Positions 1-64,000 of a stretch of DNA of 64,000 nt are shown piece by piece (position 1 is the first letter of the stretch; each line of letters begins with the position of its first letter). The translations under genes were made by a program, and so were the position numbers. The stretch is taken from contig JAJYWL010000016.1 of the NCBI GenBank assembly GCA_021791545.1, forward strand, positions 87,545 through 151,544, given 5' to 3'. This DNA comes from a bacterium (GTDB taxonomy: Bacteria; Patescibacteriota; Microgenomatia; Levybacterales; UBA12049). The notes below the pieces were generated by a model. That model made no database searches, had not been told where the DNA came from, and saw only the letters and a program-made list of their open reading frames with translations.

Positions 1-1
1 A

Positions 2-961
2 TTTTTGGAATTTTCATTTCTCTTTGTCTATATTTCATTAAGAAAGAGCGAAATAAGAGAAAGTCTTATTGTCTTTCTTGTGTCCCTGTCTGTGATTTAT
101 GAATCCTTAATTTCTATATTTCAATATTTTAACAGTGGATCATTGAATGGAATATTCTATTTCTTTGGAGAAAGATTTTATAATGCACAAACTCCCGGTA
201 TTGCCAATGTCTCTATAAATGGCGAATTGTTTTTAAGACCTTATGGGACTTTTTCTCATCCAAATGTTTTAGCCGCTTTCCTGGTTTTGTATATGAGTGT
301 TATCATGTTTTTTCTCCTAAGAAAAGCCAAGGGTTTTCTCAAGGTGTTTTTAATAGCAACAATTATTTTGGGAACCACTTCCCTTTTATTTACTTTTTCA
401 AGAACAGGAATTCTTTCTTGGGTTTTAGTTTTGTTTTTGTCTTTTGCCAATGCCTTCTTGAAAAAATATAAGAATTTTACAAGGAACTTCAGTCTTTTTG
501 TTTTGCTCTTTATTTCTCTTCTTATGATTTTTTATTTTCCCTTGTCACAACGAATTTTCAATTTTAACTTAACAGACCAATCGATAACTCAAAGAGAAAC
601 ATTAATTAATGAATCTTTCAAAATGATAAGTAATTATCCTTTACTTGGGGTAGGAGTAAATAATTTTTTAAATAATTTACATAATAACTCTCTCCCCTAT
701 CTTTTGCAGCCGGTTCACAATATTTATCTTTTAGTTTTTGCAGAGACGGGAATTTTAGGTTTTTTGTTTTTAATATTATTTATTCTCATTCTTCTTAAAA
801 AAATATATATTCATCATTCTTTTGAAAGCTTAGTTATCTTGATGGTCATTTTACTAATGTCGTCTTTCGATCATTATTTCCTTACTATTCAACAAGGGCA
901 AATTCTTTTTGCATTTTTCTTAGGACTTATTTATTCCGGTGTCGTCGTCTTAAAAAATTAG
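2..961 (+). CDS. O-antigen ligase family (Wzy_C domain) polytopic membrane protein, 5' partial (runs off window start)
   Basis: Multi-TM protein with a Wzy_C-like motif (FLRPYGTFSHPNVLAAFLVL, FSRTGIL). The frame is open to position 2, so the N-terminus lies outside the window. Confidence 0.55.
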   Translation, partial: FLEFSFLFVYISLRKSEIRESLIVFLVSLSVIYESLISIFQYFNSGSLNGIFYFFGERFYNAQTPGIANVSINGELFLRPYGTFSHPNVLAAFLVLYMSVIMFFLLRKAKGFLKVFLIATIILGTTSLLFTFSRTGILSWVLVLFLSFANAFLKKYKNFTRNFSLFVLLFISLLMIFYFPLSQRIFNFNLTDQSITQRETLINESFKMISNYPLLGVGVNNFLNNLHNNSLPYLLQPVHNIYLLVFAETGILGFLFLILFILILLKKIYIHHSFESLVILMVILLMSSFDHYFLTIQQGQILFAFFLGLIYSGVVVLKN

Positions 962-1014
962 AGGTTTTTATATTTGAAGTTTTTTGTTAGAATTTTATTA
1001 GAAAAGGATTATAA

Positions 1015-1428
1015 ATGGAAATATCAATTCATACAGATGGAGGATCAAGAGGAAATCCTGGAAACGCAGCAATAGGTGTTTTTGTAGAAGGTGATGGAAA
1101 AGTTCTTTCTGGAATAGGGAAGAGAATAGGGGTAGAAACAAATAACGTTGCCGAATATAAAGCAGTAATAGAAGCTTTTGTTTGGTTACTCGAGAATAAA
1201 GAAATTCATTCGATTTCGAAGGTCACTTTCTATATGGATTCTTTGCTTGTCTTTTCTCAACTAACCGGAAAATATAAAATAAAAGACGAAAACATAAGAA
1301 GTATGGTTTTCACGATACGAGAAAAACAAAGTGAACTAAATATACCTGTTTTTTGGAATCATATTCCAAGAGAAAAAAATAAAGACGCAGATTTGCTCGT
1401 CAACAGGGCGCTGGACAACCTCATCTAA
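1015..1428 (+). CDS. rnhA: ribonuclease HI
   Basis: 137 aa with the TDGGSRGNPG and TNNVAEY motifs typical of RNase HI catalytic Asp/Glu regions. Confidence 0.75.
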   Translation: MEISIHTDGGSRGNPGNAAIGVFVEGDGKVLSGIGKRIGVETNNVAEYKAVIEAFVWLLENKEIHSISKVTFYMDSLLVFSQLTGKYKIKDENIRSMVFTIREKQSELNIPVFWNHIPREKNKDADLLVNRALDNLI

Positions 1429-1448
1429 TCTCATTTAAAATAAGCTTA

Positions 1449-4079
1449 ATGACTGCCCTTATCTCTACCGAGAAAAAACACGACCTTCCTATACTTGTCG
1501 TAGACAAAAAAGGATTAATAGGGGAAGAAATCGTAGGAGAGCTTAAGAACGAATCTTTAGTTGTTTACGTAAGCTCTAAAAGACCAGAGTTTACAGATAA
1601 TGTAGTTCATATTCCGTATATAAAAAGATTTCCCACGATTCCCGACAATATTTATTCTCACATCTTTGTAATAGATGAAACCACGAGCTTTTTTAAAGAA
1701 ACTATTTCAGCATTTCTTGAGAAGGCAAAAAACGATAATTCTTTGCTGTTATTCATTTCTAATATAAAAGAAAAAGACGATAAGATAATAGAAAAAGTTA
1801 CAAGCTTTTATCAGAATGCAAAATTTGCAGTTTATGGAGAAATTTTTACGAAAAATGAAATTTTCCAAGGCTCATTAATTAATAAATTCATCTATGAAAT
1901 AAAAACATACGGAAGAATAGAGATTCCAGGAAATGGATTACAGACGATATACCCTGTTTTTCTTGAAGATTTAATATCAGGAATCTTTGAGGCAATGTTT
2001 GCCAGCATGCCTGAAGAAAAAGTATTCTATATTCTTCCTAAACACGGAATAACGTTAATTTCTTTGGCAAGGCTTTTTCAAAGGATAGATCCTGAAATAA
2101 AGATTGATTTTAAAAATCATGAGGGAAAAGAAGAAGAATATCTTCCGGGAGAAGGGAAATATCTTATTTCGGATAATTATGAATTAGGGGAGAAACTCAA
2201 GAAAATAAATTTAAAGAAAAACAAAGAAAAGACATTTACCCCACAATATATCGTCGATGAACCCAAGGCAAAAAGAAACTTTAACTTTAAATATTTATTT
2301 ATATCGTTAATTGTTTTTGTACTTTTGCCTTTTTTATCAACAGGATTATTTGCTTTTTCAGGAAAGATGTTTTTGCAACAAGCACAAAACGAATTATTTA
2401 AAGGAAACTTTAAAACTGCTCCTGTTTTTATCTTACTATCTAAAGATTCTTTCTCTTTGGCAGATAATTTTATGACAATCCTTGCTCCCGAAATGCAGGG
2501 AGTGGGGATGGGGGACAGGGCTATTTTATTGACTGAAAAAATAGATAAGGCTAATAATCTGACACGCTCATTTTACGATGCATATACTTCGGTTTCCGAG
2601 TTATCTTCGAATAACAATCCCCATAACCTTTCAAAAGCATACACAAGTTTAAAAACATTTCTGAGTGAATATGAAAAAGATAAAGATCTTCTTCCTTTAA
2701 GTTTGTCTTCAAAATTAGATCCGCTTGTTTCTTTTTCTGAAGACACTCTTTTAACCTGGCCCGATATACTGGGTTTTAATGGGCAAAGAACATATCTAAT
2801 TCTTTTCCAAAACAACATGGAACTAAGACCCGGTGGGGGATTTATTGGCTCTTACGGATTGCTATCTCTAAGTAACGGCAAGATTAACGACTTTAAGGTT
2901 CATGACGTTTATGACGCAGACGGACAATTGAAAAAACATATAGAACCACCTTTTGCTGTAAGGAGATATCTTCCTCAAGTCCACTGGTATTTGAGAGACA
3001 GTAATTTTGATGTTGACTTCTCAAGGGGAGCAATAGCATCGGCTATGTTACTTGATGAAGAGACATCTCAAAAAGTGGACGGAGTAATAGGTGTAGATAT
3101 TAATTTTGTAAAAAATCTTCTTTCCATAATAGGTCCGGTAAATGTTCCGGATTATAACGAGACTGTTACAGACCAAAATCTATTTCAATTAACCGAATCC
3201 CATGCAGAGAAAAACTTTTTTCCCGGTTCTACTCAGAAAAAAGATTTCTTAAGCTCGTTATTTAATGCTATTCAACAAAAAATTAGTTCCGGAAAGTTTT
3301 CATATCTTAATCTTTCTGAAGCTTTAATAAATTCAGTAGGGCAAAAACATCTTCTTTTTGCATTCAATGAATCTAATATTCAAGACGTATTTTCCGTAAA
3401 TGGATTATCATCATCCATAGATGAAACAAGACCAGTGGAGGACGGAAACATAAATGATTTTATAGGAATTAATGAGGCAAATCTTGGAGCAAATAAGGTT
3501 AACTTTTTCGTCGATAGAAGTGTTTTGGATAGCATAAAAATAGGGGACGATGGGATTATTAAAGGTTCCCTAAATATTACATATAAAAATAAGTCTGACG
3601 GAACCTGGCCCGGAGGAGACTATAAAAACTATCTGAGAGTCATTCTTCCTAAAGGAAGTACTCTTGCTTCAATAAGAATTAACGGTAAATCGCAAAAGAT
3701 CGTAAATGCTGTTACCGACCCCAGTCTTTATGAGGCAAAAAATTTCAAGGTACCTTCGGGGATTGAGGTAGAAAAACTAGACGAAGGTGATAAAACTATT
3801 TTTGGGTTTTTGGTTACAGTGAAAATGGGAGAAACTCAATCAGTCCAGGTGGATTATTCGGAAGGAACTGTTTACAAATTAACGGATAACTTTACCTATA
3901 ACCTTAGAATTTTAAAACAACCCGGAACAGAAGTTTATCCATTCTCTCTTGGTGTTAATTATCCGTCGTCCTTTGCGCCAGTCAACGATAGCGCATTTAA
4001 GACTACGGCTTCCGGAATTTCTTATACAACTAATCTGGAAGGGGATAAAGATTTGTCAGTTATTTTTGGTTCCAGGTAG
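1449..4079 (+). CDS. DUF4012 domain-containing membrane protein with an N-terminal Rossmann-like domain
   Basis: 876 aa with a central TM segment. The ELRPGGGFIGSYG motif is characteristic of DUF4012 and follows the TM. Confidence 0.55.
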   Translation: MTALISTEKKHDLPILVVDKKGLIGEEIVGELKNESLVVYVSSKRPEFTDNVVHIPYIKRFPTIPDNIYSHIFVIDETTSFFKETISAFLEKAKNDNSLLLFISNIKEKDDKIIEKVTSFYQNAKFAVYGEIFTKNEIFQGSLINKFIYEIKTYGRIEIPGNGLQTIYPVFLEDLISGIFEAMFASMPEEKVFYILPKHGITLISLARLFQRIDPEIKIDFKNHEGKEEEYLPGEGKYLISDNYELGEKLKKINLKKNKEKTFTPQYIVDEPKAKRNFNFKYLFISLIVFVLLPFLSTGLFAFSGKMFLQQAQNELFKGNFKTAPVFILLSKDSFSLADNFMTILAPEMQGVGMGDRAILLTEKIDKANNLTRSFYDAYTSVSELSSNNNPHNLSKAYTSLKTFLSEYEKDKDLLPLSLSSKLDPLVSFSEDTLLTWPDILGFNGQRTYLILFQNNMELRPGGGFIGSYGLLSLSNGKINDFKVHDVYDADGQLKKHIEPPFAVRRYLPQVHWYLRDSNFDVDFSRGAIASAMLLDEETSQKVDGVIGVDINFVKNLLSIIGPVNVPDYNETVTDQNLFQLTESHAEKNFFPGSTQKKDFLSSLFNAIQQKISSGKFSYLNLSEALINSVGQKHLLFAFNESNIQDVFSVNGLSSSIDETRPVEDGNINDFIGINEANLGANKVNFFVDRSVLDSIKIGDDGIIKGSLNITYKNKSDGTWPGGDYKNYLRVILPKGSTLASIRINGKSQKIVNAVTDPSLYEAKNFKVPSGIEVEKLDEGDKTIFGFLVTVKMGETQSVQVDYSEGTVYKLTDNFTYNLRILKQPGTEVYPFSLGVNYPSSFAPVNDSAFKTTASGISYTTNLEGDKDLSVIFGSR

Positions 4080-4724
4080 TTTTAAGTTTCTGTTTTTTCT
4101 TCCGTGTGCAATCAGTAAGTGAGTAAGTATAATCCAGTCTTTCTTATCAAAAAGAGCCATTAGGTCTTTTTCAATTTTTAGAGGATCCTCTTCCTTTGTA
4201 AAACCAAAATATCTCGCAAGTCTTTTTACATGAGTGTCGACTGCTACTCCTTCGGAAATTCCGTAGGCTTCTCCTAGTACGACGTTGGCTGTTTTTCTTC
4301 CAACCCCCGGAAGTTTGGTAAATTCTTCTATTGTTCGGGGAAGTTTTCCTTTGTAATCCTCTAGAAGTATCCTTGATGTTTTATTTATATTGTTTGCTTT
4401 TGATTTATAAAGTCCTATGGATTTAATTTCATTTTCAATCTCCAAGATATCGGTAAAAGCAAAATTTATCATCTCGATAAGTTCATCTTTTTGAAGATCA
4501 ATACTCGAATATTTTTCGTAAAGGTTATTAAATTCAGGTTTTTCTTTTTTAAATTTTGGAAAAACAATAGCCATCACTTTATTTACTTGTGCATCTGTGG
4601 TCTGTGCTGAAAGCATGACGGAAATAAGAAGCTCAAGATGATTTGAATAATCTAAAGCAATTTTTGCTTCCGGATAAGTCTTTTTTAGAAAGCTCAATAT
4701 TTCATAAGCTTTACTTTTATCCAT
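4056..4724 (-). CDS. nth: endonuclease III (HhH-GPD base excision glycosylase), apparently lacking the C-terminal 4Fe-4S Cys cluster
   Basis: HhH-GPD motifs (LPGVGRKTANVVL, DTHV). The C-terminus ends HGRKNRNLKLPGTKNN, with no Cys-X6-C-X2-C-X5-C. Confidence 0.8.
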   Translation of the reverse strand: MDKSKAYEILSFLKKTYPEAKIALDYSNHLELLISVMLSAQTTDAQVNKVMAIVFPKFKKEKPEFNNLYEKYSSIDLQKDELIEMINFAFTDILEIENEIKSIGLYKSKANNINKTSRILLEDYKGKLPRTIEEFTKLPGVGRKTANVVLGEAYGISEGVAVDTHVKRLARYFGFTKEEDPLKIEKDLMALFDKKDWIILTHLLIAHGRKNRNLKLPGTKNN

Positions 4725-5051
4725 GAGGAGATTATAGCAAAGATTTAGCCTTTTCTAGGAAGAGGAGTTCTTTGGGATGGAGGAGTGACTCTTGTAAAAA
4801 CCTCCTGACTCCCGTTCTTAGGAACATAAACACCCCTGTCGGTGAAAAAGGCCAAGCGCCTAATTTCTCCCGGCCTGGATGTAGCTCTTTGCATAACGTC
4901 TTTTGGGACGTTGCCTTCTGCTTCTATCATAAGAGTATATTATTACAGGGATATTAATTAGTCTTGACGATTAAAAGATTTCTATCTGACATTAACCTGA
5001 CAATATATCTTGTTGATAAATATATGGTATAGCTTTAGAATATGAGCACTT

Positions 5052-6350
5052 ATGGCACAGGGAATCATTGAGGAAACATATCCTCTAACTTTTAGGCAAG
5101 AAGAGGCGAGGGAACTGGGGCGATATTTAAAAAATAGACAAGGGGTCGTACTGATAGGAATGAAAAAAGTAGGAATAAGTAATTTCCTTCGTTTTTTTCT
5201 TGGGAACAAAGATATCCCCGGAACCTATATTCAAGATTACAAGAAGCATTTATTTATCCCCGTAGATTTAAATGATCTTGTTGAATGTGAGATAGCTCCA
5301 TTCTGGACATTAACTTTAAAGCGTATAGTCGATTCTGTAGAAAACTCAAAAATAGAAGAGAAAGTAAAAAAAAAGATATCTGCTATGTTCATGGAAAGCA
5401 TCCAACTTCAAGACCTCTTTTTTACAATAGATAGCGTAAGAAGGGCACTTTTGAAAATAACAGAACAAGGTTTTTTGCCGACGTTATTTTTTATTAGATT
5501 CGACAGAATGAAAGACTGTGTTACTCCCGAGTTTTTTGCCAACCTGGATGGAATTAAAACGGCAAACCATGAAGCAGCTTTTGTCTTTACAAGTTACATG
5601 CCTTTAAAAAAACTTATTCCGTCTCTTCCTAATACTTCTTGGTCGGTCTTTTTCAAAAATTTGTATATTAAACCTGCAAAAAGAGAAGATGTCGAAACAA
5701 TCTTTAATGCATATAAAAAAAGATTTGATGTCTCACTTCCCAAAAACTTGGAAAGTTATTTTTTTGAATTAGTTGACGGTTATACTCAGTATCTTCAGCT
5801 TTCACTCATTTTTCTTCATGATAGGAAAGAATCTGTTAAGACCGAAGAAAGCTTAGGGGAGGGTTTGTCTAGGGATGAGAGAATTAACCTTCAGTCCGAA
5901 GAGTTGTGGGAAAGCTTGGACGATGAATCAAAAAATGTTCTCGTAAAAGTTATAAATAGTCAAAAAATTTTACCGTCTGAAAAGAAGCGAGCATTGTATC
6001 TTTGGAACACGGGATTTATAAGGGTAAATTCTGCGAGTAATCATGTTTTTAGTCCTCTTTTTGAAGATTTCATAAGAAGAAAAGAGAAGGAAACAAATAC
6101 AAAAGAACTTAGCGAAGAATTTAGTAAAAAAGAAAATTTACTCTTTAATTATCTCCAACAAAGGAAAAATGAAATTTGCGAAAGGGAAGAAATAATAGAA
6201 GCAGTCTGGCCCGAGGAAGAGGAGCTTGGCGTATCTGACTGGGCAATAGATAAGTTGGTTGCGAGGGTAAGAAATAAATTAAAAATTCAGAAAAACAATT
6301 TGGAAATACAGACAATTAAAACAAGGGGATACAAATTGATAGGAGATTAG
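5052..6350 (+). CDS. ATPase-like (degenerate P-loop) N-terminal domain fused to a C-terminal OmpR/PhoB-type winged-helix DNA-binding domain; putative transcriptional regulator
   Basis: GMKKVGIS is a Walker-A-like motif lacking the Lys. The C-terminus (WAIDKLVARVRNKL...IQTIKTRGYKL) resembles the trans_reg_C wHTH. Confidence 0.5.
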   Translation: MAQGIIEETYPLTFRQEEARELGRYLKNRQGVVLIGMKKVGISNFLRFFLGNKDIPGTYIQDYKKHLFIPVDLNDLVECEIAPFWTLTLKRIVDSVENSKIEEKVKKKISAMFMESIQLQDLFFTIDSVRRALLKITEQGFLPTLFFIRFDRMKDCVTPEFFANLDGIKTANHEAAFVFTSYMPLKKLIPSLPNTSWSVFFKNLYIKPAKREDVETIFNAYKKRFDVSLPKNLESYFFELVDGYTQYLQLSLIFLHDRKESVKTEESLGEGLSRDERINLQSEELWESLDDESKNVLVKVINSQKILPSEKKRALYLWNTGFIRVNSASNHVFSPLFEDFIRRKEKETNTKELSEEFSKKENLLFNYLQQRKNEICEREEIIEAVWPEEEELGVSDWAIDKLVARVRNKLKIQKNNLEIQTIKTRGYKLIGD

Positions 6351-6391
6351 CCTCGTTGATAGCCTCAAGAGCTTGTGTTAGAATGAGTTGA

Positions 6392-8497
6392 ATGGATAAA
6401 GTATTTAATCATAAAGAAATTGAAGAGAAAATCTACAAAACTTGGGAAGAAAAAGGTTTTTTTAAGCCTGAGTTAAATCCCAAGGGAAAACCTTACTCAA
6501 TAATTCTTCCTCCCACAAACGCAAACGGTGCTCTTCACTTCGGACATGCAATGTATGTTTTAGAAGATATTCTTGCGAGGGTACATAGGATGAAGGGTTT
6601 TTCAACTCTTTGGCTTCCGGGTACGGATCACGCAGGAATTGAGACTCAATTTGTTTTCGAAAAGAAACTAAGGGAAGAGGGTAAATCAAGGCTGGATTTC
6701 AAAAGGGATGAGCTTTTTGAAATGATAAAAAAATATGTCGATGAAAATAGGGGAGGCATAGAAAAACAACTTAGAAGACTGGGATTTTCCCTTGACTGGA
6801 GTAGGGAAAAATATACCTTGGACAAGAACGTAGTGGAAATCGTATACGACACCTTCAAAAAACTTTTTGACGACGGTTTGGTATATAGGGCAAAAAGATT
6901 AGTTAATTATTGTACTTTTGACGGGACAAGCTTTTCCGATCTTGAAGTAATTTACGAGGAAAAAGAATCAAAACTTTATTACATTAAATATCCATTGGAA
7001 AAAGGTTTTATAACTGTTGCAACTACAAGGCCGGAAACGATGTTTGGTGATACGGCAGTTGCGGTAAATCCAAAAGACCCTAGATATAAGGATTTGGAGG
7101 GAAAAATGATCTCTCTTCCCTTAACCACAAGGGAGATTCCTGTCATATATGACGAATCCGTCAATGTTGAATTTGGTACAGGAGCGGTCAAGGTTACACC
7201 TGCTCATGACCCAAACGATTACGAGTTAGGTAAAAAACATAGTCTTGATCAGATAACCGTAATAGGTTTTGACGGCAAGATGACAAATGAAGCCGGTGAG
7301 TTTGAAGGTTTATATATAAAACAAGCAAGAGCTAAGGTGATAGAGAAACTAAATGAGCTTGGCTTTTTGGAAAAGGAAGAAACGATAAAAAATAGCGTTC
7401 CGGTTTGTTATAAGTGTAAAAATCCGATTGAACCTCTTTTGATGGACCAATGGTTTATCAAAATGGAACCTTTGGCAAAACCGGCAATAGAAGCCGTAAG
7501 AAGCGGAAAAATTAAAATTAATCCCAAGAGTTTCGAGAAGATATATTTTCAGTTTTTAGAAAATATAAGAGATTGGAATGTTTCAAGACAAATTGTCTGG
7601 GGAATACAGATTCCTGCCTGGAAGTGTAACGAATGTAACGAGTGGACTGTGACAAAAGGGGAAACTCCTCAAAAATGTAAATGCGGCTCGGAAAAATTGG
7701 AAAGAGATCAGGATACTTTTGATACTTGGTTTTCCTCAGGGCAATGGCCTTATGCTACTTTGAAAACGACAGATTGCATGGATTTTTATCCCGTGTCGGT
7801 AATGGAGACGGGATACGACATATTAAGATGGTGGGTAGCAAGAATGGCGATGTTGGGGATTTATATAAGAGAAAAAGAAGGGATTAAGGATACGGAAGAA
7901 CAAATTCCTTTTAAGGATGTTGTGCTTCATGGGTTGGTAAACGACCCTTACGGTAAAAAGATGAGTAAATCTAAGGGTAATGTTGTAAATCCCATAGAGC
8001 TTGCCGACCAATACGGTGCAGATTCAGTAAGGTTTGCTCTTGTTTATGGTGCTGCCTTGGGAAATGACCAGGCTCTTTCTTATCCGAAGCTTGAAGCTGC
8101 AAGAAAATTTGCCAATAAGCTTTGGAATATAGCAAGGTTTATAGAAATGAAACAAGAAGAAGCGGGAAAAGTAGGGGAGATAAATAAAAAAGACGAAGAA
8201 TGGTTAATGGAAGCTAAAAAAGTAAGTAAAGAAATTAGTTCTTATTTAAACAAGTATCAATTCAATTATGCTGCAGAAAAGTTATATGAACATATCTGGC
8301 ATAGATTTGCAGACGTATATATAGAAGACGTGAAGGGAAGAATTGACGATAAGTCATATGAATCCTTGAAGAATCAATTTCTTATACTACTTAAACTTCT
8401 TCATCCATTCATGCCATTTATAACAGAGGAGATATATCAAAGGCTTTGGAGTAAAGAGGGATATCTCATGGTATCTAATTGGCCAGATGAAGTTTAA
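6392..8497 (+). CDS. valS: valyl-tRNA synthetase (compact form, 701 aa)
   Basis: Class I aaRS with a HIGH-like motif (GALHFGHA), KMSKS, and WLPGTDHAGIETQ matching the ValRS TDHAGIATQ block. The C-terminal coiled-coil is absent. Confidence 0.8.
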   Translation: MDKVFNHKEIEEKIYKTWEEKGFFKPELNPKGKPYSIILPPTNANGALHFGHAMYVLEDILARVHRMKGFSTLWLPGTDHAGIETQFVFEKKLREEGKSRLDFKRDELFEMIKKYVDENRGGIEKQLRRLGFSLDWSREKYTLDKNVVEIVYDTFKKLFDDGLVYRAKRLVNYCTFDGTSFSDLEVIYEEKESKLYYIKYPLEKGFITVATTRPETMFGDTAVAVNPKDPRYKDLEGKMISLPLTTREIPVIYDESVNVEFGTGAVKVTPAHDPNDYELGKKHSLDQITVIGFDGKMTNEAGEFEGLYIKQARAKVIEKLNELGFLEKEETIKNSVPVCYKCKNPIEPLLMDQWFIKMEPLAKPAIEAVRSGKIKINPKSFEKIYFQFLENIRDWNVSRQIVWGIQIPAWKCNECNEWTVTKGETPQKCKCGSEKLERDQDTFDTWFSSGQWPYATLKTTDCMDFYPVSVMETGYDILRWWVARMAMLGIYIREKEGIKDTEEQIPFKDVVLHGLVNDPYGKKMSKSKGNVVNPIELADQYGADSVRFALVYGAALGNDQALSYPKLEAARKFANKLWNIARFIEMKQEEAGKVGEINKKDEEWLMEAKKVSKEISSYLNKYQFNYAAEKLYEHIWHRFADVYIEDVKGRIDDKSYESLKNQFLILLKLLHPFMPFITEEIYQRLWSKEGYLMVSNWPDEV

Positions 8498-8984
8498 AAA
8501 TACAAAACCATCTAAAAAATCCTTAAAAAAGAAAAAAATAGCTGCTGAAAAGAAAGTTGCTAGTTCGGGAAAAAAACCACAATTCCCGAAGATTTACCGA
8601 ATTATTACCGAAGGCAAATTAATTTTCGAGGCTAAAGCAAAAATAAAATCGACTAACAGCAAGAAAATTCTTCTTGGGTTATATGTAATATTGATAGGTT
8701 TCCTTGTAATCTTGCTTTCTATAGTCATTCTTAAAGGACTAATATATTTAAAAGAATTTCGGGATCTAAATATAAGAAGACAGGAGACAATGGAAAGTAT
8801 AAAACTATGGCAGGGAGTGACGGAAAAATATCCCGGTTTTAAAGACGCATATTTCAGACTAGCTTTACTTGAATATCAATTAGGGGACTATAAAAAGTCG
8901 GAATCTTATAACATTCAGGCGTTAAATTTGGATCCAAACTATAAAGATGCGATAAATCTTCAAAATTTACTTCAGAAGAAATAA
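8487..8984 (+). CDS. TPR-repeat membrane-anchored protein
   Basis: Lys-rich N-terminus, one TM segment, and a C-terminal TPR-like helix pair (AYFRLALLEYQLGDYKKSESYNIQALNLDPNY). The start is uncertain and overlaps the valS end. Confidence 0.45.
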   Translation: MKFKNTKPSKKSLKKKKIAAEKKVASSGKKPQFPKIYRIITEGKLIFEAKAKIKSTNSKKILLGLYVILIGFLVILLSIVILKGLIYLKEFRDLNIRRQETMESIKLWQGVTEKYPGFKDAYFRLALLEYQLGDYKKSESYNIQALNLDPNYKDAINLQNLLQKK

Positions 8985-9698
8985 TTATTCGTTTGAGGGT
9001 TGTTCTTGAGGTTTTTCTCCCTGTTCTTCTTGTGTGGCTTCTCCCTCTGTTGGAGTTTCTCCGCCTTCGGCTGCTTCTCCCGAAGCTTCAGCTGCTGCGG
9101 CTTCTGCGGCTGCTGCCTCTGCTGCGGCTTCTTCTTGTGCTTCTTTTGTAACTAATTCGCCGATTTTTGCCACGACTTGCTCTTTATCTGTAAGTATTTC
9201 TACATCTTCCGGAACTTTTAGTTCGCTAACCGTAATCTGATCGTCTACATTTGCAAGAGCTTCTACATTAACTTCGATATGTTCGGGTAAGTGTTCAGGT
9301 AGTGCCTCAACTTCAACTTCGGACAAAATTTCCATCAAAAGACCTATCTTTTCTGTTACTGCTGCAGGTTCTCCTATAAATTCCAAAGGAACCATTGTTT
9401 TTACTTTTTCTTTAAGATTTACTTGGAAGAAATCGGCATGAAGGACGTTGTGTCTGAAATCTGTCTGAACATTATGGATAAGAACGGGGGTTGTTTTGCT
9501 GTCATGAACCAAATCGACCAATCCTGTTTCTCCGACTTCTCTATATACTTCCAAGAAATCCTTAAGAGGAAGTTGTACTGCTTCCGATTTTATGTTTTTA
9601 CCATAAACGTTAGCAGGTAAGATTCCTTCTCTTCGAAGTTTCTTTATCTGTTTTCCCAAGAGTTTTCTTTCTGTTACTTTAAGGCTTTCCCTTTTCAT
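8985..9698 (-). CDS. rplY: 50S ribosomal protein L25/general stress protein Ctc with an acidic Ala/Glu-rich C-terminal tail
   Basis: The N-terminus LKVTERKLLGKQIKKLRREGILPANVYG is typical of L25/Ctc. A low-complexity AEAAAAEA tail follows. Confidence 0.8.
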   Translation of the reverse strand: MKRESLKVTERKLLGKQIKKLRREGILPANVYGKNIKSEAVQLPLKDFLEVYREVGETGLVDLVHDSKTTPVLIHNVQTDFRHNVLHADFFQVNLKEKVKTMVPLEFIGEPAAVTEKIGLLMEILSEVEVEALPEHLPEHIEVNVEALANVDDQITVSELKVPEDVEILTDKEQVVAKIGELVTKEAQEEAAAEAAAAEAAAAEASGEAAEGGETPTEGEATQEEQGEKPQEQPSNE

Positions 9699-9760
9699 AT
9701 ACTTTTGACATTTTACCGTAAAAGCTAAAGCATTACAAGTGTGCTATCATATCACTACTT

Positions 9761-10246
9761 ATGCGTGTGTTGGGAATAGATCCCGGTATAGGAAGGATGG
9801 GTTGGGGGATAGTTGAGGGAAACGGAAACAGAATAAAGCCAATTGCATTCGACTGTTTTGAAACTAGCTCAAAACTCATGGTTCCAGAAAGACTGGACGC
9901 AATATATAAGGAAGTAAACCGTTTAATAAAAGAATATTCTCCTGACTGTCTTTCTATAGAAGACCTTTTTTTTCAAAATAATGCAAAGACAGCATTTGTT
10001 GTGGGACAGGCAAGGGGAGTGGTTTTGCTTTCCGCTTCTCAGGGGAAACTTCCTATTTCGGTTTATACTCCTTTACAGGTAAAAATGGCTGTAACAGGAT
10101 ATGGTAGAGCAGAAAAAGCACAGGTTGGAAAAATGATTAAGACCTTACTAGTCTTGAAAGAAGTGCCAAAGCCTGATGATACCGCAGATGCTTTGGCTGT
10201 TGCTCTTTGTCACATTTTCTCCGGTAAAATCTCAAAATTAACCTGA
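9761..10246 (+). CDS. ruvC: Holliday junction resolvase RuvC
   Basis: MRVLGIDPG start. It sits immediately upstream of ruvA and ruvB. Confidence 0.85.
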   Translation: MRVLGIDPGIGRMGWGIVEGNGNRIKPIAFDCFETSSKLMVPERLDAIYKEVNRLIKEYSPDCLSIEDLFFQNNAKTAFVVGQARGVVLLSASQGKLPISVYTPLQVKMAVTGYGRAEKAQVGKMIKTLLVLKEVPKPDDTADALAVALCHIFSGKISKLT

Positions 10247-10270
10247 AACTCTTGTGTTATAATCTAACCA

Positions 10271-10849
10271 ATGATCGGAGCCTTAAAAGGAACAGTTGAT
10301 TTTTTGGATAAACCATTTATGGTGATTGATGTTAACGGCGTAGGATATAAGGTTTTGATTAGCGACTCTTTTTATTCAAAATTAACCCCGGGAGAAAAAG
10401 TAAAGGTTTATACATACACCCATGTAAGAGAAGATGCATTAGAGTTATTTGGATTTAGAGAAATTGAAGACCTCAAGCTTTTTGAAAACCTCATAAGTGT
10501 CTCTGGAATAGGTCCCAAGACTGCTCTTAATATTTTTTCATCCGGACAAAGATCAGATATAGTAGAAGCAATTCTTAAGGGAGACGTTTCATTTTTCTCT
10601 TCTGTACCAAGGTTGGGAACAAAAAATGCCCAGAAGATAATAATTGAGTTAAAGAATAAGATGGGAAGTACTGTAGATTTAGACCTTTCGGGAAAAGAAC
10701 AGGCAGAAAATGATGAAGTTGTGGCAGCTCTTAAAAATTTTGGGTTCACTGTTTCGGAAGCCCAAAAAGCATTAAGAGAGATAAAAGGCAAAGAATTAAA
10801 ACCTGAGGAAAAGATAAGACTTGCTTTAAAGAATTTATCAAGAAACTAA
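10271..10849 (+). CDS. ruvA: Holliday junction branch migration protein RuvA
   Basis: N-terminal OB domain (MIGALKG...VNGVGYKV) and HhH motifs (SGIGPKTAL). Confidence 0.85.
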   Translation: MIGALKGTVDFLDKPFMVIDVNGVGYKVLISDSFYSKLTPGEKVKVYTYTHVREDALELFGFREIEDLKLFENLISVSGIGPKTALNIFSSGQRSDIVEAILKGDVSFFSSVPRLGTKNAQKIIIELKNKMGSTVDLDLSGKEQAENDEVVAALKNFGFTVSEAQKALREIKGKELKPEEKIRLALKNLSRN

Positions 10850-11878
10850 ATGAATAAAGATCCAAAACAAGAAGAAGTGACAGAGAGCGTAGAAGAGGAG
10901 ATTCTATTTACTTCCCTTAGAGCAAAAAGCTGGAATGAGTTTGCGGGACAAGGAAAAGTTAAGGAATCCCTTCAGATAGCAATTAAGGCCGCAAAAAAAA
11001 GAGACGAAGCAATTGAGCATATTCTTTTATATGGACCACCGGGTTTAGGTAAAACAACTCTTGCCCATTTAATAGCTAAAGAAATGGGAGTAAATATAAG
11101 GGTAACTTCAGGACCCGCTATAGAAAGGGCGGGAGATTTGGCATCCATTCTAACCAATCTTGAAAAAGGTGACGTTTTATTCATAGATGAAATACATAGG
11201 TTAAATAAAGTAGTTGAGGAGACTTTGTATCCCGCAATGGAGGATTATGCACTCGATATCATTATAGGAAAAGGTCCGAGCGCAAGAACTTTAAGACTTG
11301 ATCTTCCCCAGTTTACTATCATAGGAGCAACTACAAGAGTCGGTCTTTTGTCCGCTCCTTTAAGAGATAGATTTGGAGTAGTACATAGGCTCAACTTTTA
11401 TGATCCTGATAATCTTGGGGAAATAATTAAAAAGGCTGCTTCAAAACTCAATGTTCCCGTAGATATAGAATCAATATCCGAAATAGCAAAAAGAGCAAGG
11501 GGAACACCAAGAATTGCTCTGAAGCTCTTAAAAAGAGCAAGAGATTTTGCCGAAGTTAAAGGAGAGGGGAGAGTAACAAAAGATTTAATAACAAAAGCTT
11601 TGAATATGCTCGAAGTAGACGAGGCAGGTCTTGATTCTTCCGATGTCAGATATCTTAAGGCAATTTTGGAAAAACACGGTGGGGGACCTGTCGGAATAGA
11701 GACAATAGGATCAACCATTTCAGAAGACATAGGAACAATAGAAGATGTCATTGAACCATACCTTCTTCAGACAGGGTTTATAAAAAAGACAACCAGAGGA
11801 AGAATTGCTACGCCTCAAGCCTATAAGCATTTCAAGCTAGAGGTTCCAAAAGAAAATAAACAAGAAAAGCTCTTATAA
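10850..11878 (+). CDS. ruvB: Holliday junction branch migration ATPase RuvB
   Basis: Walker A ([11 protein letters not shown]), LFIDEIHRL, and overall RuvB architecture. Confidence 0.9.
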
Positions 11879-11990
11879 CCTATAGTAATGATAGAGCTTA
11901 ATTTCTTTTTATGCTTTAAAAATTTTCTTTCCACTTTTTAACACTTTTTTTACTTTCTTCATCAAAAACACAACTATTATAGGAAAACCT

Positions 11991-13310
11991 ATGAGACCAA
12001 TTGAATCACGGGACTATATTGTGGAAACCAATCCGGCCGGTGTTTATGTTGGAAAACAGGTCGTGACGGGTTATGAATATAAAAATTTTGATGAAGCTCA
12101 ATCGGATGCCTCAAGATCTTCAAAAATAGAAAGCGCAGAAGCAGCGGGATTTATAGCAGCCGGGCTTACGTTGTCTGCTTTGGGAATATATATGTTAATG
12201 CCTGACGGACGAGAAGGAATTCAACATTATCTTACAGAACCAGTTCATTATCTTGGAGCGGCAGTTGCCTTTATTGGGGGTTATGCTTACGCACACGGAT
12301 TGGATCTTTATGATAGAGCATCGGAATTAAGAGATATTGCCGTAAGAGCAAGAAAAGAACTCGTCAGACGCATTGAAAGGAAGCCTCAGGAAGTTGTCGA
12401 TGAAAATGTTATTCCTCCCGTGGAAGTAGTGGAAGAAAAGCCTACGGTTGAGTTACCCGTAAGTGAGGAAGAAGCTAATAAGCCAATAGAACCACCTTCA
12501 GAAAACGAAGTAGTAGAAGTAGAGCCGGGACAAGAAGCCGTTGTGGATGAAGTTGAGATTTCCGAGACTCCTCCGCCTCCAGAAGAAGCAGCAACTTCGG
12601 GTGATGCGAGTGAAAAAATTCCCCAAGCTCCATTAGAAGGTGTTCTTGCCGGAGCAGGAGCTGACATTGATGCATCCGGTCCTCAGGAGGACCTAAATGA
12701 AGATACTTCTTCAGAGCCTGAAACAGAATCTGAAGAAGAAATACGGGATGAAACTCCGGATGAAAGAGAACAAAGACTTACCAGATGGGAGGAAAGTCTT
12801 TTGGAAAAGCAGGAAAAGCTAGAGCAGAAAAGTGCGGAGCTTGAAGTTTGGGAAGTTAAGTTAAAAGACTGGGAGGAAAAATTAAAATCATGGGAAGAAA
12901 GGTTACAAAATCATGAAGAAAGATTAAAAGAAATAGAAAAAAGAATGGGTCTGGGACAGGAGGATGTTGGTCCTCAGGGTTCAAATCAAGAAGCTTCACA
13001 GGTGCAACCGGAAGATCCAAAGGGAAACGGAAAGGAAAAAGTAAGAAGAGCAGGGAGAAGAACAAAGAAAGCTATTCAAGATTTGGCTGAAAAAATCCAA
13101 AGTACAACTTCATCCAAAGGAGGGGCTCAGGAAGATACACAACAAAGCCCAAGATTAGTAAAAAGAACTCCGGTAGATTGGATTGAATTTAGGGAGATTT
13201 TAGAAAAACCTCAAGGAGAATTGTTTCCCGATCTTCCCCAAGAGTTGGGACACAACTGTCAAGGAAGCGAATGTGAAGAGTGTAAGAAGAGGAGAATTAT
13301 TGCCGCCTAA
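11991..13310 (+). CDS. hypothetical protein with an N-terminal membrane segment, an acidic low-complexity region and a Trp/Glu heptad coiled-coil
   Basis: Long ORF with locally elevated GC. It carries WEEKLKSWEERLQNHEERLKEIEKR repeats and a CQGSECEECKKRR C-terminus. No recognisable family. Confidence 0.45.
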   Translation: MRPIESRDYIVETNPAGVYVGKQVVTGYEYKNFDEAQSDASRSSKIESAEAAGFIAAGLTLSALGIYMLMPDGREGIQHYLTEPVHYLGAAVAFIGGYAYAHGLDLYDRASELRDIAVRARKELVRRIERKPQEVVDENVIPPVEVVEEKPTVELPVSEEEANKPIEPPSENEVVEVEPGQEAVVDEVEISETPPPPEEAATSGDASEKIPQAPLEGVLAGAGADIDASGPQEDLNEDTSSEPETESEEEIRDETPDEREQRLTRWEESLLEKQEKLEQKSAELEVWEVKLKDWEEKLKSWEERLQNHEERLKEIEKRMGLGQEDVGPQGSNQEASQVQPEDPKGNGKEKVRRAGRRTKKAIQDLAEKIQSTTSSKGGAQEDTQQSPRLVKRTPVDWIEFREILEKPQGELFPDLPQELGHNCQGSECEECKKRRIIAA

Positions 13311-13967
13311 TCATTTAAATTCTTCCATTATTACCACATCGGAATTTGTGACTTTGTCCTTAAAGTTATTTTCAGCTTCTTTTGCCCTTTCCCCTAATTG
13401 CATTTTGTAATGCATTGGAATTGTTTTTTTTGCGGCAATAGTATTTGCGGCATCTGCTGCTTCTTCCCAATCCATGGTGTAATGTCCTCCAATAGGGAGC
13501 ATCGCTATATCAAGATTTAAATCTTTGAAGGTATTCATTTCCGGAATAAAATCTGTATCTCCGGCATGGTAAATCTTCATTCCATTCAGGTCAAAGATAT
13601 AACCAACCCAGTTATTTGCTTTAGGATGAAATTCAAGTCTTGCAGGATTTATGTTATAGGCGGGAACTGTTTGAAAAGAAAAACCGTTAACGGTATAGGA
13701 ATTGTTTGGGGAAACAATTATTTTTTCATTATTATTAGGAATTCTATCTATTAAGTCTTGGGTTGCAACTATTACAGTATCTCCCTTCAAAAGTTTTTCG
13801 ATATCTTTTAAGGAAAAATGGTCGGGATGAGCGTGTGTAAGAAAAAGTATGTCCGCTTTTCCTACATTTCTGTCTCCTAGTTCTATCGGATCAATGAAAT
13901 AGACTCGTTTTCCGTTTAAATCATCAAAGAAAAATCCCGCGTTTCCTAACCAATTTATGTTTTCCAT
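13311..13967 (-). CDS. MBL-fold metallo-hydrolase
   Basis: THAHPDHF metal-binding motif. Confidence 0.75.
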   Translation of the reverse strand: MENINWLGNAGFFFDDLNGKRVYFIDPIELGDRNVGKADILFLTHAHPDHFSLKDIEKLLKGDTVIVATQDLIDRIPNNNEKIIVSPNNSYTVNGFSFQTVPAYNINPARLEFHPKANNWVGYIFDLNGMKIYHAGDTDFIPEMNTFKDLNLDIAMLPIGGHYTMDWEEAADAANTIAAKKTIPMHYKMQLGERAKEAENNFKDKVTNSDVVIMEEFK

Positions 13968-14012
13968 AAACTTATAATACTAAAAATTTGTAAAATTAAT
14001 GCAAGAAGTTCT

Positions 14013-15371
14013 TTACGAAACAATTTTCTCGGCAAGGCCAAGATAATTGGAGGGTTTCAGTTTAAGAAGTTCTTTTTTATCTTTATCAGGAATTTCTAGT
14101 TTATTAATAAGATCCGTCCAGGTATTTTCATCAAGCTTTTTTCCTTTAGAAAAAGAAGAAACAAAATAATAAGAATCGTTGAACTTTTTACTTCTAAGGT
14201 AAGTTTGGAGAGCCTCAGTAAGAATTGACCAATCTTTATTTAGTTCTTCCATCATTTTTTGTTCATCAACATCAATCCTGGAAAGTCCGGAAATAATGCT
14301 TTTATAACCTAATAGACTGTAACCCAAAAGGCTTCCCATATTTCTTATAACTGTACTATTCGAAAGATCTCTTTGAAGTCTTGATAAGTACAATTTTTCA
14401 GACATAGTTTTAGAAAGTCCGTTAGCAATAATTAAATTTCCTTCTGAATTCTCAAAATCTATTGGATTAACTTTTTGCGGCATTGTTGATGAACCGACTT
14501 CTTTTTCTTTTACCGCAAGTTTTAGCCAACCGTCACTTATATATCTCCAAATATCCTGGTCAAAATCGATTAATATTCCGTTTATCCTTTCAATCGTTTG
14601 TAAAACGGCGATAATATCTTCAAAAGAATTTATTTGAGTAGTTGCATTATTTGGTATGAGTCCTAATGAAGAGATAAATCTTCTAGAGAGCGAAATCCAA
14701 TTCTTGTTAGGGAATACAAAATATAATGAATTAAAGTTTCCTACTGCGCCATTTAGTTTTCCCGTCAGCCTTAATTTTTTAATATTAATAAGTTCTTTAT
14801 TTATCCTTGAATAAAAAACAAATATTTCTTTTCCGAAGGTAGTTCCTACTGCATTTTGTCCGTGGGTTCTTGCAAGCATAGGAGTCTTTCTGTATTTGAC
14901 GGCTTTTTCTTTAAACGAGTTATCGATTAAAGAAATAAGAGGAATAATAATTTCTTCTAGGGCACTTTTTAACATTAGTCTTTGGGAAATATTATTTACA
15001 TCTTCAGAAGTAAGACCAAAATGTATATATTCCGAAATGTCTGAAAGGGAAGTCTTTTTAAATTTTTCCCTAAGATACTTCTCTACTGCTTTTATATCAT
15101 GTCTTGTCTCGCTTTCTATTTGTTTAATTTTCTGAGCTTCTTTTAATGAGAAATCGGAAATTATTGTTTCTAAGAGGGTTATTTCTTTTTTTAAAAGTTT
15201 TCTCGTTATTTGATTTTCTGAAAGAAAAATTAAGTATTTTACTTCAATCTCTAATCTTAATTTTATGAGGGAGTATTCGCTTAAATAATTTGACAATTCT
15301 TTTGTTTTTTCACGGTATCTTCCGTCAAGAGGGCTTATGGCAGAAAGTTCTGTCAGGGGAAAGGACGTCAT
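14013..15371 (-). CDS. purB: adenylosuccinate lyase
   Basis: The N-terminus (ELSAISPLDGRYREKT) and the fumarate lyase superfamily signature region match PurB. Confidence 0.85.
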   Translation of the reverse strand: MTSFPLTELSAISPLDGRYREKTKELSNYLSEYSLIKLRLEIEVKYLIFLSENQITRKLLKKEITLLETIISDFSLKEAQKIKQIESETRHDIKAVEKYLREKFKKTSLSDISEYIHFGLTSEDVNNISQRLMLKSALEEIIIPLISLIDNSFKEKAVKYRKTPMLARTHGQNAVGTTFGKEIFVFYSRINKELINIKKLRLTGKLNGAVGNFNSLYFVFPNKNWISLSRRFISSLGLIPNNATTQINSFEDIIAVLQTIERINGILIDFDQDIWRYISDGWLKLAVKEKEVGSSTMPQKVNPIDFENSEGNLIIANGLSKTMSEKLYLSRLQRDLSNSTVIRNMGSLLGYSLLGYKSIISGLSRIDVDEQKMMEELNKDWSILTEALQTYLRSKKFNDSYYFVSSFSKGKKLDENTWTDLINKLEIPDKDKKELLKLKPSNYLGLAEKIVS

Positions 15372-16648
15372 ACAATTTCAATTATTTGTTTTCTGTCTGC
15401 TCCGGTTGAAACCAAAGAAATTTTTACTCCGACTTCTTTCTCTATTTCTCTTAAATATTTCTTTGCATTTTCGGGAAGGTCTTTGTATTTTGTTATTCCT
15501 TTTGTTGAGGATTTCCATCCTTTAAGTGTTTTGTATACCGGTTTAACTTTTGAAAGTTGTTCGGCAACCAAATCTTCATAATTTACTTTCTTACCTTTTA
15601 GCGAATATCCTTTGCAGACTTTTATTTCACTAAAATTATCCAAGACATCTAGTTTTGTGATTGCTATTTCCGTATATCCGTTTATTTTTGCTGCAAACCT
15701 TATTAGTTCGGCGTCGAACCATCCGCATCTTCTTTTTCTTCCTGTTGTTGTTCCATATTCATTTCCTTCGGAAGTTAAAGTTTCGCCGTTTTTATCAAAA
15801 AGTTCTGTAGGAAAAGGACCTGAACCTACTCTTGTAGTATAAGCTTTTACTACCCCTATAACATGCTCTATTTTTTGTGGGGGTATTCCTGCTCCTGCAG
15901 TAGCGCCTCCGGAAAGCACTGTTGATGCTGTTACGAAAGGATAAGTTCCCCAGTCATTATCAAGAAAAACCCCATGTGCTCCTTCCAAAAGAATTTTTTT
16001 ATTTAAGTTATTGAAAACTACTGGGAATACTTCTTTTATAAAAGGTTTAATTTTTCTGAAAAGTTTGTAGTATTCTTCTTCTACGTCTTTTTTATTTAAT
16101 GGTTTTTCTCCTAAAGCTTTCAAAACTTTATTTTTTACCATTAACTGCGTTTCAAGTTTTTGGGAAAAAACTTTTTTATCAAAAAAATCGGCAAGTCTTA
16201 TTCCGTTATAGCTTACTTTGTCGGCGTAGGTCGGGCCTATTCCTCTTCCTGTTGTTCCGGTTTTATTTTTTCCTTTTGCTTCTTCATAGAGTCTATCTAA
16301 AAGTTTGTGATACGGCATTATCACATGGCATCTAGGAGAAATGAAAAGTCTTCCGTCTATGGAAACTTTTGCTTTTCTTAGTAAATCTATTTCATTTTTT
16401 AATACTTCTAAATCGATGATTGTTCCGTTTGCAATTACAGCCTTTGCTTTTTTATTGAAAATTCCGGAGGGGATTAAATGCATGGGGAATTTACCAAAAG
16501 AGTTTATTACGGTGTGACCTGCGTTGTTCCCTCCGTGGAATCGTACTATTATGTCCGATTTTTCGGAGAGATAGTCTATTATTTTTCCCTTGCCCTCGTC
16601 TCCCCATTGGGAGCCTATAAGAACTGTGGCTGCCATAACCTCTAGCAT
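15368..16648 (-). CDS. purA: adenylosuccinate synthetase
   Basis: GSQWGDEGKGK P-loop at the N-terminus. The true start may be the internal Met at 16636. Confidence 0.85.
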   Translation of the reverse strand: MLEVMAATVLIGSQWGDEGKGKIIDYLSEKSDIIVRFHGGNNAGHTVINSFGKFPMHLIPSGIFNKKAKAVIANGTIIDLEVLKNEIDLLRKAKVSIDGRLFISPRCHVIMPYHKLLDRLYEEAKGKNKTGTTGRGIGPTYADKVSYNGIRLADFFDKKVFSQKLETQLMVKNKVLKALGEKPLNKKDVEEEYYKLFRKIKPFIKEVFPVVFNNLNKKILLEGAHGVFLDNDWGTYPFVTASTVLSGGATAGAGIPPQKIEHVIGVVKAYTTRVGSGPFPTELFDKNGETLTSEGNEYGTTTGRKRRCGWFDAELIRFAAKINGYTEIAITKLDVLDNFSEIKVCKGYSLKGKKVNYEDLVAEQLSKVKPVYKTLKGWKSSTKGITKYKDLPENAKKYLREIEKEVGVKISLVSTGADRKQIIEIV

Positions 16649-16691
16649 TGTAGACTAGCTTGTTGGGAAATGCAATAGATAGTGATACAAT

Positions 16692-18461
16692 ATGGCCACT
16701 ATGGATCAGGTATCCCAAATAAGAGAAAAAATAGATATAGTTTCCTTCATACAAGAGTTTACTCCCTTAAAAAAACTTGGTAGAAATTTTAAAGCAAATT
16801 GTCCTTTTCATAATGAAAAAACTCCCTCATTCGTTGTATCTCCCGAAAGACAAATATGGCATTGTTTTGGATGCGCAAAAGGCGGAGACGTATTCACATT
16901 TTTAATGGAATACGAGAATATGGAGTTTCCGGAAGCATTAAGAGTTTTGGCAAAGCGTGCAGGAATAGAATTAAAGGAAAGCGAGTTTAAAGCATCTCAT
17001 GCCTCTGAAAGAGAAAAGATATTTTCTATAAATAAACTTGCTTTAAAATTTTATAACTATATTTTGCTTAATCATTCTCTTGCTAAAACCGCACTTTCTT
17101 ATCTTCTGGAAAAAAGAAAAATAAATAAGGGAATAATAGAAACTTTCGAGATAGGTTTTGCTCCCGGAAGCGGTTCTTCTTTATCCGAGTATTTAATAAA
17201 AAAGAAAGGATATTCAAGAAAAGATTTAATAGACGCAGGTATCTCTTTTGAATCCAGAGGAAGGCTTTTTGATTTTTTTAGGGGCAGAATAATCTTTCCG
17301 TTATTTGATCATAGGGGAAATGTCGTCGGTTTTTCCGGAAGATCAATGGATGAGGAAGCAAATCCTCCCAAGTATATAAATACCAAGGAAACGGAAGTTT
17401 ACCACAAAGGAAGTATGTTCTTTGGCTTGAATAGCGCAAAAGAAGAAATTAAAAGTCAGCAGAATGCAATTATTGTAGAAGGGGAATTTGATGCAATTTC
17501 TTTATACATGGAGGGAGTTAAAAATGTAGTAGCAATAAAAGGGACTGCCTTAACAGAAGAACAGGTTGCTCTTTTATCAAGGTTTACTCCCAAAGTTTCA
17601 TTATGTCTCGATCAGGATAGTGCAGGTTTTGAAGCAACAAAAAGAAGCCTCGCCGTCTTAGAAAAAAGAGGAATTACGACAACAATTATAGTTATAGAAA
17701 ACGGAAAAGATCCTGACGAGGCAATAAAAGATAATCCGTCTCTAGTAAAAAAAGCTATAAAAAATGATGTAAATGTTTATGAATATTTAATAGAAAAATT
17801 CATAAAAGAAAATAATAAAAATACGGTCGATGGAAAGAAAAAAATAACGGATAATATACTTCCTCTTTTGTCACAGATTTCAAACGAAATAATAAAAGAA
17901 CATTATCTAAAAAAACTTAGTAAAGAATTGGATATTACTTTAGAAAGCCTTTCAAAAGAGATAGAGAAGATTCAGAAAGGAAAAGAAGAGGAAAAAATAG
18001 TAATAGCAAAGAAAGATAAAAGAGGAAGAAGAGAACTTCTTGAAGAATATCTTCTGGCGTTGGTTTTACAGGAAGAAAATTCTAAGGAACTTTTGGAAAA
18101 AATAGACGGACATCTCGAGACGTATGAATTTGAAATACCCTCTTATGGAAAGATTTTTGAAAGGATACAGGTGTATATGAAGACCCACGAAAAAATGGAT
18201 GTTAAAGAGATCTCAAAAGCTCTTCCATCAGAGCTTCTTACTTCTTTTGATTCATGTTATCTCTTACCTCTTCCCAAATTTGACACCCGCCTTTTGTTAC
18301 TGGAGGAAGTAGAAAAAGTAATCAAAGATTTAAGGGAGATTTTTGTAAAAGAAAGAATAAAAAAAATTACGGGAGAATTAAATGAAGATTTGGACGATGT
18401 GAAATCGGAAAAATTAAGAGAAGAAATGAAAAATCTTTTTCTGCTTTTACCCAAAGACTAA
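16692..18461 (+). CDS. dnaG: DNA primase
   Basis: Zinc ribbon CPFHNEKTPSF...CFGC and a TOPRIM region (EGEFDAISL). It sits upstream of rpoD (MMS operon arrangement). Confidence 0.85.
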   Translation: MATMDQVSQIREKIDIVSFIQEFTPLKKLGRNFKANCPFHNEKTPSFVVSPERQIWHCFGCAKGGDVFTFLMEYENMEFPEALRVLAKRAGIELKESEFKASHASEREKIFSINKLALKFYNYILLNHSLAKTALSYLLEKRKINKGIIETFEIGFAPGSGSSLSEYLIKKKGYSRKDLIDAGISFESRGRLFDFFRGRIIFPLFDHRGNVVGFSGRSMDEEANPPKYINTKETEVYHKGSMFFGLNSAKEEIKSQQNAIIVEGEFDAISLYMEGVKNVVAIKGTALTEEQVALLSRFTPKVSLCLDQDSAGFEATKRSLAVLEKRGITTTIIVIENGKDPDEAIKDNPSLVKKAIKNDVNVYEYLIEKFIKENNKNTVDGKKKITDNILPLLSQISNEIIKEHYLKKLSKELDITLESLSKEIEKIQKGKEEEKIVIAKKDKRGRRELLEEYLLALVLQEENSKELLEKIDGHLETYEFEIPSYGKIFERIQVYMKTHEKMDVKEISKALPSELLTSFDSCYLLPLPKFDTRLLLLEEVEKVIKDLREIFVKERIKKITGELNEDLDDVKSEKLREEMKNLFLLLPKD

Positions 18462-18512
18462 AATCCTATAAAGGTTTCATTTTGAAGCAAAAAGTGCTAA
18501 AATAAACAAATC

Positions 18513-19595
18513 ATGAAGCAATCCACACCTAACATCCTTGGGGATATTGTGACTTCGGCGAAAAAAAGAGGATACATAACCCAAGAAGAAATCTTATCCA
18601 TATATCCACATCCTGAAGAACACATTGATGAGCTTGATGAACTTTATAACAAGCTTATGAGATCGGATATTGATGTATTCGAATCGGTCGCTCAGAGTCA
18701 GGATGAGGAAAAGCCAATAGAGGATTTAGAGAAAGAGTTGGAAGCACTTACCGTTTTGACTGAAGGAACAGTTTCGGACCCTGTAAGAATGTACCTCAAG
18801 GAAATCGGAAGAATTCCCCTTTTGACTTTTGATCAGGAAATAGATTTGGCAAAAAAAGTTGAAAAAGGAGATAAAAGAGCAAAACAAATGCTTATCAACT
18901 CCAATTTAAGACTCGTCGTTTCAATCGCCAAAAAATATGTAGGAAGAGGATTAACTCTTTTGGATTTAATACAGGAGGGAAACCAAGGATTAATTAGGGC
19001 AGTTGAAAAATATGATTGGCAAAGAGGATTTAAGTTTTCTACTTATGCCACTTGGTGGATAAGACAATCTATAACAAGAGCAATAGCAGATCAGGCAAGA
19101 ACAATAAGAATTCCTGTTCACATGGTTGAAAATATAAATAGATTCCTGAGAGCATCCAGAAAATTAATGCAGGAATTAGGAAGAGAACCCACTCCCGAAG
19201 AAGTTGCAAAAGCATTGGGAATAGAACCTGATAAAGCATTGGAGATAATTAAAATTTCTCAGGAACCTGCAAGTTTGGAATCTCCTGTTGGAGATGAGGA
19301 AGATTCAAGGCTTGGAGACTTTATTCATGATACTTCCGCTCCTACACTTTTTGATACCGCATCAAGAGAACTTTTGAAAGAGCAAATAGACCAAGTATTA
19401 TCAACTCTTTCGGATAGAGAAAAAAGAGTGTTGGAGGAAAGATTTGGACTTAAAGACGGAAGACCAAAGACATTGGAGGAAGTTGGAAAAATGTTTGCCG
19501 TTACGAGAGAAAGAATAAGACAGATAGAGGCAAAAGCACTCAGAAAATTAAGACATCCTTCCAGAGGAAATAAATTAAAAGATTACCTCGGTTAA
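18513..19595 (+). CDS. rpoD: RNA polymerase primary sigma factor (sigma-70 family)
   Basis: Region 2 ([27 protein letters not shown]) and region 4 ([27 protein letters not shown]). Confidence 0.9.
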
Positions 19596-19652
19596 AAGCA
19601 ATTTTCCCTATTGAAAATATTTTTTGAAATCACTTATTATATTTAATAAGAA

Positions 19653-20300
19653 GTGGTTGAAAGGGTTGATTTACCAGTATCAGACCTGCCTGTAAAAACA
19701 AGAAAAGAAATACTTCCTGCCTCTCGCCTTCGAATAACTCCACATGGTGTTTTTCTAACCGGAGAACCCACTCGTAATCAGTCAAGAATTTATGAAGACA
19801 TGTGTGCAAAACTTGCTCGTTTATCACATCCCGATAAATTTATTATTAGTCCTCCCGTTTTGGATAGAATGGCAAGAGCAAAGGGTTCAATTTTTTCCGG
19901 CAGTAGACCGGACTCTTTATTGTTAAGTACGGATGGCAATAGGGTTTTTTTGTGGGGAATGCAGGAATATAAAAGTGGAGATGAGACAACAAGTTATAAG
20001 TTACCTCAAAAGGCAGGAGGATTTAGGACAATAATGTCGAGATTGGAGGATAATCCTTCTGCAATAGCAACAGATTTAATCGATGCAATTGGAGATTCTT
20101 ATGAAAGAATACCAATCGATCTTTCAACGGTTTTAGTTCCACATATTGTTCATGTAGATTTTATAACTCACTCTCCTGCTACACCTGTTTCTGATGAAGC
20201 ATATCCTAGACTTTCTCTTCACTATAGAGAGATAGAGGCTCCTGTTCGAACTCCAAGCTTGGAAAAGGGAATCGAACATGTAGTATTTAATGCTGCTTAA
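19653..20300 (+). CDS. hypothetical protein (GTG start), no recognisable domain
   Basis: 215-aa ORF between rpoD and tRNA-Asn. It shows noticeably more C at third codon positions than its neighbours. Confidence 0.4.
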   Translation: MVERVDLPVSDLPVKTRKEILPASRLRITPHGVFLTGEPTRNQSRIYEDMCAKLARLSHPDKFIISPPVLDRMARAKGSIFSGSRPDSLLLSTDGNRVFLWGMQEYKSGDETTSYKLPQKAGGFRTIMSRLEDNPSAIATDLIDAIGDSYERIPIDLSTVLVPHIVHVDFITHSPATPVSDEAYPRLSLHYREIEAPVRTPSLEKGIEHVVFNAA

Positions 20301-20350
20301 GGTTATTGAGATATATCCTCATTAATGTTAAAATTCATAGTGAATTTCAT

Positions 20351-20422
20351 TCCGCGATAGCTCAATGGTAGAGCAGGTCGCTGTTAACGACAAGGTTCTA
20401 GGTTCGAGTCCTAGTCGCGGAG
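20351..20422 (+). tRNA. tRNA-Asn (anticodon GTT), CCA not encoded
   Basis: Cloverleaf read directly from the sequence. The acceptor stem is TCCGCGA/TCGCGGA. D-arm AGCTCAATGGTAGAGC, anticodon loop CTGTTAA, T-arm GGTTCGAGTCC, discriminator G. Confidence 0.85.
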
Positions 20423-20483
20423 CATTCCTCATTAATTTTTCTTACCTTCTATTTAAAATAACTTAACAATATTAACTTATTCT

Positions 20484-20825
20484 TTGTTTATGGGAAATGA
20501 TATAAGATTATTGGTTTACCCCGTAAAGGATATAGCAAAAGCAAAGAATTTTTTTAGGAAGTTTTTAGGGACAGATCCATATGTTGAAAGTGATTTTTAT
20601 GTTGGGTTTAAGATAGGTGAACATGAAATAGGATTAGATCCAAACTCCGATTCTCAAGGGCCTATCGGATACATTGATGTTCAGGATATAAAAACTACCC
20701 TTCAGGAATTATTAGAAGATGGAGCAGAGTTGGTATTGGATGTAAAAGATGTAGGGCAAGGCTTACTTGTAGCGCAAGTAAGAGATGATAATGGAAATAT
20801 CTTGGGTCTTCGGCAAGCTCCATAA
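20484..20825 (+). CDS. VOC (glyoxalase/bleomycin resistance) family protein
   Basis: 113 aa with a beta-alpha-beta-beta-beta pattern (LLVYPVKDIAKAKNFF...NGNILGLRQ) typical of small VOC proteins. Confidence 0.55.
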   Translation: MFMGNDIRLLVYPVKDIAKAKNFFRKFLGTDPYVESDFYVGFKIGEHEIGLDPNSDSQGPIGYIDVQDIKTTLQELLEDGAELVLDVKDVGQGLLVAQVRDDNGNILGLRQAP

Positions 20826-20847
20826 TAGGTATGTTATACTCAAGTAG

Positions 20848-21276
20848 ATGAGACTTAAAGTCTTGACGCTTTTAGCTTTTCTCGTCTTAGGAGTTTTTGC
20901 TTACTATTTTATTAATAGACCATCGGTTAGTAATCAAAATATAACTCCATCCCTAACTCCAACTCCAACAAATCAACAAACAGTTTCTCCGACTTACTAT
21001 CCTGATACAAAAAGCGCAATCCAGGCTTTTATGGCTAATAAATATAAGAAACAATTATCGGAAGTAAAGATAACGGTTGATAAAGAAGTTCCGGGTTATG
21101 CAGCCGGAACTGTTATGTTCGGAGAAGGTGGGCCCGGAGAGGCGGGAGCCTGGTTAGCGGTGTTGGGAAATGGTTGGAATGTGGTATGGGACGGAAACGG
21201 AAATGTTGATTGTGTAAAAATGCGACAAGAATATGGTTTTCCTGATACTATACTCAAACCCAATTTCTGTAACTAA
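20848..21276 (+). CDS. hypothetical secreted or membrane-anchored protein
   Basis: N-terminal hydrophobic segment, a T/P-rich stretch, and two C-terminal Cys. No recognisable family. Confidence 0.4.
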   Translation: MRLKVLTLLAFLVLGVFAYYFINRPSVSNQNITPSLTPTPTNQQTVSPTYYPDTKSAIQAFMANKYKKQLSEVKITVDKEVPGYAAGTVMFGEGGPGEAGAWLAVLGNGWNVVWDGNGNVDCVKMRQEYGFPDTILKPNFCN

Positions 21277-21464
21277 ATTCTCCTAAAAAATCTGTTATAG
21301 ATATTTTTATTAAGAAAATAAAAACCTGTGAATATAACAAGAAAAATAGTTACATAAGGTTTCTTAAAGAAGAAAACGTCAATCAATTCTAGGATACAAA
21401 GAGTATTTCCTATAAAAAACATCAACGCAAAGCTTGTCCAAATTTTTTCTGATTCTTTATCCAT
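21273..21464 (-). CDS. hypothetical small membrane protein
   Basis: 63-aa hydrophobic ORF. Weak support. Confidence 0.2.
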   Translation of the reverse strand: MDKESEKIWTSFALMFFIGNTLCILELIDVFFFKKPYVTIFLVIFTGFYFLNKNIYNRFFRRI

Positions 21465-21577
21465 GATAATCTTTTTTCAGTCCACGATTACCTTCATTAA
21501 TGCGTCCACTGAGGTTTTAAGAGGCTTATTGCTTAACTAAATTCTTTTATGAAGTAATTTTTTTCTGCAACCTGCCG

Positions 21578-21943
21578 TTATTCAAAATGAGTATCTAATA
21601 TAAATACTTCAATCATTTCTCCCGTTTTTGTACTTATGTCGCTATGTGAACTTATTACCTTATGTCCCGTAACATCGCTAACGATAGAGCTTAAATGAGT
21701 GGTAAGAACTTGATGAAGTTTTTTCCTTATGTTTTTTACCAAATCAATTCCCTTTTCTCCCTCAAGAAGTTTTTCTTCTATTGGAAGAAGTTTCCCCTTG
21801 AGTCTTACTATTACCATGTCTTCCAGAATATATACCCTTGTCTCTTCAGGTCCTGTTCCTAGAGTATCTGAATAAAATTTGGTAACTTGTTTAGAGATAG
21901 TGTCTTTTACTTGTCCTAAGCTTAACTTTTTGTCCATAACCAT
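21578..21943 (-). CDS. DUF2294 (MpsC-like) family protein
   Basis: 121-aa sequence pattern (YSDTLGTGPEE...RVYILEDMVIVRLKG) matches the DUF2294 family. Confidence 0.55.
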   Translation of the reverse strand: MVMDKKLSLGQVKDTISKQVTKFYSDTLGTGPEETRVYILEDMVIVRLKGKLLPIEEKLLEGEKGIDLVKNIRKKLHQVLTTHLSSIVSDVTGHKVISSHSDISTKTGEMIEVFILDTHFE

Positions 21944-21949
21944 AAAAAA

Positions 21950-21977
21950 AGACCAGGCTTTTTAAGCTTTCTGGTCT
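21950..21977 (-). promoter_or_regulatory. 7-bp stem hairpin followed by a U-run directly abutting the AUG of the DUF2294 gene; candidate attenuator/expression platform
   Basis: AGACCAG-14 nt palindromic loop-CTGGTCT. On the minus strand it is followed by U6-7 and then ATG. A consensus-like sigma70 promoter (TTGAGT-17-TATAAT) lies about 50 nt upstream on the minus strand, at 22051..22023. Confidence 0.3.
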
Positions 21978-22072
21978 ACTCCCCAAACGATTAAAATAAT
22001 CTTTCAGCGGTCTACCAGTAGAGATTATACTATAAAACTGAGGCTAACTCAAGGTTTTGATATAATCCGGTT

Positions 22073-22357
22073 ATGAGCGATACAAAAATTCTTGAACAAA
22101 AAATTAAAGATCTTGAAGAAAAAATAAAAAAACTTGAAGGAGAGCTTGAATATTATTCGGAAGAAAGAAAGTGGATGGAACAACTTTATGAACATGCGGA
22201 AAAACTTGTGATTAAAAACAAGAAAGCTACTGCCTTTTTTCTTCAAAGACATCTATTAATAGACTTTCAAAGAGCTTCGGAATTACTGAAAAGACTGGAA
22301 AAAAATGGTGTAGTGGGAAAAGATCTGGGTTTTGAGTCAAGAAAGGTTTTAAAATGA
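22073..22357 (+). CDS. small coiled-coil protein with a C-terminal FtsK-gamma-like winged-helix domain
   Basis: The C-terminus (TAFFLQRHLLIDFQRASELLKRLEKNGVVGKDLGFESRKVL) aligns with the FtsK gamma consensus ([37 protein letters not shown]). TATAAT lies 6 nt before the ATG. Confidence 0.5.
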   Translation: MSDTKILEQKIKDLEEKIKKLEGELEYYSEERKWMEQLYEHAEKLVIKNKKATAFFLQRHLLIDFQRASELLKRLEKNGVVGKDLGFESRKVLK

Positions 22358-22707
22358 AAAAAGCAAAAGATGTAGAAGAATATATTAATCAAGCACCTTT
22401 TGAAATTCAGGATAAACTTCGGGGACTTAGAGAAATTATTAAAGAAATAGTTCCTCTGGCAAAGGAGAAAATAAGTTACGGAATGGCATTTTATGAATAC
22501 AAGGGAAGATTAGTATATTTTGGATACCAGAAAAAACATATAGGTCTCTACATTCCTCCTCCCGTAATTGAAAACAATACAGATTTATTAAAGGATTATG
22601 TGACAACAAAATCTGCGGTTCATTTGTCTTTGGATAAAAAGCTTCCTAAAGCTCTTATAACAAAACTTGTAAAAGACAGGATTAAATGGAACGAAAGTAA
22701 TAAATAA
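22354..22707 (+). CDS. DUF1801 (YdhG-like) domain protein
   Basis: 117 aa with a pattern typical of DUF1801. It shows an ATGA start/stop overlap with the upstream gene. Confidence 0.55.
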   Translation: MKKAKDVEEYINQAPFEIQDKLRGLREIIKEIVPLAKEKISYGMAFYEYKGRLVYFGYQKKHIGLYIPPPVIENNTDLLKDYVTTKSAVHLSLDKKLPKALITKLVKDRIKWNESNK

Positions 22708-22765
22708 AGCTACCTTTTACAAAGTACTCCTTGAAAATTATTTATGTATTTTTTATATTAAAATT

Positions 22766-23152
22766 GTGGGTAGGAAATTTCTTAAGGACTATCTATTTTG
22801 GGGTTTCCTTCTTTGGCTTCTTGGCTATCTTCTAGGTTTATTATTCTTTATTCTAGTTCCCAGAGATTTTATCGGTTGGGTCATAATGCCGATCGGAATT
22901 TTAGCTACTGTCATTGTTCTCTTTAAAAAGATTAAGAGTAAAAGTTTTAAGCATTATGTAAAAATAGGAATCGCCTGGACATTAATCGCAATTATTCTGG
23001 ATTATGTTTTTCTCGTTAAGCTCTTAAGGCCTCAGGATGGTTATTATAAGTTTGATGTTTATGTTTACTATCTTTCTACTTTTCTTTTACCTGTTTTAGT
23101 GGGTTGGCTTATTACAAAGAAAAAGTTGAAGATTTCCCTTAAGTGGCAATAG
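22766..23152 (+). CDS. hypothetical 4-TM membrane protein
   Basis: Hydrophobicity pattern only. Confidence 0.4.
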   Translation: MGRKFLKDYLFWGFLLWLLGYLLGLLFFILVPRDFIGWVIMPIGILATVIVLFKKIKSKSFKHYVKIGIAWTLIAIILDYVFLVKLLRPQDGYYKFDVYVYYLSTFLLPVLVGWLITKKKLKISLKWQ

Positions 23153-23220
23153 TAAAGGACTTACTAATTTCTTACATTCTTCTTTTCAAACTCTTCAGCT
23201 AAAAGTAGTAAATTTTTTAC

Positions 23221-23682
23221 GTGAACAACAAAATTTTTCCTTGTCTATGGTTTGATAGAGAGGCTGAAGAAGCTGCAAAGTTCTATACCTCTGTTTTTAG
23301 AAATTCAAAAATAATTACCACAACAAGATATGACGCTTCATCTGCAAAAGCTGCCGGTTTACCGGAGGGAACGGTAATGACTGTAATATTTGAACTCGAT
23401 GGAATGCAGTTTATGGCATTAAACGGAGGACCTTTGTTTAAATTTTCGGAAGCAATTTCGTTTGTTGTAAATTGTAAAGATCAGGAAGAAATAGATTACT
23501 ATTGGAAAGCTCTTTCTGCCCATCCAGAGAATGAGCAGTGTGGCTGGTTAAAAGATAAGTTCGGGCTTTCGTGGCAGATAGTTCCCGGAAATTTAGGAGA
23601 GCTTATTACTTCTCCTAAGGCAACAGCAAAACTTATGGATATGAAAAAGATTGTAATAGATGAATTGAAAAACGCACAGTAA
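23221..23682 (+). CDS. PhnB-like / VOC family protein (3-demethylubiquinone-9 3-methyltransferase-like domain)
   Basis: CLWFDREAEEAAKFY N-terminal signature of PhnB-like proteins. Confidence 0.65.
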   Translation: MNNKIFPCLWFDREAEEAAKFYTSVFRNSKIITTTRYDASSAKAAGLPEGTVMTVIFELDGMQFMALNGGPLFKFSEAISFVVNCKDQEEIDYYWKALSAHPENEQCGWLKDKFGLSWQIVPGNLGELITSPKATAKLMDMKKIVIDELKNAQ

Positions 23683-23696
23683 TTGAAAGGAAATAT

Positions 23697-24128
23697 ATGG
23701 TTCAACTTTATCCTTATTTAAATTTTAACGGACAAGGACAAGAAGCAATGCAATTTTATCAATCGGTTCTGGGTGGGGATTTGAAAATCCAAACTTATGA
23801 AGAATCCGGACAGGCAAAAAAACCTGAAGAAAATAATCTTTTGATGCATGGAGAATTAAGAACAGATAACGGGATTATTTTTTATGCAGCTGACGGAAAT
23901 GAAGAACATAAGGTAGAAATGGGAAACAGCGTTCATATGAGTCTACAGGGAGATGATGAGGAGCTTTTGACAAAATATTTTAATGGTTTGTCTGAAGGAG
24001 GGAATGTTGAGTTTCCTTTGTCGAAGCAATTTTGGGGAGATACTTTCGGTATGTTTACGGATAAGTTTGGGATTCATTGGATGGTAAACATTACTTCTAA
24101 GGAAAGAATGAGTGGAGGTGAAAAATGA
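23697..24128 (+). CDS. PhnB-like / VOC family protein
   Basis: PYLNFNGQGQEAMQFYQSVLGG N-terminal PhnB-like signature. Confidence 0.6.
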   Translation: MVQLYPYLNFNGQGQEAMQFYQSVLGGDLKIQTYEESGQAKKPEENNLLMHGELRTDNGIIFYAADGNEEHKVEMGNSVHMSLQGDDEELLTKYFNGLSEGGNVEFPLSKQFWGDTFGMFTDKFGIHWMVNITSKERMSGGEK

Positions 24129-24520
24129 ATTTTATTTCAATTCTTCTTTTTTCGGAAAATCCGGAAAAGCTTTCAGATTTTTATTCAAAAGTTTTTCAAA
24201 AAGATCCTGATTGGTCCGAGAGTGGTTACTACGGATTTATGGTAGGCCAGTCGGTAATAACGATAGGCCCACACGATAAGGTAAAAGGAAAGAGCAAAAA
24301 TCCGGAAAGGATAATGCTTAATTTTGAAACAGAAGATGTTAAGGGTGAATTCGAAAGAGTAAAAGATATTGAGGGAGCAGAAGTTATAGCTGAACCTTAC
24401 TCGCCTGATGAGGAAGAAAAAACTTTTATTTCTACGCTTGCAGATCCTGACGGAAATTTTTTCCAGATAACTTCAACATGGGAAGAAATGTCTGAAGGTA
24501 TGGAAAACCTTTCAAACTAA
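24125..24520 (+). CDS. VOC/glyoxalase-like family protein
   Basis: Small protein with a VOC-like pattern (FYSKVF...ADPDGNFFQI). Confidence 0.45.
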   Translation: MNFISILLFSENPEKLSDFYSKVFQKDPDWSESGYYGFMVGQSVITIGPHDKVKGKSKNPERIMLNFETEDVKGEFERVKDIEGAEVIAEPYSPDEEEKTFISTLADPDGNFFQITSTWEEMSEGMENLSN

Positions 24521-24522
24521 AA

Positions 24523-24993
24523 CTATTTAATCCCTTTGTTTTTAAACCATGAAGTGCCGACAAGGGCTTTAAAAATATCTCCCTTGGTTATTATTCCGAT
24601 GAGTTTTCCTTTACTGTCAACGACGGGCAGTCGGCTTATGCTCTTTACTGACATTATTGACTCGGCCTTTAGGACGGCATCGTCTATATGTATACTAACT
24701 ACCTTCTTGCACATGGCATCCTTTACTTTTTGGGATAGAACATTTTTTACCCTTGCTTCCATTACCTCAAAATCCCTTTCGTGGACATAGTCTTCCATTA
24801 AATTTCTTACATCCGGGAATACTCTGGAAAGGATATCCTGTTCGGTTATGAAACCTATCAGTTTTTTTGTTTTTCCATTTATCACAGGGAGACCTTTATG
24901 TTTATGCCCAAAAATATACTTAGAGGCTTCGGAAAGCGAAGTATCTGGTGTAAGATAGTTTACTTTTTTCTGGAAAATATCTCTGACTTTCAT
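24523..24993 (-). CDS. CBS domain pair protein
   Basis: Two CBS motifs (GLPVINGKTKKLIGFITEQDIL and RLPVVDSKGKLIGIITKGDIF). Confidence 0.7.
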   Translation of the reverse strand: MKVRDIFQKKVNYLTPDTSLSEASKYIFGHKHKGLPVINGKTKKLIGFITEQDILSRVFPDVRNLMEDYVHERDFEVMEARVKNVLSQKVKDAMCKKVVSIHIDDAVLKAESIMSVKSISRLPVVDSKGKLIGIITKGDIFKALVGTSWFKNKGIK

Positions 24994-25165
24994 TATTTCA
25001 CCCCCTTCCAGAATTTTCCCGTTCTATAACTTCAACTTTTACTTTCTTATATATGAGTTTACCACTTTTATGCAACATAAATAATTCTGTCTATATATTT
25101 GTTATAGGAGAATCAAAATCAGTAACAGTTATGCAAGTTTATTGGAAAAGAGTGGTTAAGAAGTC

Positions 25166-25249
25166 TTAGTTGTGCTGTGTTCCGTGTCTTAATCCTTTTT
25201 TTCTCTTAGCTATTCCTTTTCCTAGTTTTTTTCTTTTAGATTTAGCCAT
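25166..25249 (-). CDS. unannotated 27-aa highly basic peptide (MAKSKRKKLGKGIAKRKKGLRHGTQHN), possible small ribosomal-type protein
   Basis: A perfect AGGAGG sits 9 nt upstream of the ATG on the minus strand. The ORF was too short for the supplied ORF track. Confidence 0.3.
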   Translation of the reverse strand: MAKSKRKKLGKGIAKRKKGLRHGTQHN

Positions 25250-25345
25250 TGTTAATTACCTCCTACATATATTTTACCATTTAGCTTGTGTTAAGAGAAG
25301 TCTCACTTTAATGAATTCTTTACATAAAGAGTTTATACTCGATTT

Positions 25346-25831
25346 ATGGATGAAACTAAAATTTTAAGAATGGAACTTTTGAGTTTATTAAGAGGAGGAA
25401 ATGCTCATATGACTTTTGATCAAGCTATTGAAGAGTTTCCGAGAAATAGAATAAACGAAGTTTTCCCAAACGGAAATTATTCTTCATGGGCTTTGTTGGA
25501 GCATATAAAAAGAACACAATCAGACATCCTAGAATTTATAAAAGAGAATAATTATAAGGAAAAAGAGTGGCCAAAGGATTACTGGCCAGATTCTTCCATT
25601 AAGGCAGATGAACATGATTGGAAGAAGACAATAGAAGAGTATAAAAAAGACTTAAGGGACTTGGAAGAGATTGTTAACGATGAAAAGATAGATTTATATA
25701 AAGAGATTCCTTGGGGAGAGGGACAAAATATATTAAGAGAAATTCAACTTGTCGCAGATCACTCTTCCTATCATATAGGAGAATTTGCGATAATGAGACA
25801 GGTCATGGGAACTTGGGGAAAAGGCCATTAA
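25346..25831 (+). CDS. DinB/YfiT-like (DinB_2) family protein
   Basis: Four-helix-bundle DinB_2 pattern, including the HSSYHIGE metal-binding His region. Confidence 0.55.
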   Translation: MDETKILRMELLSLLRGGNAHMTFDQAIEEFPRNRINEVFPNGNYSSWALLEHIKRTQSDILEFIKENNYKEKEWPKDYWPDSSIKADEHDWKKTIEEYKKDLRDLEEIVNDEKIDLYKEIPWGEGQNILREIQLVADHSSYHIGEFAIMRQVMGTWGKGH

Positions 25832-25882
25832 GGTTCAACTTTTTTTAAGCTTTTTCTAAGGTTACTTTTTTAGACTGAATCA

Positions 25883-26371
25883 ATGAAAAAATATCTTCAG
25901 ATAACTCTTATCCTAGGCGCTTTTGGACTATTGGTTATTTTTAGACAGTTAAGAGGATCCGAAACTCCCGTAATCGGCAAGCAAAATCAGAACTCTTTTG
26001 GCGTAGGACAGACACAGACACAAACACAAACAACAACTCCTACGGGAAGTCCTCAAAATCAAAATCAACCCCAAACCAGCGCAATGGCATATAAAGACGG
26101 GACTTACACAGGAAGTGTGGAAGACGCATTTTACGGAAATGTTCAGGTCCAAGTTATTGTAAGCGGAGGAAAGATAAGCGATGTTAATTTTCTCCAATAC
26201 CCAAATGACAATCAGACATCACAATTTGTAAATTCTCAGGCAATGCCCCTTCTAAAACAAGAAGCTTTACAAGCACAAAGTTCACAAGTTGATATTGTTT
26301 CGGGAGCTTCCGCGACGAGTCAGGCTTTTCAAGCTTCTCTTACCAACGCTTTAAATCAGGCAAAAATATAA
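25883..26371 (+). CDS. FMN-binding domain protein (NqrC/RnfG-like), membrane anchored
   Basis: N-terminal TM segment. FMN_bind signature (YKDGTYTGS...VDIVSGASATSQAF), including the flavinylation-site motif D-x-x-S-G-A-S. Confidence 0.7.
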   Translation: MKKYLQITLILGAFGLLVIFRQLRGSETPVIGKQNQNSFGVGQTQTQTQTTTPTGSPQNQNQPQTSAMAYKDGTYTGSVEDAFYGNVQVQVIVSGGKISDVNFLQYPNDNQTSQFVNSQAMPLLKQEALQAQSSQVDIVSGASATSQAFQASLTNALNQAKI

Positions 26372-27111
26372 TGAAAAAAACTGCGGTAATTATGGGGATG
26401 CCCGTAATTATAGAAATACTGGATAAAAATGCAAAAGAAAGCGATATTGACGAGGTCTTTAGTTACTTTGTCTCTATAGACGAAAAATTTAGTCCTTACA
26501 AAAATGATAGTGAAGTATCAAAAATTAATAGAAAAGAAATTGATGAGAGAAACTACAGTAAAGAGATGAAATATATATTAAAGGAAGCCGCAAGAACAAA
26601 GAAAGAAACAAACGGATATTTTGAAATAAATCTCAACGGTAAGTTCGATCCTTCGGGAATAGTTAAAGGGTATGCAATCTTTGAAGGGGCAAGAAAATTA
26701 AAAGCGAAAGGATTTAAGAATTATTACGTTGAAATTGCGGGGGATATTCAGGTTTCCGGAACGAATAAAGAAGATAAGTCTTGGAAAGTGGGAATTCGTA
26801 ATCCATTCAATCAGGAAGAAATAGTAAAAGTAGTTAACATTTCAGATAATGGAATTGCAACTTCAGGAAATTATATAAGGGGAAAGCATATTTTTAATCC
26901 GGTTTCTAATAAAGAAGCAGACGAGATTGCGAGTATAAGCGTAATTGCCAAAAACGTCTATGATGCAGACAGGTATGCAACTGCTGCGTTTGCCATGGGG
27001 GAGAAAGGAATATATTTTCTTGATAAACTTAAAGGAGTAGAGGGATACATGATAACAAAAGATAAAAAAGCAGTGTACACTAAAAATTTTGAAAAGTTCG
27101 TAATAAATTAA
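26371..27111 (+). CDS. apbE: FAD:protein FMN transferase
   Basis: The ApbE family pattern and its position between an FMN_bind protein and a flavoprotein membrane subunit support the call. It is 246 aa, shorter than typical ApbE. Confidence 0.7.
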   Translation: MKKTAVIMGMPVIIEILDKNAKESDIDEVFSYFVSIDEKFSPYKNDSEVSKINRKEIDERNYSKEMKYILKEAARTKKETNGYFEINLNGKFDPSGIVKGYAIFEGARKLKAKGFKNYYVEIAGDIQVSGTNKEDKSWKVGIRNPFNQEEIVKVVNISDNGIATSGNYIRGKHIFNPVSNKEADEIASISVIAKNVYDADRYATAAFAMGEKGIYFLDKLKGVEGYMITKDKKAVYTKNFEKFVIN

Positions 27112-27112
27112 A

Positions 27113-28636
27113 ATGAAATTCATAGATTCTATTTTGAACAGGGTTACAATGTACAGACTCACTCTGTATTATTTGATATTTTTGGTAGGTTCGGCTTCTC
27201 TTCTGAGTTTTCTTGGATTCTTTAAAACTTTTTCTTTTGATGATATCTTAATTTCATCAGGTATAGTCATTATTACTTCATATATTTCTAATTACATTTT
27301 CTCTAAGTTATTAAGTGCTCCAACGAATGTAGAATCTGTCTATATTACCGCCTTAATACTCGTACTCATAGTGCCGGTAAGGCTTCCAGTAGATCTTCCG
27401 TTTCTGGTTGCAGCTTCTGTTGTAGCAATGGCTTCTAAATATCTCTTAACTATTGAAAAGACTCATGTATTTAATCCCGCAGCTGTTTCTGTTGCTGCTA
27501 TTGCACTTCTTTCGCCGGAACATACCGCTACTTGGTGGATCGGGACTCCAATAATGTTCCCTTTTGTTTTGGCAGGAGGGTTATTGCTTATAAGAAAGAT
27601 TGAAAGAGCTAATATGGTTTTTACTTTTTTAATCGCTTATCTTGTCATTATCGGTTCGGCAACAATTCTTTCGGGAGGCTCAATATTTAAAGTTTGGGAA
27701 ATAAGTCTTTTAAGAACAGCTCTTTTATTCTTTGCTTTTGTAATGTTTACAGAACCCATTACTAGTCCTTCCGTTTCTAAATTTAGAGATTACTATGCTT
27801 ATGTTGTAGCCTTTTTTTATGCTACGCCACAACTAAATTTTTTAAGCATAGGACTTACTCCTGAAATAGCTCTTTTACTTGGCAACGTTTTTTCATATAT
27901 TGTTAATCCTAAATATAAATTGGTGCTTCCTTTAAAATTTACAAATTGGTTGTCTCCAACAACTGCAGAATTTGCTTTTGCTCTTCCCCAAAAAATTAAA
28001 TTCAATCCGGGACAATATATGGAATGGACCCTTCCTCACAAAAATACCGATTCTAGAGGCAATAGGAGATACTTTAGTATTTCATCAACGCCAAATGAGG
28101 AAGATCTAAAAGTTACAGTAAGATTTAATAATCCCTCAAGTTCTTATAAACAATTCTTAAGCAAGATGAGAGAAGGAGATAAAATCTTTGCGTCTCAGCT
28201 TTCAGGAGATTTCGTTTTGTCTGACGATCCTAAACCAATTGCCTTAATAGCAGGTGGAGTTGGAGTTGCTCCTTTTAAAAGTATGATACAGGATATTATT
28301 GAAAAAGGTATTAAAAAAGACATAATTTTAATTTATTCAAATAAAACGGAAGACGAAATAATTTTTAAAGATTTATTTGAGAAAGCTAAAGGTTATGGAG
28401 TAAAAACAGTTTATGTTTTGACGGATGTTGAACATCTTCCTTTAGGATGGACGGGAGAAAAAGGAAGATTAAATCAAGATAAAATAAGAGAGATTATTCC
28501 CGATTATAATCAAAGGATATTTTATCTTTCGGGGCCACAGCTCATGGTACAGTCTTTTCAGGAGATACTCAAAGAGATGGGAGTTAAGAGAACTCAGGTT
28601 AAGAAAGACTTCTTCCCTGGTTATGAAGAAAAGTGA
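27113..28636 (+). CDS. fusion of an RnfD/NqrB-like membrane domain and an NqrF-like FAD/NAD(P)-binding oxidoreductase domain
   Basis: The N-terminal polytopic domain has HVFNPAA and MFTEPITSP motifs resembling the NqrB/RnfD NPA and M-x-TDP-TSP blocks, plus GSATILSGGS. The C-terminus has RRYFSISS (RxYS FAD site) and GGVGVAPF (NAD site). Confidence 0.6.
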   Translation: MKFIDSILNRVTMYRLTLYYLIFLVGSASLLSFLGFFKTFSFDDILISSGIVIITSYISNYIFSKLLSAPTNVESVYITALILVLIVPVRLPVDLPFLVAASVVAMASKYLLTIEKTHVFNPAAVSVAAIALLSPEHTATWWIGTPIMFPFVLAGGLLLIRKIERANMVFTFLIAYLVIIGSATILSGGSIFKVWEISLLRTALLFFAFVMFTEPITSPSVSKFRDYYAYVVAFFYATPQLNFLSIGLTPEIALLLGNVFSYIVNPKYKLVLPLKFTNWLSPTTAEFAFALPQKIKFNPGQYMEWTLPHKNTDSRGNRRYFSISSTPNEEDLKVTVRFNNPSSSYKQFLSKMREGDKIFASQLSGDFVLSDDPKPIALIAGGVGVAPFKSMIQDIIEKGIKKDIILIYSNKTEDEIIFKDLFEKAKGYGVKTVYVLTDVEHLPLGWTGEKGRLNQDKIREIIPDYNQRIFYLSGPQLMVQSFQEILKEMGVKRTQVKKDFFPGYEEK

Positions 28637-28690
28637 TTGAATTAAGTTTTCCCTTACGCTATTCTTAATAAGCTTATTTAAAATACTTGA

Positions 28691-29122
28691 ATGAATAAAA
28701 ACAGTCTTTATCTAGTAATAGGTGCTTTTGTAATCTTGATTCTTGTAGTTTGGGGATGGATAATTTTACACCCCTCAAAAGGAAAACCTATTTTCAGCTT
28801 TAATATTTCTCGTCCTACATTAAAGCCTTCTCCTACTCAATCTGGTCAGGCTCCTTCCGGTACAATTACCCCAAATACCACTTTATCGGGTAGTCTTGTA
28901 AGGAAAGGTCCTTCATCGGGAGAGGCCATAGGTTCCTGGCAGATATCCTCGGGAAATCGAATCGTAAAAATATTTATTACCCCTCAAAGTAAGTGTAACT
29001 ATGGGAAGGGACTTCAATTACCTTGCTCCGAAGAAAGTTTTCAAAACGGGGAAAACGTCAGTGTCAGCGGAGTAATGTCGGGGGATAATCTTATAATTTC
29101 GGCAATGTCTTTCTCTGGTTAA
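28691..29122 (+). CDS. hypothetical membrane-anchored/secreted protein
   Basis: N-terminal TM segment and an S/T/P-rich region. No recognisable family. Confidence 0.4.
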   Translation: MNKNSLYLVIGAFVILILVVWGWIILHPSKGKPIFSFNISRPTLKPSPTQSGQAPSGTITPNTTLSGSLVRKGPSSGEAIGSWQISSGNRIVKIFITPQSKCNYGKGLQLPCSEESFQNGENVSVSGVMSGDNLIISAMSFSG

Positions 29123-29125
29123 CTT

Positions 29126-29920
29126 ATGGAAGCAATAATCAAAGTAGAAAATCTTATTAAAAAATTTTCCAGTTTTACTGCAGTAGATAATATCTCTTTT
29201 AATATTGAAAAAGGAGAAAGGTTTGCATTCCTGGGTCCTAATGGAGCAGGTAAAAGTACAACTATAAAAATGCTTACAACTCTTCTTGACCCCACAAGCG
29301 GAACAATAGAAATTAACAGTTACAATCCAAATAAAAACAAAGATCTAGTGAGAAAATCTTTCGGGATAGTATTCCAAGACCCAAGCCTAGATGATGATTT
29401 AACAGCTTTGGAAAATATGGAATATCATGCAGTTTTATATAACATTCCTGCTAATCTAAGAAAAAAGCGAATAGAAGACCTTCTAAATTTTGTGGAGCTT
29501 TGGGATAGGCGAAATGATCTTGTAAAAAATTTTTCCGGAGGAATGAAGAGAAGGCTTGAGATAGCAAGGGGACTTTTACATCATCCCAAGATACTCTTTT
29601 TAGATGAGCCAACTTTGGGTCTAGATCCACAAACTAGAAATCACATGTGGAACTATATTAAGGATGTAAATAATAAAGAAGAAATGACAGTATTTTTTAC
29701 CACACATTATATGGAGGAAGCAGAAAAGATGGCGCAAAGGATTGCGATTATAGATAAAGGTAAAATAATTGCGATGGGAACAGCCGAAGAGTTAAAGAAA
29801 AAGACAGATACAAAAACCCTTGAAGATGCTTTTCTTAAACTAACCGGACATGAGATTAGGGAAGAAGAGGCGGGGGGAATTGACAGGATGAGAATGATGA
29901 GAAGGATGCATGGAAGATGA
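29126..29920 (+). CDS. ABC transporter ATP-binding protein
   Basis: Walker A (GPNGAGKST), ABC signature (FSGGMKRRLEIA), Walker B (LFLDEPT). Confidence 0.85.
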   Translation: MEAIIKVENLIKKFSSFTAVDNISFNIEKGERFAFLGPNGAGKSTTIKMLTTLLDPTSGTIEINSYNPNKNKDLVRKSFGIVFQDPSLDDDLTALENMEYHAVLYNIPANLRKKRIEDLLNFVELWDRRNDLVKNFSGGMKRRLEIARGLLHHPKILFLDEPTLGLDPQTRNHMWNYIKDVNNKEEMTVFFTTHYMEEAEKMAQRIAIIDKGKIIAMGTAEELKKKTDTKTLEDAFLKLTGHEIREEEAGGIDRMRMMRRMHGR

Positions 29921-30663
29921 AAGTAGTTTATATATTGTGGCTTAGGCAACTTAAAAAATATGTGAGATCCAGGTCAAGGATCATAGGGTCTTTAGGACAA
30001 CCTGTTTTATTTTTGATAGCTTTTGGTTTTGGTTTTGGCCCGGTCTTCCAAAGAGCAGGACAAGGAAATTACATTAATTTTTTGGCTCCGGGAATAATAT
30101 TAATGAGTGTTCTGTTCACGGCAATATTTTCAGGTATAGATCTGATTTGGGACAGACAGTTTGGATTTTTAAAAGAAACAATGGTTGCTCCGGTCTCAAG
30201 GTTTGAAATAATGTTAGGGAAAACTGCGGGAGGTGCAACAGTCGCAATGATACAGGGAATAGTTGTTTTTCTTTTAACATTAATTATTGGTTTCAGGCCT
30301 CATAATATTGCTATGCTTCCTACGGCTTTTTTGTTTCTTGTATTGGTTGCTTTACTTTTTACATCTCTAGGTACAGTTATCGCATCTACTCTTGAAGATA
30401 TGCAAGGATTCCAGTTAATTATGAATTTCTTGGTAATGCCAATATTCTTTTTATCAGGTGCTCTGTTTCCTCTTAATGGGTTGCCTTCCGCTTTAGCTCT
30501 TGTTACGAGAATAGACCCCTTAGCCTATGGAATAGACGGATTGAGAGGAGCTTTGATAGGTCAAAATATTTTTTCTTTAACTACCGATTTATCTATTTTG
30601 CTGGTTATTACCTTAGTTTTACTTTTATTAGGAAGTTATCTTTTTGAGAGGATTCAAATTTAA
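29917..30663 (+). CDS. ABC-2 type transporter permease
   Basis: Six-TM ABC-2 family pattern. It is translationally coupled to the upstream ATPase. Confidence 0.7.
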   Translation: MKVVYILWLRQLKKYVRSRSRIIGSLGQPVLFLIAFGFGFGPVFQRAGQGNYINFLAPGIILMSVLFTAIFSGIDLIWDRQFGFLKETMVAPVSRFEIMLGKTAGGATVAMIQGIVVFLLTLIIGFRPHNIAMLPTAFLFLVLVALLFTSLGTVIASTLEDMQGFQLIMNFLVMPIFFLSGALFPLNGLPSALALVTRIDPLAYGIDGLRGALIGQNIFSLTTDLSILLVITLVLLLLGSYLFERIQI

Positions 30664-31364
30664 ACCATTTCTTTTTCACTCATTAAGGTAAAAAGTTCGT
30701 AATCGGAACCACTCCAGTCTTTTCTTTCTAAAAATCTTTCCCAGTCTTTATGTTGGGTTTTATGTTCCTTTAGCGCTTTTATTTTAATTTCTTTTGTTTC
30801 CTTGATATCAACCAATGTTGTTATTTCGCTGTCCTTAGTTCCTTTTACCTTGCCGAAGGCATTGTAGCCAAGTCCCATTTTTTCAAATTTTTTAATCATA
30901 CTTCTGGGGCTTGCCGTATGGTAGAGCCTTACGTGTTTTGTAGCTTCTTTTTTGTATTGTTCGAATACTCTTGTGGCAGCTCTTGAAATGGCTTTATGGT
31001 CGGGATGATTGGATCCTCCAAACTTATCAAAGGTAATAATGACATCTGGCTTTTCTTTCTTTACGACTTTTAATATCTTTTCGTCAATTTCTTTATTTTT
31101 TATATACCTTAATCTTCCGTCCCAAAAACCCAAGAAGTAAATTTTTGATATTCCTAGAATTTTTGCAGCATTTCTCAGTTCCTGTTCTCTGACTTCTCCG
31201 ATTTTTTCTTTTGTGGTAATCGGTGGATCTCCAACCATTCCTTCCTCGCCCCTGGTAGCTGTTGCCAAGTTAACCTTGTGACCCATTGAGGTTAACTTTG
31301 CAATTGTTCCACCACTCGAAAAAGTCTCATCATCGGGATGTGCAAATACCAACAAAAATTTCAT
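30660..31364 (-). CDS. PIG-L family (LmbE-like) N-acetylglucosaminyl deacetylase
   Basis: AHPDDE zinc-binding motif at the N-terminus (LLVFAHPDDETFSSGGT) and a later HPDH motif. Confidence 0.75.
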   Translation of the reverse strand: MKFLLVFAHPDDETFSSGGTIAKLTSMGHKVNLATATRGEEGMVGDPPITTKEKIGEVREQELRNAAKILGISKIYFLGFWDGRLRYIKNKEIDEKILKVVKKEKPDVIITFDKFGGSNHPDHKAISRAATRVFEQYKKEATKHVRLYHTASPRSMIKKFEKMGLGYNAFGKVKGTKDSEITTLVDIKETKEIKIKALKEHKTQHKDWERFLERKDWSGSDYELFTLMSEKEMV

Positions 31365-31413
31365 ACTAAAATTATTACATTATTTTGTTAAAATTGCATT
31401 AAAATAGAAGAGG

Positions 31414-32568
31414 ATGAAAATTTATAACAGCAGGACCAGGAAAAAGGAAGAATTCAAGCCCCTCAAGAAAGGGGAAGTTACGTTATATGTATGTGGAATT
31501 ACCCCTTATGACACTACCCACTTGGGGCATGCATTTACTTATATTTCTTTTGACGCTGTCGTTAAGTACCTAATCTACAAAGGATATAAAGTAAATTACA
31601 CACAAAATGTAACGGACATTGATGATGATATTTTAAGAAAAGCTAAAGAAGAAAAAGAGGACTGGAGAAAGCTTGGTAATTTTTGGACAGAAAAATTTCT
31701 TGAGGATCTTAAATTCTTAAATATTTTAATTCCGAATCATTATGTAAAAGCGACAAATTCTATAGATGAAATAATAGAAATAAATAAAGATCTTTTTAAA
31801 AAAGGAATGGCATATGAAAATGGAGGAAACCTTTATTATGATGTATCAAAATTTAAAAGTTATGGAAAACTTTCTAAATATTCAAAAAGGCAAATGTTAA
31901 TTCTTCTTAAGGAAAGAGGAGGAGATCCCAACGATCCATTAAAGAAAAATAAACTGGATTTTATTTTGTGGCAAAAGTCTAAAAAAGGGGAGCCATTTTG
32001 GGAAAGTCCTTGGGGTAACGGAAGACCCGGTTGGCATATAGAATGTTCGGCAATGGTCAGAAGATTCTTGGGAGAACAGATAGATATTCATGGAGGAGGA
32101 AAAGATCTTATATTTCCCCATCACGAAAGCGAAATTGCCCAATCAGAAAGCTATACGGAGAAGGAGCCTTTCGTTGGTAAATGGATGCATACGGCAATGG
32201 TAATGTGCAGCGGAGAAAAAATGTCTAAATCGCTAGGAAATCTGGTAATGGTTTCAAAGCTAAGCAAAAAATATCCGTCAAATGTAATAAGGTGGATGCT
32301 TTTGTCTAACCATTACAGGATGCCTTGGGAATATGACGATTCTCTAATGACTATTGCCAAAAAGGAATATTCAATGATAGAAAAAATACTTGAAAAGAAA
32401 GGAAATTATTCGGTAAATCCAAAAGCCGTTAAGAAATTCGAAGAATTTATGGAAGATGATTTTCAAGTGCAAAAAGTATTAAGATTTGTCCTGCGTCTTT
32501 CTGGGAAAGAGGAAAATAAAGAAACTATAAAGATGATATTAGAAATTTTAGGCTTTAAAGTGATATAA
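31414..32568 (+). CDS. cysteinyl-tRNA synthetase homolog (384 aa) lacking most of the anticodon-binding domain; CysRS or MshC-like cysteine ligase
   Basis: HIGH-type motif (TTHLGHAFTY) and KMSKS are present. CysRS zinc ligand positions are conserved (CGITPYD, HIECS, HGGGKDLIFPHHESE). Only about 115 aa follow KMSKS, versus about 190 in E. coli CysRS. Confidence 0.7.
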   Translation: MKIYNSRTRKKEEFKPLKKGEVTLYVCGITPYDTTHLGHAFTYISFDAVVKYLIYKGYKVNYTQNVTDIDDDILRKAKEEKEDWRKLGNFWTEKFLEDLKFLNILIPNHYVKATNSIDEIIEINKDLFKKGMAYENGGNLYYDVSKFKSYGKLSKYSKRQMLILLKERGGDPNDPLKKNKLDFILWQKSKKGEPFWESPWGNGRPGWHIECSAMVRRFLGEQIDIHGGGKDLIFPHHESEIAQSESYTEKEPFVGKWMHTAMVMCSGEKMSKSLGNLVMVSKLSKKYPSNVIRWMLLSNHYRMPWEYDDSLMTIAKKEYSMIEKILEKKGNYSVNPKAVKKFEEFMEDDFQVQKVLRFVLRLSGKEENKETIKMILEILGFKVI

Positions 32569-32575
32569 TTTTTTC

Positions 32576-33130
32576 ATGTTACCTAAAAGACTTTTACTCC
32601 TCTGGCTTCCTTTTGTAATAGTCTCAACTGTTTTATGTGGTCTTGTCTATCTTTCCGTTCAGCAAAATTATAGAATGTCGGCGAATGATCCCCAAATTCA
32701 AATTGCAGAAGATATAGCTACAGGTTTTCAAACAGGTATGACTTCTCCTCAGGCGTTTGTTTCTCCTTACAAAATAGACATGGCAAATAGTCTAGGTACC
32801 TTTGTTATGATTTTTGATAAAAACAGAAATAATGTTGCTTCAAATGTGCAGGTAGATGGAAAAACCCCAAGTTTACCAAAAGGAGTTTTTGATTATGTAG
32901 ATAAACGAGGGGAAAATAGATTTACCTGGCAACCAAAACCAGGAGTAAGAAGCGCCGTGGTAGTAGTTTCATATAAAGATCAGAAAGAACAAGGTTATAT
33001 TTTAGTAGGAAGATCTATGAGAGAAGTTGAAATAAGAGAGGAAAATCTTACTAAAATGATTTTTGTATTTTGGTTAGTTTCTCTTATAGGAACGTATATA
33101 CCCCTTTTCCTCCTAAGAAAAACAAAATAA
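32576..33130 (+). CDS. hypothetical protein with N- and C-terminal TM segments
   Basis: Hydrophobicity pattern only. Confidence 0.4.
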   Translation: MLPKRLLLLWLPFVIVSTVLCGLVYLSVQQNYRMSANDPQIQIAEDIATGFQTGMTSPQAFVSPYKIDMANSLGTFVMIFDKNRNNVASNVQVDGKTPSLPKGVFDYVDKRGENRFTWQPKPGVRSAVVVVSYKDQKEQGYILVGRSMREVEIREENLTKMIFVFWLVSLIGTYIPLFLLRKTK

Positions 33131-33223
33131 CTTCAAGCAAAATCTTAAATTATTCTTACTTGTTTCTTTCGCCTCTTTCTACTTTGGTTAATAGAATGTC
33201 CTAGAGTGGAAGGAGGTGTATTT

Positions 33224-33397
33224 ATGAAAAGAAAAGCAATTGTTATGACAGCGGCTGCACTTTCGTTTCTCTTTGCAGCAGGAGTTGTATTCGGACAAAC
33301 AGCGACTCCTACAACAAGCCCTACTCCAAAAGTTAGCCCTACTACTACGAGTGGGACTACCCCAAGTAGTGCTCCGGCAACAGGTTTTGGGGGTTAA
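33224..33397 (+). CDS. small secreted Thr/Pro-rich peptide (57 aa) ending ...SAPATGFGG
   Basis: AGGAGGTG sits 6 nt upstream of ATG 33224. Signal-peptide-like N-terminus (MKRKAIVMTAAALSFLFAAGVVFG). The mature part is about 33 aa of T/P/S-rich sequence. It lies immediately upstream of the sortase. Confidence 0.4.
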   Translation: MKRKAIVMTAAALSFLFAAGVVFGQTATPTTSPTPKVSPTTTSGTTPSSAPATGFGG

Positions 33398-33407
33398 CAG
33401 TATGTTG

Positions 33408-33433
33408 AACAGGTACTATAATTGGTACCTGTT
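33408..33433 (+). terminator. perfect 9-bp inverted repeat (AACAGGTAC-TATAATTG-GTACCTGTT) followed by GGTTTTA, between the small peptide gene and the sortase; weak terminator/attenuator
   Basis: Read directly from the sequence. Confidence 0.35.
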
Positions 33434-33439
33434 GGTTTT

Positions 33440-34018
33440 ATGAAAAAAGTATTATCTTTAGTCCTTATATCCTTAATAGTAATTTTTGCAGGAATAAAAA
33501 TAGGGGGAATATTTAGAGATAAAAGGAATGATAATACTCAGATAAAAAATACTGCAGTATCGGTTACTCCTTTTCTCTCCGAGCCTTCCAGGATTGTTAT
33601 TCCTAAAATAAATGTTGATGCAAATATTGAAAGCGTGGGATTAGATAATAAAAACGCGATGGATGTGCCAAAGAAGGTGGAAGATACTGCTTGGTATAAC
33701 CTTGGGAAGAAGCCCGGAGAAGTTGGAAATGCGGTGATAGATGGACATTATGATACTCAGACAGGTGCACCGGCAGTTTTTTATTACTTATCAAAATTAT
33801 CAAAAGGTGACGAGATAATAATTTATGCTAAAGACGGTTCGAAAAAGATATTTAAAGTGACAGAGGGAAAATTTTATCCTTATAATACTTTTCCAATACA
33901 ATACGTTTTTGGACCTACAAACAGAAAGAGGCTTGAATTAATAACATGTGGAGGAGTCTGGGATAAAACATCAAGAAATTATTCTGAAAGATTTGTCGTG
34001 AGTTCGGAAATGGAATAA
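33440..34018 (+). CDS. sortase (transpeptidase), membrane anchored
   Basis: N-terminal TM segment, catalytic His (VIDGHYD), TLXTC-type Cys motif (LITCGG), and Arg (ERFVV). The ATG at 33440 is preferred over the TTG at 33422. Confidence 0.75.
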   Translation: MKKVLSLVLISLIVIFAGIKIGGIFRDKRNDNTQIKNTAVSVTPFLSEPSRIVIPKINVDANIESVGLDNKNAMDVPKKVEDTAWYNLGKKPGEVGNAVIDGHYDTQTGAPAVFYYLSKLSKGDEIIIYAKDGSKKIFKVTEGKFYPYNTFPIQYVFGPTNRKRLELITCGGVWDKTSRNYSERFVVSSEME

Positions 34019-34022
34019 ATAA

Positions 34023-34775
34023 ATGAGCGGAACAATTAATAAAATGAAAAATTTTTACATTGGAACTTCAGGTTACAATTATAAACATTGGAAAGAAGTT
34101 TTCTATCCTCGCGGACTTTCTTATTCTAAGTGGTTAAATTATTATTCCCAACATTTTTCTACGGTTGAAATTAATGCTACATTTTACGGCAATTTTAGAA
34201 GAACTGTTTTTGAGAAATGGAAAGAAGAGACAGGCGATGATTTTATATTTACCCTCAAAGGACCAAGGTTAATCACTCATACAAAGAAGTTAAATGATAT
34301 TGATGAAAGTTTAGGGATATTCTTGGGGAATACGGAAGGTTTAGGTAAAAAGTTGAATATGATTTTATGGCAATTCCCTCCAAGTTTTAAGTGTGAAACA
34401 GAAACGTTAGGCAGATTAAAAGAATTTAGAAATAAGCTCCCAAAAAACATAAGACAAGCTTTTGAGTTTAGGCATAAATCTTGGTATGAAACTAATATGA
34501 AAGAAGAATTACAAAAAAATAAAATAAATATTGTTATTGCCCAATCTAAAAGATTTCCTGAAGAAAAGAACATAAACGGAGACTTTTATTACATAAGATT
34601 TCATGGACCTCAAAGACTGTATTCTTCATCTTATTCTCCTAAAGAACTTTTGGAGTGGGCTAACTTTGTAAAGAACGAAACAGATAATAAAGATGTTTAT
34701 TGTTACTTTAATAATGATGTTAGGGGATTTGCAGTAAGAAATGCTAAAGAGCTTAGTGCGTTAGTTATTTCTTAA
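34023..34775 (+). CDS. DUF72 (YecE-like) family protein
   Basis: The N-terminal FYIGTSGYNYKHW and the overall pattern are typical of DUF72. Confidence 0.7.
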   Translation: MSGTINKMKNFYIGTSGYNYKHWKEVFYPRGLSYSKWLNYYSQHFSTVEINATFYGNFRRTVFEKWKEETGDDFIFTLKGPRLITHTKKLNDIDESLGIFLGNTEGLGKKLNMILWQFPPSFKCETETLGRLKEFRNKLPKNIRQAFEFRHKSWYETNMKEELQKNKINIVIAQSKRFPEEKNINGDFYYIRFHGPQRLYSSSYSPKELLEWANFVKNETDNKDVYCYFNNDVRGFAVRNAKELSALVIS

Positions 34776-37226
34776 TTTAATCCTTTCATTTATTTGAAGT
34801 TTTTCTAATGCTATCGCCAGATCTGATTCCTCATCTAGTACGGGTGACCAAATATCGCCTATTTTTTCAAGTCTTTCAAATATGTTTTCAATATTAAAAT
34901 CTTTTGGGTTAAGACCTATCTTTACTTCTTCCCATCTTAGTGGTGTCGATACAGATGCTTTTTCAACAGGCTTAAGGCTATATGGCGCAGCAATTGTTTG
35001 TCCATCTCTATTCTGTAGGAAATCAAGATAAACTTTTTTCTTTCTGTTTTGTGGATTTCTTTCAACGCTAGTGAAACTGGGAATTTTTCTATGAATTATT
35101 TTGCATAAAATTTCGGCAAATTGTCTGCTTTGTTTGAACGAATATCTTGATTTCAATGGAACGAAAATATGAAGTCCTGTTGCTCCCGATGTTTTACAAT
35201 AACTATTAAGGCCCACTGCGTCTAGGATTTCTTTACTCCTTATGGCTGTTTCAACTACATAATCAAAAGATATGTCGAGTGGATCAAGGTCTATTACCAG
35301 ATAATCTGGTTTATCCAGACTGATAATTCTTGAAAACCATGGATTTATCTCAATGCATCCGAGATTTGCCATATAGACCAGAGTTTCTTTGTTTTGACAA
35401 ATTATGTAATTAATATTTTTTTCTTCCGACCCGGAATAAATGTCTTTAGTTTCAATCCATTTAGGAAAAAGTCCTCTTGTATCTTTTTGCCAGAATTTTT
35501 CTCCATTAATCCCATTTGGAAATCTATGAAGATTTTCAGGTCGATCTTTAAGGTAGGGAAGGATATAGGGCGAAATTTTATAGTAAAATTTTACGAGGTC
35601 TCTTTTGGTATAACCATCAGTTGGCCAATAAGTTTTTTCAAGATTAGAAAGTTTAAAATTTATCTTTTCGTCTTTTACGGTTTTTGCATTAACTGCTTTT
35701 TCTTTTCTTACGTTTTTTGGATCAAGGTCTTCCCTAAATCCTAAAAATTTAGGCTGACGCATTACTCCTTCATTTGTCCATTCTGTAAACTCCACCTCGC
35801 AAACAATAAGGGGTTTAATCCATGTAACCGGCATATCGGTTTTGGGAGGGCTTAAAAACGGACTTTCTTTTTGGCTAAGGTTTTCAAGCTTTTCTCCAAT
35901 TTCTTTCAATTCTGTATCGTTAAATCCTCCTCCCGAATTCCCTATATATATAAAATTTTTTTCATCATCATAGACACCAAGAATAAGAGAACCAAAGTAT
36001 TTTCTTGAACCACGTGGTTTAGTAAATCCTCCTATTACGGCTTCTTGTTGAAGGCGGCTTTTTATTTTTACCCAGTCTTCTGTTCTTTTTCCCTCTAAAT
36101 ATCTACTTTCCAAATTTTTTCCTATTATTCCCTCAAGTTTTTGTTTTGCTGCGGCATTAAAAAATGAAACTCCTCTTTCACTAATGAAATCGCTAATTTT
36201 TATGTTAGGAAGGTTGGGAAGTACATTCTTTAGTATGTCTTTCCTTTTATATAAAGGAAGATTTGTTAGATCAGAATCTTTGAAATATAGAATATCGAAT
36301 ATGTAATATACTAAATTTCCTTTTTCGGATCTTACAAAATTTTGAAGAAGCTGAAAACTTGATTTCCCATTTTTATCTAAGACTACGACTTCACCGTCCA
36401 AAATCATGTTTTCTTTTATTTCCTTTAAAGATTCTTGAATAGGTTTAAATTTTTCGTTAAAAGAAATATTATTTCTTGAAAGTAAGTTTGCCTTTCCATT
36501 ATTTATTACAGAAATTATCCTATAACCGTCCCATTTAATTTCAAATATCCAATTTCTGTTGTCAAAAGGATTTTTTATGAGGGTTGAAAGCATGGGCTTG
36601 ATAAAATCAGGCATTTTCTTTTTTGTAGCTCCGTCTAAATTTAGCGATTCTTTTGGTTTTTCTCCATTTTTTATTTCGTCCATACTTCTTCCGGTTTTTA
36701 CAGAAAGGTCCTGTTTTATGAGTTCATCTTCGTTTGCAAATTCATCTTTTCCTTTCATCAGCATCCATGAATTTTCGGAAGTATTTATTTTAAATAAGTG
36801 ATATTCCCCCTTAATTTTATTGCCGTTTAAGATTATCTTAAGATTTCCTTTTTCAAGTTCATCCAGTAATGTTTTCCCAATATCTCCCTTTGTCTCCAGC
36901 GGCATATAATTGCCCTGGTCCCAAACCATTACTGTACCCGCCCCATAATTTCTTTTTGGAATTGTTCCTTCGAAATCTCTGTAGTCGTACGGATGGTCTT
37001 CCACCATCATTGCGAGCCTTTTTATATTGGGATCGGAGGATGGTCCCTTGGGTATTGCCCAACTTTTGAGAACTCCTTCCATTTCCAAGCGGAAATCGTA
37101 GTGAAGATGAGAAGCTTGGTGTTTTTGAATAACAAATCTTAGGACACCCTTATTTTTTGTTGGTTTTCCTTGTGGTTCGGGCGTTTCATCAAATCTTCTT
37201 TTTTCATTATATTTGGCTAGGCTCAT
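34761..37226 (-). CDS. ligD: ATP-dependent DNA ligase D (NHEJ) with phosphoesterase, ligase and primase-polymerase domains
   Basis: N-terminal PE domain (RFVIQKHQASHLHYDFRLE). Ligase motif I KxDG (EIKWDGYR). C-terminal LigD polymerase domain. Confidence 0.85.
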   Translation of the reverse strand: MSLAKYNEKRRFDETPEPQGKPTKNKGVLRFVIQKHQASHLHYDFRLEMEGVLKSWAIPKGPSSDPNIKRLAMMVEDHPYDYRDFEGTIPKRNYGAGTVMVWDQGNYMPLETKGDIGKTLLDELEKGNLKIILNGNKIKGEYHLFKINTSENSWMLMKGKDEFANEDELIKQDLSVKTGRSMDEIKNGEKPKESLNLDGATKKKMPDFIKPMLSTLIKNPFDNRNWIFEIKWDGYRIISVINNGKANLLSRNNISFNEKFKPIQESLKEIKENMILDGEVVVLDKNGKSSFQLLQNFVRSEKGNLVYYIFDILYFKDSDLTNLPLYKRKDILKNVLPNLPNIKISDFISERGVSFFNAAAKQKLEGIIGKNLESRYLEGKRTEDWVKIKSRLQQEAVIGGFTKPRGSRKYFGSLILGVYDDEKNFIYIGNSGGGFNDTELKEIGEKLENLSQKESPFLSPPKTDMPVTWIKPLIVCEVEFTEWTNEGVMRQPKFLGFREDLDPKNVRKEKAVNAKTVKDEKINFKLSNLEKTYWPTDGYTKRDLVKFYYKISPYILPYLKDRPENLHRFPNGINGEKFWQKDTRGLFPKWIETKDIYSGSEEKNINYIICQNKETLVYMANLGCIEINPWFSRIISLDKPDYLVIDLDPLDISFDYVVETAIRSKEILDAVGLNSYCKTSGATGLHIFVPLKSRYSFKQSRQFAEILCKIIHRKIPSFTSVERNPQNRKKKVYLDFLQNRDGQTIAAPYSLKPVEKASVSTPLRWEEVKIGLNPKDFNIENIFERLEKIGDIWSPVLDEESDLAIALEKLQINERIKLRNN

Positions 37227-38026
37227 GTTTGATTGTATATTCTTTTTGGTTCTTCTTTTTCTTTTTCTTGTTCAAGACTTTTCTTTAAAAGCGCCATCAA
37301 ATCCGTTACGTTGGATGTTTCCTGGATAGTTTCTTCTTTGGCTGTTATTTTTTCTCCTTTCGCTTTTTCGTCTATTAGTTTTTTCAAATCTTCAGTATAG
37401 GTATCATGAAATTCTTCGGGCTTAAAATCTCCGCTTAATTGGTTTATTAAGGCAAGAGCCATTTCAATCTCTTTATCGCTAACCTCAAGGTTTGGTGCCT
37501 TAATTTCTTTTGCATCTTTTATCTCGCTTTGAAATCTCATTTGATTTAGGACGATAACATTGTCTAGGGGTTTTATGATTCCCAGCCTTTGTCTGGTTCT
37601 TATGACAAATTTTGCTATCCCTACTTTCTTACTTTTTCTTAAAGCTTCTATCATTAGAGAGTATGCTTTTTGAGCAGATTTGTCGGGTTCGAGATAATAG
37701 GGTTTCTCGTAGTAAACAGAATCTATTTCACCCTCATTTACAAACTCCAGCACATCTATTGTTTTAGTTTTTTTGACGTTAGCTTTAATAAAATCATCTT
37801 GTTGTAATATTACATAATCTCCTTTTTCATATTCATAACCTTTTACAAGTTCGTTATAGGGAACTTCTTTTTCTTCGGTTTTACACACTTTCGCATATCT
37901 AATGGGGGAATAGTCTTTCTTATGAAGAAGATCAAAATCCAAACCCTCATCTTTCGAAGCGGTATACATTTTTATGGGAATATTAACGAGCCCGAAACTT
38001 AAAGCTCCTGACCATATAGCTCTCAT
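37223..38026 (-). CDS. ku: Ku protein (NHEJ DNA end-binding)
   Basis: MRAIWSGALSFGLVNIPIKMY N-terminus is typical of bacterial Ku. Its stop overlaps the ligD start (operon). Confidence 0.85.
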   Translation of the reverse strand: MRAIWSGALSFGLVNIPIKMYTASKDEGLDFDLLHKKDYSPIRYAKVCKTEEKEVPYNELVKGYEYEKGDYVILQQDDFIKANVKKTKTIDVLEFVNEGEIDSVYYEKPYYLEPDKSAQKAYSLMIEALRKSKKVGIAKFVIRTRQRLGIIKPLDNVIVLNQMRFQSEIKDAKEIKAPNLEVSDKEIEMALALINQLSGDFKPEEFHDTYTEDLKKLIDEKAKGEKITAKEETIQETSNVTDLMALLKKSLEQEKEKEEPKRIYNQT

Positions 38027-38139
38027 GGGTCGGATTATCGATTTTTTCTAAGAATTTAGATTTAGATTGCTGTATGAGTTTTGTAAGATTCTTACGGCCT
38101 TTTTATTAATTTTTGTCAAAAATTTTGTAGTCTAGACTC

Positions 38140-38253
38140 ATGACTGAGACAGCTGAAGAAAATCCTCCGGTAACTAAAGGGATGGGTTGCGCTCCTGTTC
38201 TGTTAATTTTATTGCTGCCTCTTTTGTTAATTCTTATCATTTTGAAATTTTAA
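38140..38253 (+). CDS. unannotated 37-aa single-TM peptide (MTETAEENPPVTKGMGCAPVLLILLLPLLLILIILKF)
   Basis: Shares an NPP-Gly-rich-TM organisation with the 62-aa peptide at 38534. It is preceded by a TTGTCA...TAGACT promoter-like sequence with almost no leader. Confidence 0.3.
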   Translation: MTETAEENPPVTKGMGCAPVLLILLLPLLLILIILKF

Positions 38254-38318
38254 CTCTTTCAAAAGTCTTACAGTTTTTAAACCCAAAATATTTTCTTAAG
38301 TCCTATATATGTTCTACT

Positions 38319-38531
38319 ATGTCAAGGATAAATTACAAAAGCCAGCCAAATATTTTCCATTCATTACTTGCTTCATTGGGAGCGATTCTTTTTGGGATAA
38401 CAATTCAATTTATAAGTTTATATTTTTTTGATTTTTTGCAAAACGTGTCTTATCTTCCTTTTTTTTCCGGAATAATCTTTTTTTCGATAGTAATGTCTTT
38501 TCTTGTATACGGTTTTAAGGGGGTGAGATAG
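38319..38531 (+). CDS. small 2-TM membrane protein (70 aa)
   Basis: Internal Met start of the 38187..38531 track ORF. The longer start would overlap the 37-aa peptide gene. Confidence 0.3.
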   Translation: MSRINYKSQPNIFHSLLASLGAILFGITIQFISLYFFDFLQNVSYLPFFSGIIFFSIVMSFLVYGFKGVR

Positions 38532-38533
38532 TT

Positions 38534-38722
38534 ATGGCAACCGTAGTAAATAATCCTCCGGCAGGATCTAATAATGGATTCGGTTTTTTGCTTGGAGTAC
38601 TGGTGTTATTGGTAGTAATTGCTTTGTTTTTTATTTATGGACTTCCGAGAATTATTCCCCAGTATTTCGGCGGAGTTCAGGTCAATGTTCCCAAAAGCGT
38701 TGATGTTCATGTTTCCAAATAA
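38534..38722 (+). CDS. small single-TM membrane peptide (62 aa)
   Basis: The sequence MATVVNNPPAGSNNGFGFLLGVLVLLVVIALFF resembles the 37-aa peptide upstream and suggests a paralog. Confidence 0.4.
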   Translation: MATVVNNPPAGSNNGFGFLLGVLVLLVVIALFFIYGLPRIIPQYFGGVQVNVPKSVDVHVSK

Positions 38723-38746
38723 AATAAAATGAGATAAAATTAAATA

Positions 38747-39085
38747 GTGAATATATTAGTCAGTCTCATAATCAATGCAATTGTTATTTTTGTTACCGCA
38801 AATATATTACCCGGAGTGCATATTGCCGACTTTCAAACTGCTTTAATAGCAGCAGTTGTCTTGGGAGTAATTAATACTCTTTTGAAACCCATCCTTATGT
38901 TTTTGACCCTCCCCATTACAATTTTGACTTTGGGACTTTTTACTTTGATCATAAACGGTCTTTTAGTTTTATTGGCGACTCATATTGTTCCCGGTTTTCG
39001 AGTTGACGGATTTTTGTGGGCAATAATATTTAGCATAGTCGTTTCAATAATAAATGCCGTTGTTAACAAATTTCCCCTCAAATAA
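38747..39085 (+). CDS. phage holin 4_2-like (PF04020-like) 4-TM membrane protein
   Basis: The LPGVHIADF...LLKPILMFLTLPITILTLGLF...VPGFRVDGF pattern is typical of this family. Confidence 0.5.
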   Translation: MNILVSLIINAIVIFVTANILPGVHIADFQTALIAAVVLGVINTLLKPILMFLTLPITILTLGLFTLIINGLLVLLATHIVPGFRVDGFLWAIIFSIVVSIINAVVNKFPLK

Positions 39086-39123
39086 CTCTTGATAAAAGAC
39101 CTTAAGTCTAGTAATATTCAGTA

Positions 39124-39669
39124 ATGCAAAAAATTGCTCCGGCAGCTATAGTGGTATTAGTAGTTGCACTTGGGATATTAGGAGTTTATTATCTTTCTAC
39201 TCAAAATTTTCAAACGCAATCTTTGGAGTCGATAATGAATAACAGAAAACCAACAGATCAACCTTTTCAAACGATAACTCCTGTAGCTTCAAACCCTACA
39301 CCTACGGGTCCTGTTGTTACTCCAATCTCATCGGAAGAATTACAAGACGGGTTAAAGATAGCTGATTATAAAATTGGGACGGGCAGCGCCGTAAAAGCAG
39401 GCGATACAGTTGTTATAGACTACGTGGGAATGTTGGAAAATGGTCAAGTCTTCGATAGTTCTCTTCAGAGAAATCAACCTTTTGAAACTCAGATAGGTGT
39501 TGGAAAAGTAATAAAAGGATGGGACGAGGGAGTCGTAGGGATGCAAGTAGGTGGAAGAAGAAGACTTATAATACCCGCAAGCTTGGGCTATGGAGAACAG
39601 GGAGCGGGTGGAGTTATTCCTCCAAATGCTACCTTAATCTTTGACGTTCAACTTCTCCAAATCAAATAA
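39124..39669 (+). CDS. FKBP-type peptidyl-prolyl cis-trans isomerase, membrane anchored
   Basis: FKBP signature (DYVGMLENGQVFDSS...GWDEGVVGMQVGGRRRLIIPASLGYG). Confidence 0.8.
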   Translation: MQKIAPAAIVVLVVALGILGVYYLSTQNFQTQSLESIMNNRKPTDQPFQTITPVASNPTPTGPVVTPISSEELQDGLKIADYKIGTGSAVKAGDTVVIDYVGMLENGQVFDSSLQRNQPFETQIGVGKVIKGWDEGVVGMQVGGRRRLIIPASLGYGEQGAGGVIPPNATLIFDVQLLQIK

Positions 39670-39704
39670 TCTTGTAAATATAGTAAAAAAGGTATATTCT
39701 ATTC

Positions 39705-40472
39705 TTGATGAGCATTAAAGATTTTTTCTCAAACAAGAAAAGGTTCTACCCGCTTTTCGAAACAAAAAATATTAAAAACCCAAACAGATGGCTTTCTTTC
39801 CCTATTTTGGGATTCGTTTTTAAAGGTATAGTTTTAATCCCCGTATTTATTGAACTGGTTATTCTTGGAATTATTTATTTTATCTGTGTAATTCTATTGA
39901 ATCCGTTCGTAATCCTTTTTACAGGTAAATATTGGAATTTAGCGTATGAGCTAAATGTAGGAGTAATAAAATTGGGTGCAAAAGTTTACTATTATTTTGC
40001 GGGTCTTACCAATCAATATCCATGGTTTAATCTTGAAATAAAAGATGATTTGATCAGTCTTAAAATAGAGAAACCAAAGAATCCAAACAGAGTATTGAAT
40101 TTCCCAATACTCGGTTTTATTGTTAAGGCGATAGCCTTAATTCCTATTTATCTTGTAATGAGGGTCGTAAGCACAGCTGCTCAGATCGCATTCTTCTTTA
40201 CTTCTTTTGTAATATTCTTTACAGCAAGATATCCTGAGAGCTCTTATGAAATAAACAGAGATTATCTAAGATTGGACTTTGCTACAGGAATGTATCTGAC
40301 AGGTCTTTCGGATACATATCCCAGTATGTTCGTTTCTTTAAACCATAAAAAAATAAAGATCTTCCTTTTGATTTTAGGTTTCATTTTCTCCTTTATGAAC
40401 ATCACGGCAAATAACAGAAGCAATTATCATTATCAAAATACAGGCGGAATACAAAATAACAGATCCTTCTAG
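39705..40472 (+). CDS. DUF4389-like membrane protein with internal tandem duplication
   Basis: Two repeats: PNRWLSFPILGFVFKGIVLIPVF and PNRVLNFPILGFIVKAIALIPIY. Confidence 0.45.
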   Translation: MMSIKDFFSNKKRFYPLFETKNIKNPNRWLSFPILGFVFKGIVLIPVFIELVILGIIYFICVILLNPFVILFTGKYWNLAYELNVGVIKLGAKVYYYFAGLTNQYPWFNLEIKDDLISLKIEKPKNPNRVLNFPILGFIVKAIALIPIYLVMRVVSTAAQIAFFFTSFVIFFTARYPESSYEINRDYLRLDFATGMYLTGLSDTYPSMFVSLNHKKIKIFLLILGFIFSFMNITANNRSNYHYQNTGGIQNNRSF

Positions 40473-41464
40473 ATTTCTTCGTAGGCAACAACGGCTTTAG
40501 CTTTTTTTAAAATTTCTTCTTTTGTTAAAAGACCTTTCTGTGCCCCTATATTTGTAATTACTCCGGAAGAATCTAACGCTCCCCATTGCATAGCTTCCGG
40601 TAAGGAAAGTCCGTTAAGGAATCCGGCAAGAAAACCCGAGGAATAGGCATCTCCGGCTCCTGTCTTTTCAACAACATTCGTTTCGACTGCCGCTAAATGA
40701 TATGACTTATTGCTCTCATCTTCTAAGTAAGAACCGTTTTTTGAATCGGTTATTACTACGTTTTTAGGTCCGAGACCCTTAAGACCGTAAAGAAGTTTTT
40801 TTATTGAACCGTCACCTTTAGGAAGTTCAATCTCTTTTCCGTAAAGAAGCTCTTCGGCTTCTTCTTTATTTACGAATAATATATCTGTTTTTTCAAGAAT
40901 AGACCATATAACATTGCCTCTCTTTATGATTTGCCTTGTTCCCGGATTAAAGGCAAGAATGCAACCATTTTTTGTACTGTATTCAAGAGCATCCGTATAA
41001 GCTTTCTCCCATTTATCGCCAAGACTTGTAAGGTACATAAGTTTTGGAGGATTTTCGGGAAATTTAAAGTTGTGGTCTCTTTCTACATGCTCGACGAGAA
41101 GAGTTCTCTCTCCGTTATAGTTAAGCGAAACTGAAAATGATGTCTTTCCGGAGGGATTTTTTAAGACATAAGAAACGTTTACTTTTTCTGCATCCAGAGA
41201 GTTAATGATTTTTTGTGCAAACTCGTCTTTTCCTATTTCAGCAACTAATTTAGTCTTTATGCCAAGGCGTGAAAGACCAACGGCAGTATTTGAAGCATTT
41301 CCTCCAAGATCTATTTCATATTTATCTACAGCAATTTTTTCACCCAACGTGATAAACAAATTATTCCCTTTTTCGTCTAGTCCGAAGTGAGGATTATTTT
41401 GAGGTATTTTTAAGAAGATATCGATAACGGCATCGCCAACGCAAAGGGCAGTTAAATCTTGCAT
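40469..41464 (-). CDS. PfkB family carbohydrate kinase (ribokinase-like)
   Basis: GG dipeptide region (DLGGNASNTAVG) and the C-terminal GAGDAYSSGFLAGFL anion-hole motif. Confidence 0.8.
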   Translation of the reverse strand: MQDLTALCVGDAVIDIFLKIPQNNPHFGLDEKGNNLFITLGEKIAVDKYEIDLGGNASNTAVGLSRLGIKTKLVAEIGKDEFAQKIINSLDAEKVNVSYVLKNPSGKTSFSVSLNYNGERTLLVEHVERDHNFKFPENPPKLMYLTSLGDKWEKAYTDALEYSTKNGCILAFNPGTRQIIKRGNVIWSILEKTDILFVNKEEAEELLYGKEIELPKGDGSIKKLLYGLKGLGPKNVVITDSKNGSYLEDESNKSYHLAAVETNVVEKTGAGDAYSSGFLAGFLNGLSLPEAMQWGALDSSGVITNIGAQKGLLTKEEILKKAKAVVAYEEI

Positions 41465-41523
41465 ACTTTAATGTTACATGAAATAAACTTCAGCTTCAAA
41501 TATAAGAGTGGTATAATCTTTTT

Positions 41524-41955
41524 ATGGCAGAAGTACAATTGGACATGGGATTAGTTCCCGAAGTAGGTAGTACCGAAAGAGCAATTGCGAACGGAACTAC
41601 AATTTTTGAATCTCCAGACGGGAAAAAACTCGTCTTGAATCCGGAATTGGACTGGATATTCAGGTGGATAAAGTCGGGAACAGAGTTTCATACCGCTCCA
41701 GAAGGATCAGAGGGGGGAAGTCCTTTCGCAGGAAGACCGGAAGGTAAAGTCCTAGTAGCAATCCAAGGGAAAAAAATTGAATTTACACATAGAAGCGGTA
41801 TATTATCTTTTGGTGCCCGTATTTTAGGAGTTAAAAACCCAGATGACAGAAGATTTATAGGAAATTTTGGATGGTGGAGAAAGGGAGTTTTTAGTCAAGA
41901 TAGTAAAGATACCGACGAAGCAGAGTCTCTTAAGCTTGGACTTAAAAAGAAGTAA
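41524..41955 (+). CDS. hypothetical protein
   Basis: No recognisable domain. Confidence 0.4.
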   Translation: MAEVQLDMGLVPEVGSTERAIANGTTIFESPDGKKLVLNPELDWIFRWIKSGTEFHTAPEGSEGGSPFAGRPEGKVLVAIQGKKIEFTHRSGILSFGARILGVKNPDDRRFIGNFGWWRKGVFSQDSKDTDEAESLKLGLKKK

Positions 41956-42399
41956 TTATTTTTTTTCCTCTAATTTTTTTAGTATTTCCTGTAGCAGGTT
42001 TTCCTGATTTTTAAGATATTCAGTAATTGTTTCTATTTCTTTTTCTGCTTTCTTATCTGTTTCGAAGTCGTGTTCTGATCTAAGTTCTGCATGTTTTCCT
42101 TGTACATTTTGTCCTATTAAGAGAAGTGGCATCAAATGTAGCTGAATAAGATTGGAAATGAATAACCATAAGACAAAAGCAGGATAAGGATCGAACTTTA
42201 GATCTTTTGGAGCAAATATATTCCAACCGAGCCATAATATCGTCCAAGTAAAAATAATAAAAAAGAATCCCATTGTTCCAATTTTTTCGGTCACGAATAG
42301 GGCAAGTTTGTCCATTTTCGATAATCTTCCCTTATGGATTACGTTTACGTTTATGATTGGGAATTCTTTTCTTATATTCTCCAGAGAAGTCTTTTCCAT
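41956..42399 (-). CDS. DUF1003 family membrane protein
   Basis: Two-TM core (LGWNIF...FDPYPAFVLWLFISNLIQLHLMPLLLIGQN) and a C-terminal coiled-coil. Confidence 0.55.
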   Translation of the reverse strand: MEKTSLENIRKEFPIINVNVIHKGRLSKMDKLALFVTEKIGTMGFFFIIFTWTILWLGWNIFAPKDLKFDPYPAFVLWLFISNLIQLHLMPLLLIGQNVQGKHAELRSEHDFETDKKAEKEIETITEYLKNQENLLQEILKKLEEKK

Positions 42400-42492
42400 A
42401 ACTTTAGACTAACACAATCTTATTCTTATTTTCAAACGATTTATTAATCTTTTTCTGATGATTTTCTTACCAAACTCAAGTATAATAACTTA

Positions 42493-43032
42493 ATGCGGTT
42501 AGTGGGAATAGGCGGAACTTTCAGAAAAGACTCATTCAGTATGGGTCTTTTGAAGGCTGTAAAAGAATTATTACCTGAAGGAATAACATTCGAAATATTG
42601 GATTTTAAAGATTTTCCTCCATACAATCCTGATATAGAAATACCGGAAGAAATTAAGATCTTCAAGGATAAAATCAAACAGTCTGATGCGGTTCTTTTTT
42701 CAACGGCTGAATATAATTATTCGGTACCCGGCAATCTAAAAAACGCAATTGACTGGGCATCAAGACCTTATGGAGATAATTCTTTCGAAGACAAGCCTGC
42801 GGCAATAATTAGTGAATCAACAGGACAGTTGGGTGGATCAAGAGCTCAATATCATTTAAGACAGATAATGGTATTTTTAAATATGCATCCGATTAATAAG
42901 CCGGAAGCGATCGTTCCTTTTGCTCAAGACAAGTTTGATGAAGACGGAAAACTGACTGACGAAAAAACGAGAGAGAAAATAAAAGAATTATTAGAGGCAT
43001 TGGCAAAATGGGCAGAAAGATTAAGTATATGA
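42493..43032 (+). CDS. NAD(P)H-dependent FMN reductase family protein
   Basis: The pattern MRLVGIGGTFRKDS...LFSTAEYNYSVPGNLKNAIDWASRP is typical of NADPH-dependent FMN reductase/chromate reductase. Confidence 0.75.
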   Translation: MRLVGIGGTFRKDSFSMGLLKAVKELLPEGITFEILDFKDFPPYNPDIEIPEEIKIFKDKIKQSDAVLFSTAEYNYSVPGNLKNAIDWASRPYGDNSFEDKPAAIISESTGQLGGSRAQYHLRQIMVFLNMHPINKPEAIVPFAQDKFDEDGKLTDEKTREKIKELLEALAKWAERLSI

Positions 43033-43508
43033 AACTAAAACAATTATTATTTTTTCTAAAAGAAAGAGTCGCTTATGCACACTGTGACATTCCCTGTGGA
43101 ATCTACGATCCACACGCTTCTCAGGTTGCTGCACATACCATTCTAAGAATGACTCAGCTTATTAGTGAAATAAAAAGAGAAAACGAAACAAAAGCAGAGC
43201 ATGATATTGCAAGAACGACTTTTGTAAAAGAAGAACATTCCGATCTTTTGGAAGAAGAATTAGATACATTGGCACACGACTATTTTAAACAGGAACAATA
43301 TGAACAATTTCCAAACTTGAAAGAATTATTTGAAAAGACATTAAAGGCCGGTGCAAAAGCAAGACAAAATATAGATATTGAAGCAGCAAAAGAAACTTTA
43401 GAAAATACAATGCAGATAGCCGAGATTTTTTTCAAATCTAAAGGCGTAGAAAGCATTAGAGTTCCCTCACTTTTTCCCACAGGCGGAGAAATAGTTGTTC
43501 AAAAATGA
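43008..43508 (+). CDS. sodN: nickel superoxide dismutase precursor
   Basis: The Ni-hook motif HCDIPCGIYDP matches Streptomyces SodN (HCDLPCGVYDP). It follows a cleavable leader ending AYA. The alternative start ATG 43029 gives a 17-aa leader and an ATGA overlap with the upstream gene. Confidence 0.8.
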   Translation: MGRKIKYMKLKQLLFFLKERVAYAHCDIPCGIYDPHASQVAAHTILRMTQLISEIKRENETKAEHDIARTTFVKEEHSDLLEEELDTLAHDYFKQEQYEQFPNLKELFEKTLKAGAKARQNIDIEAAKETLENTMQIAEIFFKSKGVESIRVPSLFPTGGEIVVQK

Positions 43509-43792
43509 CAATTTTATCCAAGTACAAGATTTCGGGCCACAGCATGGAACCTGCAATTAAAGATAAGGATTATGTTTTGGTTTCAGGACTTACCTATCTT
43601 TTTAGAAAACCCCAGGTAGGAGATGTTGTTCTTTTCAGAATAAAGAAGGAGACATATATAAAAAGAATAGAAAGGATAAATGGTGAAAAATTCTTTGTTT
43701 TAGGCGATAATAGTAATGATAGCCTAGATAGTAGAGATTTTGGGTGGATTCCTAAAAATAAAATTTTGGGGAAAGTTATCCTTAAAATATGA
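43505..43792 (+). CDS. sodX: NiSOD maturation protease (signal peptidase I-like S26/S24 family)
   Basis: 95 aa with the Ser nucleophile motif SGHSMEP and a GDNSNDSLDSR box. ATGA overlap with sodN. Confidence 0.7.
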   Translation: MTILSKYKISGHSMEPAIKDKDYVLVSGLTYLFRKPQVGDVVLFRIKKETYIKRIERINGEKFFVLGDNSNDSLDSRDFGWIPKNKILGKVILKI

Positions 43793-44304
43793 TATTTAAT
43801 TTATTTCTAATATTCGCAATTCTTTTTCTTCTTTTTTTCCTCTCAATGATTTGGCCACCCGATAGTCCTTGGGCGCCTTGGTGGAGAACAGACAGTAGTG
43901 TAGCAGAAAGAATTTGTAGGCTGGCGAATGTTAAAAGAGGAGAGGTAATTTACGAATTAGGAAGTGGAGATGCACAAACTTTAATTGCTGCGGCTAAAAC
44001 TTTTAATGCAAAGGGAGTGGGAATTGAAATCGATCCTCTTAGGGTTTTTATCTCTAAATTTTTCTTAAGAATAAAAGGATTAACCAAAGATGTAAGAATA
44101 ATAAGAGGCAATTTTTTTGAAGAAGATTTGAGTAAAGCAGATGTCATCTTTGTGTATTTAGTCCCTAAGACCTTGGATAAGTTGTTGCCAAAATTTAGAA
44201 AGGAACTAAAAAAAGGCACAAGGATAGTAAGTTATAGATACAAAATGAAGCTAAAGGAAGTAAAAGTTGATAAAGAACTCCAACTTTATCTGTACACTAT
44301 TTAA
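43789..44304 (+). CDS. class I SAM-dependent methyltransferase
   Basis: Motif I (VIYELGSGDAQTL) and a Rossmann-fold pattern. Confidence 0.7.
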   Translation: MIFNLFLIFAILFLLFFLSMIWPPDSPWAPWWRTDSSVAERICRLANVKRGEVIYELGSGDAQTLIAAAKTFNAKGVGIEIDPLRVFISKFFLRIKGLTKDVRIIRGNFFEEDLSKADVIFVYLVPKTLDKLLPKFRKELKKGTRIVSYRYKMKLKEVKVDKELQLYLYTI

Positions 44305-45295
44305 ATCTGAGGAAAGCCCATCTTAATTTATTCAAAGCTTTATATCCAAGATAAGCTTTTTTATTTATCACCAGATCATAACTTCCCAAATATTCCGTAA
44401 GCTTTGGTCCGTATCCCTGTTTAAATCTATGAAAACCAAACCAGGGATCTTTTGGATCAGGATTAGGTCCTAATGATCCCCACATGTCAAAGTATTTAAG
44501 CCCCAGTTTCTTTCCCCACTTTATTACCTCCCACATCATTAAGTTTGATGCCATTACCTCTCTATGATTACTGCTTGATGCTCCATAAGGATAATAAAGG
44601 GTATCTTTAAAAACAAAAACAATCCAGGTTACCAAAACCTCTTTTTCATAAATAGCCTTAAAAAGGTGAGCGGTTAATTTTTCTTTATCAATTTTGTTTT
44701 TCCTTAATGTCTCCCACATTAGCCTATGATAATTTTTTGTATGCGCATAAAACTTTTGTCTCGTTGTTGTTTCTTCAGTCAGCCTGAGATATTCTTCAAA
44801 TGCTTTTTCAGAGCTGTCTTCTTCAATTTTTACTCCTTTTTTTTCTGCAACTCTGATGTTGTATCTGGTTTTTGGATGCATATTCTTAAGAAGCTCTTCT
44901 TCGGATTTGGAAATATCCAGAATAAAGTTGTATTTTGTAAATAAAGGATGGGCGGAGGGAACTAGTCCTAACTCTCTCATTTTATTGAAGTTATCTTTTT
45001 CGAAAACAATATTTGGTTCAAGTTGAATAAATACGCAATTTTCTTTTTCTCCGATTTCCCTTAAATTCCTTACCATTTCTTTGTCGGGCATTTTGCCTTT
45101 AGGAAAGTAGCCGATATTAAAGGAAGTTCTGGGAACTTTGTGGATGGTGATTTGCATTCCTTTCTCGCTGACTACCTTTACTCCCGTTTTTTCCCTAAAT
45201 GTCGTCCATTCATGGGTTTGAAGCGGGTGTGATGCTAAATCGTTAATTTTTTTTGGATCCATATTAATAAAAATCGGAACCCTCTTTGCCTTCAA
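44297..45295 (-). CDS. FemAB-family peptidoglycan bridge-formation aminoacyltransferase-like protein
   Basis: About 330 aa with the Fem/FemX-like pattern (two GNAT-like halves). Its start overlaps the uvrD stop. Confidence 0.5.
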   Translation of the reverse strand: MKAKRVPIFINMDPKKINDLASHPLQTHEWTTFREKTGVKVVSEKGMQITIHKVPRTSFNIGYFPKGKMPDKEMVRNLREIGEKENCVFIQLEPNIVFEKDNFNKMRELGLVPSAHPLFTKYNFILDISKSEEELLKNMHPKTRYNIRVAEKKGVKIEEDSSEKAFEEYLRLTEETTTRQKFYAHTKNYHRLMWETLRKNKIDKEKLTAHLFKAIYEKEVLVTWIVFVFKDTLYYPYGASSSNHREVMASNLMMWEVIKWGKKLGLKYFDMWGSLGPNPDPKDPWFGFHRFKQGYGPKLTEYLGSYDLVINKKAYLGYKALNKLRWAFLRFK

Positions 45296-47123
45296 AAATT
45301 TCTCTGTTTCTGGTCAAAGTTTCCTCAGGTAATTCCATTATAAACCTTGATACAATATTACTCGTTCTTTGCCCGAAATATAACCTCCTTCTTGCATATG
45401 TAAGGAAAAGTTTTTCTTTTGCCCTTGTCATTCCTACATAGCAAAGTCTTCTTTCTTCCTCAAGTTCCTGTCTATTCATGAGGCTTCTTGAGTGTGGGAA
45501 AAGACCTTCTTCCATTCCTACCATAAAAACAACAGGGAATTCTAAGCCTTTTGCTGCATGTAAAGTCATTAAATTAACAGTGTTTTTTATATTGTCGGGA
45601 TCTACGTGATCAGGAATATATTCTTGTTCTACGAGGGCAACATTTTCAAGAAATTCCGAAGGAATAGGAAATTCTATAGCAACCGATCTTAATTCTTTTA
45701 TGTTTTCAAGTCTTGCCCTATCTTCTTCATCTTTTTCGTCAAACATCGTAAGATACTCAGTTGCTTTTATTACACTGTCCATAACGTCTATGGTTTTAAG
45801 TTCTTTTATCTTTTCTCCCAAGCTTTCCTGAAATTCCAAGAATTTTTTAAGTCTGGTTTTGCCTATTTTTTCTATCCTCTTAAGAGAAGTTTTGTCTTTG
45901 GGATTATCTAAGACCTTAAGAAAAGCCAGGATATCTTTTATTTCTTTTCTTTCATAAAATCTTACTCCTCCTATTAGGATATAGGGGATAGAGAAATGGA
46001 GAAGGGCCTCTTCAATTGATCTTGATTGAGCATTCGTCCTGTAAAGAACGGCAAAATCCGAATATTTTAAATCCGGTCTTTGATATTTTATTTTTTCGAT
46101 CTGGTCAATTATGAATTGTGCTTCTTTTTCCTCATTCAAAGCTTCATATATTGCTATGTCTTCTCCTTTTTTATTTTCCGTCCAAAGTTTAAGAACTGGA
46201 TGTGAGTTGTTCCTTGAGATTACCGAGGAAGCGGCATCAAGAATTCGTTGTGTTGAGCGATAATTTTGGGATAAAGAAAAGGTTTTAACGTTTGAAAAAT
46301 CATCTTTGAATTTTGAAAGATTCTGGTAATCGGCTCCTCTAAAGCTATATATACTTTGGGCAAAATCTCCGACCACGCATACGTTTTTCCATTTGGCAGA
46401 CAAAAGTCTTGTAAGAGAATACTGCGCATGATTTGTATCCTGGTATTCGTCTACGAGTATATATCTGAATCTTGTTTGGTATTTTTCAAGTATTTCAGGA
46501 TAGGTTTTTAGGATTGAAACAGTTTTTAGTATGAGATCATCAAAGTCTAGTGCGTTATTTTCCTTCAAATGTTTTTGATAGAGAAGATATACTTTTGCCG
46601 CTGTTTCCTGGAAAAGACCCCTTGCATATTGGGGATATTGAGTTTCGTCTATCAGCTCATTTTTGGCTTCGGAAATAGTATTTAATATTGAAGAGGGTTT
46701 AAATTCTTTTATTGAGATTCCTAATTCTTTATAACACTCTTTTATCGTGTCTTTTTGATCCTGGTCGTCATAAATGGCAAAATTTGAACCCAGTCCCACT
46801 CTATTTCCTTCTACCCTTAATATCTTTGCGCAAAGTGAATGAAAAGTAGAGACAGTGGGTAAAGGTTGATCGGGAAGAAGCCTAAGAATTCTTTCTTTCA
46901 TCTCTTTGGCTGCCTTATTTGTAAAGGTAACCATCAGGATTTCCGATGGATCTACCCCTTTTTCTTTTATAAGATAGACTACTTTATAGGTTAAAACCCT
47001 TGTTTTTCCCGATCCTGCGCCGGCAAGAATTATCATCGGACCATCGGTGTTTTTTACTGCTTCTTGTTGTTCGGGGTTCAAATCATTGAGAAGTTCGAGC
47101 TTCATATCGTATAATGATATCAC
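45264..47123 (-). CDS. ATP-dependent DNA helicase UvrD/PcrA family (compact, 619 aa)
   Basis: Walker A (AGAGSGKTRVL), helicase motifs (ILVDEYQDTN, YRS) and a UvrD C-terminal region. Confidence 0.8.
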   Translation of the reverse strand: MISLYDMKLELLNDLNPEQQEAVKNTDGPMIILAGAGSGKTRVLTYKVVYLIKEKGVDPSEILMVTFTNKAAKEMKERILRLLPDQPLPTVSTFHSLCAKILRVEGNRVGLGSNFAIYDDQDQKDTIKECYKELGISIKEFKPSSILNTISEAKNELIDETQYPQYARGLFQETAAKVYLLYQKHLKENNALDFDDLILKTVSILKTYPEILEKYQTRFRYILVDEYQDTNHAQYSLTRLLSAKWKNVCVVGDFAQSIYSFRGADYQNLSKFKDDFSNVKTFSLSQNYRSTQRILDAASSVISRNNSHPVLKLWTENKKGEDIAIYEALNEEKEAQFIIDQIEKIKYQRPDLKYSDFAVLYRTNAQSRSIEEALLHFSIPYILIGGVRFYERKEIKDILAFLKVLDNPKDKTSLKRIEKIGKTRLKKFLEFQESLGEKIKELKTIDVMDSVIKATEYLTMFDEKDEEDRARLENIKELRSVAIEFPIPSEFLENVALVEQEYIPDHVDPDNIKNTVNLMTLHAAKGLEFPVVFMVGMEEGLFPHSRSLMNRQELEEERRLCYVGMTRAKEKLFLTYARRRLYFGQRTSNIVSRFIMELPEETLTRNREIFEGKEGSDFY

Positions 47124-47765
47124 ATGGAAACCCCTTTAATAATTGCAAATTTTAAGTCAAACATGACGCTTATGGATGCTCAAAAATGGCTTCAATCCTT
47201 TTCAAATAAGAGCAGTAAGAAAGTCATAATTCTGCCTCCGTTTACTCTTCTTTCCTTTTTTAGATCATTTATCGAAAATGCAAAAATAAAGGTCTCTCTT
47301 GGTTCACAAAACGTTTCGCAATATGGAGAAGGAGCATATACAGGAGAAGTAAATGCAAAACAAGTAAAGGATTATTGTGAATATGTTCTGATAGGGCATT
47401 CTGAAAGAAGAAAGTATTTTTCGGAAAAAAAAGAAGACCTTGCCAAGAAGGTAGAGAAAGCATTAGAATCTAAGCTTGTACCCATTTATTGTGTACAAGG
47501 AGAAGAGGAGGTTCCTCAAGGCATAGAAATAGTAGCCTACGAGCCCACATTTGCTATAGGAACAGGAAATCCCGATTCTCCGGAAAATGCACAAAAAGTC
47601 TCAGACTATTTTAAGAAAAAAGGAATTAAAATCTTTCTGTACGGAGGAAGCGTAAATTCAATGAATGTGGGAAATTTCACAAAAAAAGAAAATATAGACG
47701 GAGTTTTGGTGGGAGGAGCAAGTCTTGACCCTCAAGAATTTAAAAAAATCATTGAAAATGCCTAA
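47124..47765 (+). CDS. tpiA: triose-phosphate isomerase (compact, 213 aa)
   Basis: Catalytic motifs NFK, IGHSERR, and AYEPTFAIGTG. Confidence 0.8.
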   Translation: METPLIIANFKSNMTLMDAQKWLQSFSNKSSKKVIILPPFTLLSFFRSFIENAKIKVSLGSQNVSQYGEGAYTGEVNAKQVKDYCEYVLIGHSERRKYFSEKKEDLAKKVEKALESKLVPIYCVQGEEEVPQGIEIVAYEPTFAIGTGNPDSPENAQKVSDYFKKKGIKIFLYGGSVNSMNVGNFTKKENIDGVLVGGASLDPQEFKKIIENA

Positions 47766-48864
47766 AAAGATAACCCTAATTATTCTTACGGTTTTTGTTG
47801 TTGTGGGATTATTTATACTAAGAACAGTAAATATATATCCTTTTTTATTCCAACTTCTTTTTAATCAGGGGGTCTCTCTTAAGCAAAACGACAGTAAGGT
47901 AAATATCCTACTTTTAGGAATCGGTGGAGGTTCCCATGACGGACCTAATCTTACAGACACAATTATTCTTGCTACTCTTGATCAAAAAGCCGACAGAATT
48001 ACTTTAACTTCAATCCCAAGAGACCTTTGGTTTCCCGACATAAATGCGAAAATAAACGATGCATACGCAGACGGAGAGGATAAAAGAAAAGGTGGAGGAC
48101 TTATCGAAGCAGAAGCATCGATAGCAAAAATAACCGGACAAGAAATTGATTATGGAGTAAGGATAGACTTTTCAGGCTTCGTAAAGGCCGTAGATATCGT
48201 AGGAGGATTGGATATAAACGTTGACAATACTTTCGATGATTATGCTTACCCTATAAGCGGCAAAGAGGATGATACTTGCGGTAATACTCCCGAGGACATA
48301 AAAGCATACACGGAAAGTGGAACCGCTTCTGCGGAACTGGAACTTCAAAAGTTTCCATGTAGGTATAAACATATACATTTCAATAAGGGAATGACTCATA
48401 TGGATGGGGAAACCGCTCTTGAATTTGTAAGATCAAGACATGCCTTGGGCGTTGAGGGGAGCGATTTCGCAAGAAGTAAAAGACAGGAGAAGGTAATCTC
48501 GGCTTTTAAGAGTAAAGTTCTTTCTGCTCAAACCCTTATAAATCCCGGTAAGATAATCAGTCTCTATACTGTCTTAGCGGGAAGCATAGACACAGACATA
48601 AAACAGACCGAATTCGACGATTTCATTAGGCTTGCCGAGAAAATGAGAGGCGCAAAAATACAAAGTACTTCGATAGATCAGGGGGATGAGGCAACAGGAA
48701 GGCCGGGATTGCTTGTTAACCCAGATCCTTCTGCAACATATAATTATGCTTGGGTTTTAATACCCAGAACGGGAAATGGAAATTATTCAGAAATACAATC
48801 TTATATATCTTGCCAAATTAGTAAGGGCGGATGTAATGTAGCTCCGGCAAAAGTCTCTCAATAG
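47758..48864 (+). CDS. LytR-CpsA-Psr (LCP) family cell envelope-associated phosphotransferase
   Basis: The N-terminal TM segment and LLLGIGGGSHDGPNLTDTIILATLD...LTSIPRDLWF are typical of LCP. The ATG at 47758 is preferred over the track start at 47725. Confidence 0.75.
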   Translation: MPKKITLIILTVFVVVGLFILRTVNIYPFLFQLLFNQGVSLKQNDSKVNILLLGIGGGSHDGPNLTDTIILATLDQKADRITLTSIPRDLWFPDINAKINDAYADGEDKRKGGGLIEAEASIAKITGQEIDYGVRIDFSGFVKAVDIVGGLDINVDNTFDDYAYPISGKEDDTCGNTPEDIKAYTESGTASAELELQKFPCRYKHIHFNKGMTHMDGETALEFVRSRHALGVEGSDFARSKRQEKVISAFKSKVLSAQTLINPGKIISLYTVLAGSIDTDIKQTEFDDFIRLAEKMRGAKIQSTSIDQGDEATGRPGLLVNPDPSATYNYAWVLIPRTGNGNYSEIQSYISCQISKGGCNVAPAKVSQ

Positions 48865-48868
48865 AGAT

Positions 48869-51058
48869 TTATTTCTTCACGGAAATTATTAGGGTCTGAT
48901 TATTTTGATAAATTATTTTTCCTAACTTCTTGAATTTTTCGATATTTAGAGAAGGATATTTTTCTCTTTCCAAGTCTCCGATAAATATAAGGTCTATTCC
49001 ATATTTTTTAATTAATTTTTGTGTAAGTTTAATATCATTTGTTTCATAGATTGTTTTTATATCTTCTATTCTTGGGGAAACAACTTCATAGCTATTTCTC
49101 CAGAACCATTCATGTACTGTCCATCCTAGTACTGTAGGAAGGCCCGTGTTTACGGATATCCTTCCGTAATCCGTATAGGAATCTCCTTGAGCTTCCAGGA
49201 TTATTGGTTGTCCTTTTATATTCTTATTGATCCACGATATTGCTTCGTAATCTGAAGGATAAAGAGTCTTAAGGTAGTTTATTCCATTAAGACCATTATA
49301 AGTTCGTAGATTATTGTAATAAGAGTTAATAGAGAAAATAGGATATATTGAAACAAGATAGAAAAGAACGCCTGCAGGAATTAACAATAAGACAAAGATG
49401 ATCCATTTTATAAAACTTTTTGATACAACAGACTTTATGTTAAAGACGATATTTGTAACTGCAAAGCTGCTTGCGATAGAGAGCATAATAAAAATTTGAT
49501 AAGCAACCTTAAACATTGTATTTGCTCTGGGGTAAGTGGCAAAAATATCTTTAAAATAAACAGTCTCGGGGATTAAAATTAAAAATGCTCCCGTAAACAT
49601 CAGTAAAAGAATGAACTTATCGCTTGGGTTTATTTTTAATTTACTTTTAAATTTCCAAGTCAAAAATAAGAGGAATGAAATTATCCAAAAGAAGAAAAAT
49701 CCGTAAAGTATTAAAAGTTCCCAAAAATATGAGTGTTGACAGACAGGGTCAAAAACAAAAGGACCAATCTTGCCTATGTTAACAAGAAATTGTGGAGGAC
49801 AAAGAAAGCTTATTCCGGAGACGAAAGGTTTATAAAAAATATTAAAAGGTAGAGTAAAGATAAAATAAAAAATAGAAGTAAGAGCAACGGGAACTACAAA
49901 ATTTTTCAAGTTTTTCATGTTTACTGTTTTTTTCGAAAACGAATTAAATGAAGTGAAAAGAAATAGAAGGACAACCAAGAAAAGATATATTATTCCATCC
50001 CAGGCATTAGTCATATACATGATGGCAAGCATAAGACTTAAAAGAAGAATATAGAAAATGAAGAATCCTCTTCGGAGAAAATTAAGTTTTATTTCTTTGT
50101 CTTTTATTTTAAGAAATAGCGAAAAGATTAAGGCGATAGCAAATAAAGTAAAAGGTGTATCGAGTAAGTGTCCGTGTAGATCGGAAAGCGCCAGGGCATA
50201 TGAGGGGAATTCATGTATTGTATGATAAATGAACCTCGTAGCTGAGGGGTACCAGTAGGAGTTTGGAAATGTCTGGGGCGAAAAAACCAATTGCCAAAAA
50301 GGAATAGGATTGTCTCCTTTATAAGGTACAAAAAATGCATAGACGGTTTGAAGATTGCCCGAAAGAGTAACTAAAAAAGCCGTAAGTAATCCTCCTAGAA
50401 AAGCTTTCCATTTTTTTAGATTAATTTGTCCGAGTAAGTTATATCCTATTGAAAAAGAGGAAGAGAAAATAAGAGAGAATAAAGTAGCGATCATAAGATT
50501 ATAGGTGATATAAGAGGGAATACTTGAAAGCTTGGTAAGTAGTGCAGTAACAAAATGCCCATAATAGTAATAGTTAATCGTAAAAGGAGCAAACCACATG
50601 TCTTTTGGAGGAAAGTAATCACTTCTTAAAAGAGTATTAACGAAACCAAAATCCATAAACTTTTCTATCCCATGTATATCCGGTTGATAGGACCTAATGA
50701 TTGCCCAAAACGATAACGAAAGAATAAATATAATTTCTTCGACAAGAAAGATTTTCCATTTAGTTTTTACGAGTAAGGTAAAGTCATGCAAAAGACTTCT
50801 TTTGTAAAAAGCAAAAACTCCAAATAGAAGAAGATAACCTAAGATAACGATATATGAGTTTAGAAAGTTGAACTTAAGAAGTCTTAAGGTCCCGAGTAAA
50901 AAAACGGTATAAGAAACTAAAGAAATGCCAAGAATTTTTGAGAATATGTAACCTTTGTCTTGAAATTTAGAAAAGACGTAAGAAGATAAAGGAAGGAATA
51001 ATAATCCAATTATAAAAATAACGAACCACCAAATGGAGGCATTAATTAAGTCAGACAT
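48869..51058 (-). CDS. Chlor_Arch_YYY/DUF2298-type large polytopic membrane protein (GT-C-like) with a C-terminal soluble domain
   Basis: Conserved motif INYYYYGHFVTALL. About 16 predicted TM helices. Confidence 0.55.
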   Translation of the reverse strand: MSDLINASIWWFVIFIIGLLFLPLSSYVFSKFQDKGYIFSKILGISLVSYTVFLLGTLRLLKFNFLNSYIVILGYLLLFGVFAFYKRSLLHDFTLLVKTKWKIFLVEEIIFILSLSFWAIIRSYQPDIHGIEKFMDFGFVNTLLRSDYFPPKDMWFAPFTINYYYYGHFVTALLTKLSSIPSYITYNLMIATLFSLIFSSSFSIGYNLLGQINLKKWKAFLGGLLTAFLVTLSGNLQTVYAFFVPYKGDNPIPFWQLVFSPQTFPNSYWYPSATRFIYHTIHEFPSYALALSDLHGHLLDTPFTLFAIALIFSLFLKIKDKEIKLNFLRRGFFIFYILLLSLMLAIMYMTNAWDGIIYLFLVVLLFLFTSFNSFSKKTVNMKNLKNFVVPVALTSIFYFIFTLPFNIFYKPFVSGISFLCPPQFLVNIGKIGPFVFDPVCQHSYFWELLILYGFFFFWIISFLLFLTWKFKSKLKINPSDKFILLLMFTGAFLILIPETVYFKDIFATYPRANTMFKVAYQIFIMLSIASSFAVTNIVFNIKSVVSKSFIKWIIFVLLLIPAGVLFYLVSIYPIFSINSYYNNLRTYNGLNGINYLKTLYPSDYEAISWINKNIKGQPIILEAQGDSYTDYGRISVNTGLPTVLGWTVHEWFWRNSYEVVSPRIEDIKTIYETNDIKLTQKLIKKYGIDLIFIGDLEREKYPSLNIEKFKKLGKIIYQNNQTLIISVKK

Positions 51059-51074
51059 AATAAAGAATTATACA

Positions 51075-52841
51075 TCACTTGATCTTGTAAAGAGTAAATT
51101 CTGGATTTTGATAAACGACAGGATATTTATTATCAAAAAGATTTTTATCTACTCCCATATCTATGATATCTTCGTTACTTAATAAGACATATTTTATAGG
51201 AAACTCTTTTAAAAGAGGATTATTATTTGAAGGATTTCTATAAAAATTTTCAAGTAAATTTTGTCTTGATAAATAATTTATTCCTCTACTCCAAAGCCAT
51301 CCCGGATATCCAACTATTACCGGTCTTCCTGCCAGAGAATCAACCGGATTACGGTGATATGTACCCGTAAGAATCAAATCTTTTTGACTGATGTTTTGTT
51401 TAATATAATCTGCAGTTTCTCTGGCATAAGGGTCAAAAATAACAGGAAGGGAATTGTAGGGCGTTGCAATTCTGGGAAGCATATCTAAGACTCCGGAGAA
51501 AAGAGAGAAGAATGAGAAAAGAATAATCAAGGTAAGTCCCAGATATTTTTTGTTTAATGCGATTTCTTTGAGTAAAAGTAAAATTACAGGAACAGCAAAG
51601 AACTGAAAATAAACAAATATTTTATTATCGTCAAAATCCCAAGGTTGAAACCTTATTAACTGTCCACATAAGAAAAGTAAAATAGAAGCAAGGGAAAATG
51701 ATAGGAAGATAAGAAAACCCTTTTTTAAAAAATATTCTTTTTTCCATAAGATAATCAGAAAAGAAATAACGAATAGAGGAAGAATGACTCCAAAATTTAG
51801 CCAGAGGAATTGCAAATAATAAATACTGAGGGCACTTGGTAAAACGCCGGGAGGGAAAACGACGGAACCAATTGTAGGAGGGACCATCCAGCCAAACCTA
51901 AATACAAGAAAGCTGTCTTTTACATATGTACTCGGCTGTAATAAAAAAAGAAGCTGTGGAAGAGAAATTATAAAACCTACGATTCCCGTAAAAAGAATTC
52001 TTTTTACGAAAGGAAAATCTTTTCTAATAAAGCTTATGAAAAGAAAAGAAAAAATAGTAATTACTGCGGCAACAAAACTATGAGTATGCATCATCGGGAG
52101 AAGTCCCAGGGAAATCCCGCTTAGATAAATCCATTTTTTGCTTTTATTTTTTTCAAGAATTAATAATGTTGCAAGAAAAAGCATAAAGCCTGTCATTCCT
52201 AAAAAGAATGCTCTCTGATGTAAAAGGACTAAGCTAAGCGGAGCACCAAAATCTATACTTTGCATGGGATATTTTGCATCAAGCCTGACGACTGTAGTCA
52301 AATGATTTTGAATAAAATAGGTAATAAACTGGGTGAAATTTAATCCTTTTCTTAGAGCATCTCCCAAATACTCAAATCCCGCGACTCCACTTCCCAAAAA
52401 GAATATCAAGAGAGAAAGAAAAGCGAGTCTTCTGTCTTTAAGAAAACGATTATAGATATAAAAGATAAGAAGAATATTTAATGAAGCAAATACAAAAGAA
52501 GGAAAAAGAAAAGAGAATGAAAAAAGACCAGTGAATCTTAGGAGTAAGCCGCTAATTAGGTTAATAATGAAAGGATAATCAAGTTTTTGTCCATAAAAAA
52601 TAGGTTCGTTAAGATTGAAATTATTTTCAAATGCAAATTTTGTAACTTGGGTAAGATGAAGAGGAATATCTCCATAACCCGTAATTGTGCTTCTTATATT
52701 TCCGTCTCCACCTATATAGAAAGTTTGAGAAATTAGAAATAGGTGAAACATTATAAAAGCCGAAAGAAGGATAACAAGAAGTAAATTTTTTCTGTCGTAG
52801 TACGAAAGAATTTTTCTTTTAAAGGATTTTAAAAAACTCAT
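51075..52841 (-). CDS. large polytopic membrane protein, putative GT-C fold glycosyltransferase
   Basis: 588 aa, multi-TM. It lies adjacent to the YYY protein. No specific family recognised. Confidence 0.4.
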   Translation of the reverse strand: MSFLKSFKRKILSYYDRKNLLLVILLSAFIMFHLFLISQTFYIGGDGNIRSTITGYGDIPLHLTQVTKFAFENNFNLNEPIFYGQKLDYPFIINLISGLLLRFTGLFSFSFLFPSFVFASLNILLIFYIYNRFLKDRRLAFLSLLIFFLGSGVAGFEYLGDALRKGLNFTQFITYFIQNHLTTVVRLDAKYPMQSIDFGAPLSLVLLHQRAFFLGMTGFMLFLATLLILEKNKSKKWIYLSGISLGLLPMMHTHSFVAAVITIFSFLFISFIRKDFPFVKRILFTGIVGFIISLPQLLFLLQPSTYVKDSFLVFRFGWMVPPTIGSVVFPPGVLPSALSIYYLQFLWLNFGVILPLFVISFLIILWKKEYFLKKGFLIFLSFSLASILLFLCGQLIRFQPWDFDDNKIFVYFQFFAVPVILLLLKEIALNKKYLGLTLIILFSFFSLFSGVLDMLPRIATPYNSLPVIFDPYARETADYIKQNISQKDLILTGTYHRNPVDSLAGRPVIVGYPGWLWSRGINYLSRQNLLENFYRNPSNNNPLLKEFPIKYVLLSNEDIIDMGVDKNLFDNKYPVVYQNPEFTLYKIK

Positions 52842-54253
52842 ATGGTAAAGCTTCCGCGAGATAGAAGGAAAAGAAGGGCAGCAAAAATAGTTATTCCTAT
52901 TCCCATGAATCCTGCAAGTATTATATTAGGATTTCCGCTTGCCGGAAGAGGTGATACTGATGCAGTAGGACTTGCAAAAATTGTCGGTGTTGCCGACGCA
53001 GAATTGTCTATGAATGGCGTTACGGTAATTACGGGAGTAGCGGCAACAGTTACCAAAGGAGTCGGTGTTGCGGTAGGAAGAACTGTAGGAGTTGGAGTGC
53101 TTGTGGGTAGGGGTGTAGCAGAAGGAATAGGAGTAGGAGAAATTGTCGTAGTCCCGTTAGGCAATTGAGTTCCAGCAGCATATACGGTAAAGGATTCGGT
53201 CAGTGTTTTTACAAGACCCGAAGCATCTGTTGTGATAATTGAAATTGTATGTTGTCCTGGAGAGAGGGGAGTAGTTGGCCTGTAAGACCAGTTTCCGCTC
53301 GAGTCGGTTTTTACGGTAGTATTTATCTGGCTATCCGAGTGGATAATAATTTGTACATCTTTATTGGGAACAGCTGTTCCTTTAAATTCCGGTTTTTGAT
53401 CGGTTAGTCCTTGTCCACTTGTCGGAGATGTTATCTTAATATTTGCGGAAGAAGTACTCGTAAGAGACGGAAAAGAAGACAATGATCCCGAAGGAGTTGA
53501 GATAGGGTTTTGGCCTTGTGTGAAATCATAATCTTTACCCAATATTACGGGCGGGATAGGATTTATTTGATTAATTGAAGCTGAAACATTGGAGTTTCCC
53601 ATAGGAGAAATGATGAGCATTCTTAAAATAGAATCAGACGAGAAATTAAAATAGGAAGTTAAAGTAGAATTTCTAACCGAGTTTAATGGGATAAGATATG
53701 ACCCGTCACTTTTTACTAAAGCAGAGATTACCTGGGAATCGGCGGTTGTAAGATAGATTACGGTATCGGAAAGGTTATTTCCATCTGTAATTATTTTACC
53801 AACGATAGGCTTCTGGTCAGACGGACTTCCTATGGATGCTCCCGTTGTTACAAGAAAAAAACTTCCATTATTGTAGTAACTGGTAGAGCCGCTGGTAATA
53901 GTAAAGTAATAAGTAGTCGTGGGTTTAAGGTTTCTTACGGAAAAATAATGGGACTTATAAGTTTTTATAGTTGATTGTCCTTGATCTCTGTCGTCGAGTG
54001 CATTTTGCCCAAGTTTCTTGTCGCTTCCGTATGAAAGAGATCCTGTAACCGAGTCACTTGTAAGGTAGGAAACAGTAAAGGAATTATCGGAAATATTTGT
54101 TATTCTTACGTTTTGAGGTTCTTGTCCTGGTGCCGCTTTACTTACGAAAATGACCCCCTTGTTAACTAAAAAAGTGGTAACTCCGACTCCAATTACTATG
54201 ACAAGAATTCCAAACAGAGTTGGAATTCTTCTATCCCAAAAATTTTTCCTCAT
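52838..54253 (-). CDS. cell-surface protein with an N-terminal signal anchor, FN3/Ig-like beta-rich regions, a T/P-rich linker and a C-terminal LPASG-hydrophobic-SRGS sorting-signal-like tail
   Basis: The C-terminus is SPLPASGNPNIILAGFMGIGITIFAALLFLLSRGSFTI. TPTPT repeats are present. Confidence 0.45.
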   Translation of the reverse strand: MRKNFWDRRIPTLFGILVIVIGVGVTTFLVNKGVIFVSKAAPGQEPQNVRITNISDNSFTVSYLTSDSVTGSLSYGSDKKLGQNALDDRDQGQSTIKTYKSHYFSVRNLKPTTTYYFTITSGSTSYYNNGSFFLVTTGASIGSPSDQKPIVGKIITDGNNLSDTVIYLTTADSQVISALVKSDGSYLIPLNSVRNSTLTSYFNFSSDSILRMLIISPMGNSNVSASINQINPIPPVILGKDYDFTQGQNPISTPSGSLSSFPSLTSTSSANIKITSPTSGQGLTDQKPEFKGTAVPNKDVQIIIHSDSQINTTVKTDSSGNWSYRPTTPLSPGQHTISIITTDASGLVKTLTESFTVYAAGTQLPNGTTTISPTPIPSATPLPTSTPTPTVLPTATPTPLVTVAATPVITVTPFIDNSASATPTIFASPTASVSPLPASGNPNIILAGFMGIGITIFAALLFLLSRGSFTI

Positions 54254-54588
54254 GGTAATAAATTACCTCCAGGCGAGGCTTGCGCAGAAGAACTCGCCGG
54301 CAAAGAAGGCGTTGGTGACGCGATAGGAGTGGGTGTAAGTTGGGGAACGGGTGTAGGTGTGATAACGGCAGAAGCCGAGGCATTCTCAAAAACTGGATTT
54401 ATTTGTGTTCTTGCCTTTAGTTTATCTAATGTTGCCATATCAAAAATAGGAGAGATTGGTGAAATTTGTGAATCTAAAGTTTGAGAGACAGTCGATGTCC
54501 TCAAGTTATGGAAAACACCAAAAATTATCCAAAGAATTACAAATATTACGCTTGGCACCAGAATCATTAAAATATCTTTTCTTTTCAT
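54250..54588 (-). CDS. small membrane-anchored Pro/Thr-rich protein (possible PilP-like component)
   Basis: N-terminal TM segment and a P/T-rich C-terminus. It is translationally coupled within the pilN-pilO gene string. Confidence 0.3.
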   Translation of the reverse strand: MKRKDILMILVPSVIFVILWIIFGVFHNLRTSTVSQTLDSQISPISPIFDMATLDKLKARTQINPVFENASASAVITPTPVPQLTPTPIASPTPSLPASSSAQASPGGNLLP

Positions 54589-55193
54589 TGTTTAAAGTAA
54601 ACTGTTCCTCTAATACTTACCTGTAAGCCTCCTCCGGTATCGGATTTTTTAGTTACTGTTACAGAGTCGACTGTAAGAATTCTTTGGAAATTTGTTACGT
54701 CCGAAAGGAAAGAGGATATATCCGAATAATTTCCGTCGGCGCTAAAGTTAAAATTATAACTATAGAATTTTTTAGGAGGAAGATTTGTATCGGCCACAAC
54801 TTGGTTTGTCTGGAATGTTGTAAGAGTAAGATTATATTTACTCATAAGAGCTTGTACTTGGGCCATTACTAGTGGAACATCCGGTTTTTGAGGAATAGCA
54901 GATAAAACAACGGGTATGTCTTGTTGAATTTGAGCATATTTGTCTTGAAGTGTCGAAAGGTTGTTAATTTTTGTTTGAAGTGCTTGATCAACGGCCTGAT
55001 CATCTGACAATTCTTTCTGAAGCTGGGCAATAGTAGAAAGAGTAGGGCTTAAGGCAAAAAGTCCGAAAAATATTATGGCTATCAAGGTTAGAACAATTGT
55101 TGTAAATTTCTGGGTTTTTTCTTCCTTGAACGAAGGAAGAAGTTCCATATATTTATTTTTTTGTAAATCTTTAAATAAATTAGTTACCTGCAT
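54585..55193 (-). CDS. type IV pilus assembly protein PilO-like
   Basis: Single N-terminal TM segment, a coiled-coil, then an alpha/beta periplasmic domain. It lies directly downstream of pilN. Confidence 0.5.
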   Translation of the reverse strand: MQVTNLFKDLQKNKYMELLPSFKEEKTQKFTTIVLTLIAIIFFGLFALSPTLSTIAQLQKELSDDQAVDQALQTKINNLSTLQDKYAQIQQDIPVVLSAIPQKPDVPLVMAQVQALMSKYNLTLTTFQTNQVVADTNLPPKKFYSYNFNFSADGNYSDISSFLSDVTNFQRILTVDSVTVTKKSDTGGGLQVSIRGTVYFKQ

Positions 55194-55734
55194 TTTTTGC
55201 TCCTTTCAATGTCGCTGTTATGCTTACCGTTAGAGACGAAGAACTTGATTTATTTTCTATTTTATCGATACTAACCGATTCAACAGGAGAATATTTCCTG
55301 AGTTGATTTGCAAGGGAAGTAAGTGAATTAACGGAATCTACATTAGCATCTATTCTTATTTGTCCTGAGCTCACGGCCAAAACGTTGTATGTTACTCCCT
55401 GAGGAGTAAAGGCAATGACATCTTTAAAGATATTTACATTGGCCGCTGAATCTTGGGAAAAAGAAGACGCGAGAAGAAGTCTTTCCTGAAGGTTTCTGAA
55501 TTTAGCTTCCTGATCCTTGAAATTATAGACTATCGCTTGTTTCTGTTTTACTGCCTGTTTTGTGTCAATAATTTGTTGATCGAGAGTAAACCTATAAAGA
55601 AAAGCTGCAAGAGCAATAAGTTCGACTACTACCACCAAAATTCTTCCTGTAGTTAGGGACCAGTTAATAACACGGTCTACCGTTTTGCCCTTCTGATTGG
55701 AAAGCAAATTAATAGAGCTGCCCTTTTTTTGCAT
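55180..55734 (-). CDS. pilN: type IV pilus assembly protein PilN
   Basis: Conserved N-terminal INLL motif (SSINLLSNQKG), followed by a single TM segment and a periplasmic domain. Confidence 0.55.
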   Translation of the reverse strand: MQKKGSSINLLSNQKGKTVDRVINWSLTTGRILVVVVELIALAAFLYRFTLDQQIIDTKQAVKQKQAIVYNFKDQEAKFRNLQERLLLASSFSQDSAANVNIFKDVIAFTPQGVTYNVLAVSSGQIRIDANVDSVNSLTSLANQLRKYSPVESVSIDKIENKSSSSSLTVSITATLKGAKNAGN

Positions 55735-55781
55735 TACAAATTTAGTCTAGGGTTTTTTTGAGGTTTTGTCAAAGAGAAAGT

Positions 55782-56087
55782 TTATTTTTTAGCTTTGCTT
55801 TTTGGGGTTTTTGCCGCCGGTTTCTCAACCTTTTTTGACGGTTCTTTTGCTGCCGCAAGTTTTGAAAGTTTTGATTTCATTCTTGCCGCTTTATTTTTAT
55901 GGATAAGCTTATTTTTTGCAGATTTATCGATCGCTTTAAAAGCATGCTGCAAATTTGTTGCAGTAGGGCTTTTGGTAGCTTTCTTTGATAATGATTTAAA
56001 TAAGTTCTCTAGTGCCGAATTTGATTTTTCTCTTTTTCGGTCTTTTTTCAACTTTTTCTTAGCTGATTTTATTACTGGCATGGCCAT
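55782..56087 (-). CDS. rpsT: 30S ribosomal protein S20 with a Lys-rich C-terminal extension
   Basis: The N-terminal IKSAKKKLKKDRKREKSN and helical pattern match bS20. Confidence 0.8.
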   Translation of the reverse strand: MAMPVIKSAKKKLKKDRKREKSNSALENLFKSLSKKATKSPTATNLQHAFKAIDKSAKNKLIHKNKAARMKSKLSKLAAAKEPSKKVEKPAAKTPKSKAKK

Positions 56088-56119
56088 ATTTTATCATGCT
56101 ATACTGTTAAAAACAACAT

Positions 56120-57787
56120 ATGCCTAATGACCTACTGAGAAAAGGGCTTAGTCTCCTATTGAAAAGACAGACCAATATTATATCCGCAGCCTTTATAATA
56201 ATGGCTACAATTATTTTCTCCCAGATACTCGGACTTTTTAGACAAAGACTTTTGGTAGCAATTTTCGGAGCATCCAATACTTTAGGTGTATATCTTGCTT
56301 CTACAAGACTTCCCGATTTTCTTTTTCAACTGATAATTGCAGGCGCATTGTCTTCAGCATTCATTCCCGTTTTTTCCGATTATCTCGTAAAAGGAAGGGA
56401 AGTAGAAGCACATAAAGTGGCGTCTACTCTTCTTACTTTATCTTTGGCTATTTTTATAGTTCTCTCTGTATTTCTTTTTATATTTGCCGATTATTTCTCA
56501 AAACTTGTAGCTCCGGGTTTTTCTTCACAGCAAGTCATGCTTATGGCAAATCTTACAAGGATAGTAATTTTTGGAGAAATACTTTTTATTGTAGGAAGTT
56601 TTCTTTCGGCAATTTTGCAATCTTACAATCATTTCTTTATCCCGGGTATTGCCTCTGCTCTTTATAACTTGGGAATGATCTTAGGAATATTTTTCCTTTC
56701 TCCTTTTGTGGGAATATATTCCGCGGCTTACGGGGTAGTTTTGGGAGCACTAATTTTTGTGATAGCCCAGGTACCATTAGTCAGAAAATTGGGTTTTTCA
56801 TTTAGGGCCTCTTTATCAATGCAGTCGATAAGATCTTCGGGAGTAATTGATGTATTTAAACTTATTTGGCCAAGAACTCTTTCCATAGGAGTTTTTCAGC
56901 TGGGCTCCATAGTTACCGTTGCTCTTGTCTCTTTTTTGCCTGATCCGGGAAGAAATTATGTAATTTTTGATTATGCCCTTACTCTTGGAAATGCCGCAGT
57001 TGTCCTTTTTGGACAGGCAATAGCTCAGGCAGCATTCCCTGTCTTGTCTAAGGAAAAAGACAAGATGGAAGATTTTAAGTCTACTTTTGTTTCAAGTTTT
57101 AACCAGATGCTTTATCTCGTTCTTCCCATATCGGTTTTGTTTTTGGTATTAAGAATTCCGATAGTAAGGCTTGTATATGGAGCTTCTCAGTTTGACTGGG
57201 CGGCTACTGTACTAACGGGAAGAACTCTTGCCCTTTTCTCGATCTCAATTTTTGGTCAGGCCCTTGTCTATCTTATCTCGAGAGGTTTTTATGCACTCCA
57301 CGATACGAAAACCCCTCTTATTATCGGATCTTTGACGACGGGGCTTATGATTTTACTTTCCTGGATATTTATTTTCTTCTACAAAGGAGGAGTACAGGGG
57401 ATAGCTTTTGCTTTTTCCATAGCAAGTCTTCTTAACTTTCTTTTACTTTTTCTTTTCTTGGATAGGAAAGTACACGGGTTCGGAAAGCTTCATCTTCTCT
57501 ATTCAAGCTCCAAGATATTCCTTGCAAGTTTCTTTACCGGTTTTGCTCTGTATATTCCCATAAAACTTTTAGACCAGTTGGTTTTTGATACGACGAGAAC
57601 CGTTAATTTAATTCTTTTAACAGGTATCTCAAGTCTTGCAGGACTTTCTTTGTATCTTTTCCTTACATGGGTATTTAACGTAGAGGAAGCAGGAACATTT
57701 ATCTTGATGTTCAAAAGGCTTGGAGACTGGAGACAAATACTCAGAAAATCCGAAGAAACTATCGACGGAACACGCTTCAGTCCTTGA
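56120..57787 (+). CDS. murJ: lipid II flippase MurJ (MviN)
   Basis: 14-TM MOP superfamily pattern with an N-terminal (SQILGLFRQRLLVAIFGAS) typical of MurJ. Confidence 0.8.
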   Translation: MPNDLLRKGLSLLLKRQTNIISAAFIIMATIIFSQILGLFRQRLLVAIFGASNTLGVYLASTRLPDFLFQLIIAGALSSAFIPVFSDYLVKGREVEAHKVASTLLTLSLAIFIVLSVFLFIFADYFSKLVAPGFSSQQVMLMANLTRIVIFGEILFIVGSFLSAILQSYNHFFIPGIASALYNLGMILGIFFLSPFVGIYSAAYGVVLGALIFVIAQVPLVRKLGFSFRASLSMQSIRSSGVIDVFKLIWPRTLSIGVFQLGSIVTVALVSFLPDPGRNYVIFDYALTLGNAAVVLFGQAIAQAAFPVLSKEKDKMEDFKSTFVSSFNQMLYLVLPISVLFLVLRIPIVRLVYGASQFDWAATVLTGRTLALFSISIFGQALVYLISRGFYALHDTKTPLIIGSLTTGLMILLSWIFIFFYKGGVQGIAFAFSIASLLNFLLLFLFLDRKVHGFGKLHLLYSSSKIFLASFFTGFALYIPIKLLDQLVFDTTRTVNLILLTGISSLAGLSLYLFLTWVFNVEEAGTFILMFKRLGDWRQILRKSEETIDGTRFSP

Positions 57788-57828
57788 TATTAGCTTCTTT
57801 GCCTTCTAAATGTTAAAATTGCATAGCT

Positions 57829-59565
57829 ATGACAGACAAGAATAACATAAGAAATTTTGCGATCATTGCACATATCGATCATGGTAAATCTACTCTTGCC
57901 GACAGGTTTCTGGAAATAACGAGTACTGTTTCCAAAGACAAGATTAAAGAACAGTTTCTTGACCAGAATCCTATTTCAAGAGAAAGAGGAATAACGATTA
58001 AACTCGCACCTGTAAGGATGAAATACTCCTTAAATGGCAGAGATTATGAATTGAATCTAATCGATACTCCCGGCCATATAGATTTTTCCTACGAAGTTTC
58101 AAGGACTCTGGCAGCGTGCGACGGAGCAATCCTTTTAATAGACGCGACACAGGGAATTCAGGCCCAGACAGTCGCACATTTAAAAGCTGCACAAAAACAG
58201 AATCTTTTCATAATCCCTGCAATAAACAAGATTGATCTGGATACTGCAAAAACAGAGGATGTCATAAGAGACCTCGATGAAATGTTCGGATTTAAAAGGG
58301 AAGAGATATATCTTGTTTCCGCTAAAACGGGAAAGAATGTAGAAGAATTATTAAAAGGAGTAATAGAAAAAGTTCCATCCCCAAAGGGTGACTTGGAAAA
58401 ACCCTTAAGAGCTTTGGTTTTTGACGCACAGTTTGACGAACATAGAGGAGTAATAATATTCGTAAGGATATTCGACGGAAAATTAAGAAAGAATGAAAAG
58501 ATAGAGTTCTTCCAAAGCAATGTAAAAGTAGATGCTTCAGACGTAGGTTATTTTTCTCCATTCTTAATTCCCAAAGAAGACCTTTCTTGTGGAGAAATAG
58601 GATATATAGTAACGGGAATAAAAAACATCAGGGAAACAAGAATCGGAGATACGATTACTCAGGAAGGTTTTAAAGAAACAACAACTCCTCTTGCCGGTTA
58701 TCAGATGCCGAAACCTATGGTTTTCTTCGGCGTCTATCCAAAGTCTTCTGACGAGTATGTACATTTAAGAGAAGCTTTGAATAAGCTCTCGTTAAACGAC
58801 GCTTCACTTTCTGTTTCATCCGAGTATTCTGCCTTTTTAGGAAGCGGTTTCAGGGTCGGATTCCTGGGACTTTTGCACGCAGAGATAGTCAAGGAAAGAT
58901 TAAAACAGGAAGAGGGAATAGATCCTTTGCTTACAATGCCTAGAGTCTTGTATAAGGAAGAAAACGAGCAGATGTTTGAGCCGTATATGGACCTTACGAT
59001 ATATACTCCTTCGGAATACGTAGGCGGAGTAATGAATGTTGCTCAAAACAGGAAAGGAAACCTTAAGAACCTCTCATATCATAAAGACAGTGCAATATTG
59101 GAATATGAAATGCCTTACAGTATGTTTATAAGGGGATTATCCTCCGAGATTAAAACTGTTTCTTCCGGTTTTGCGAGTTTGGATTATGAATTAATAGGGT
59201 ATAAGGCGGCAAATTTGGTAAAAATGGATATTCTTGTGAACGGAAATCCGATAGATGTTCTTTCGGAACTTGTATATTCCGATGAACTGAATTATGTAGC
59301 AAGAGAAAAAACAGAAAAACTAAAAGAGTTACTGGATAGACAGCAATTTAGGCAGATAATCCAGGCAGCAGTAGACAGCCATATTCTTGCAAGGACGGAA
59401 ATTCCTCCTTATAGAAAAGACGTTCTCGCGAAGATGTCGGGTGGAGACAGGACAAGAAAAGATAAACTCTTGGAAGCACAGAAAAAAGGAAAATCAAAAA
59501 TGATAAATATTGCAAAGATAGATATCTCCCAGAAAGCTTTACTTTCTATGTTAGAGGGCAAATAG
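57829..59565 (+). CDS. lepA: translation elongation factor 4 (LepA)
   Basis: GTP-binding motifs (AHIDHGKST, DTPGHIDF, NKID) and LepA-specific N-terminal conservation (IRNFAIIAHIDHGKSTLADR). Confidence 0.9.
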   Translation: MTDKNNIRNFAIIAHIDHGKSTLADRFLEITSTVSKDKIKEQFLDQNPISRERGITIKLAPVRMKYSLNGRDYELNLIDTPGHIDFSYEVSRTLAACDGAILLIDATQGIQAQTVAHLKAAQKQNLFIIPAINKIDLDTAKTEDVIRDLDEMFGFKREEIYLVSAKTGKNVEELLKGVIEKVPSPKGDLEKPLRALVFDAQFDEHRGVIIFVRIFDGKLRKNEKIEFFQSNVKVDASDVGYFSPFLIPKEDLSCGEIGYIVTGIKNIRETRIGDTITQEGFKETTTPLAGYQMPKPMVFFGVYPKSSDEYVHLREALNKLSLNDASLSVSSEYSAFLGSGFRVGFLGLLHAEIVKERLKQEEGIDPLLTMPRVLYKEENEQMFEPYMDLTIYTPSEYVGGVMNVAQNRKGNLKNLSYHKDSAILEYEMPYSMFIRGLSSEIKTVSSGFASLDYELIGYKAANLVKMDILVNGNPIDVLSELVYSDELNYVAREKTEKLKELLDRQQFRQIIQAAVDSHILARTEIPPYRKDVLAKMSGGDRTRKDKLLEAQKKGKSKMINIAKIDISQKALLSMLEGK

Positions 59566-60732
59566 TATTACTAACCCCAAGACCGAGAGGATTGCTCCCA
59601 AAGCTCCGACTGTTATTACTGTATTGCCGGGCCCTGTAGGTGCAAGTGTAGGTGTTGCAGATGCTTCAAGTGTAGGCTGAGCCGTTATTGCTACGGTAGG
59701 TGTAGCCGTTACGGTTCCCGCATCGCTTATCGTTATAGCCTGTGTGCAGTTTGTCGCTACGCTTGCGTTACCGTTTGAATCAGTGAGAGTTGCGGTTGCG
59801 GTATAATTTCCGGCTGTTGAATAGGTGTGAGAAGTGACTGCACTTACTGTCTGTGTTCCAATTCCTCCTGTTTGAGTAAGATCTTGATTTTGTCCGTCTC
59901 CGAAATCAAATGTTACTTTAGTGATATTTGAAACAGTGCTCGAGCCGTTTACGGTAAACGTTATTGCATAAGGAGCAGTTCCTGTCGCGCTTCTATCAAG
60001 AGTAAGGCTTGAACATACAGGAGCTTCGGGTGCTGCCGTTACGACTGCCGTAGGTGAAGGACTCACGGTCGGAGTAGCAGATGGCGTAACCGTAGGGGAA
60101 ACACTGGGAATAATAGAGGGAGTAGGAGATGCTGTAAGATCGGCAATGTTAATAGTTATTGGAGGAGCGGACGAAAGAACAGGCTCGCTATACTGGTCGG
60201 ATGTACCCAATGATCTTACGTCTGTCTGTGGAGCTGCTCCAAAGCTTACTTGTGTTGGAGTACTTCCCGTTGTTGCCAAAGCCTTAAAGTTAACGGTCGC
60301 GACTCTTGTGGGAGCAGTAATAACATTTTGTGGAGTATTTCCCGTACTTAAAGTAAAGGTAATTGTACCTGCCGTATTATCTACGGTCGGACCCGCAAGA
60401 ACGGTAGGCTTAAAGGTAGAACCTGAAGATGTCTGCCATGAATTTATAGTTACATCTGTCTGGGAAGTAGAAAGTTTCGCAGGATCATATTTTACCGCTA
60501 CCTTCAAGAAAGTTACCTGGTTTATATTTGAAGGGTCGACATTAATATCTACGTTTATAGTGTCTCCGACCTTGGCGTTTGTTGTAGAAGGAATAAATTT
60601 AAGTGTTGTTGCAGGTTGTGCTCCTGTCTTTGTCTTTTGCTGTTGTTGGACCAGATATACGGTTAAGGGGATAGCTACAAGAAGTACAACTACAAAACCT
60701 AATAATATTAATTTTTTAGGTGATAATGACAT
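59551..60732 (-). CDS. cell-surface protein with an N-terminal signal anchor, Ig/cohesin-like beta-rich domains and a C-terminal LAPTG-hydrophobic segment (LAXTG-type sorting signal)
   Basis: The C-terminus is ATPTLAPTGPGNTVITVGALGAILSVLGLVILFAL. It is T/S-rich. Confidence 0.45.
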   Translation of the reverse strand: MSLSPKKLILLGFVVVLLVAIPLTVYLVQQQQKTKTGAQPATTLKFIPSTTNAKVGDTINVDINVDPSNINQVTFLKVAVKYDPAKLSTSQTDVTINSWQTSSGSTFKPTVLAGPTVDNTAGTITFTLSTGNTPQNVITAPTRVATVNFKALATTGSTPTQVSFGAAPQTDVRSLGTSDQYSEPVLSSAPPITINIADLTASPTPSIIPSVSPTVTPSATPTVSPSPTAVVTAAPEAPVCSSLTLDRSATGTAPYAITFTVNGSSTVSNITKVTFDFGDGQNQDLTQTGGIGTQTVSAVTSHTYSTAGNYTATATLTDSNGNASVATNCTQAITISDAGTVTATPTVAITAQPTLEASATPTLAPTGPGNTVITVGALGAILSVLGLVILFAL

Positions 60733-60798
60733 AATCTACTATAAATTTATCGTATATAGATTTTTATACTCTGTCAAGCTTGTGCTTCAAAAAAATTC

Positions 60799-60827
60799 TT
60801 GACAGAAAAAAATTTTTAGTGTATAAA
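60799..60827 (+). promoter_or_regulatory. sigma70-type promoter upstream of groES (TTGACA-17 nt-TATAAA)
   Basis: TTGACA at 60799..60804 and TATAAA at 60822..60827, 43 nt upstream of the groES ATG. Confidence 0.4.
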
Positions 60828-60828
60828 T

Positions 60829-60861
60829 TTAGCAGTCACTTTTGTAAAGTGATATTTTTAG
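60829..60861 (+). promoter_or_regulatory. degenerate CIRCE-like inverted repeat (TTAGCAGTCACTTT-TGT-AAAGTGATATTTTTAG) between the promoter and groES
   Basis: Imperfect match to the HrcA operator consensus TTAGCACTC-N9-GAGTGCTAA. The first half-site has 8 of 9 matches. Confidence 0.25.
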
Positions 60862-60869
60862 GATTAAAT

Positions 60870-62818
<1,949 letters not shown>

Positions 62819-62853
62819 TCTCCTCGTATGATATGCTTTAAAACAGACTTTTT

Positions 62854-63711
62854 ATGAAGCGGATTCTATATCTCATATCTCCAATCCTTATAGCAGTAGT
62901 AGTTTTTCTTCTAATCACCTTTATCGTCAATAGAAAACCTCAGATGGGGGCTTTGCAAGTTACTTCAAGTCCTGTTTCCGATGTCTACCTAAACGGTAAA
63001 TTGATAGGTCAGACTCCTCTTTGTAAATGTGATCTTCCAAATTTGATACAAACAGGAGATTACACACTTAAACTTGTTCCAAAGACAGGTAATTTCCAGC
63101 CTTTTGAACAGAAAGTCACTGTTTCACCAAAGATAATTACCGTTGTAGACAGGACTTTTGCTCCAAGTGGACTTGACCAGGCGAGTATTCTTACTTTTGA
63201 ACCTCTATCTGATTCAAAAGATTCCCAGATTTCCGTCGTTACTTTCCCAAGTAAAGCTCAGGTTTTTCTTGATAACAATGTCTCAGGTCTTTCACCACTT
63301 TTGCTTCAAAGCGTCACCGCTTCGGATCATGAACTCAAAGTAACAAAGGACGGATATAAAGATAAGATCGTTAAGATAAGTACAAAAGTAGGATATAAAC
63401 TAGACGCCGTTATCTATATGGGAGTAAATTCCGAAGCTCAGCCTTCAGGTACTCCAAGTGCAAAAACAACTCCTACGCCTACAAAAGGTGCTACTCAATC
63501 GGGATCATTAAAACAGCAGATAACAATATTAGAAACTCCCACGGGATTTCTTAGAGTAAGACAGGACCCTTCTGTAGGATCTGCTCAGGTGGGACAAGTC
63601 AATCCCGGAGAAAAATATAATCTTTTGAACGAACAGACGGGTTGGTATCAGATAAAACTAAAAGACGGAACAGTCGGGTGGGTAAGTAGCCAGTACGCTT
63701 CAAAATCCTAA
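62854..63711 (+). CDS. PEGA domain protein with a C-terminal bacterial SH3 domain, membrane anchored
   Basis: N-terminal TM segment and two PEGA-like repeats (SPVSDVYLNGKLIGQTP, FPSKAQVFLDNNVSGLSP). SH3b-like C-terminus (GFLRVRQDPS...GWYQIKLKDGTVGWVSSQY). Confidence 0.6.
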   Translation: MKRILYLISPILIAVVVFLLITFIVNRKPQMGALQVTSSPVSDVYLNGKLIGQTPLCKCDLPNLIQTGDYTLKLVPKTGNFQPFEQKVTVSPKIITVVDRTFAPSGLDQASILTFEPLSDSKDSQISVVTFPSKAQVFLDNNVSGLSPLLLQSVTASDHELKVTKDGYKDKIVKISTKVGYKLDAVIYMGVNSEAQPSGTPSAKTTPTPTKGATQSGSLKQQITILETPTGFLRVRQDPSVGSAQVGQVNPGEKYNLLNEQTGWYQIKLKDGTVGWVSSQYASKS

Positions 63712-64000
63712 GGGGATATCCAATAGACGATAAGAATTACCAAAATAACCCAAACTCCTACGGTAACAAGTAAAGGTTTATCGGAAAGAAGAACTTTTTC
63801 AGGACTTTCCCCTTCATGTTTTTCATAAATATCCTGAAGATATCTCATGAGTCCGTAGACTACTGGAATTATTGTTATCATCAGCCATTTCCTTTGGAAG
63901 AATGTCGGGAAAAAATCTGGAAGAGATATTCCTCCAAGAGTTAGTCTAAATCCTCCCCCCGAAGTCTCAAGGAAAGTAAAAAGAGAGTAGGAAATAAAGG
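63708..64000 (-). CDS. membrane protein, 3' end only (N-terminus beyond window end)
   Basis: Open minus-strand frame ending ...GGGFRLTLGGISLPDFFPTFFQRKWLMITIIPVVYGLMRYLQDIYEKHEGESPEKVLLSDKPLLVTVGVWVILVILIVYWISP, with a stop at 63710..63708. It is not in the supplied ORF track. Confidence 0.35.
   Translation of the reverse strand, partial: FISYSLFTFLETSGGGFRLTLGGISLPDFFPTFFQRKWLMITIIPVVYGLMRYLQDIYEKHEGESPEKVLLSDKPLLVTVGVWVILVILIVYWISP

Follow-up and report, generated by a model that had tools for sequence, protein, structure and literature searches.

Does a Levybacteria-type bacterium (Microgenomates, CPR) possess a working nickel superoxide dismutase (NiSOD), and which of the genes packed around sodN belong to that system? 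The question is raised by four plus-strand genes in the window (the whole stretch of DNA analysed, 64,000 nucleotides), of which an earlier note had read the first three as a NiSOD operon with the fourth downstream. In order, these encode an NAD(P)H-dependent FMN reductase of the ChrR/YieF type, the class of soluble quinone/chromate reductases (42493-43032; 179 aa; PF03358), the NiSOD precursor SodN (43029-43508; 159 aa, of which 17 form the leader and 142 the mature chain), the NiSOD maturation protease SodX (43505-43792; 95 aa; TIGR02754), and an aKMT-like class I SAM methyltransferase with an N-terminal transmembrane helix (43789-44304; 171 aa). All of the ORFs and motifs claimed in the note were found at their coordinates, with family scores far above chance. 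As set out below, the locus is very probably a functional cytoplasmic NiSOD system of a Levybacteria-type bacterium. The sodN-sodX pair is confirmed as real and intact but also as ordinary, since hundreds of related public genomes already carry it, and NCBI names the enzyme there 'superoxide dismutase, Ni'; it is less noteworthy than the note had implied.

The four genes are linked by three ATGA stop/start overlaps, read directly from the sequence at 43029-43032, 43505-43508, and 43789-43792, and three such overlaps in succession imply co-translation. The unit ends with the methyltransferase gene, which faces a convergent FemAB gene on the minus strand. At the other end, a 93-bp intergenic region (42400-42492), presumed to be the promoter region of the four-gene unit, separates the FMN reductase gene from a divergent DUF1003 gene on the minus strand (41956-42399). 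A TATAAT hexamer was read at 42481-42486, 6 nt 5' of the FMN reductase ATG, a placement that would suit an mRNA with a very short leader or none. A consensus promoter and terminator scan of 41500-45400, which did not list this hexamer, returned sites no more numerous than in shuffled sequence and hence yielded no operon boundaries.

Profile searches placed SodN in the NiSOD family, with 124 bits against TIGR02753 (sodN; cut-off 90) and 115.5 bits against PF09055 (Sod_Ni; cut-off 25; E 3e-33). The longest sodN ORF spans 43008-43508, and gene callers take the ATG at 43008 (166 aa); comparison with 120 homologues, among which the commonest leader is 17 aa, favours a start at 43029. The choice bears on the translational coupling to an upstream FMN reductase asserted in the note, which names no sodN start: the reductase gene is present, but the 4-base ATGA exists only with the 43029 start, the overlap being 25 bases with the start at 43008. 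The leader, MKLKQLLFFLKERVAYA (43029-43079), runs straight into HCDIPCGIYDP, and the codons of the Ni-hook HCDIPCGIY were read directly at 43080-43106. Consistent with the textbook Ni-hook after a cleavable leader described in the note, His18 of the precursor aligned with residue 1 of mature Streptomyces NiSOD (1q0d, 1t6u; E 1e-16), such that cleavage between A-Y-A and H would expose His1. HCDIPCGIYDP was identical in 118 of 120 near homologues, most of which also have A-[YF]-A at leader residues -3 to -1, and the hook residues Tyr9 and Asp3 were found in 95/95 and 91/95 diverse NiSOD representatives, respectively. Across these 95 NiSODs, the cleavage site has Ala at P1 in 93 and Ala or Val at P3 in 90, a pattern that matches expectation for the substrate of an S26 peptidase.

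Such a peptidase is encoded by the next gene. SodX scored 68.8 bits against the NiSOD maturation protease model TIGR02754 (cut-off 63.25) and matched PF10502 and PF00717 as well. It also exceeds the cut-off for general signal peptidase I (TIGR02227; 85.2 vs. 47), a point against the NiSOD reading. It carries the boxes SGHSMEP (Ser13), YIKRI (Lys53), and GDNSNDSLDSR (box E), the GxSMxP pattern recurring in 67 of the 78 SodX ORFs that adjoin sodN in related loci. Ser13 and Lys53 align with the SM and KR boxes of the Staphylococcus aureus signal peptidase SpsB, whose Ser and Lys we take to be the catalytic residues, in agreement with the S26/S24-type peptidase that the note had seen in this protein. 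SodX has the SM(x)P, KR, and GDNxxxSxDSR boxes in common with type I signal peptidases (S26; S. aureus SpsB, E. coli LepB), and its substrate site likewise obeys the Ala-x-Ala rule. Unlike those enzymes, however, it is only 95 aa long, has neither a membrane anchor nor a large inserted domain, and is encoded beside its single presumed substrate.

In the mechanism that we propose, the 159-aa SodN precursor would be translated from sodN and cut after A-Y-A17 by SodX, a putatively soluble Ser13/Lys53 peptidase produced from the adjoining, translationally coupled gene. The new N-terminus, His1-Cys2-Asp-Ile-Pro-Cys6-Gly-Ile-Tyr9, would then wrap Ni(II/III) through the amine and imidazole of His1, the amide and thiolate of Cys2, and the thiolate of Cys6, which are the ligands reported for NiSOD (PMC5722923). 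The resulting protein, a four-helix bundle that presumably assembles into a hexamer like the Streptomyces enzyme, would dismutate superoxide. SodN enzymes need a cognate peptidase, bind Ni at the N-terminal hook, and are homohexamers (PMC3919588). An experimental precedent for maturation by SodX is provided by SodN/SodX of Prochlorococcus marinus MIT9313 (Eitinger 2004), for which PMC3919588 describes active enzyme only when the peptidase was co-expressed. Going by its description, that system resembles the window in having sodN and a cognate sodX in a small-genome organism, although its host is a marine cyanobacterium and not a CPR bacterium.

Comparison with the NiSOD of S. coelicolor and S. 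seoulensis (1T6U, 1Q0D; SodN/SodX SCO5254/SCO5255) showed about 30% identity to SodN of the window. In both, a short cleavable leader with Ala as its last residue is followed at once by the hook H-C-D-x-P-C-G-x-Y-D-P, R39, D61, Y62, and K64 are conserved, and a dedicated small S26-type peptidase gene adjoins sodN. The likeness extends to the predicted fold. The AF2 model of SodN (pLDDT 87) forms a four-helix bundle with helices at residues 28-47, 53-85, 97-113, and 117-137, and all matches of the model in a Foldseek search of the PDB at E<1e-3 were NiSOD entries (TM 0.87-0.92), consistent with the right-handed four-helix bundle of NiSOD. The two loci differ in that sodX of the window lies downstream of sodN on the same strand with an ATGA overlap, whereas an intergenic region splits the Streptomyces genes, and no Nur/sodF-type regulation as in Streptomyces is evident at the window locus.

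In Streptomyces NiSOD, a His1-Glu17-Arg47 hydrogen-bond triad has been described (PMC5722923), whereas SodN of the window, like its clade, has Ala17 and His47 at these second-sphere positions. Positions 17 and 47 covary among the 95 diverse NiSODs, with A/H in 43 and the E/R pair of Streptomyces a minority at 21; the triad therefore marks a subgroup and not the NiSOD family. Loss of function for want of Glu17/Arg47 was considered and rejected because Ala/His is the commonest state family-wide. The mature chain is also longer than that of Streptomyces (142 vs. 117 aa), owing to extra length in the helix1-helix2 loop and to a C-terminal tail of 21 residues, GVESIRVPSLFPTGGEIVVQK (43443-43505), that is predicted to form a beta hairpin, with strands at 142-146 and 154-158 in the AF2 model (pLDDT about 90). 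This tail lies outside the Pfam and TIGRFAM models and is absent from the Streptomyces enzyme. Within the clade, its residues R144, T151, P150, and G153 show little or no variation, and a tail of at least 15 aa is present in about 40 of the 95 diverse representatives. For NiSOD specialists, the locus draws attention to two alternative, covarying second-sphere pairs at 17/47 and to a conserved C-terminal hairpin that occurs in a large share of NiSODs and in no solved structure. A bolder reading, which we consider very unlikely, is that Levybacteria-type NiSODs are a mechanistically distinct subclass with three marks: Ala17/His47 in place of Glu17/Arg47 in the second sphere, a C-terminal beta hairpin, absent from solved structures, that might alter the hexamer or cover the Ni-hook, and an aKMT-like methyltransferase, anchored in the membrane and co-translated, that may act as a third component, modifying or tethering SodN or SodX.

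SodN has 2,279 homologues, with no fewer than 517 genome loci, and we counted gene neighbourhoods in 80 related genome loci. sodX adjoins sodN in 78 of the 80, and dozens of Levybacteria-type MAGs, including ones named Levybacteria or Levyibacteriota, share the order sodN-sodX-methyltransferase-FemAB-UvrD. Proteins of Patescibacteria and Candidatus Levybacteria labelled 'superoxide dismutase, Ni' (P0014, P0053, P0117; L004, L006, L010) are 60 to 67% identical to SodN of the window and have the same 159-aa architecture, an identical hook, the same tail, and this gene order in common with the window; SodN of the window is nevertheless a distinct lineage, its nearest protein being 94% identical and the next 68%. 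Identities to the named Levybacteria MAGs are 58 to 67% for SodN, 64 to 70% for UvrD, and 54 to 69% for FemAB. Gene order and identities together point to a host within Levybacteria (Microgenomates, CPR), in line with the CPR-like genome recognized in the note, and the sodN-sodX pair appears to have come down by vertical inheritance in this lineage and not to be a recent acquisition. Beyond correct annotation, the significance of the locus is small: it is one more well-supported CPR case, in which a superoxide defence that depends on nickel has been stably retained by small-genome bacteria of the Levybacteria type and, it appears, passed down vertically. A rough NJ tree of the 80 best matches, which carries no support measure, placed the archaeal-titled sequences, with a single Dehalococcoidia sequence among them, in a group beside the CPR sequences; gene exchange between CPR and DPANN was considered, and no conclusion on transfer was drawn from this tree.

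Two alternatives concern where the enzyme acts and where its genes came from. The leader is laid out like a signal peptide, with basic MKLK, hydrophobic LLFFL, and A-Y-A at the cut, and SodX scores well on the general signal peptidase I model, as would be expected if the leader were a short Sec-type signal peptide, NiSOD were exported, and the AXA cut were ordinary signal-peptidase processing outside the membrane. We regard this as highly improbable, given that the hydrophobic stretch is just five residues followed by charged K-E-R, that SodN has no long hydrophobic core in its leader (Kyte-Doolittle 19-residue maximum 0.75), and that SodX has no transmembrane segment that could serve as an anchor (19-residue hydropathy maximum 0.77), unlike the membrane-bound type I signal peptidases. 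To our knowledge, the characterised NiSOD enzymes are all cytoplasmic. As to origin, NiSOD is patchily distributed with documented transfers between phyla (PMC8346466), and MAGs whose titles name DPANN archaea, Dehalococcoidia, and other groups also contain related sodN-sodX pairs; both would suit genes that were gained horizontally not long ago, or that entered through faulty binning or assembly, in place of a native Levybacteria trait. Next to no credence can be given to this origin, and composition, synteny, and matched divergence led us to reject it: the contig around the genes, 221 kb long, bears typical CPR housekeeping genes, GC content is even across the region at 0.34 and equals that of the surroundings, gene order is shared by dozens of MAGs, and SodN has diverged as much as its neighbours. 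In the rough NJ tree, moreover, SodN of the window nests in the Levybacteria/Patescibacteria part, again with no support measure attached.

A further alternative to a self-sufficient sodN-sodX pair is that the four overlapping genes are one module in which SodN is a target or partner of the methyltransferase and/or the FMN reductase, be it that lysines of SodN or SodX are methylated or that redox support is given. The consecutive overlaps speak for it, as does the recurrence of the methyltransferase 3' of sodX in 49 of the 80 related loci, all of the Levybacteria-type lineage. At five of these loci (L043, L065, L078, L037, and L033), sodX and the methyltransferase gene stay together where FemAB and UvrD were not found, some of the contigs being short, and in L038 the two remain together despite 2.8 kb between them and sodN. 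The methyltransferase, present downstream as the note had claimed, carries the SAM motif GSGDA and has as its nearest solved relatives the broad-specificity archaeal protein-lysine methyltransferases 5FA8 and 5JWJ (E 1e-25); with 96 bits against the aKMT model NF041081, below the 200-bit equivalog cut-off, it is filed only as an aKMT-like class I methyltransferase. Its extra N-terminal transmembrane helix (Kyte-Doolittle up to 2.76 over residues 3-21), however, would anchor it in the membrane, unlike SodN and SodX, for which solubility is predicted. It is missing, too, from all sodN-sodX loci of DPANN, Dehalococcoidia, Woykebacteria, Daviesbacteria, and Saccharimonadales and from some of Levybacteria (L025, L053, and L060); hence, NiSOD can do without it. 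Its linkage, in most loci, cannot be told apart from plain conservation of the order methyltransferase-FemAB-UvrD, and we know of no methylation of NiSOD. The methyltransferase is accordingly a conserved neighbour within Levybacteria whose tie to NiSOD is unproven.

The FMN reductase has a clear family assignment (138 bits against PF03358 (FMN_red), cut-off 24), and its solved relatives include 1RTT (E 6.5e-49), the chromate reductase 3S2Y (2e-35), and E. coli YieF 3SVL (6.5e-31); no equivalog was reached in the NCBIfam model search. Its ChrR/YieF type counts in favour of the four-gene module; from the family, this reductase plausibly serves the same oxidative-stress purpose as NiSOD through two-electron quinone reduction. 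Against this, it lies 5' of sodN in only 5 of the 80 related loci (L004, L005, L006, L016, and L035). It is a recent, lineage-restricted addition upstream of sodN and not a conserved part of the sodN-sodX unit, and a module of all four genes is, on balance, unlikely. The preferred reading remains that SodN and SodX form the NiSOD system.

That Levybacteria-type CPR bacteria have retained NiSOD implies that they meet oxygen radicals to some extent and have nickel available. The oxygen-exposed lifestyle and nickel acquisition that the note had drawn from the pair nevertheless stood up less well than its gene assignments. SOD genes are reported in 66 to 83% of groundwater Patescibacteria MAGs and are common too in Patescibacteria enriched in anoxic wells. 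In the literature on NiSOD or sodN in Patescibacteria, CPR, Levybacteria, and DPANN, we found general surveys and no study of this system. Nickel importers (Nik, CbiMNQO, NiCoT, HupE/UreJ) and other SOD genes were sought among the genes called in the window ±10 kb (~84 kb of the 221-kb contig) by way of their precomputed Pfam labels, and none of either was seen in that span, the lack of an importer there counting against a working NiSOD. An Rfam scan of the window and both 10-kb flanks gave a tRNA-Asn as the single match, with no NiCo or other riboswitch. The sole metal transporter gene in the same span encodes an Nramp protein, a type that is not nickel-specific, and lies 8.7 kb past the right end of the window.

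Four plus-strand ORFs were found at the locus, exactly as the earlier note had described: an FMN reductase (42493-43032, 179 aa), sodN (43008 or 43029-43508, 166 or 159 aa depending on the start), the peptidase gene sodX (43505-43792, 95 aa), and a SAM methyltransferase (43789-44304, 171 aa). Reading of the sequence revealed ATGA overlaps between successive genes (43029-43032, 43505-43508, and 43789-43792) and confirmed the motifs quoted for SodN (RVAYA, then the cut, then HCDIPCGIYDP) and for the peptidase (SGHSMEP and GDNSNDSLDSR), beside which the latter carries YIKRI. To the left of the unit, a 93-bp gap separates it from a divergent DUF1003 gene; to the right, a convergent FemAB-family gene shares the last 8 bases of the methyltransferase ORF.

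The sodN-sodX pair had been well read and is correctly identified. SodN scored 115.5 bits against PF09055 and 124 bits against the TIGR02753 'sodN' equivalog (cut-off 90), its PDB matches were Streptomyces NiSOD chains only (E ~1e-16), and precursor His18, counting Met at 43029 as residue 1, aligned to residue 1 of mature Streptomyces NiSOD, in agreement with a check suggested in the earlier note. With 40 homologues as input, AlphaFold2 gave a model (mean pLDDT 87) containing four long helices, and the only PDB hits returned by Foldseek at E <1e-3 were 16 NiSOD chains (target-relative TM 0.87-0.92). SodX matched TIGR02754, the equivalog for 'nickel-type superoxide dismutase maturation protease' (68.8 bits, cut-off 63.25), as well as general S26 and S24 models. 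The expected peptidase dyad was found, with Ser13 (GHSMEP) and Lys53 (YIKRI) aligning to the corresponding Ser and Lys boxes in SpsB from S. aureus, which hold the catalytic Ser/Lys of S26 peptidases. No hydrophobic segment was detected in SodX (maximum 19-residue hydropathy 0.77), which makes it a minimal homologue of signal peptidases that is soluble, a property expected of SodX and not of a membrane-anchored LepB.

Gene callers placed the sodN start at ATG 43008 (166 aa). Met at 43029 is the preferred start, since it gives a 17-residue leader and lets the sodN start overlap the stop of the FMN reductase gene by the four bases ATGA; leaders of 17 residues were commonest among the 120 nearest homologues (40/120), while 24 residues occurred in just two. 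The residues preceding the cut were A-[YF]-A in most of these homologues and, across 95 diverse NiSOD representatives, P1 was Ala in 93 and P3 was Ala or Val in 90, the pattern known as the Ala-x-Ala rule of S26 peptidases. Export of SodN is unlikely, since the hydrophobic stretch of its leader comprises only five residues, followed by K-E-R, and SodX is predicted to be soluble.

In the passages of PMC3919588 citing Eitinger 2004 and two 2004 structure papers, SodN undergoes processing by a cognate peptidase and in active form is a homohexamer that binds nickel in its N-terminal hook, where His1, Cys2, and Cys6 provide two nitrogen donors and two sulfur donors (PMC5722923). Every sequence feature that this mechanism requires is present here: SodX would cleave the SodN precursor, exposing the hook, and mature SodN would load nickel, oligomerize, and become active. 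Whereas the mature Streptomyces chain is 117 aa, that of the window SodN is 142 aa, as in 116 of 120 near homologues, the extra residues lying in an extended loop that follows helix 1 and in a C-terminal tail of 21 residues. AlphaFold2 modeled this tail as a beta hairpin with high confidence, and it contains residues that are invariant or nearly so within the clade. Tails of at least 15 residues occur in ~40 of the 95 diverse representatives, which makes this a widespread subfamily feature, absent from every solved structure because all PDB entries are of the Streptomyces type. The Streptomyces enzyme also has a His1-Glu17-Arg47 triad (PMC5722923), whereas Ala17 and His47 occupy these second-sphere positions in the window SodN (34 and 70 in the numbering of the 159-aa precursor; 43128-43130 and 43236-43238). 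Positions 17 and 47 covary across the 95 NiSODs (A/H in 43, E/R in 21, mixed pairs rare). The possibility that Ala17/His47 signals inactivity was rejected, as this is the majority state; the structurally studied Glu/Arg network is the minority type.

Scanning one genome per species recovered at least 517 loci encoding relatives, and the best 80 were compared. Most belonged to MAGs titled Levybacteria/Levyibacteriota, Patescibacteria, Daviesbacteria, Woykebacteria, or Microgenomates, along with some DPANN archaea and Dehalococcoidia. sodN and sodX were adjacent in 78 of the 80, with FemAB downstream in 47 and UvrD in 38. Identities to named Levybacteria MAGs were similar for SodN (58-67%), UvrD (64-70%), and FemAB (54-69%), which fits vertical inheritance within the lineage, and a rough NJ tree nested the window SodN among Levybacteria and Patescibacteria sequences. 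The window lies within a metagenome contig of 221.6 kb (ENA ERZ27237183 k141_349997). GC content was uniform, with 0.34 at the locus. Precomputed Pfam labels for the window and 10 kb on either side were ordinary for CPR bacteria (RuvABC, DnaG, sigma-70, GroES/EL, MurJ, FemAB, sortase, PilO, DUF4012, and Ku/LigD, with dnaA and dnaN just left of the window). The earlier description of the genome as CPR-like is supported.

Both gene families said to flank the pair were confirmed, but the FMN reductase stood upstream of sodN in only 5 of the best 80 loci, which marks it as a recent insertion. Its product scored 138 bits against FMN_red, and its nearest solved relatives were 1RTT, chromate reductases, and E. 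coli YieF; as a ChrR/YieF-type reductase, it plausibly has a part in oxidative-stress defence. The product of the downstream gene is a SAM methyltransferase of class I that carries a transmembrane helix at its N-terminus. Its nearest structures were those of the Sulfolobus protein-lysine methyltransferase aKMT (5FA8 and 5JWJ, E 1e-25), and its score of 96 bits did not reach the 200-bit cut-off of the NCBIfam equivalog. The gene follows sodX in 49 of the best 80 loci and, in one related locus (L038), remains with sodX, 2.8 kb separating that pair from sodN. At sodN-sodX loci outside the Levybacteria-type lineage the methyltransferase was missing, as it was at some Levybacteria loci (L025, L053, and L060), and thus NiSOD does not depend on it; only in the Levybacteria-type lineage is it a conserved neighbour.

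Many related loci from public TPA co-assembly MAGs titled 'uncultured Gammaproteobacteria' (L007, L008, L011, L013-L015, L022-L024, and others) had the order sodN-sodX-methyltransferase-FemAB-UvrD, as in named Levybacteria, among which they also fell in the SodN tree. These titles are probably wrong. MAGs titled Micrarchaeota, Aenigmatarchaeota, or Nanoarchaeota, as well as records of uncultured archaea, contained sodN-sodX pairs 45-56% identical to that of the window; the archaeal-titled loci were L052, L067, L068, L073, L074, L079, L080, L082, and L083, with L052 (titled Heimdallarchaeota) encoding sodN without sodX. In the rough NJ tree, archaeal-titled SodNs and one Dehalococcoidia sequence formed a group beside the CPR sequences; ultrasmall bacteria and archaea may share one NiSOD type.

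The related Levybacteria and Patescibacteria proteins already bear the NCBI name 'superoxide dismutase, Ni [Patescibacteria group bacterium]', and 2,279 homologues were found. NiSOD annotation in Patescibacteria MAGs is already routine, and a survey of NiSOD over the whole tree of life has used this Pfam model (PMC10172142). The literature searched contained no paper dedicated to Levybacteria or DPANN NiSOD, a gap in attention rather than in knowledge of the system.

The nickel acquisition proposed in the earlier note was not confirmed: in the ~84 kb inspected (window ±10 kb), Pfam labels gave no Nik, CbiMNQO, NiCoT, or HupE genes, and neither a NiCo riboswitch nor another SOD was found. The oxygen-exposed lifestyle proposed for the host is a plausible but weak suggestion. 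The sole metal importer seen in this region was an Nramp-family divalent metal transporter ~8.7 kb right of the window end (18666-19955 of the right flanking sequence, L085), a transporter that is not known to be nickel-specific. Small plus-strand genes of the glyoxalase/bleomycin-resistance fold and 3-demethylubiquinone-9 3-methyltransferase-like type (PF06983) lie at 20484-20825 and 22354-24520, near a weak, sub-threshold DinB/mycothiol-S-transferase-like ORF (25346-25831); this may be a detoxification neighbourhood.

A plus-strand cluster at 25883-28636 encodes an FMN_bind protein (PF04205), the flavin transferase ApbE (PF02424), and a protein of 507 aa in which an RnfD/NqrB-like membrane part is fused to an FAD/NAD-binding FNR-like domain. 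The cluster resembles a membrane NAD(P)H oxidoreductase that works with flavins, whereas a CPR genome such as this would be expected to have no respiratory chain. On the minus strand, LigD, an 821-aa protein with ligase, primase-polymerase, and phosphoesterase domains, and Ku (34761-38026) together make up a full non-homologous end-joining pair, here in a bacterium with a small genome. In the left flanking sequence (L086, 3611-6209), dnaA and dnaN, then rnpA-yidD-yidC, lie ~4-6 kb from window position 1, so that the window starts near a likely replication origin.
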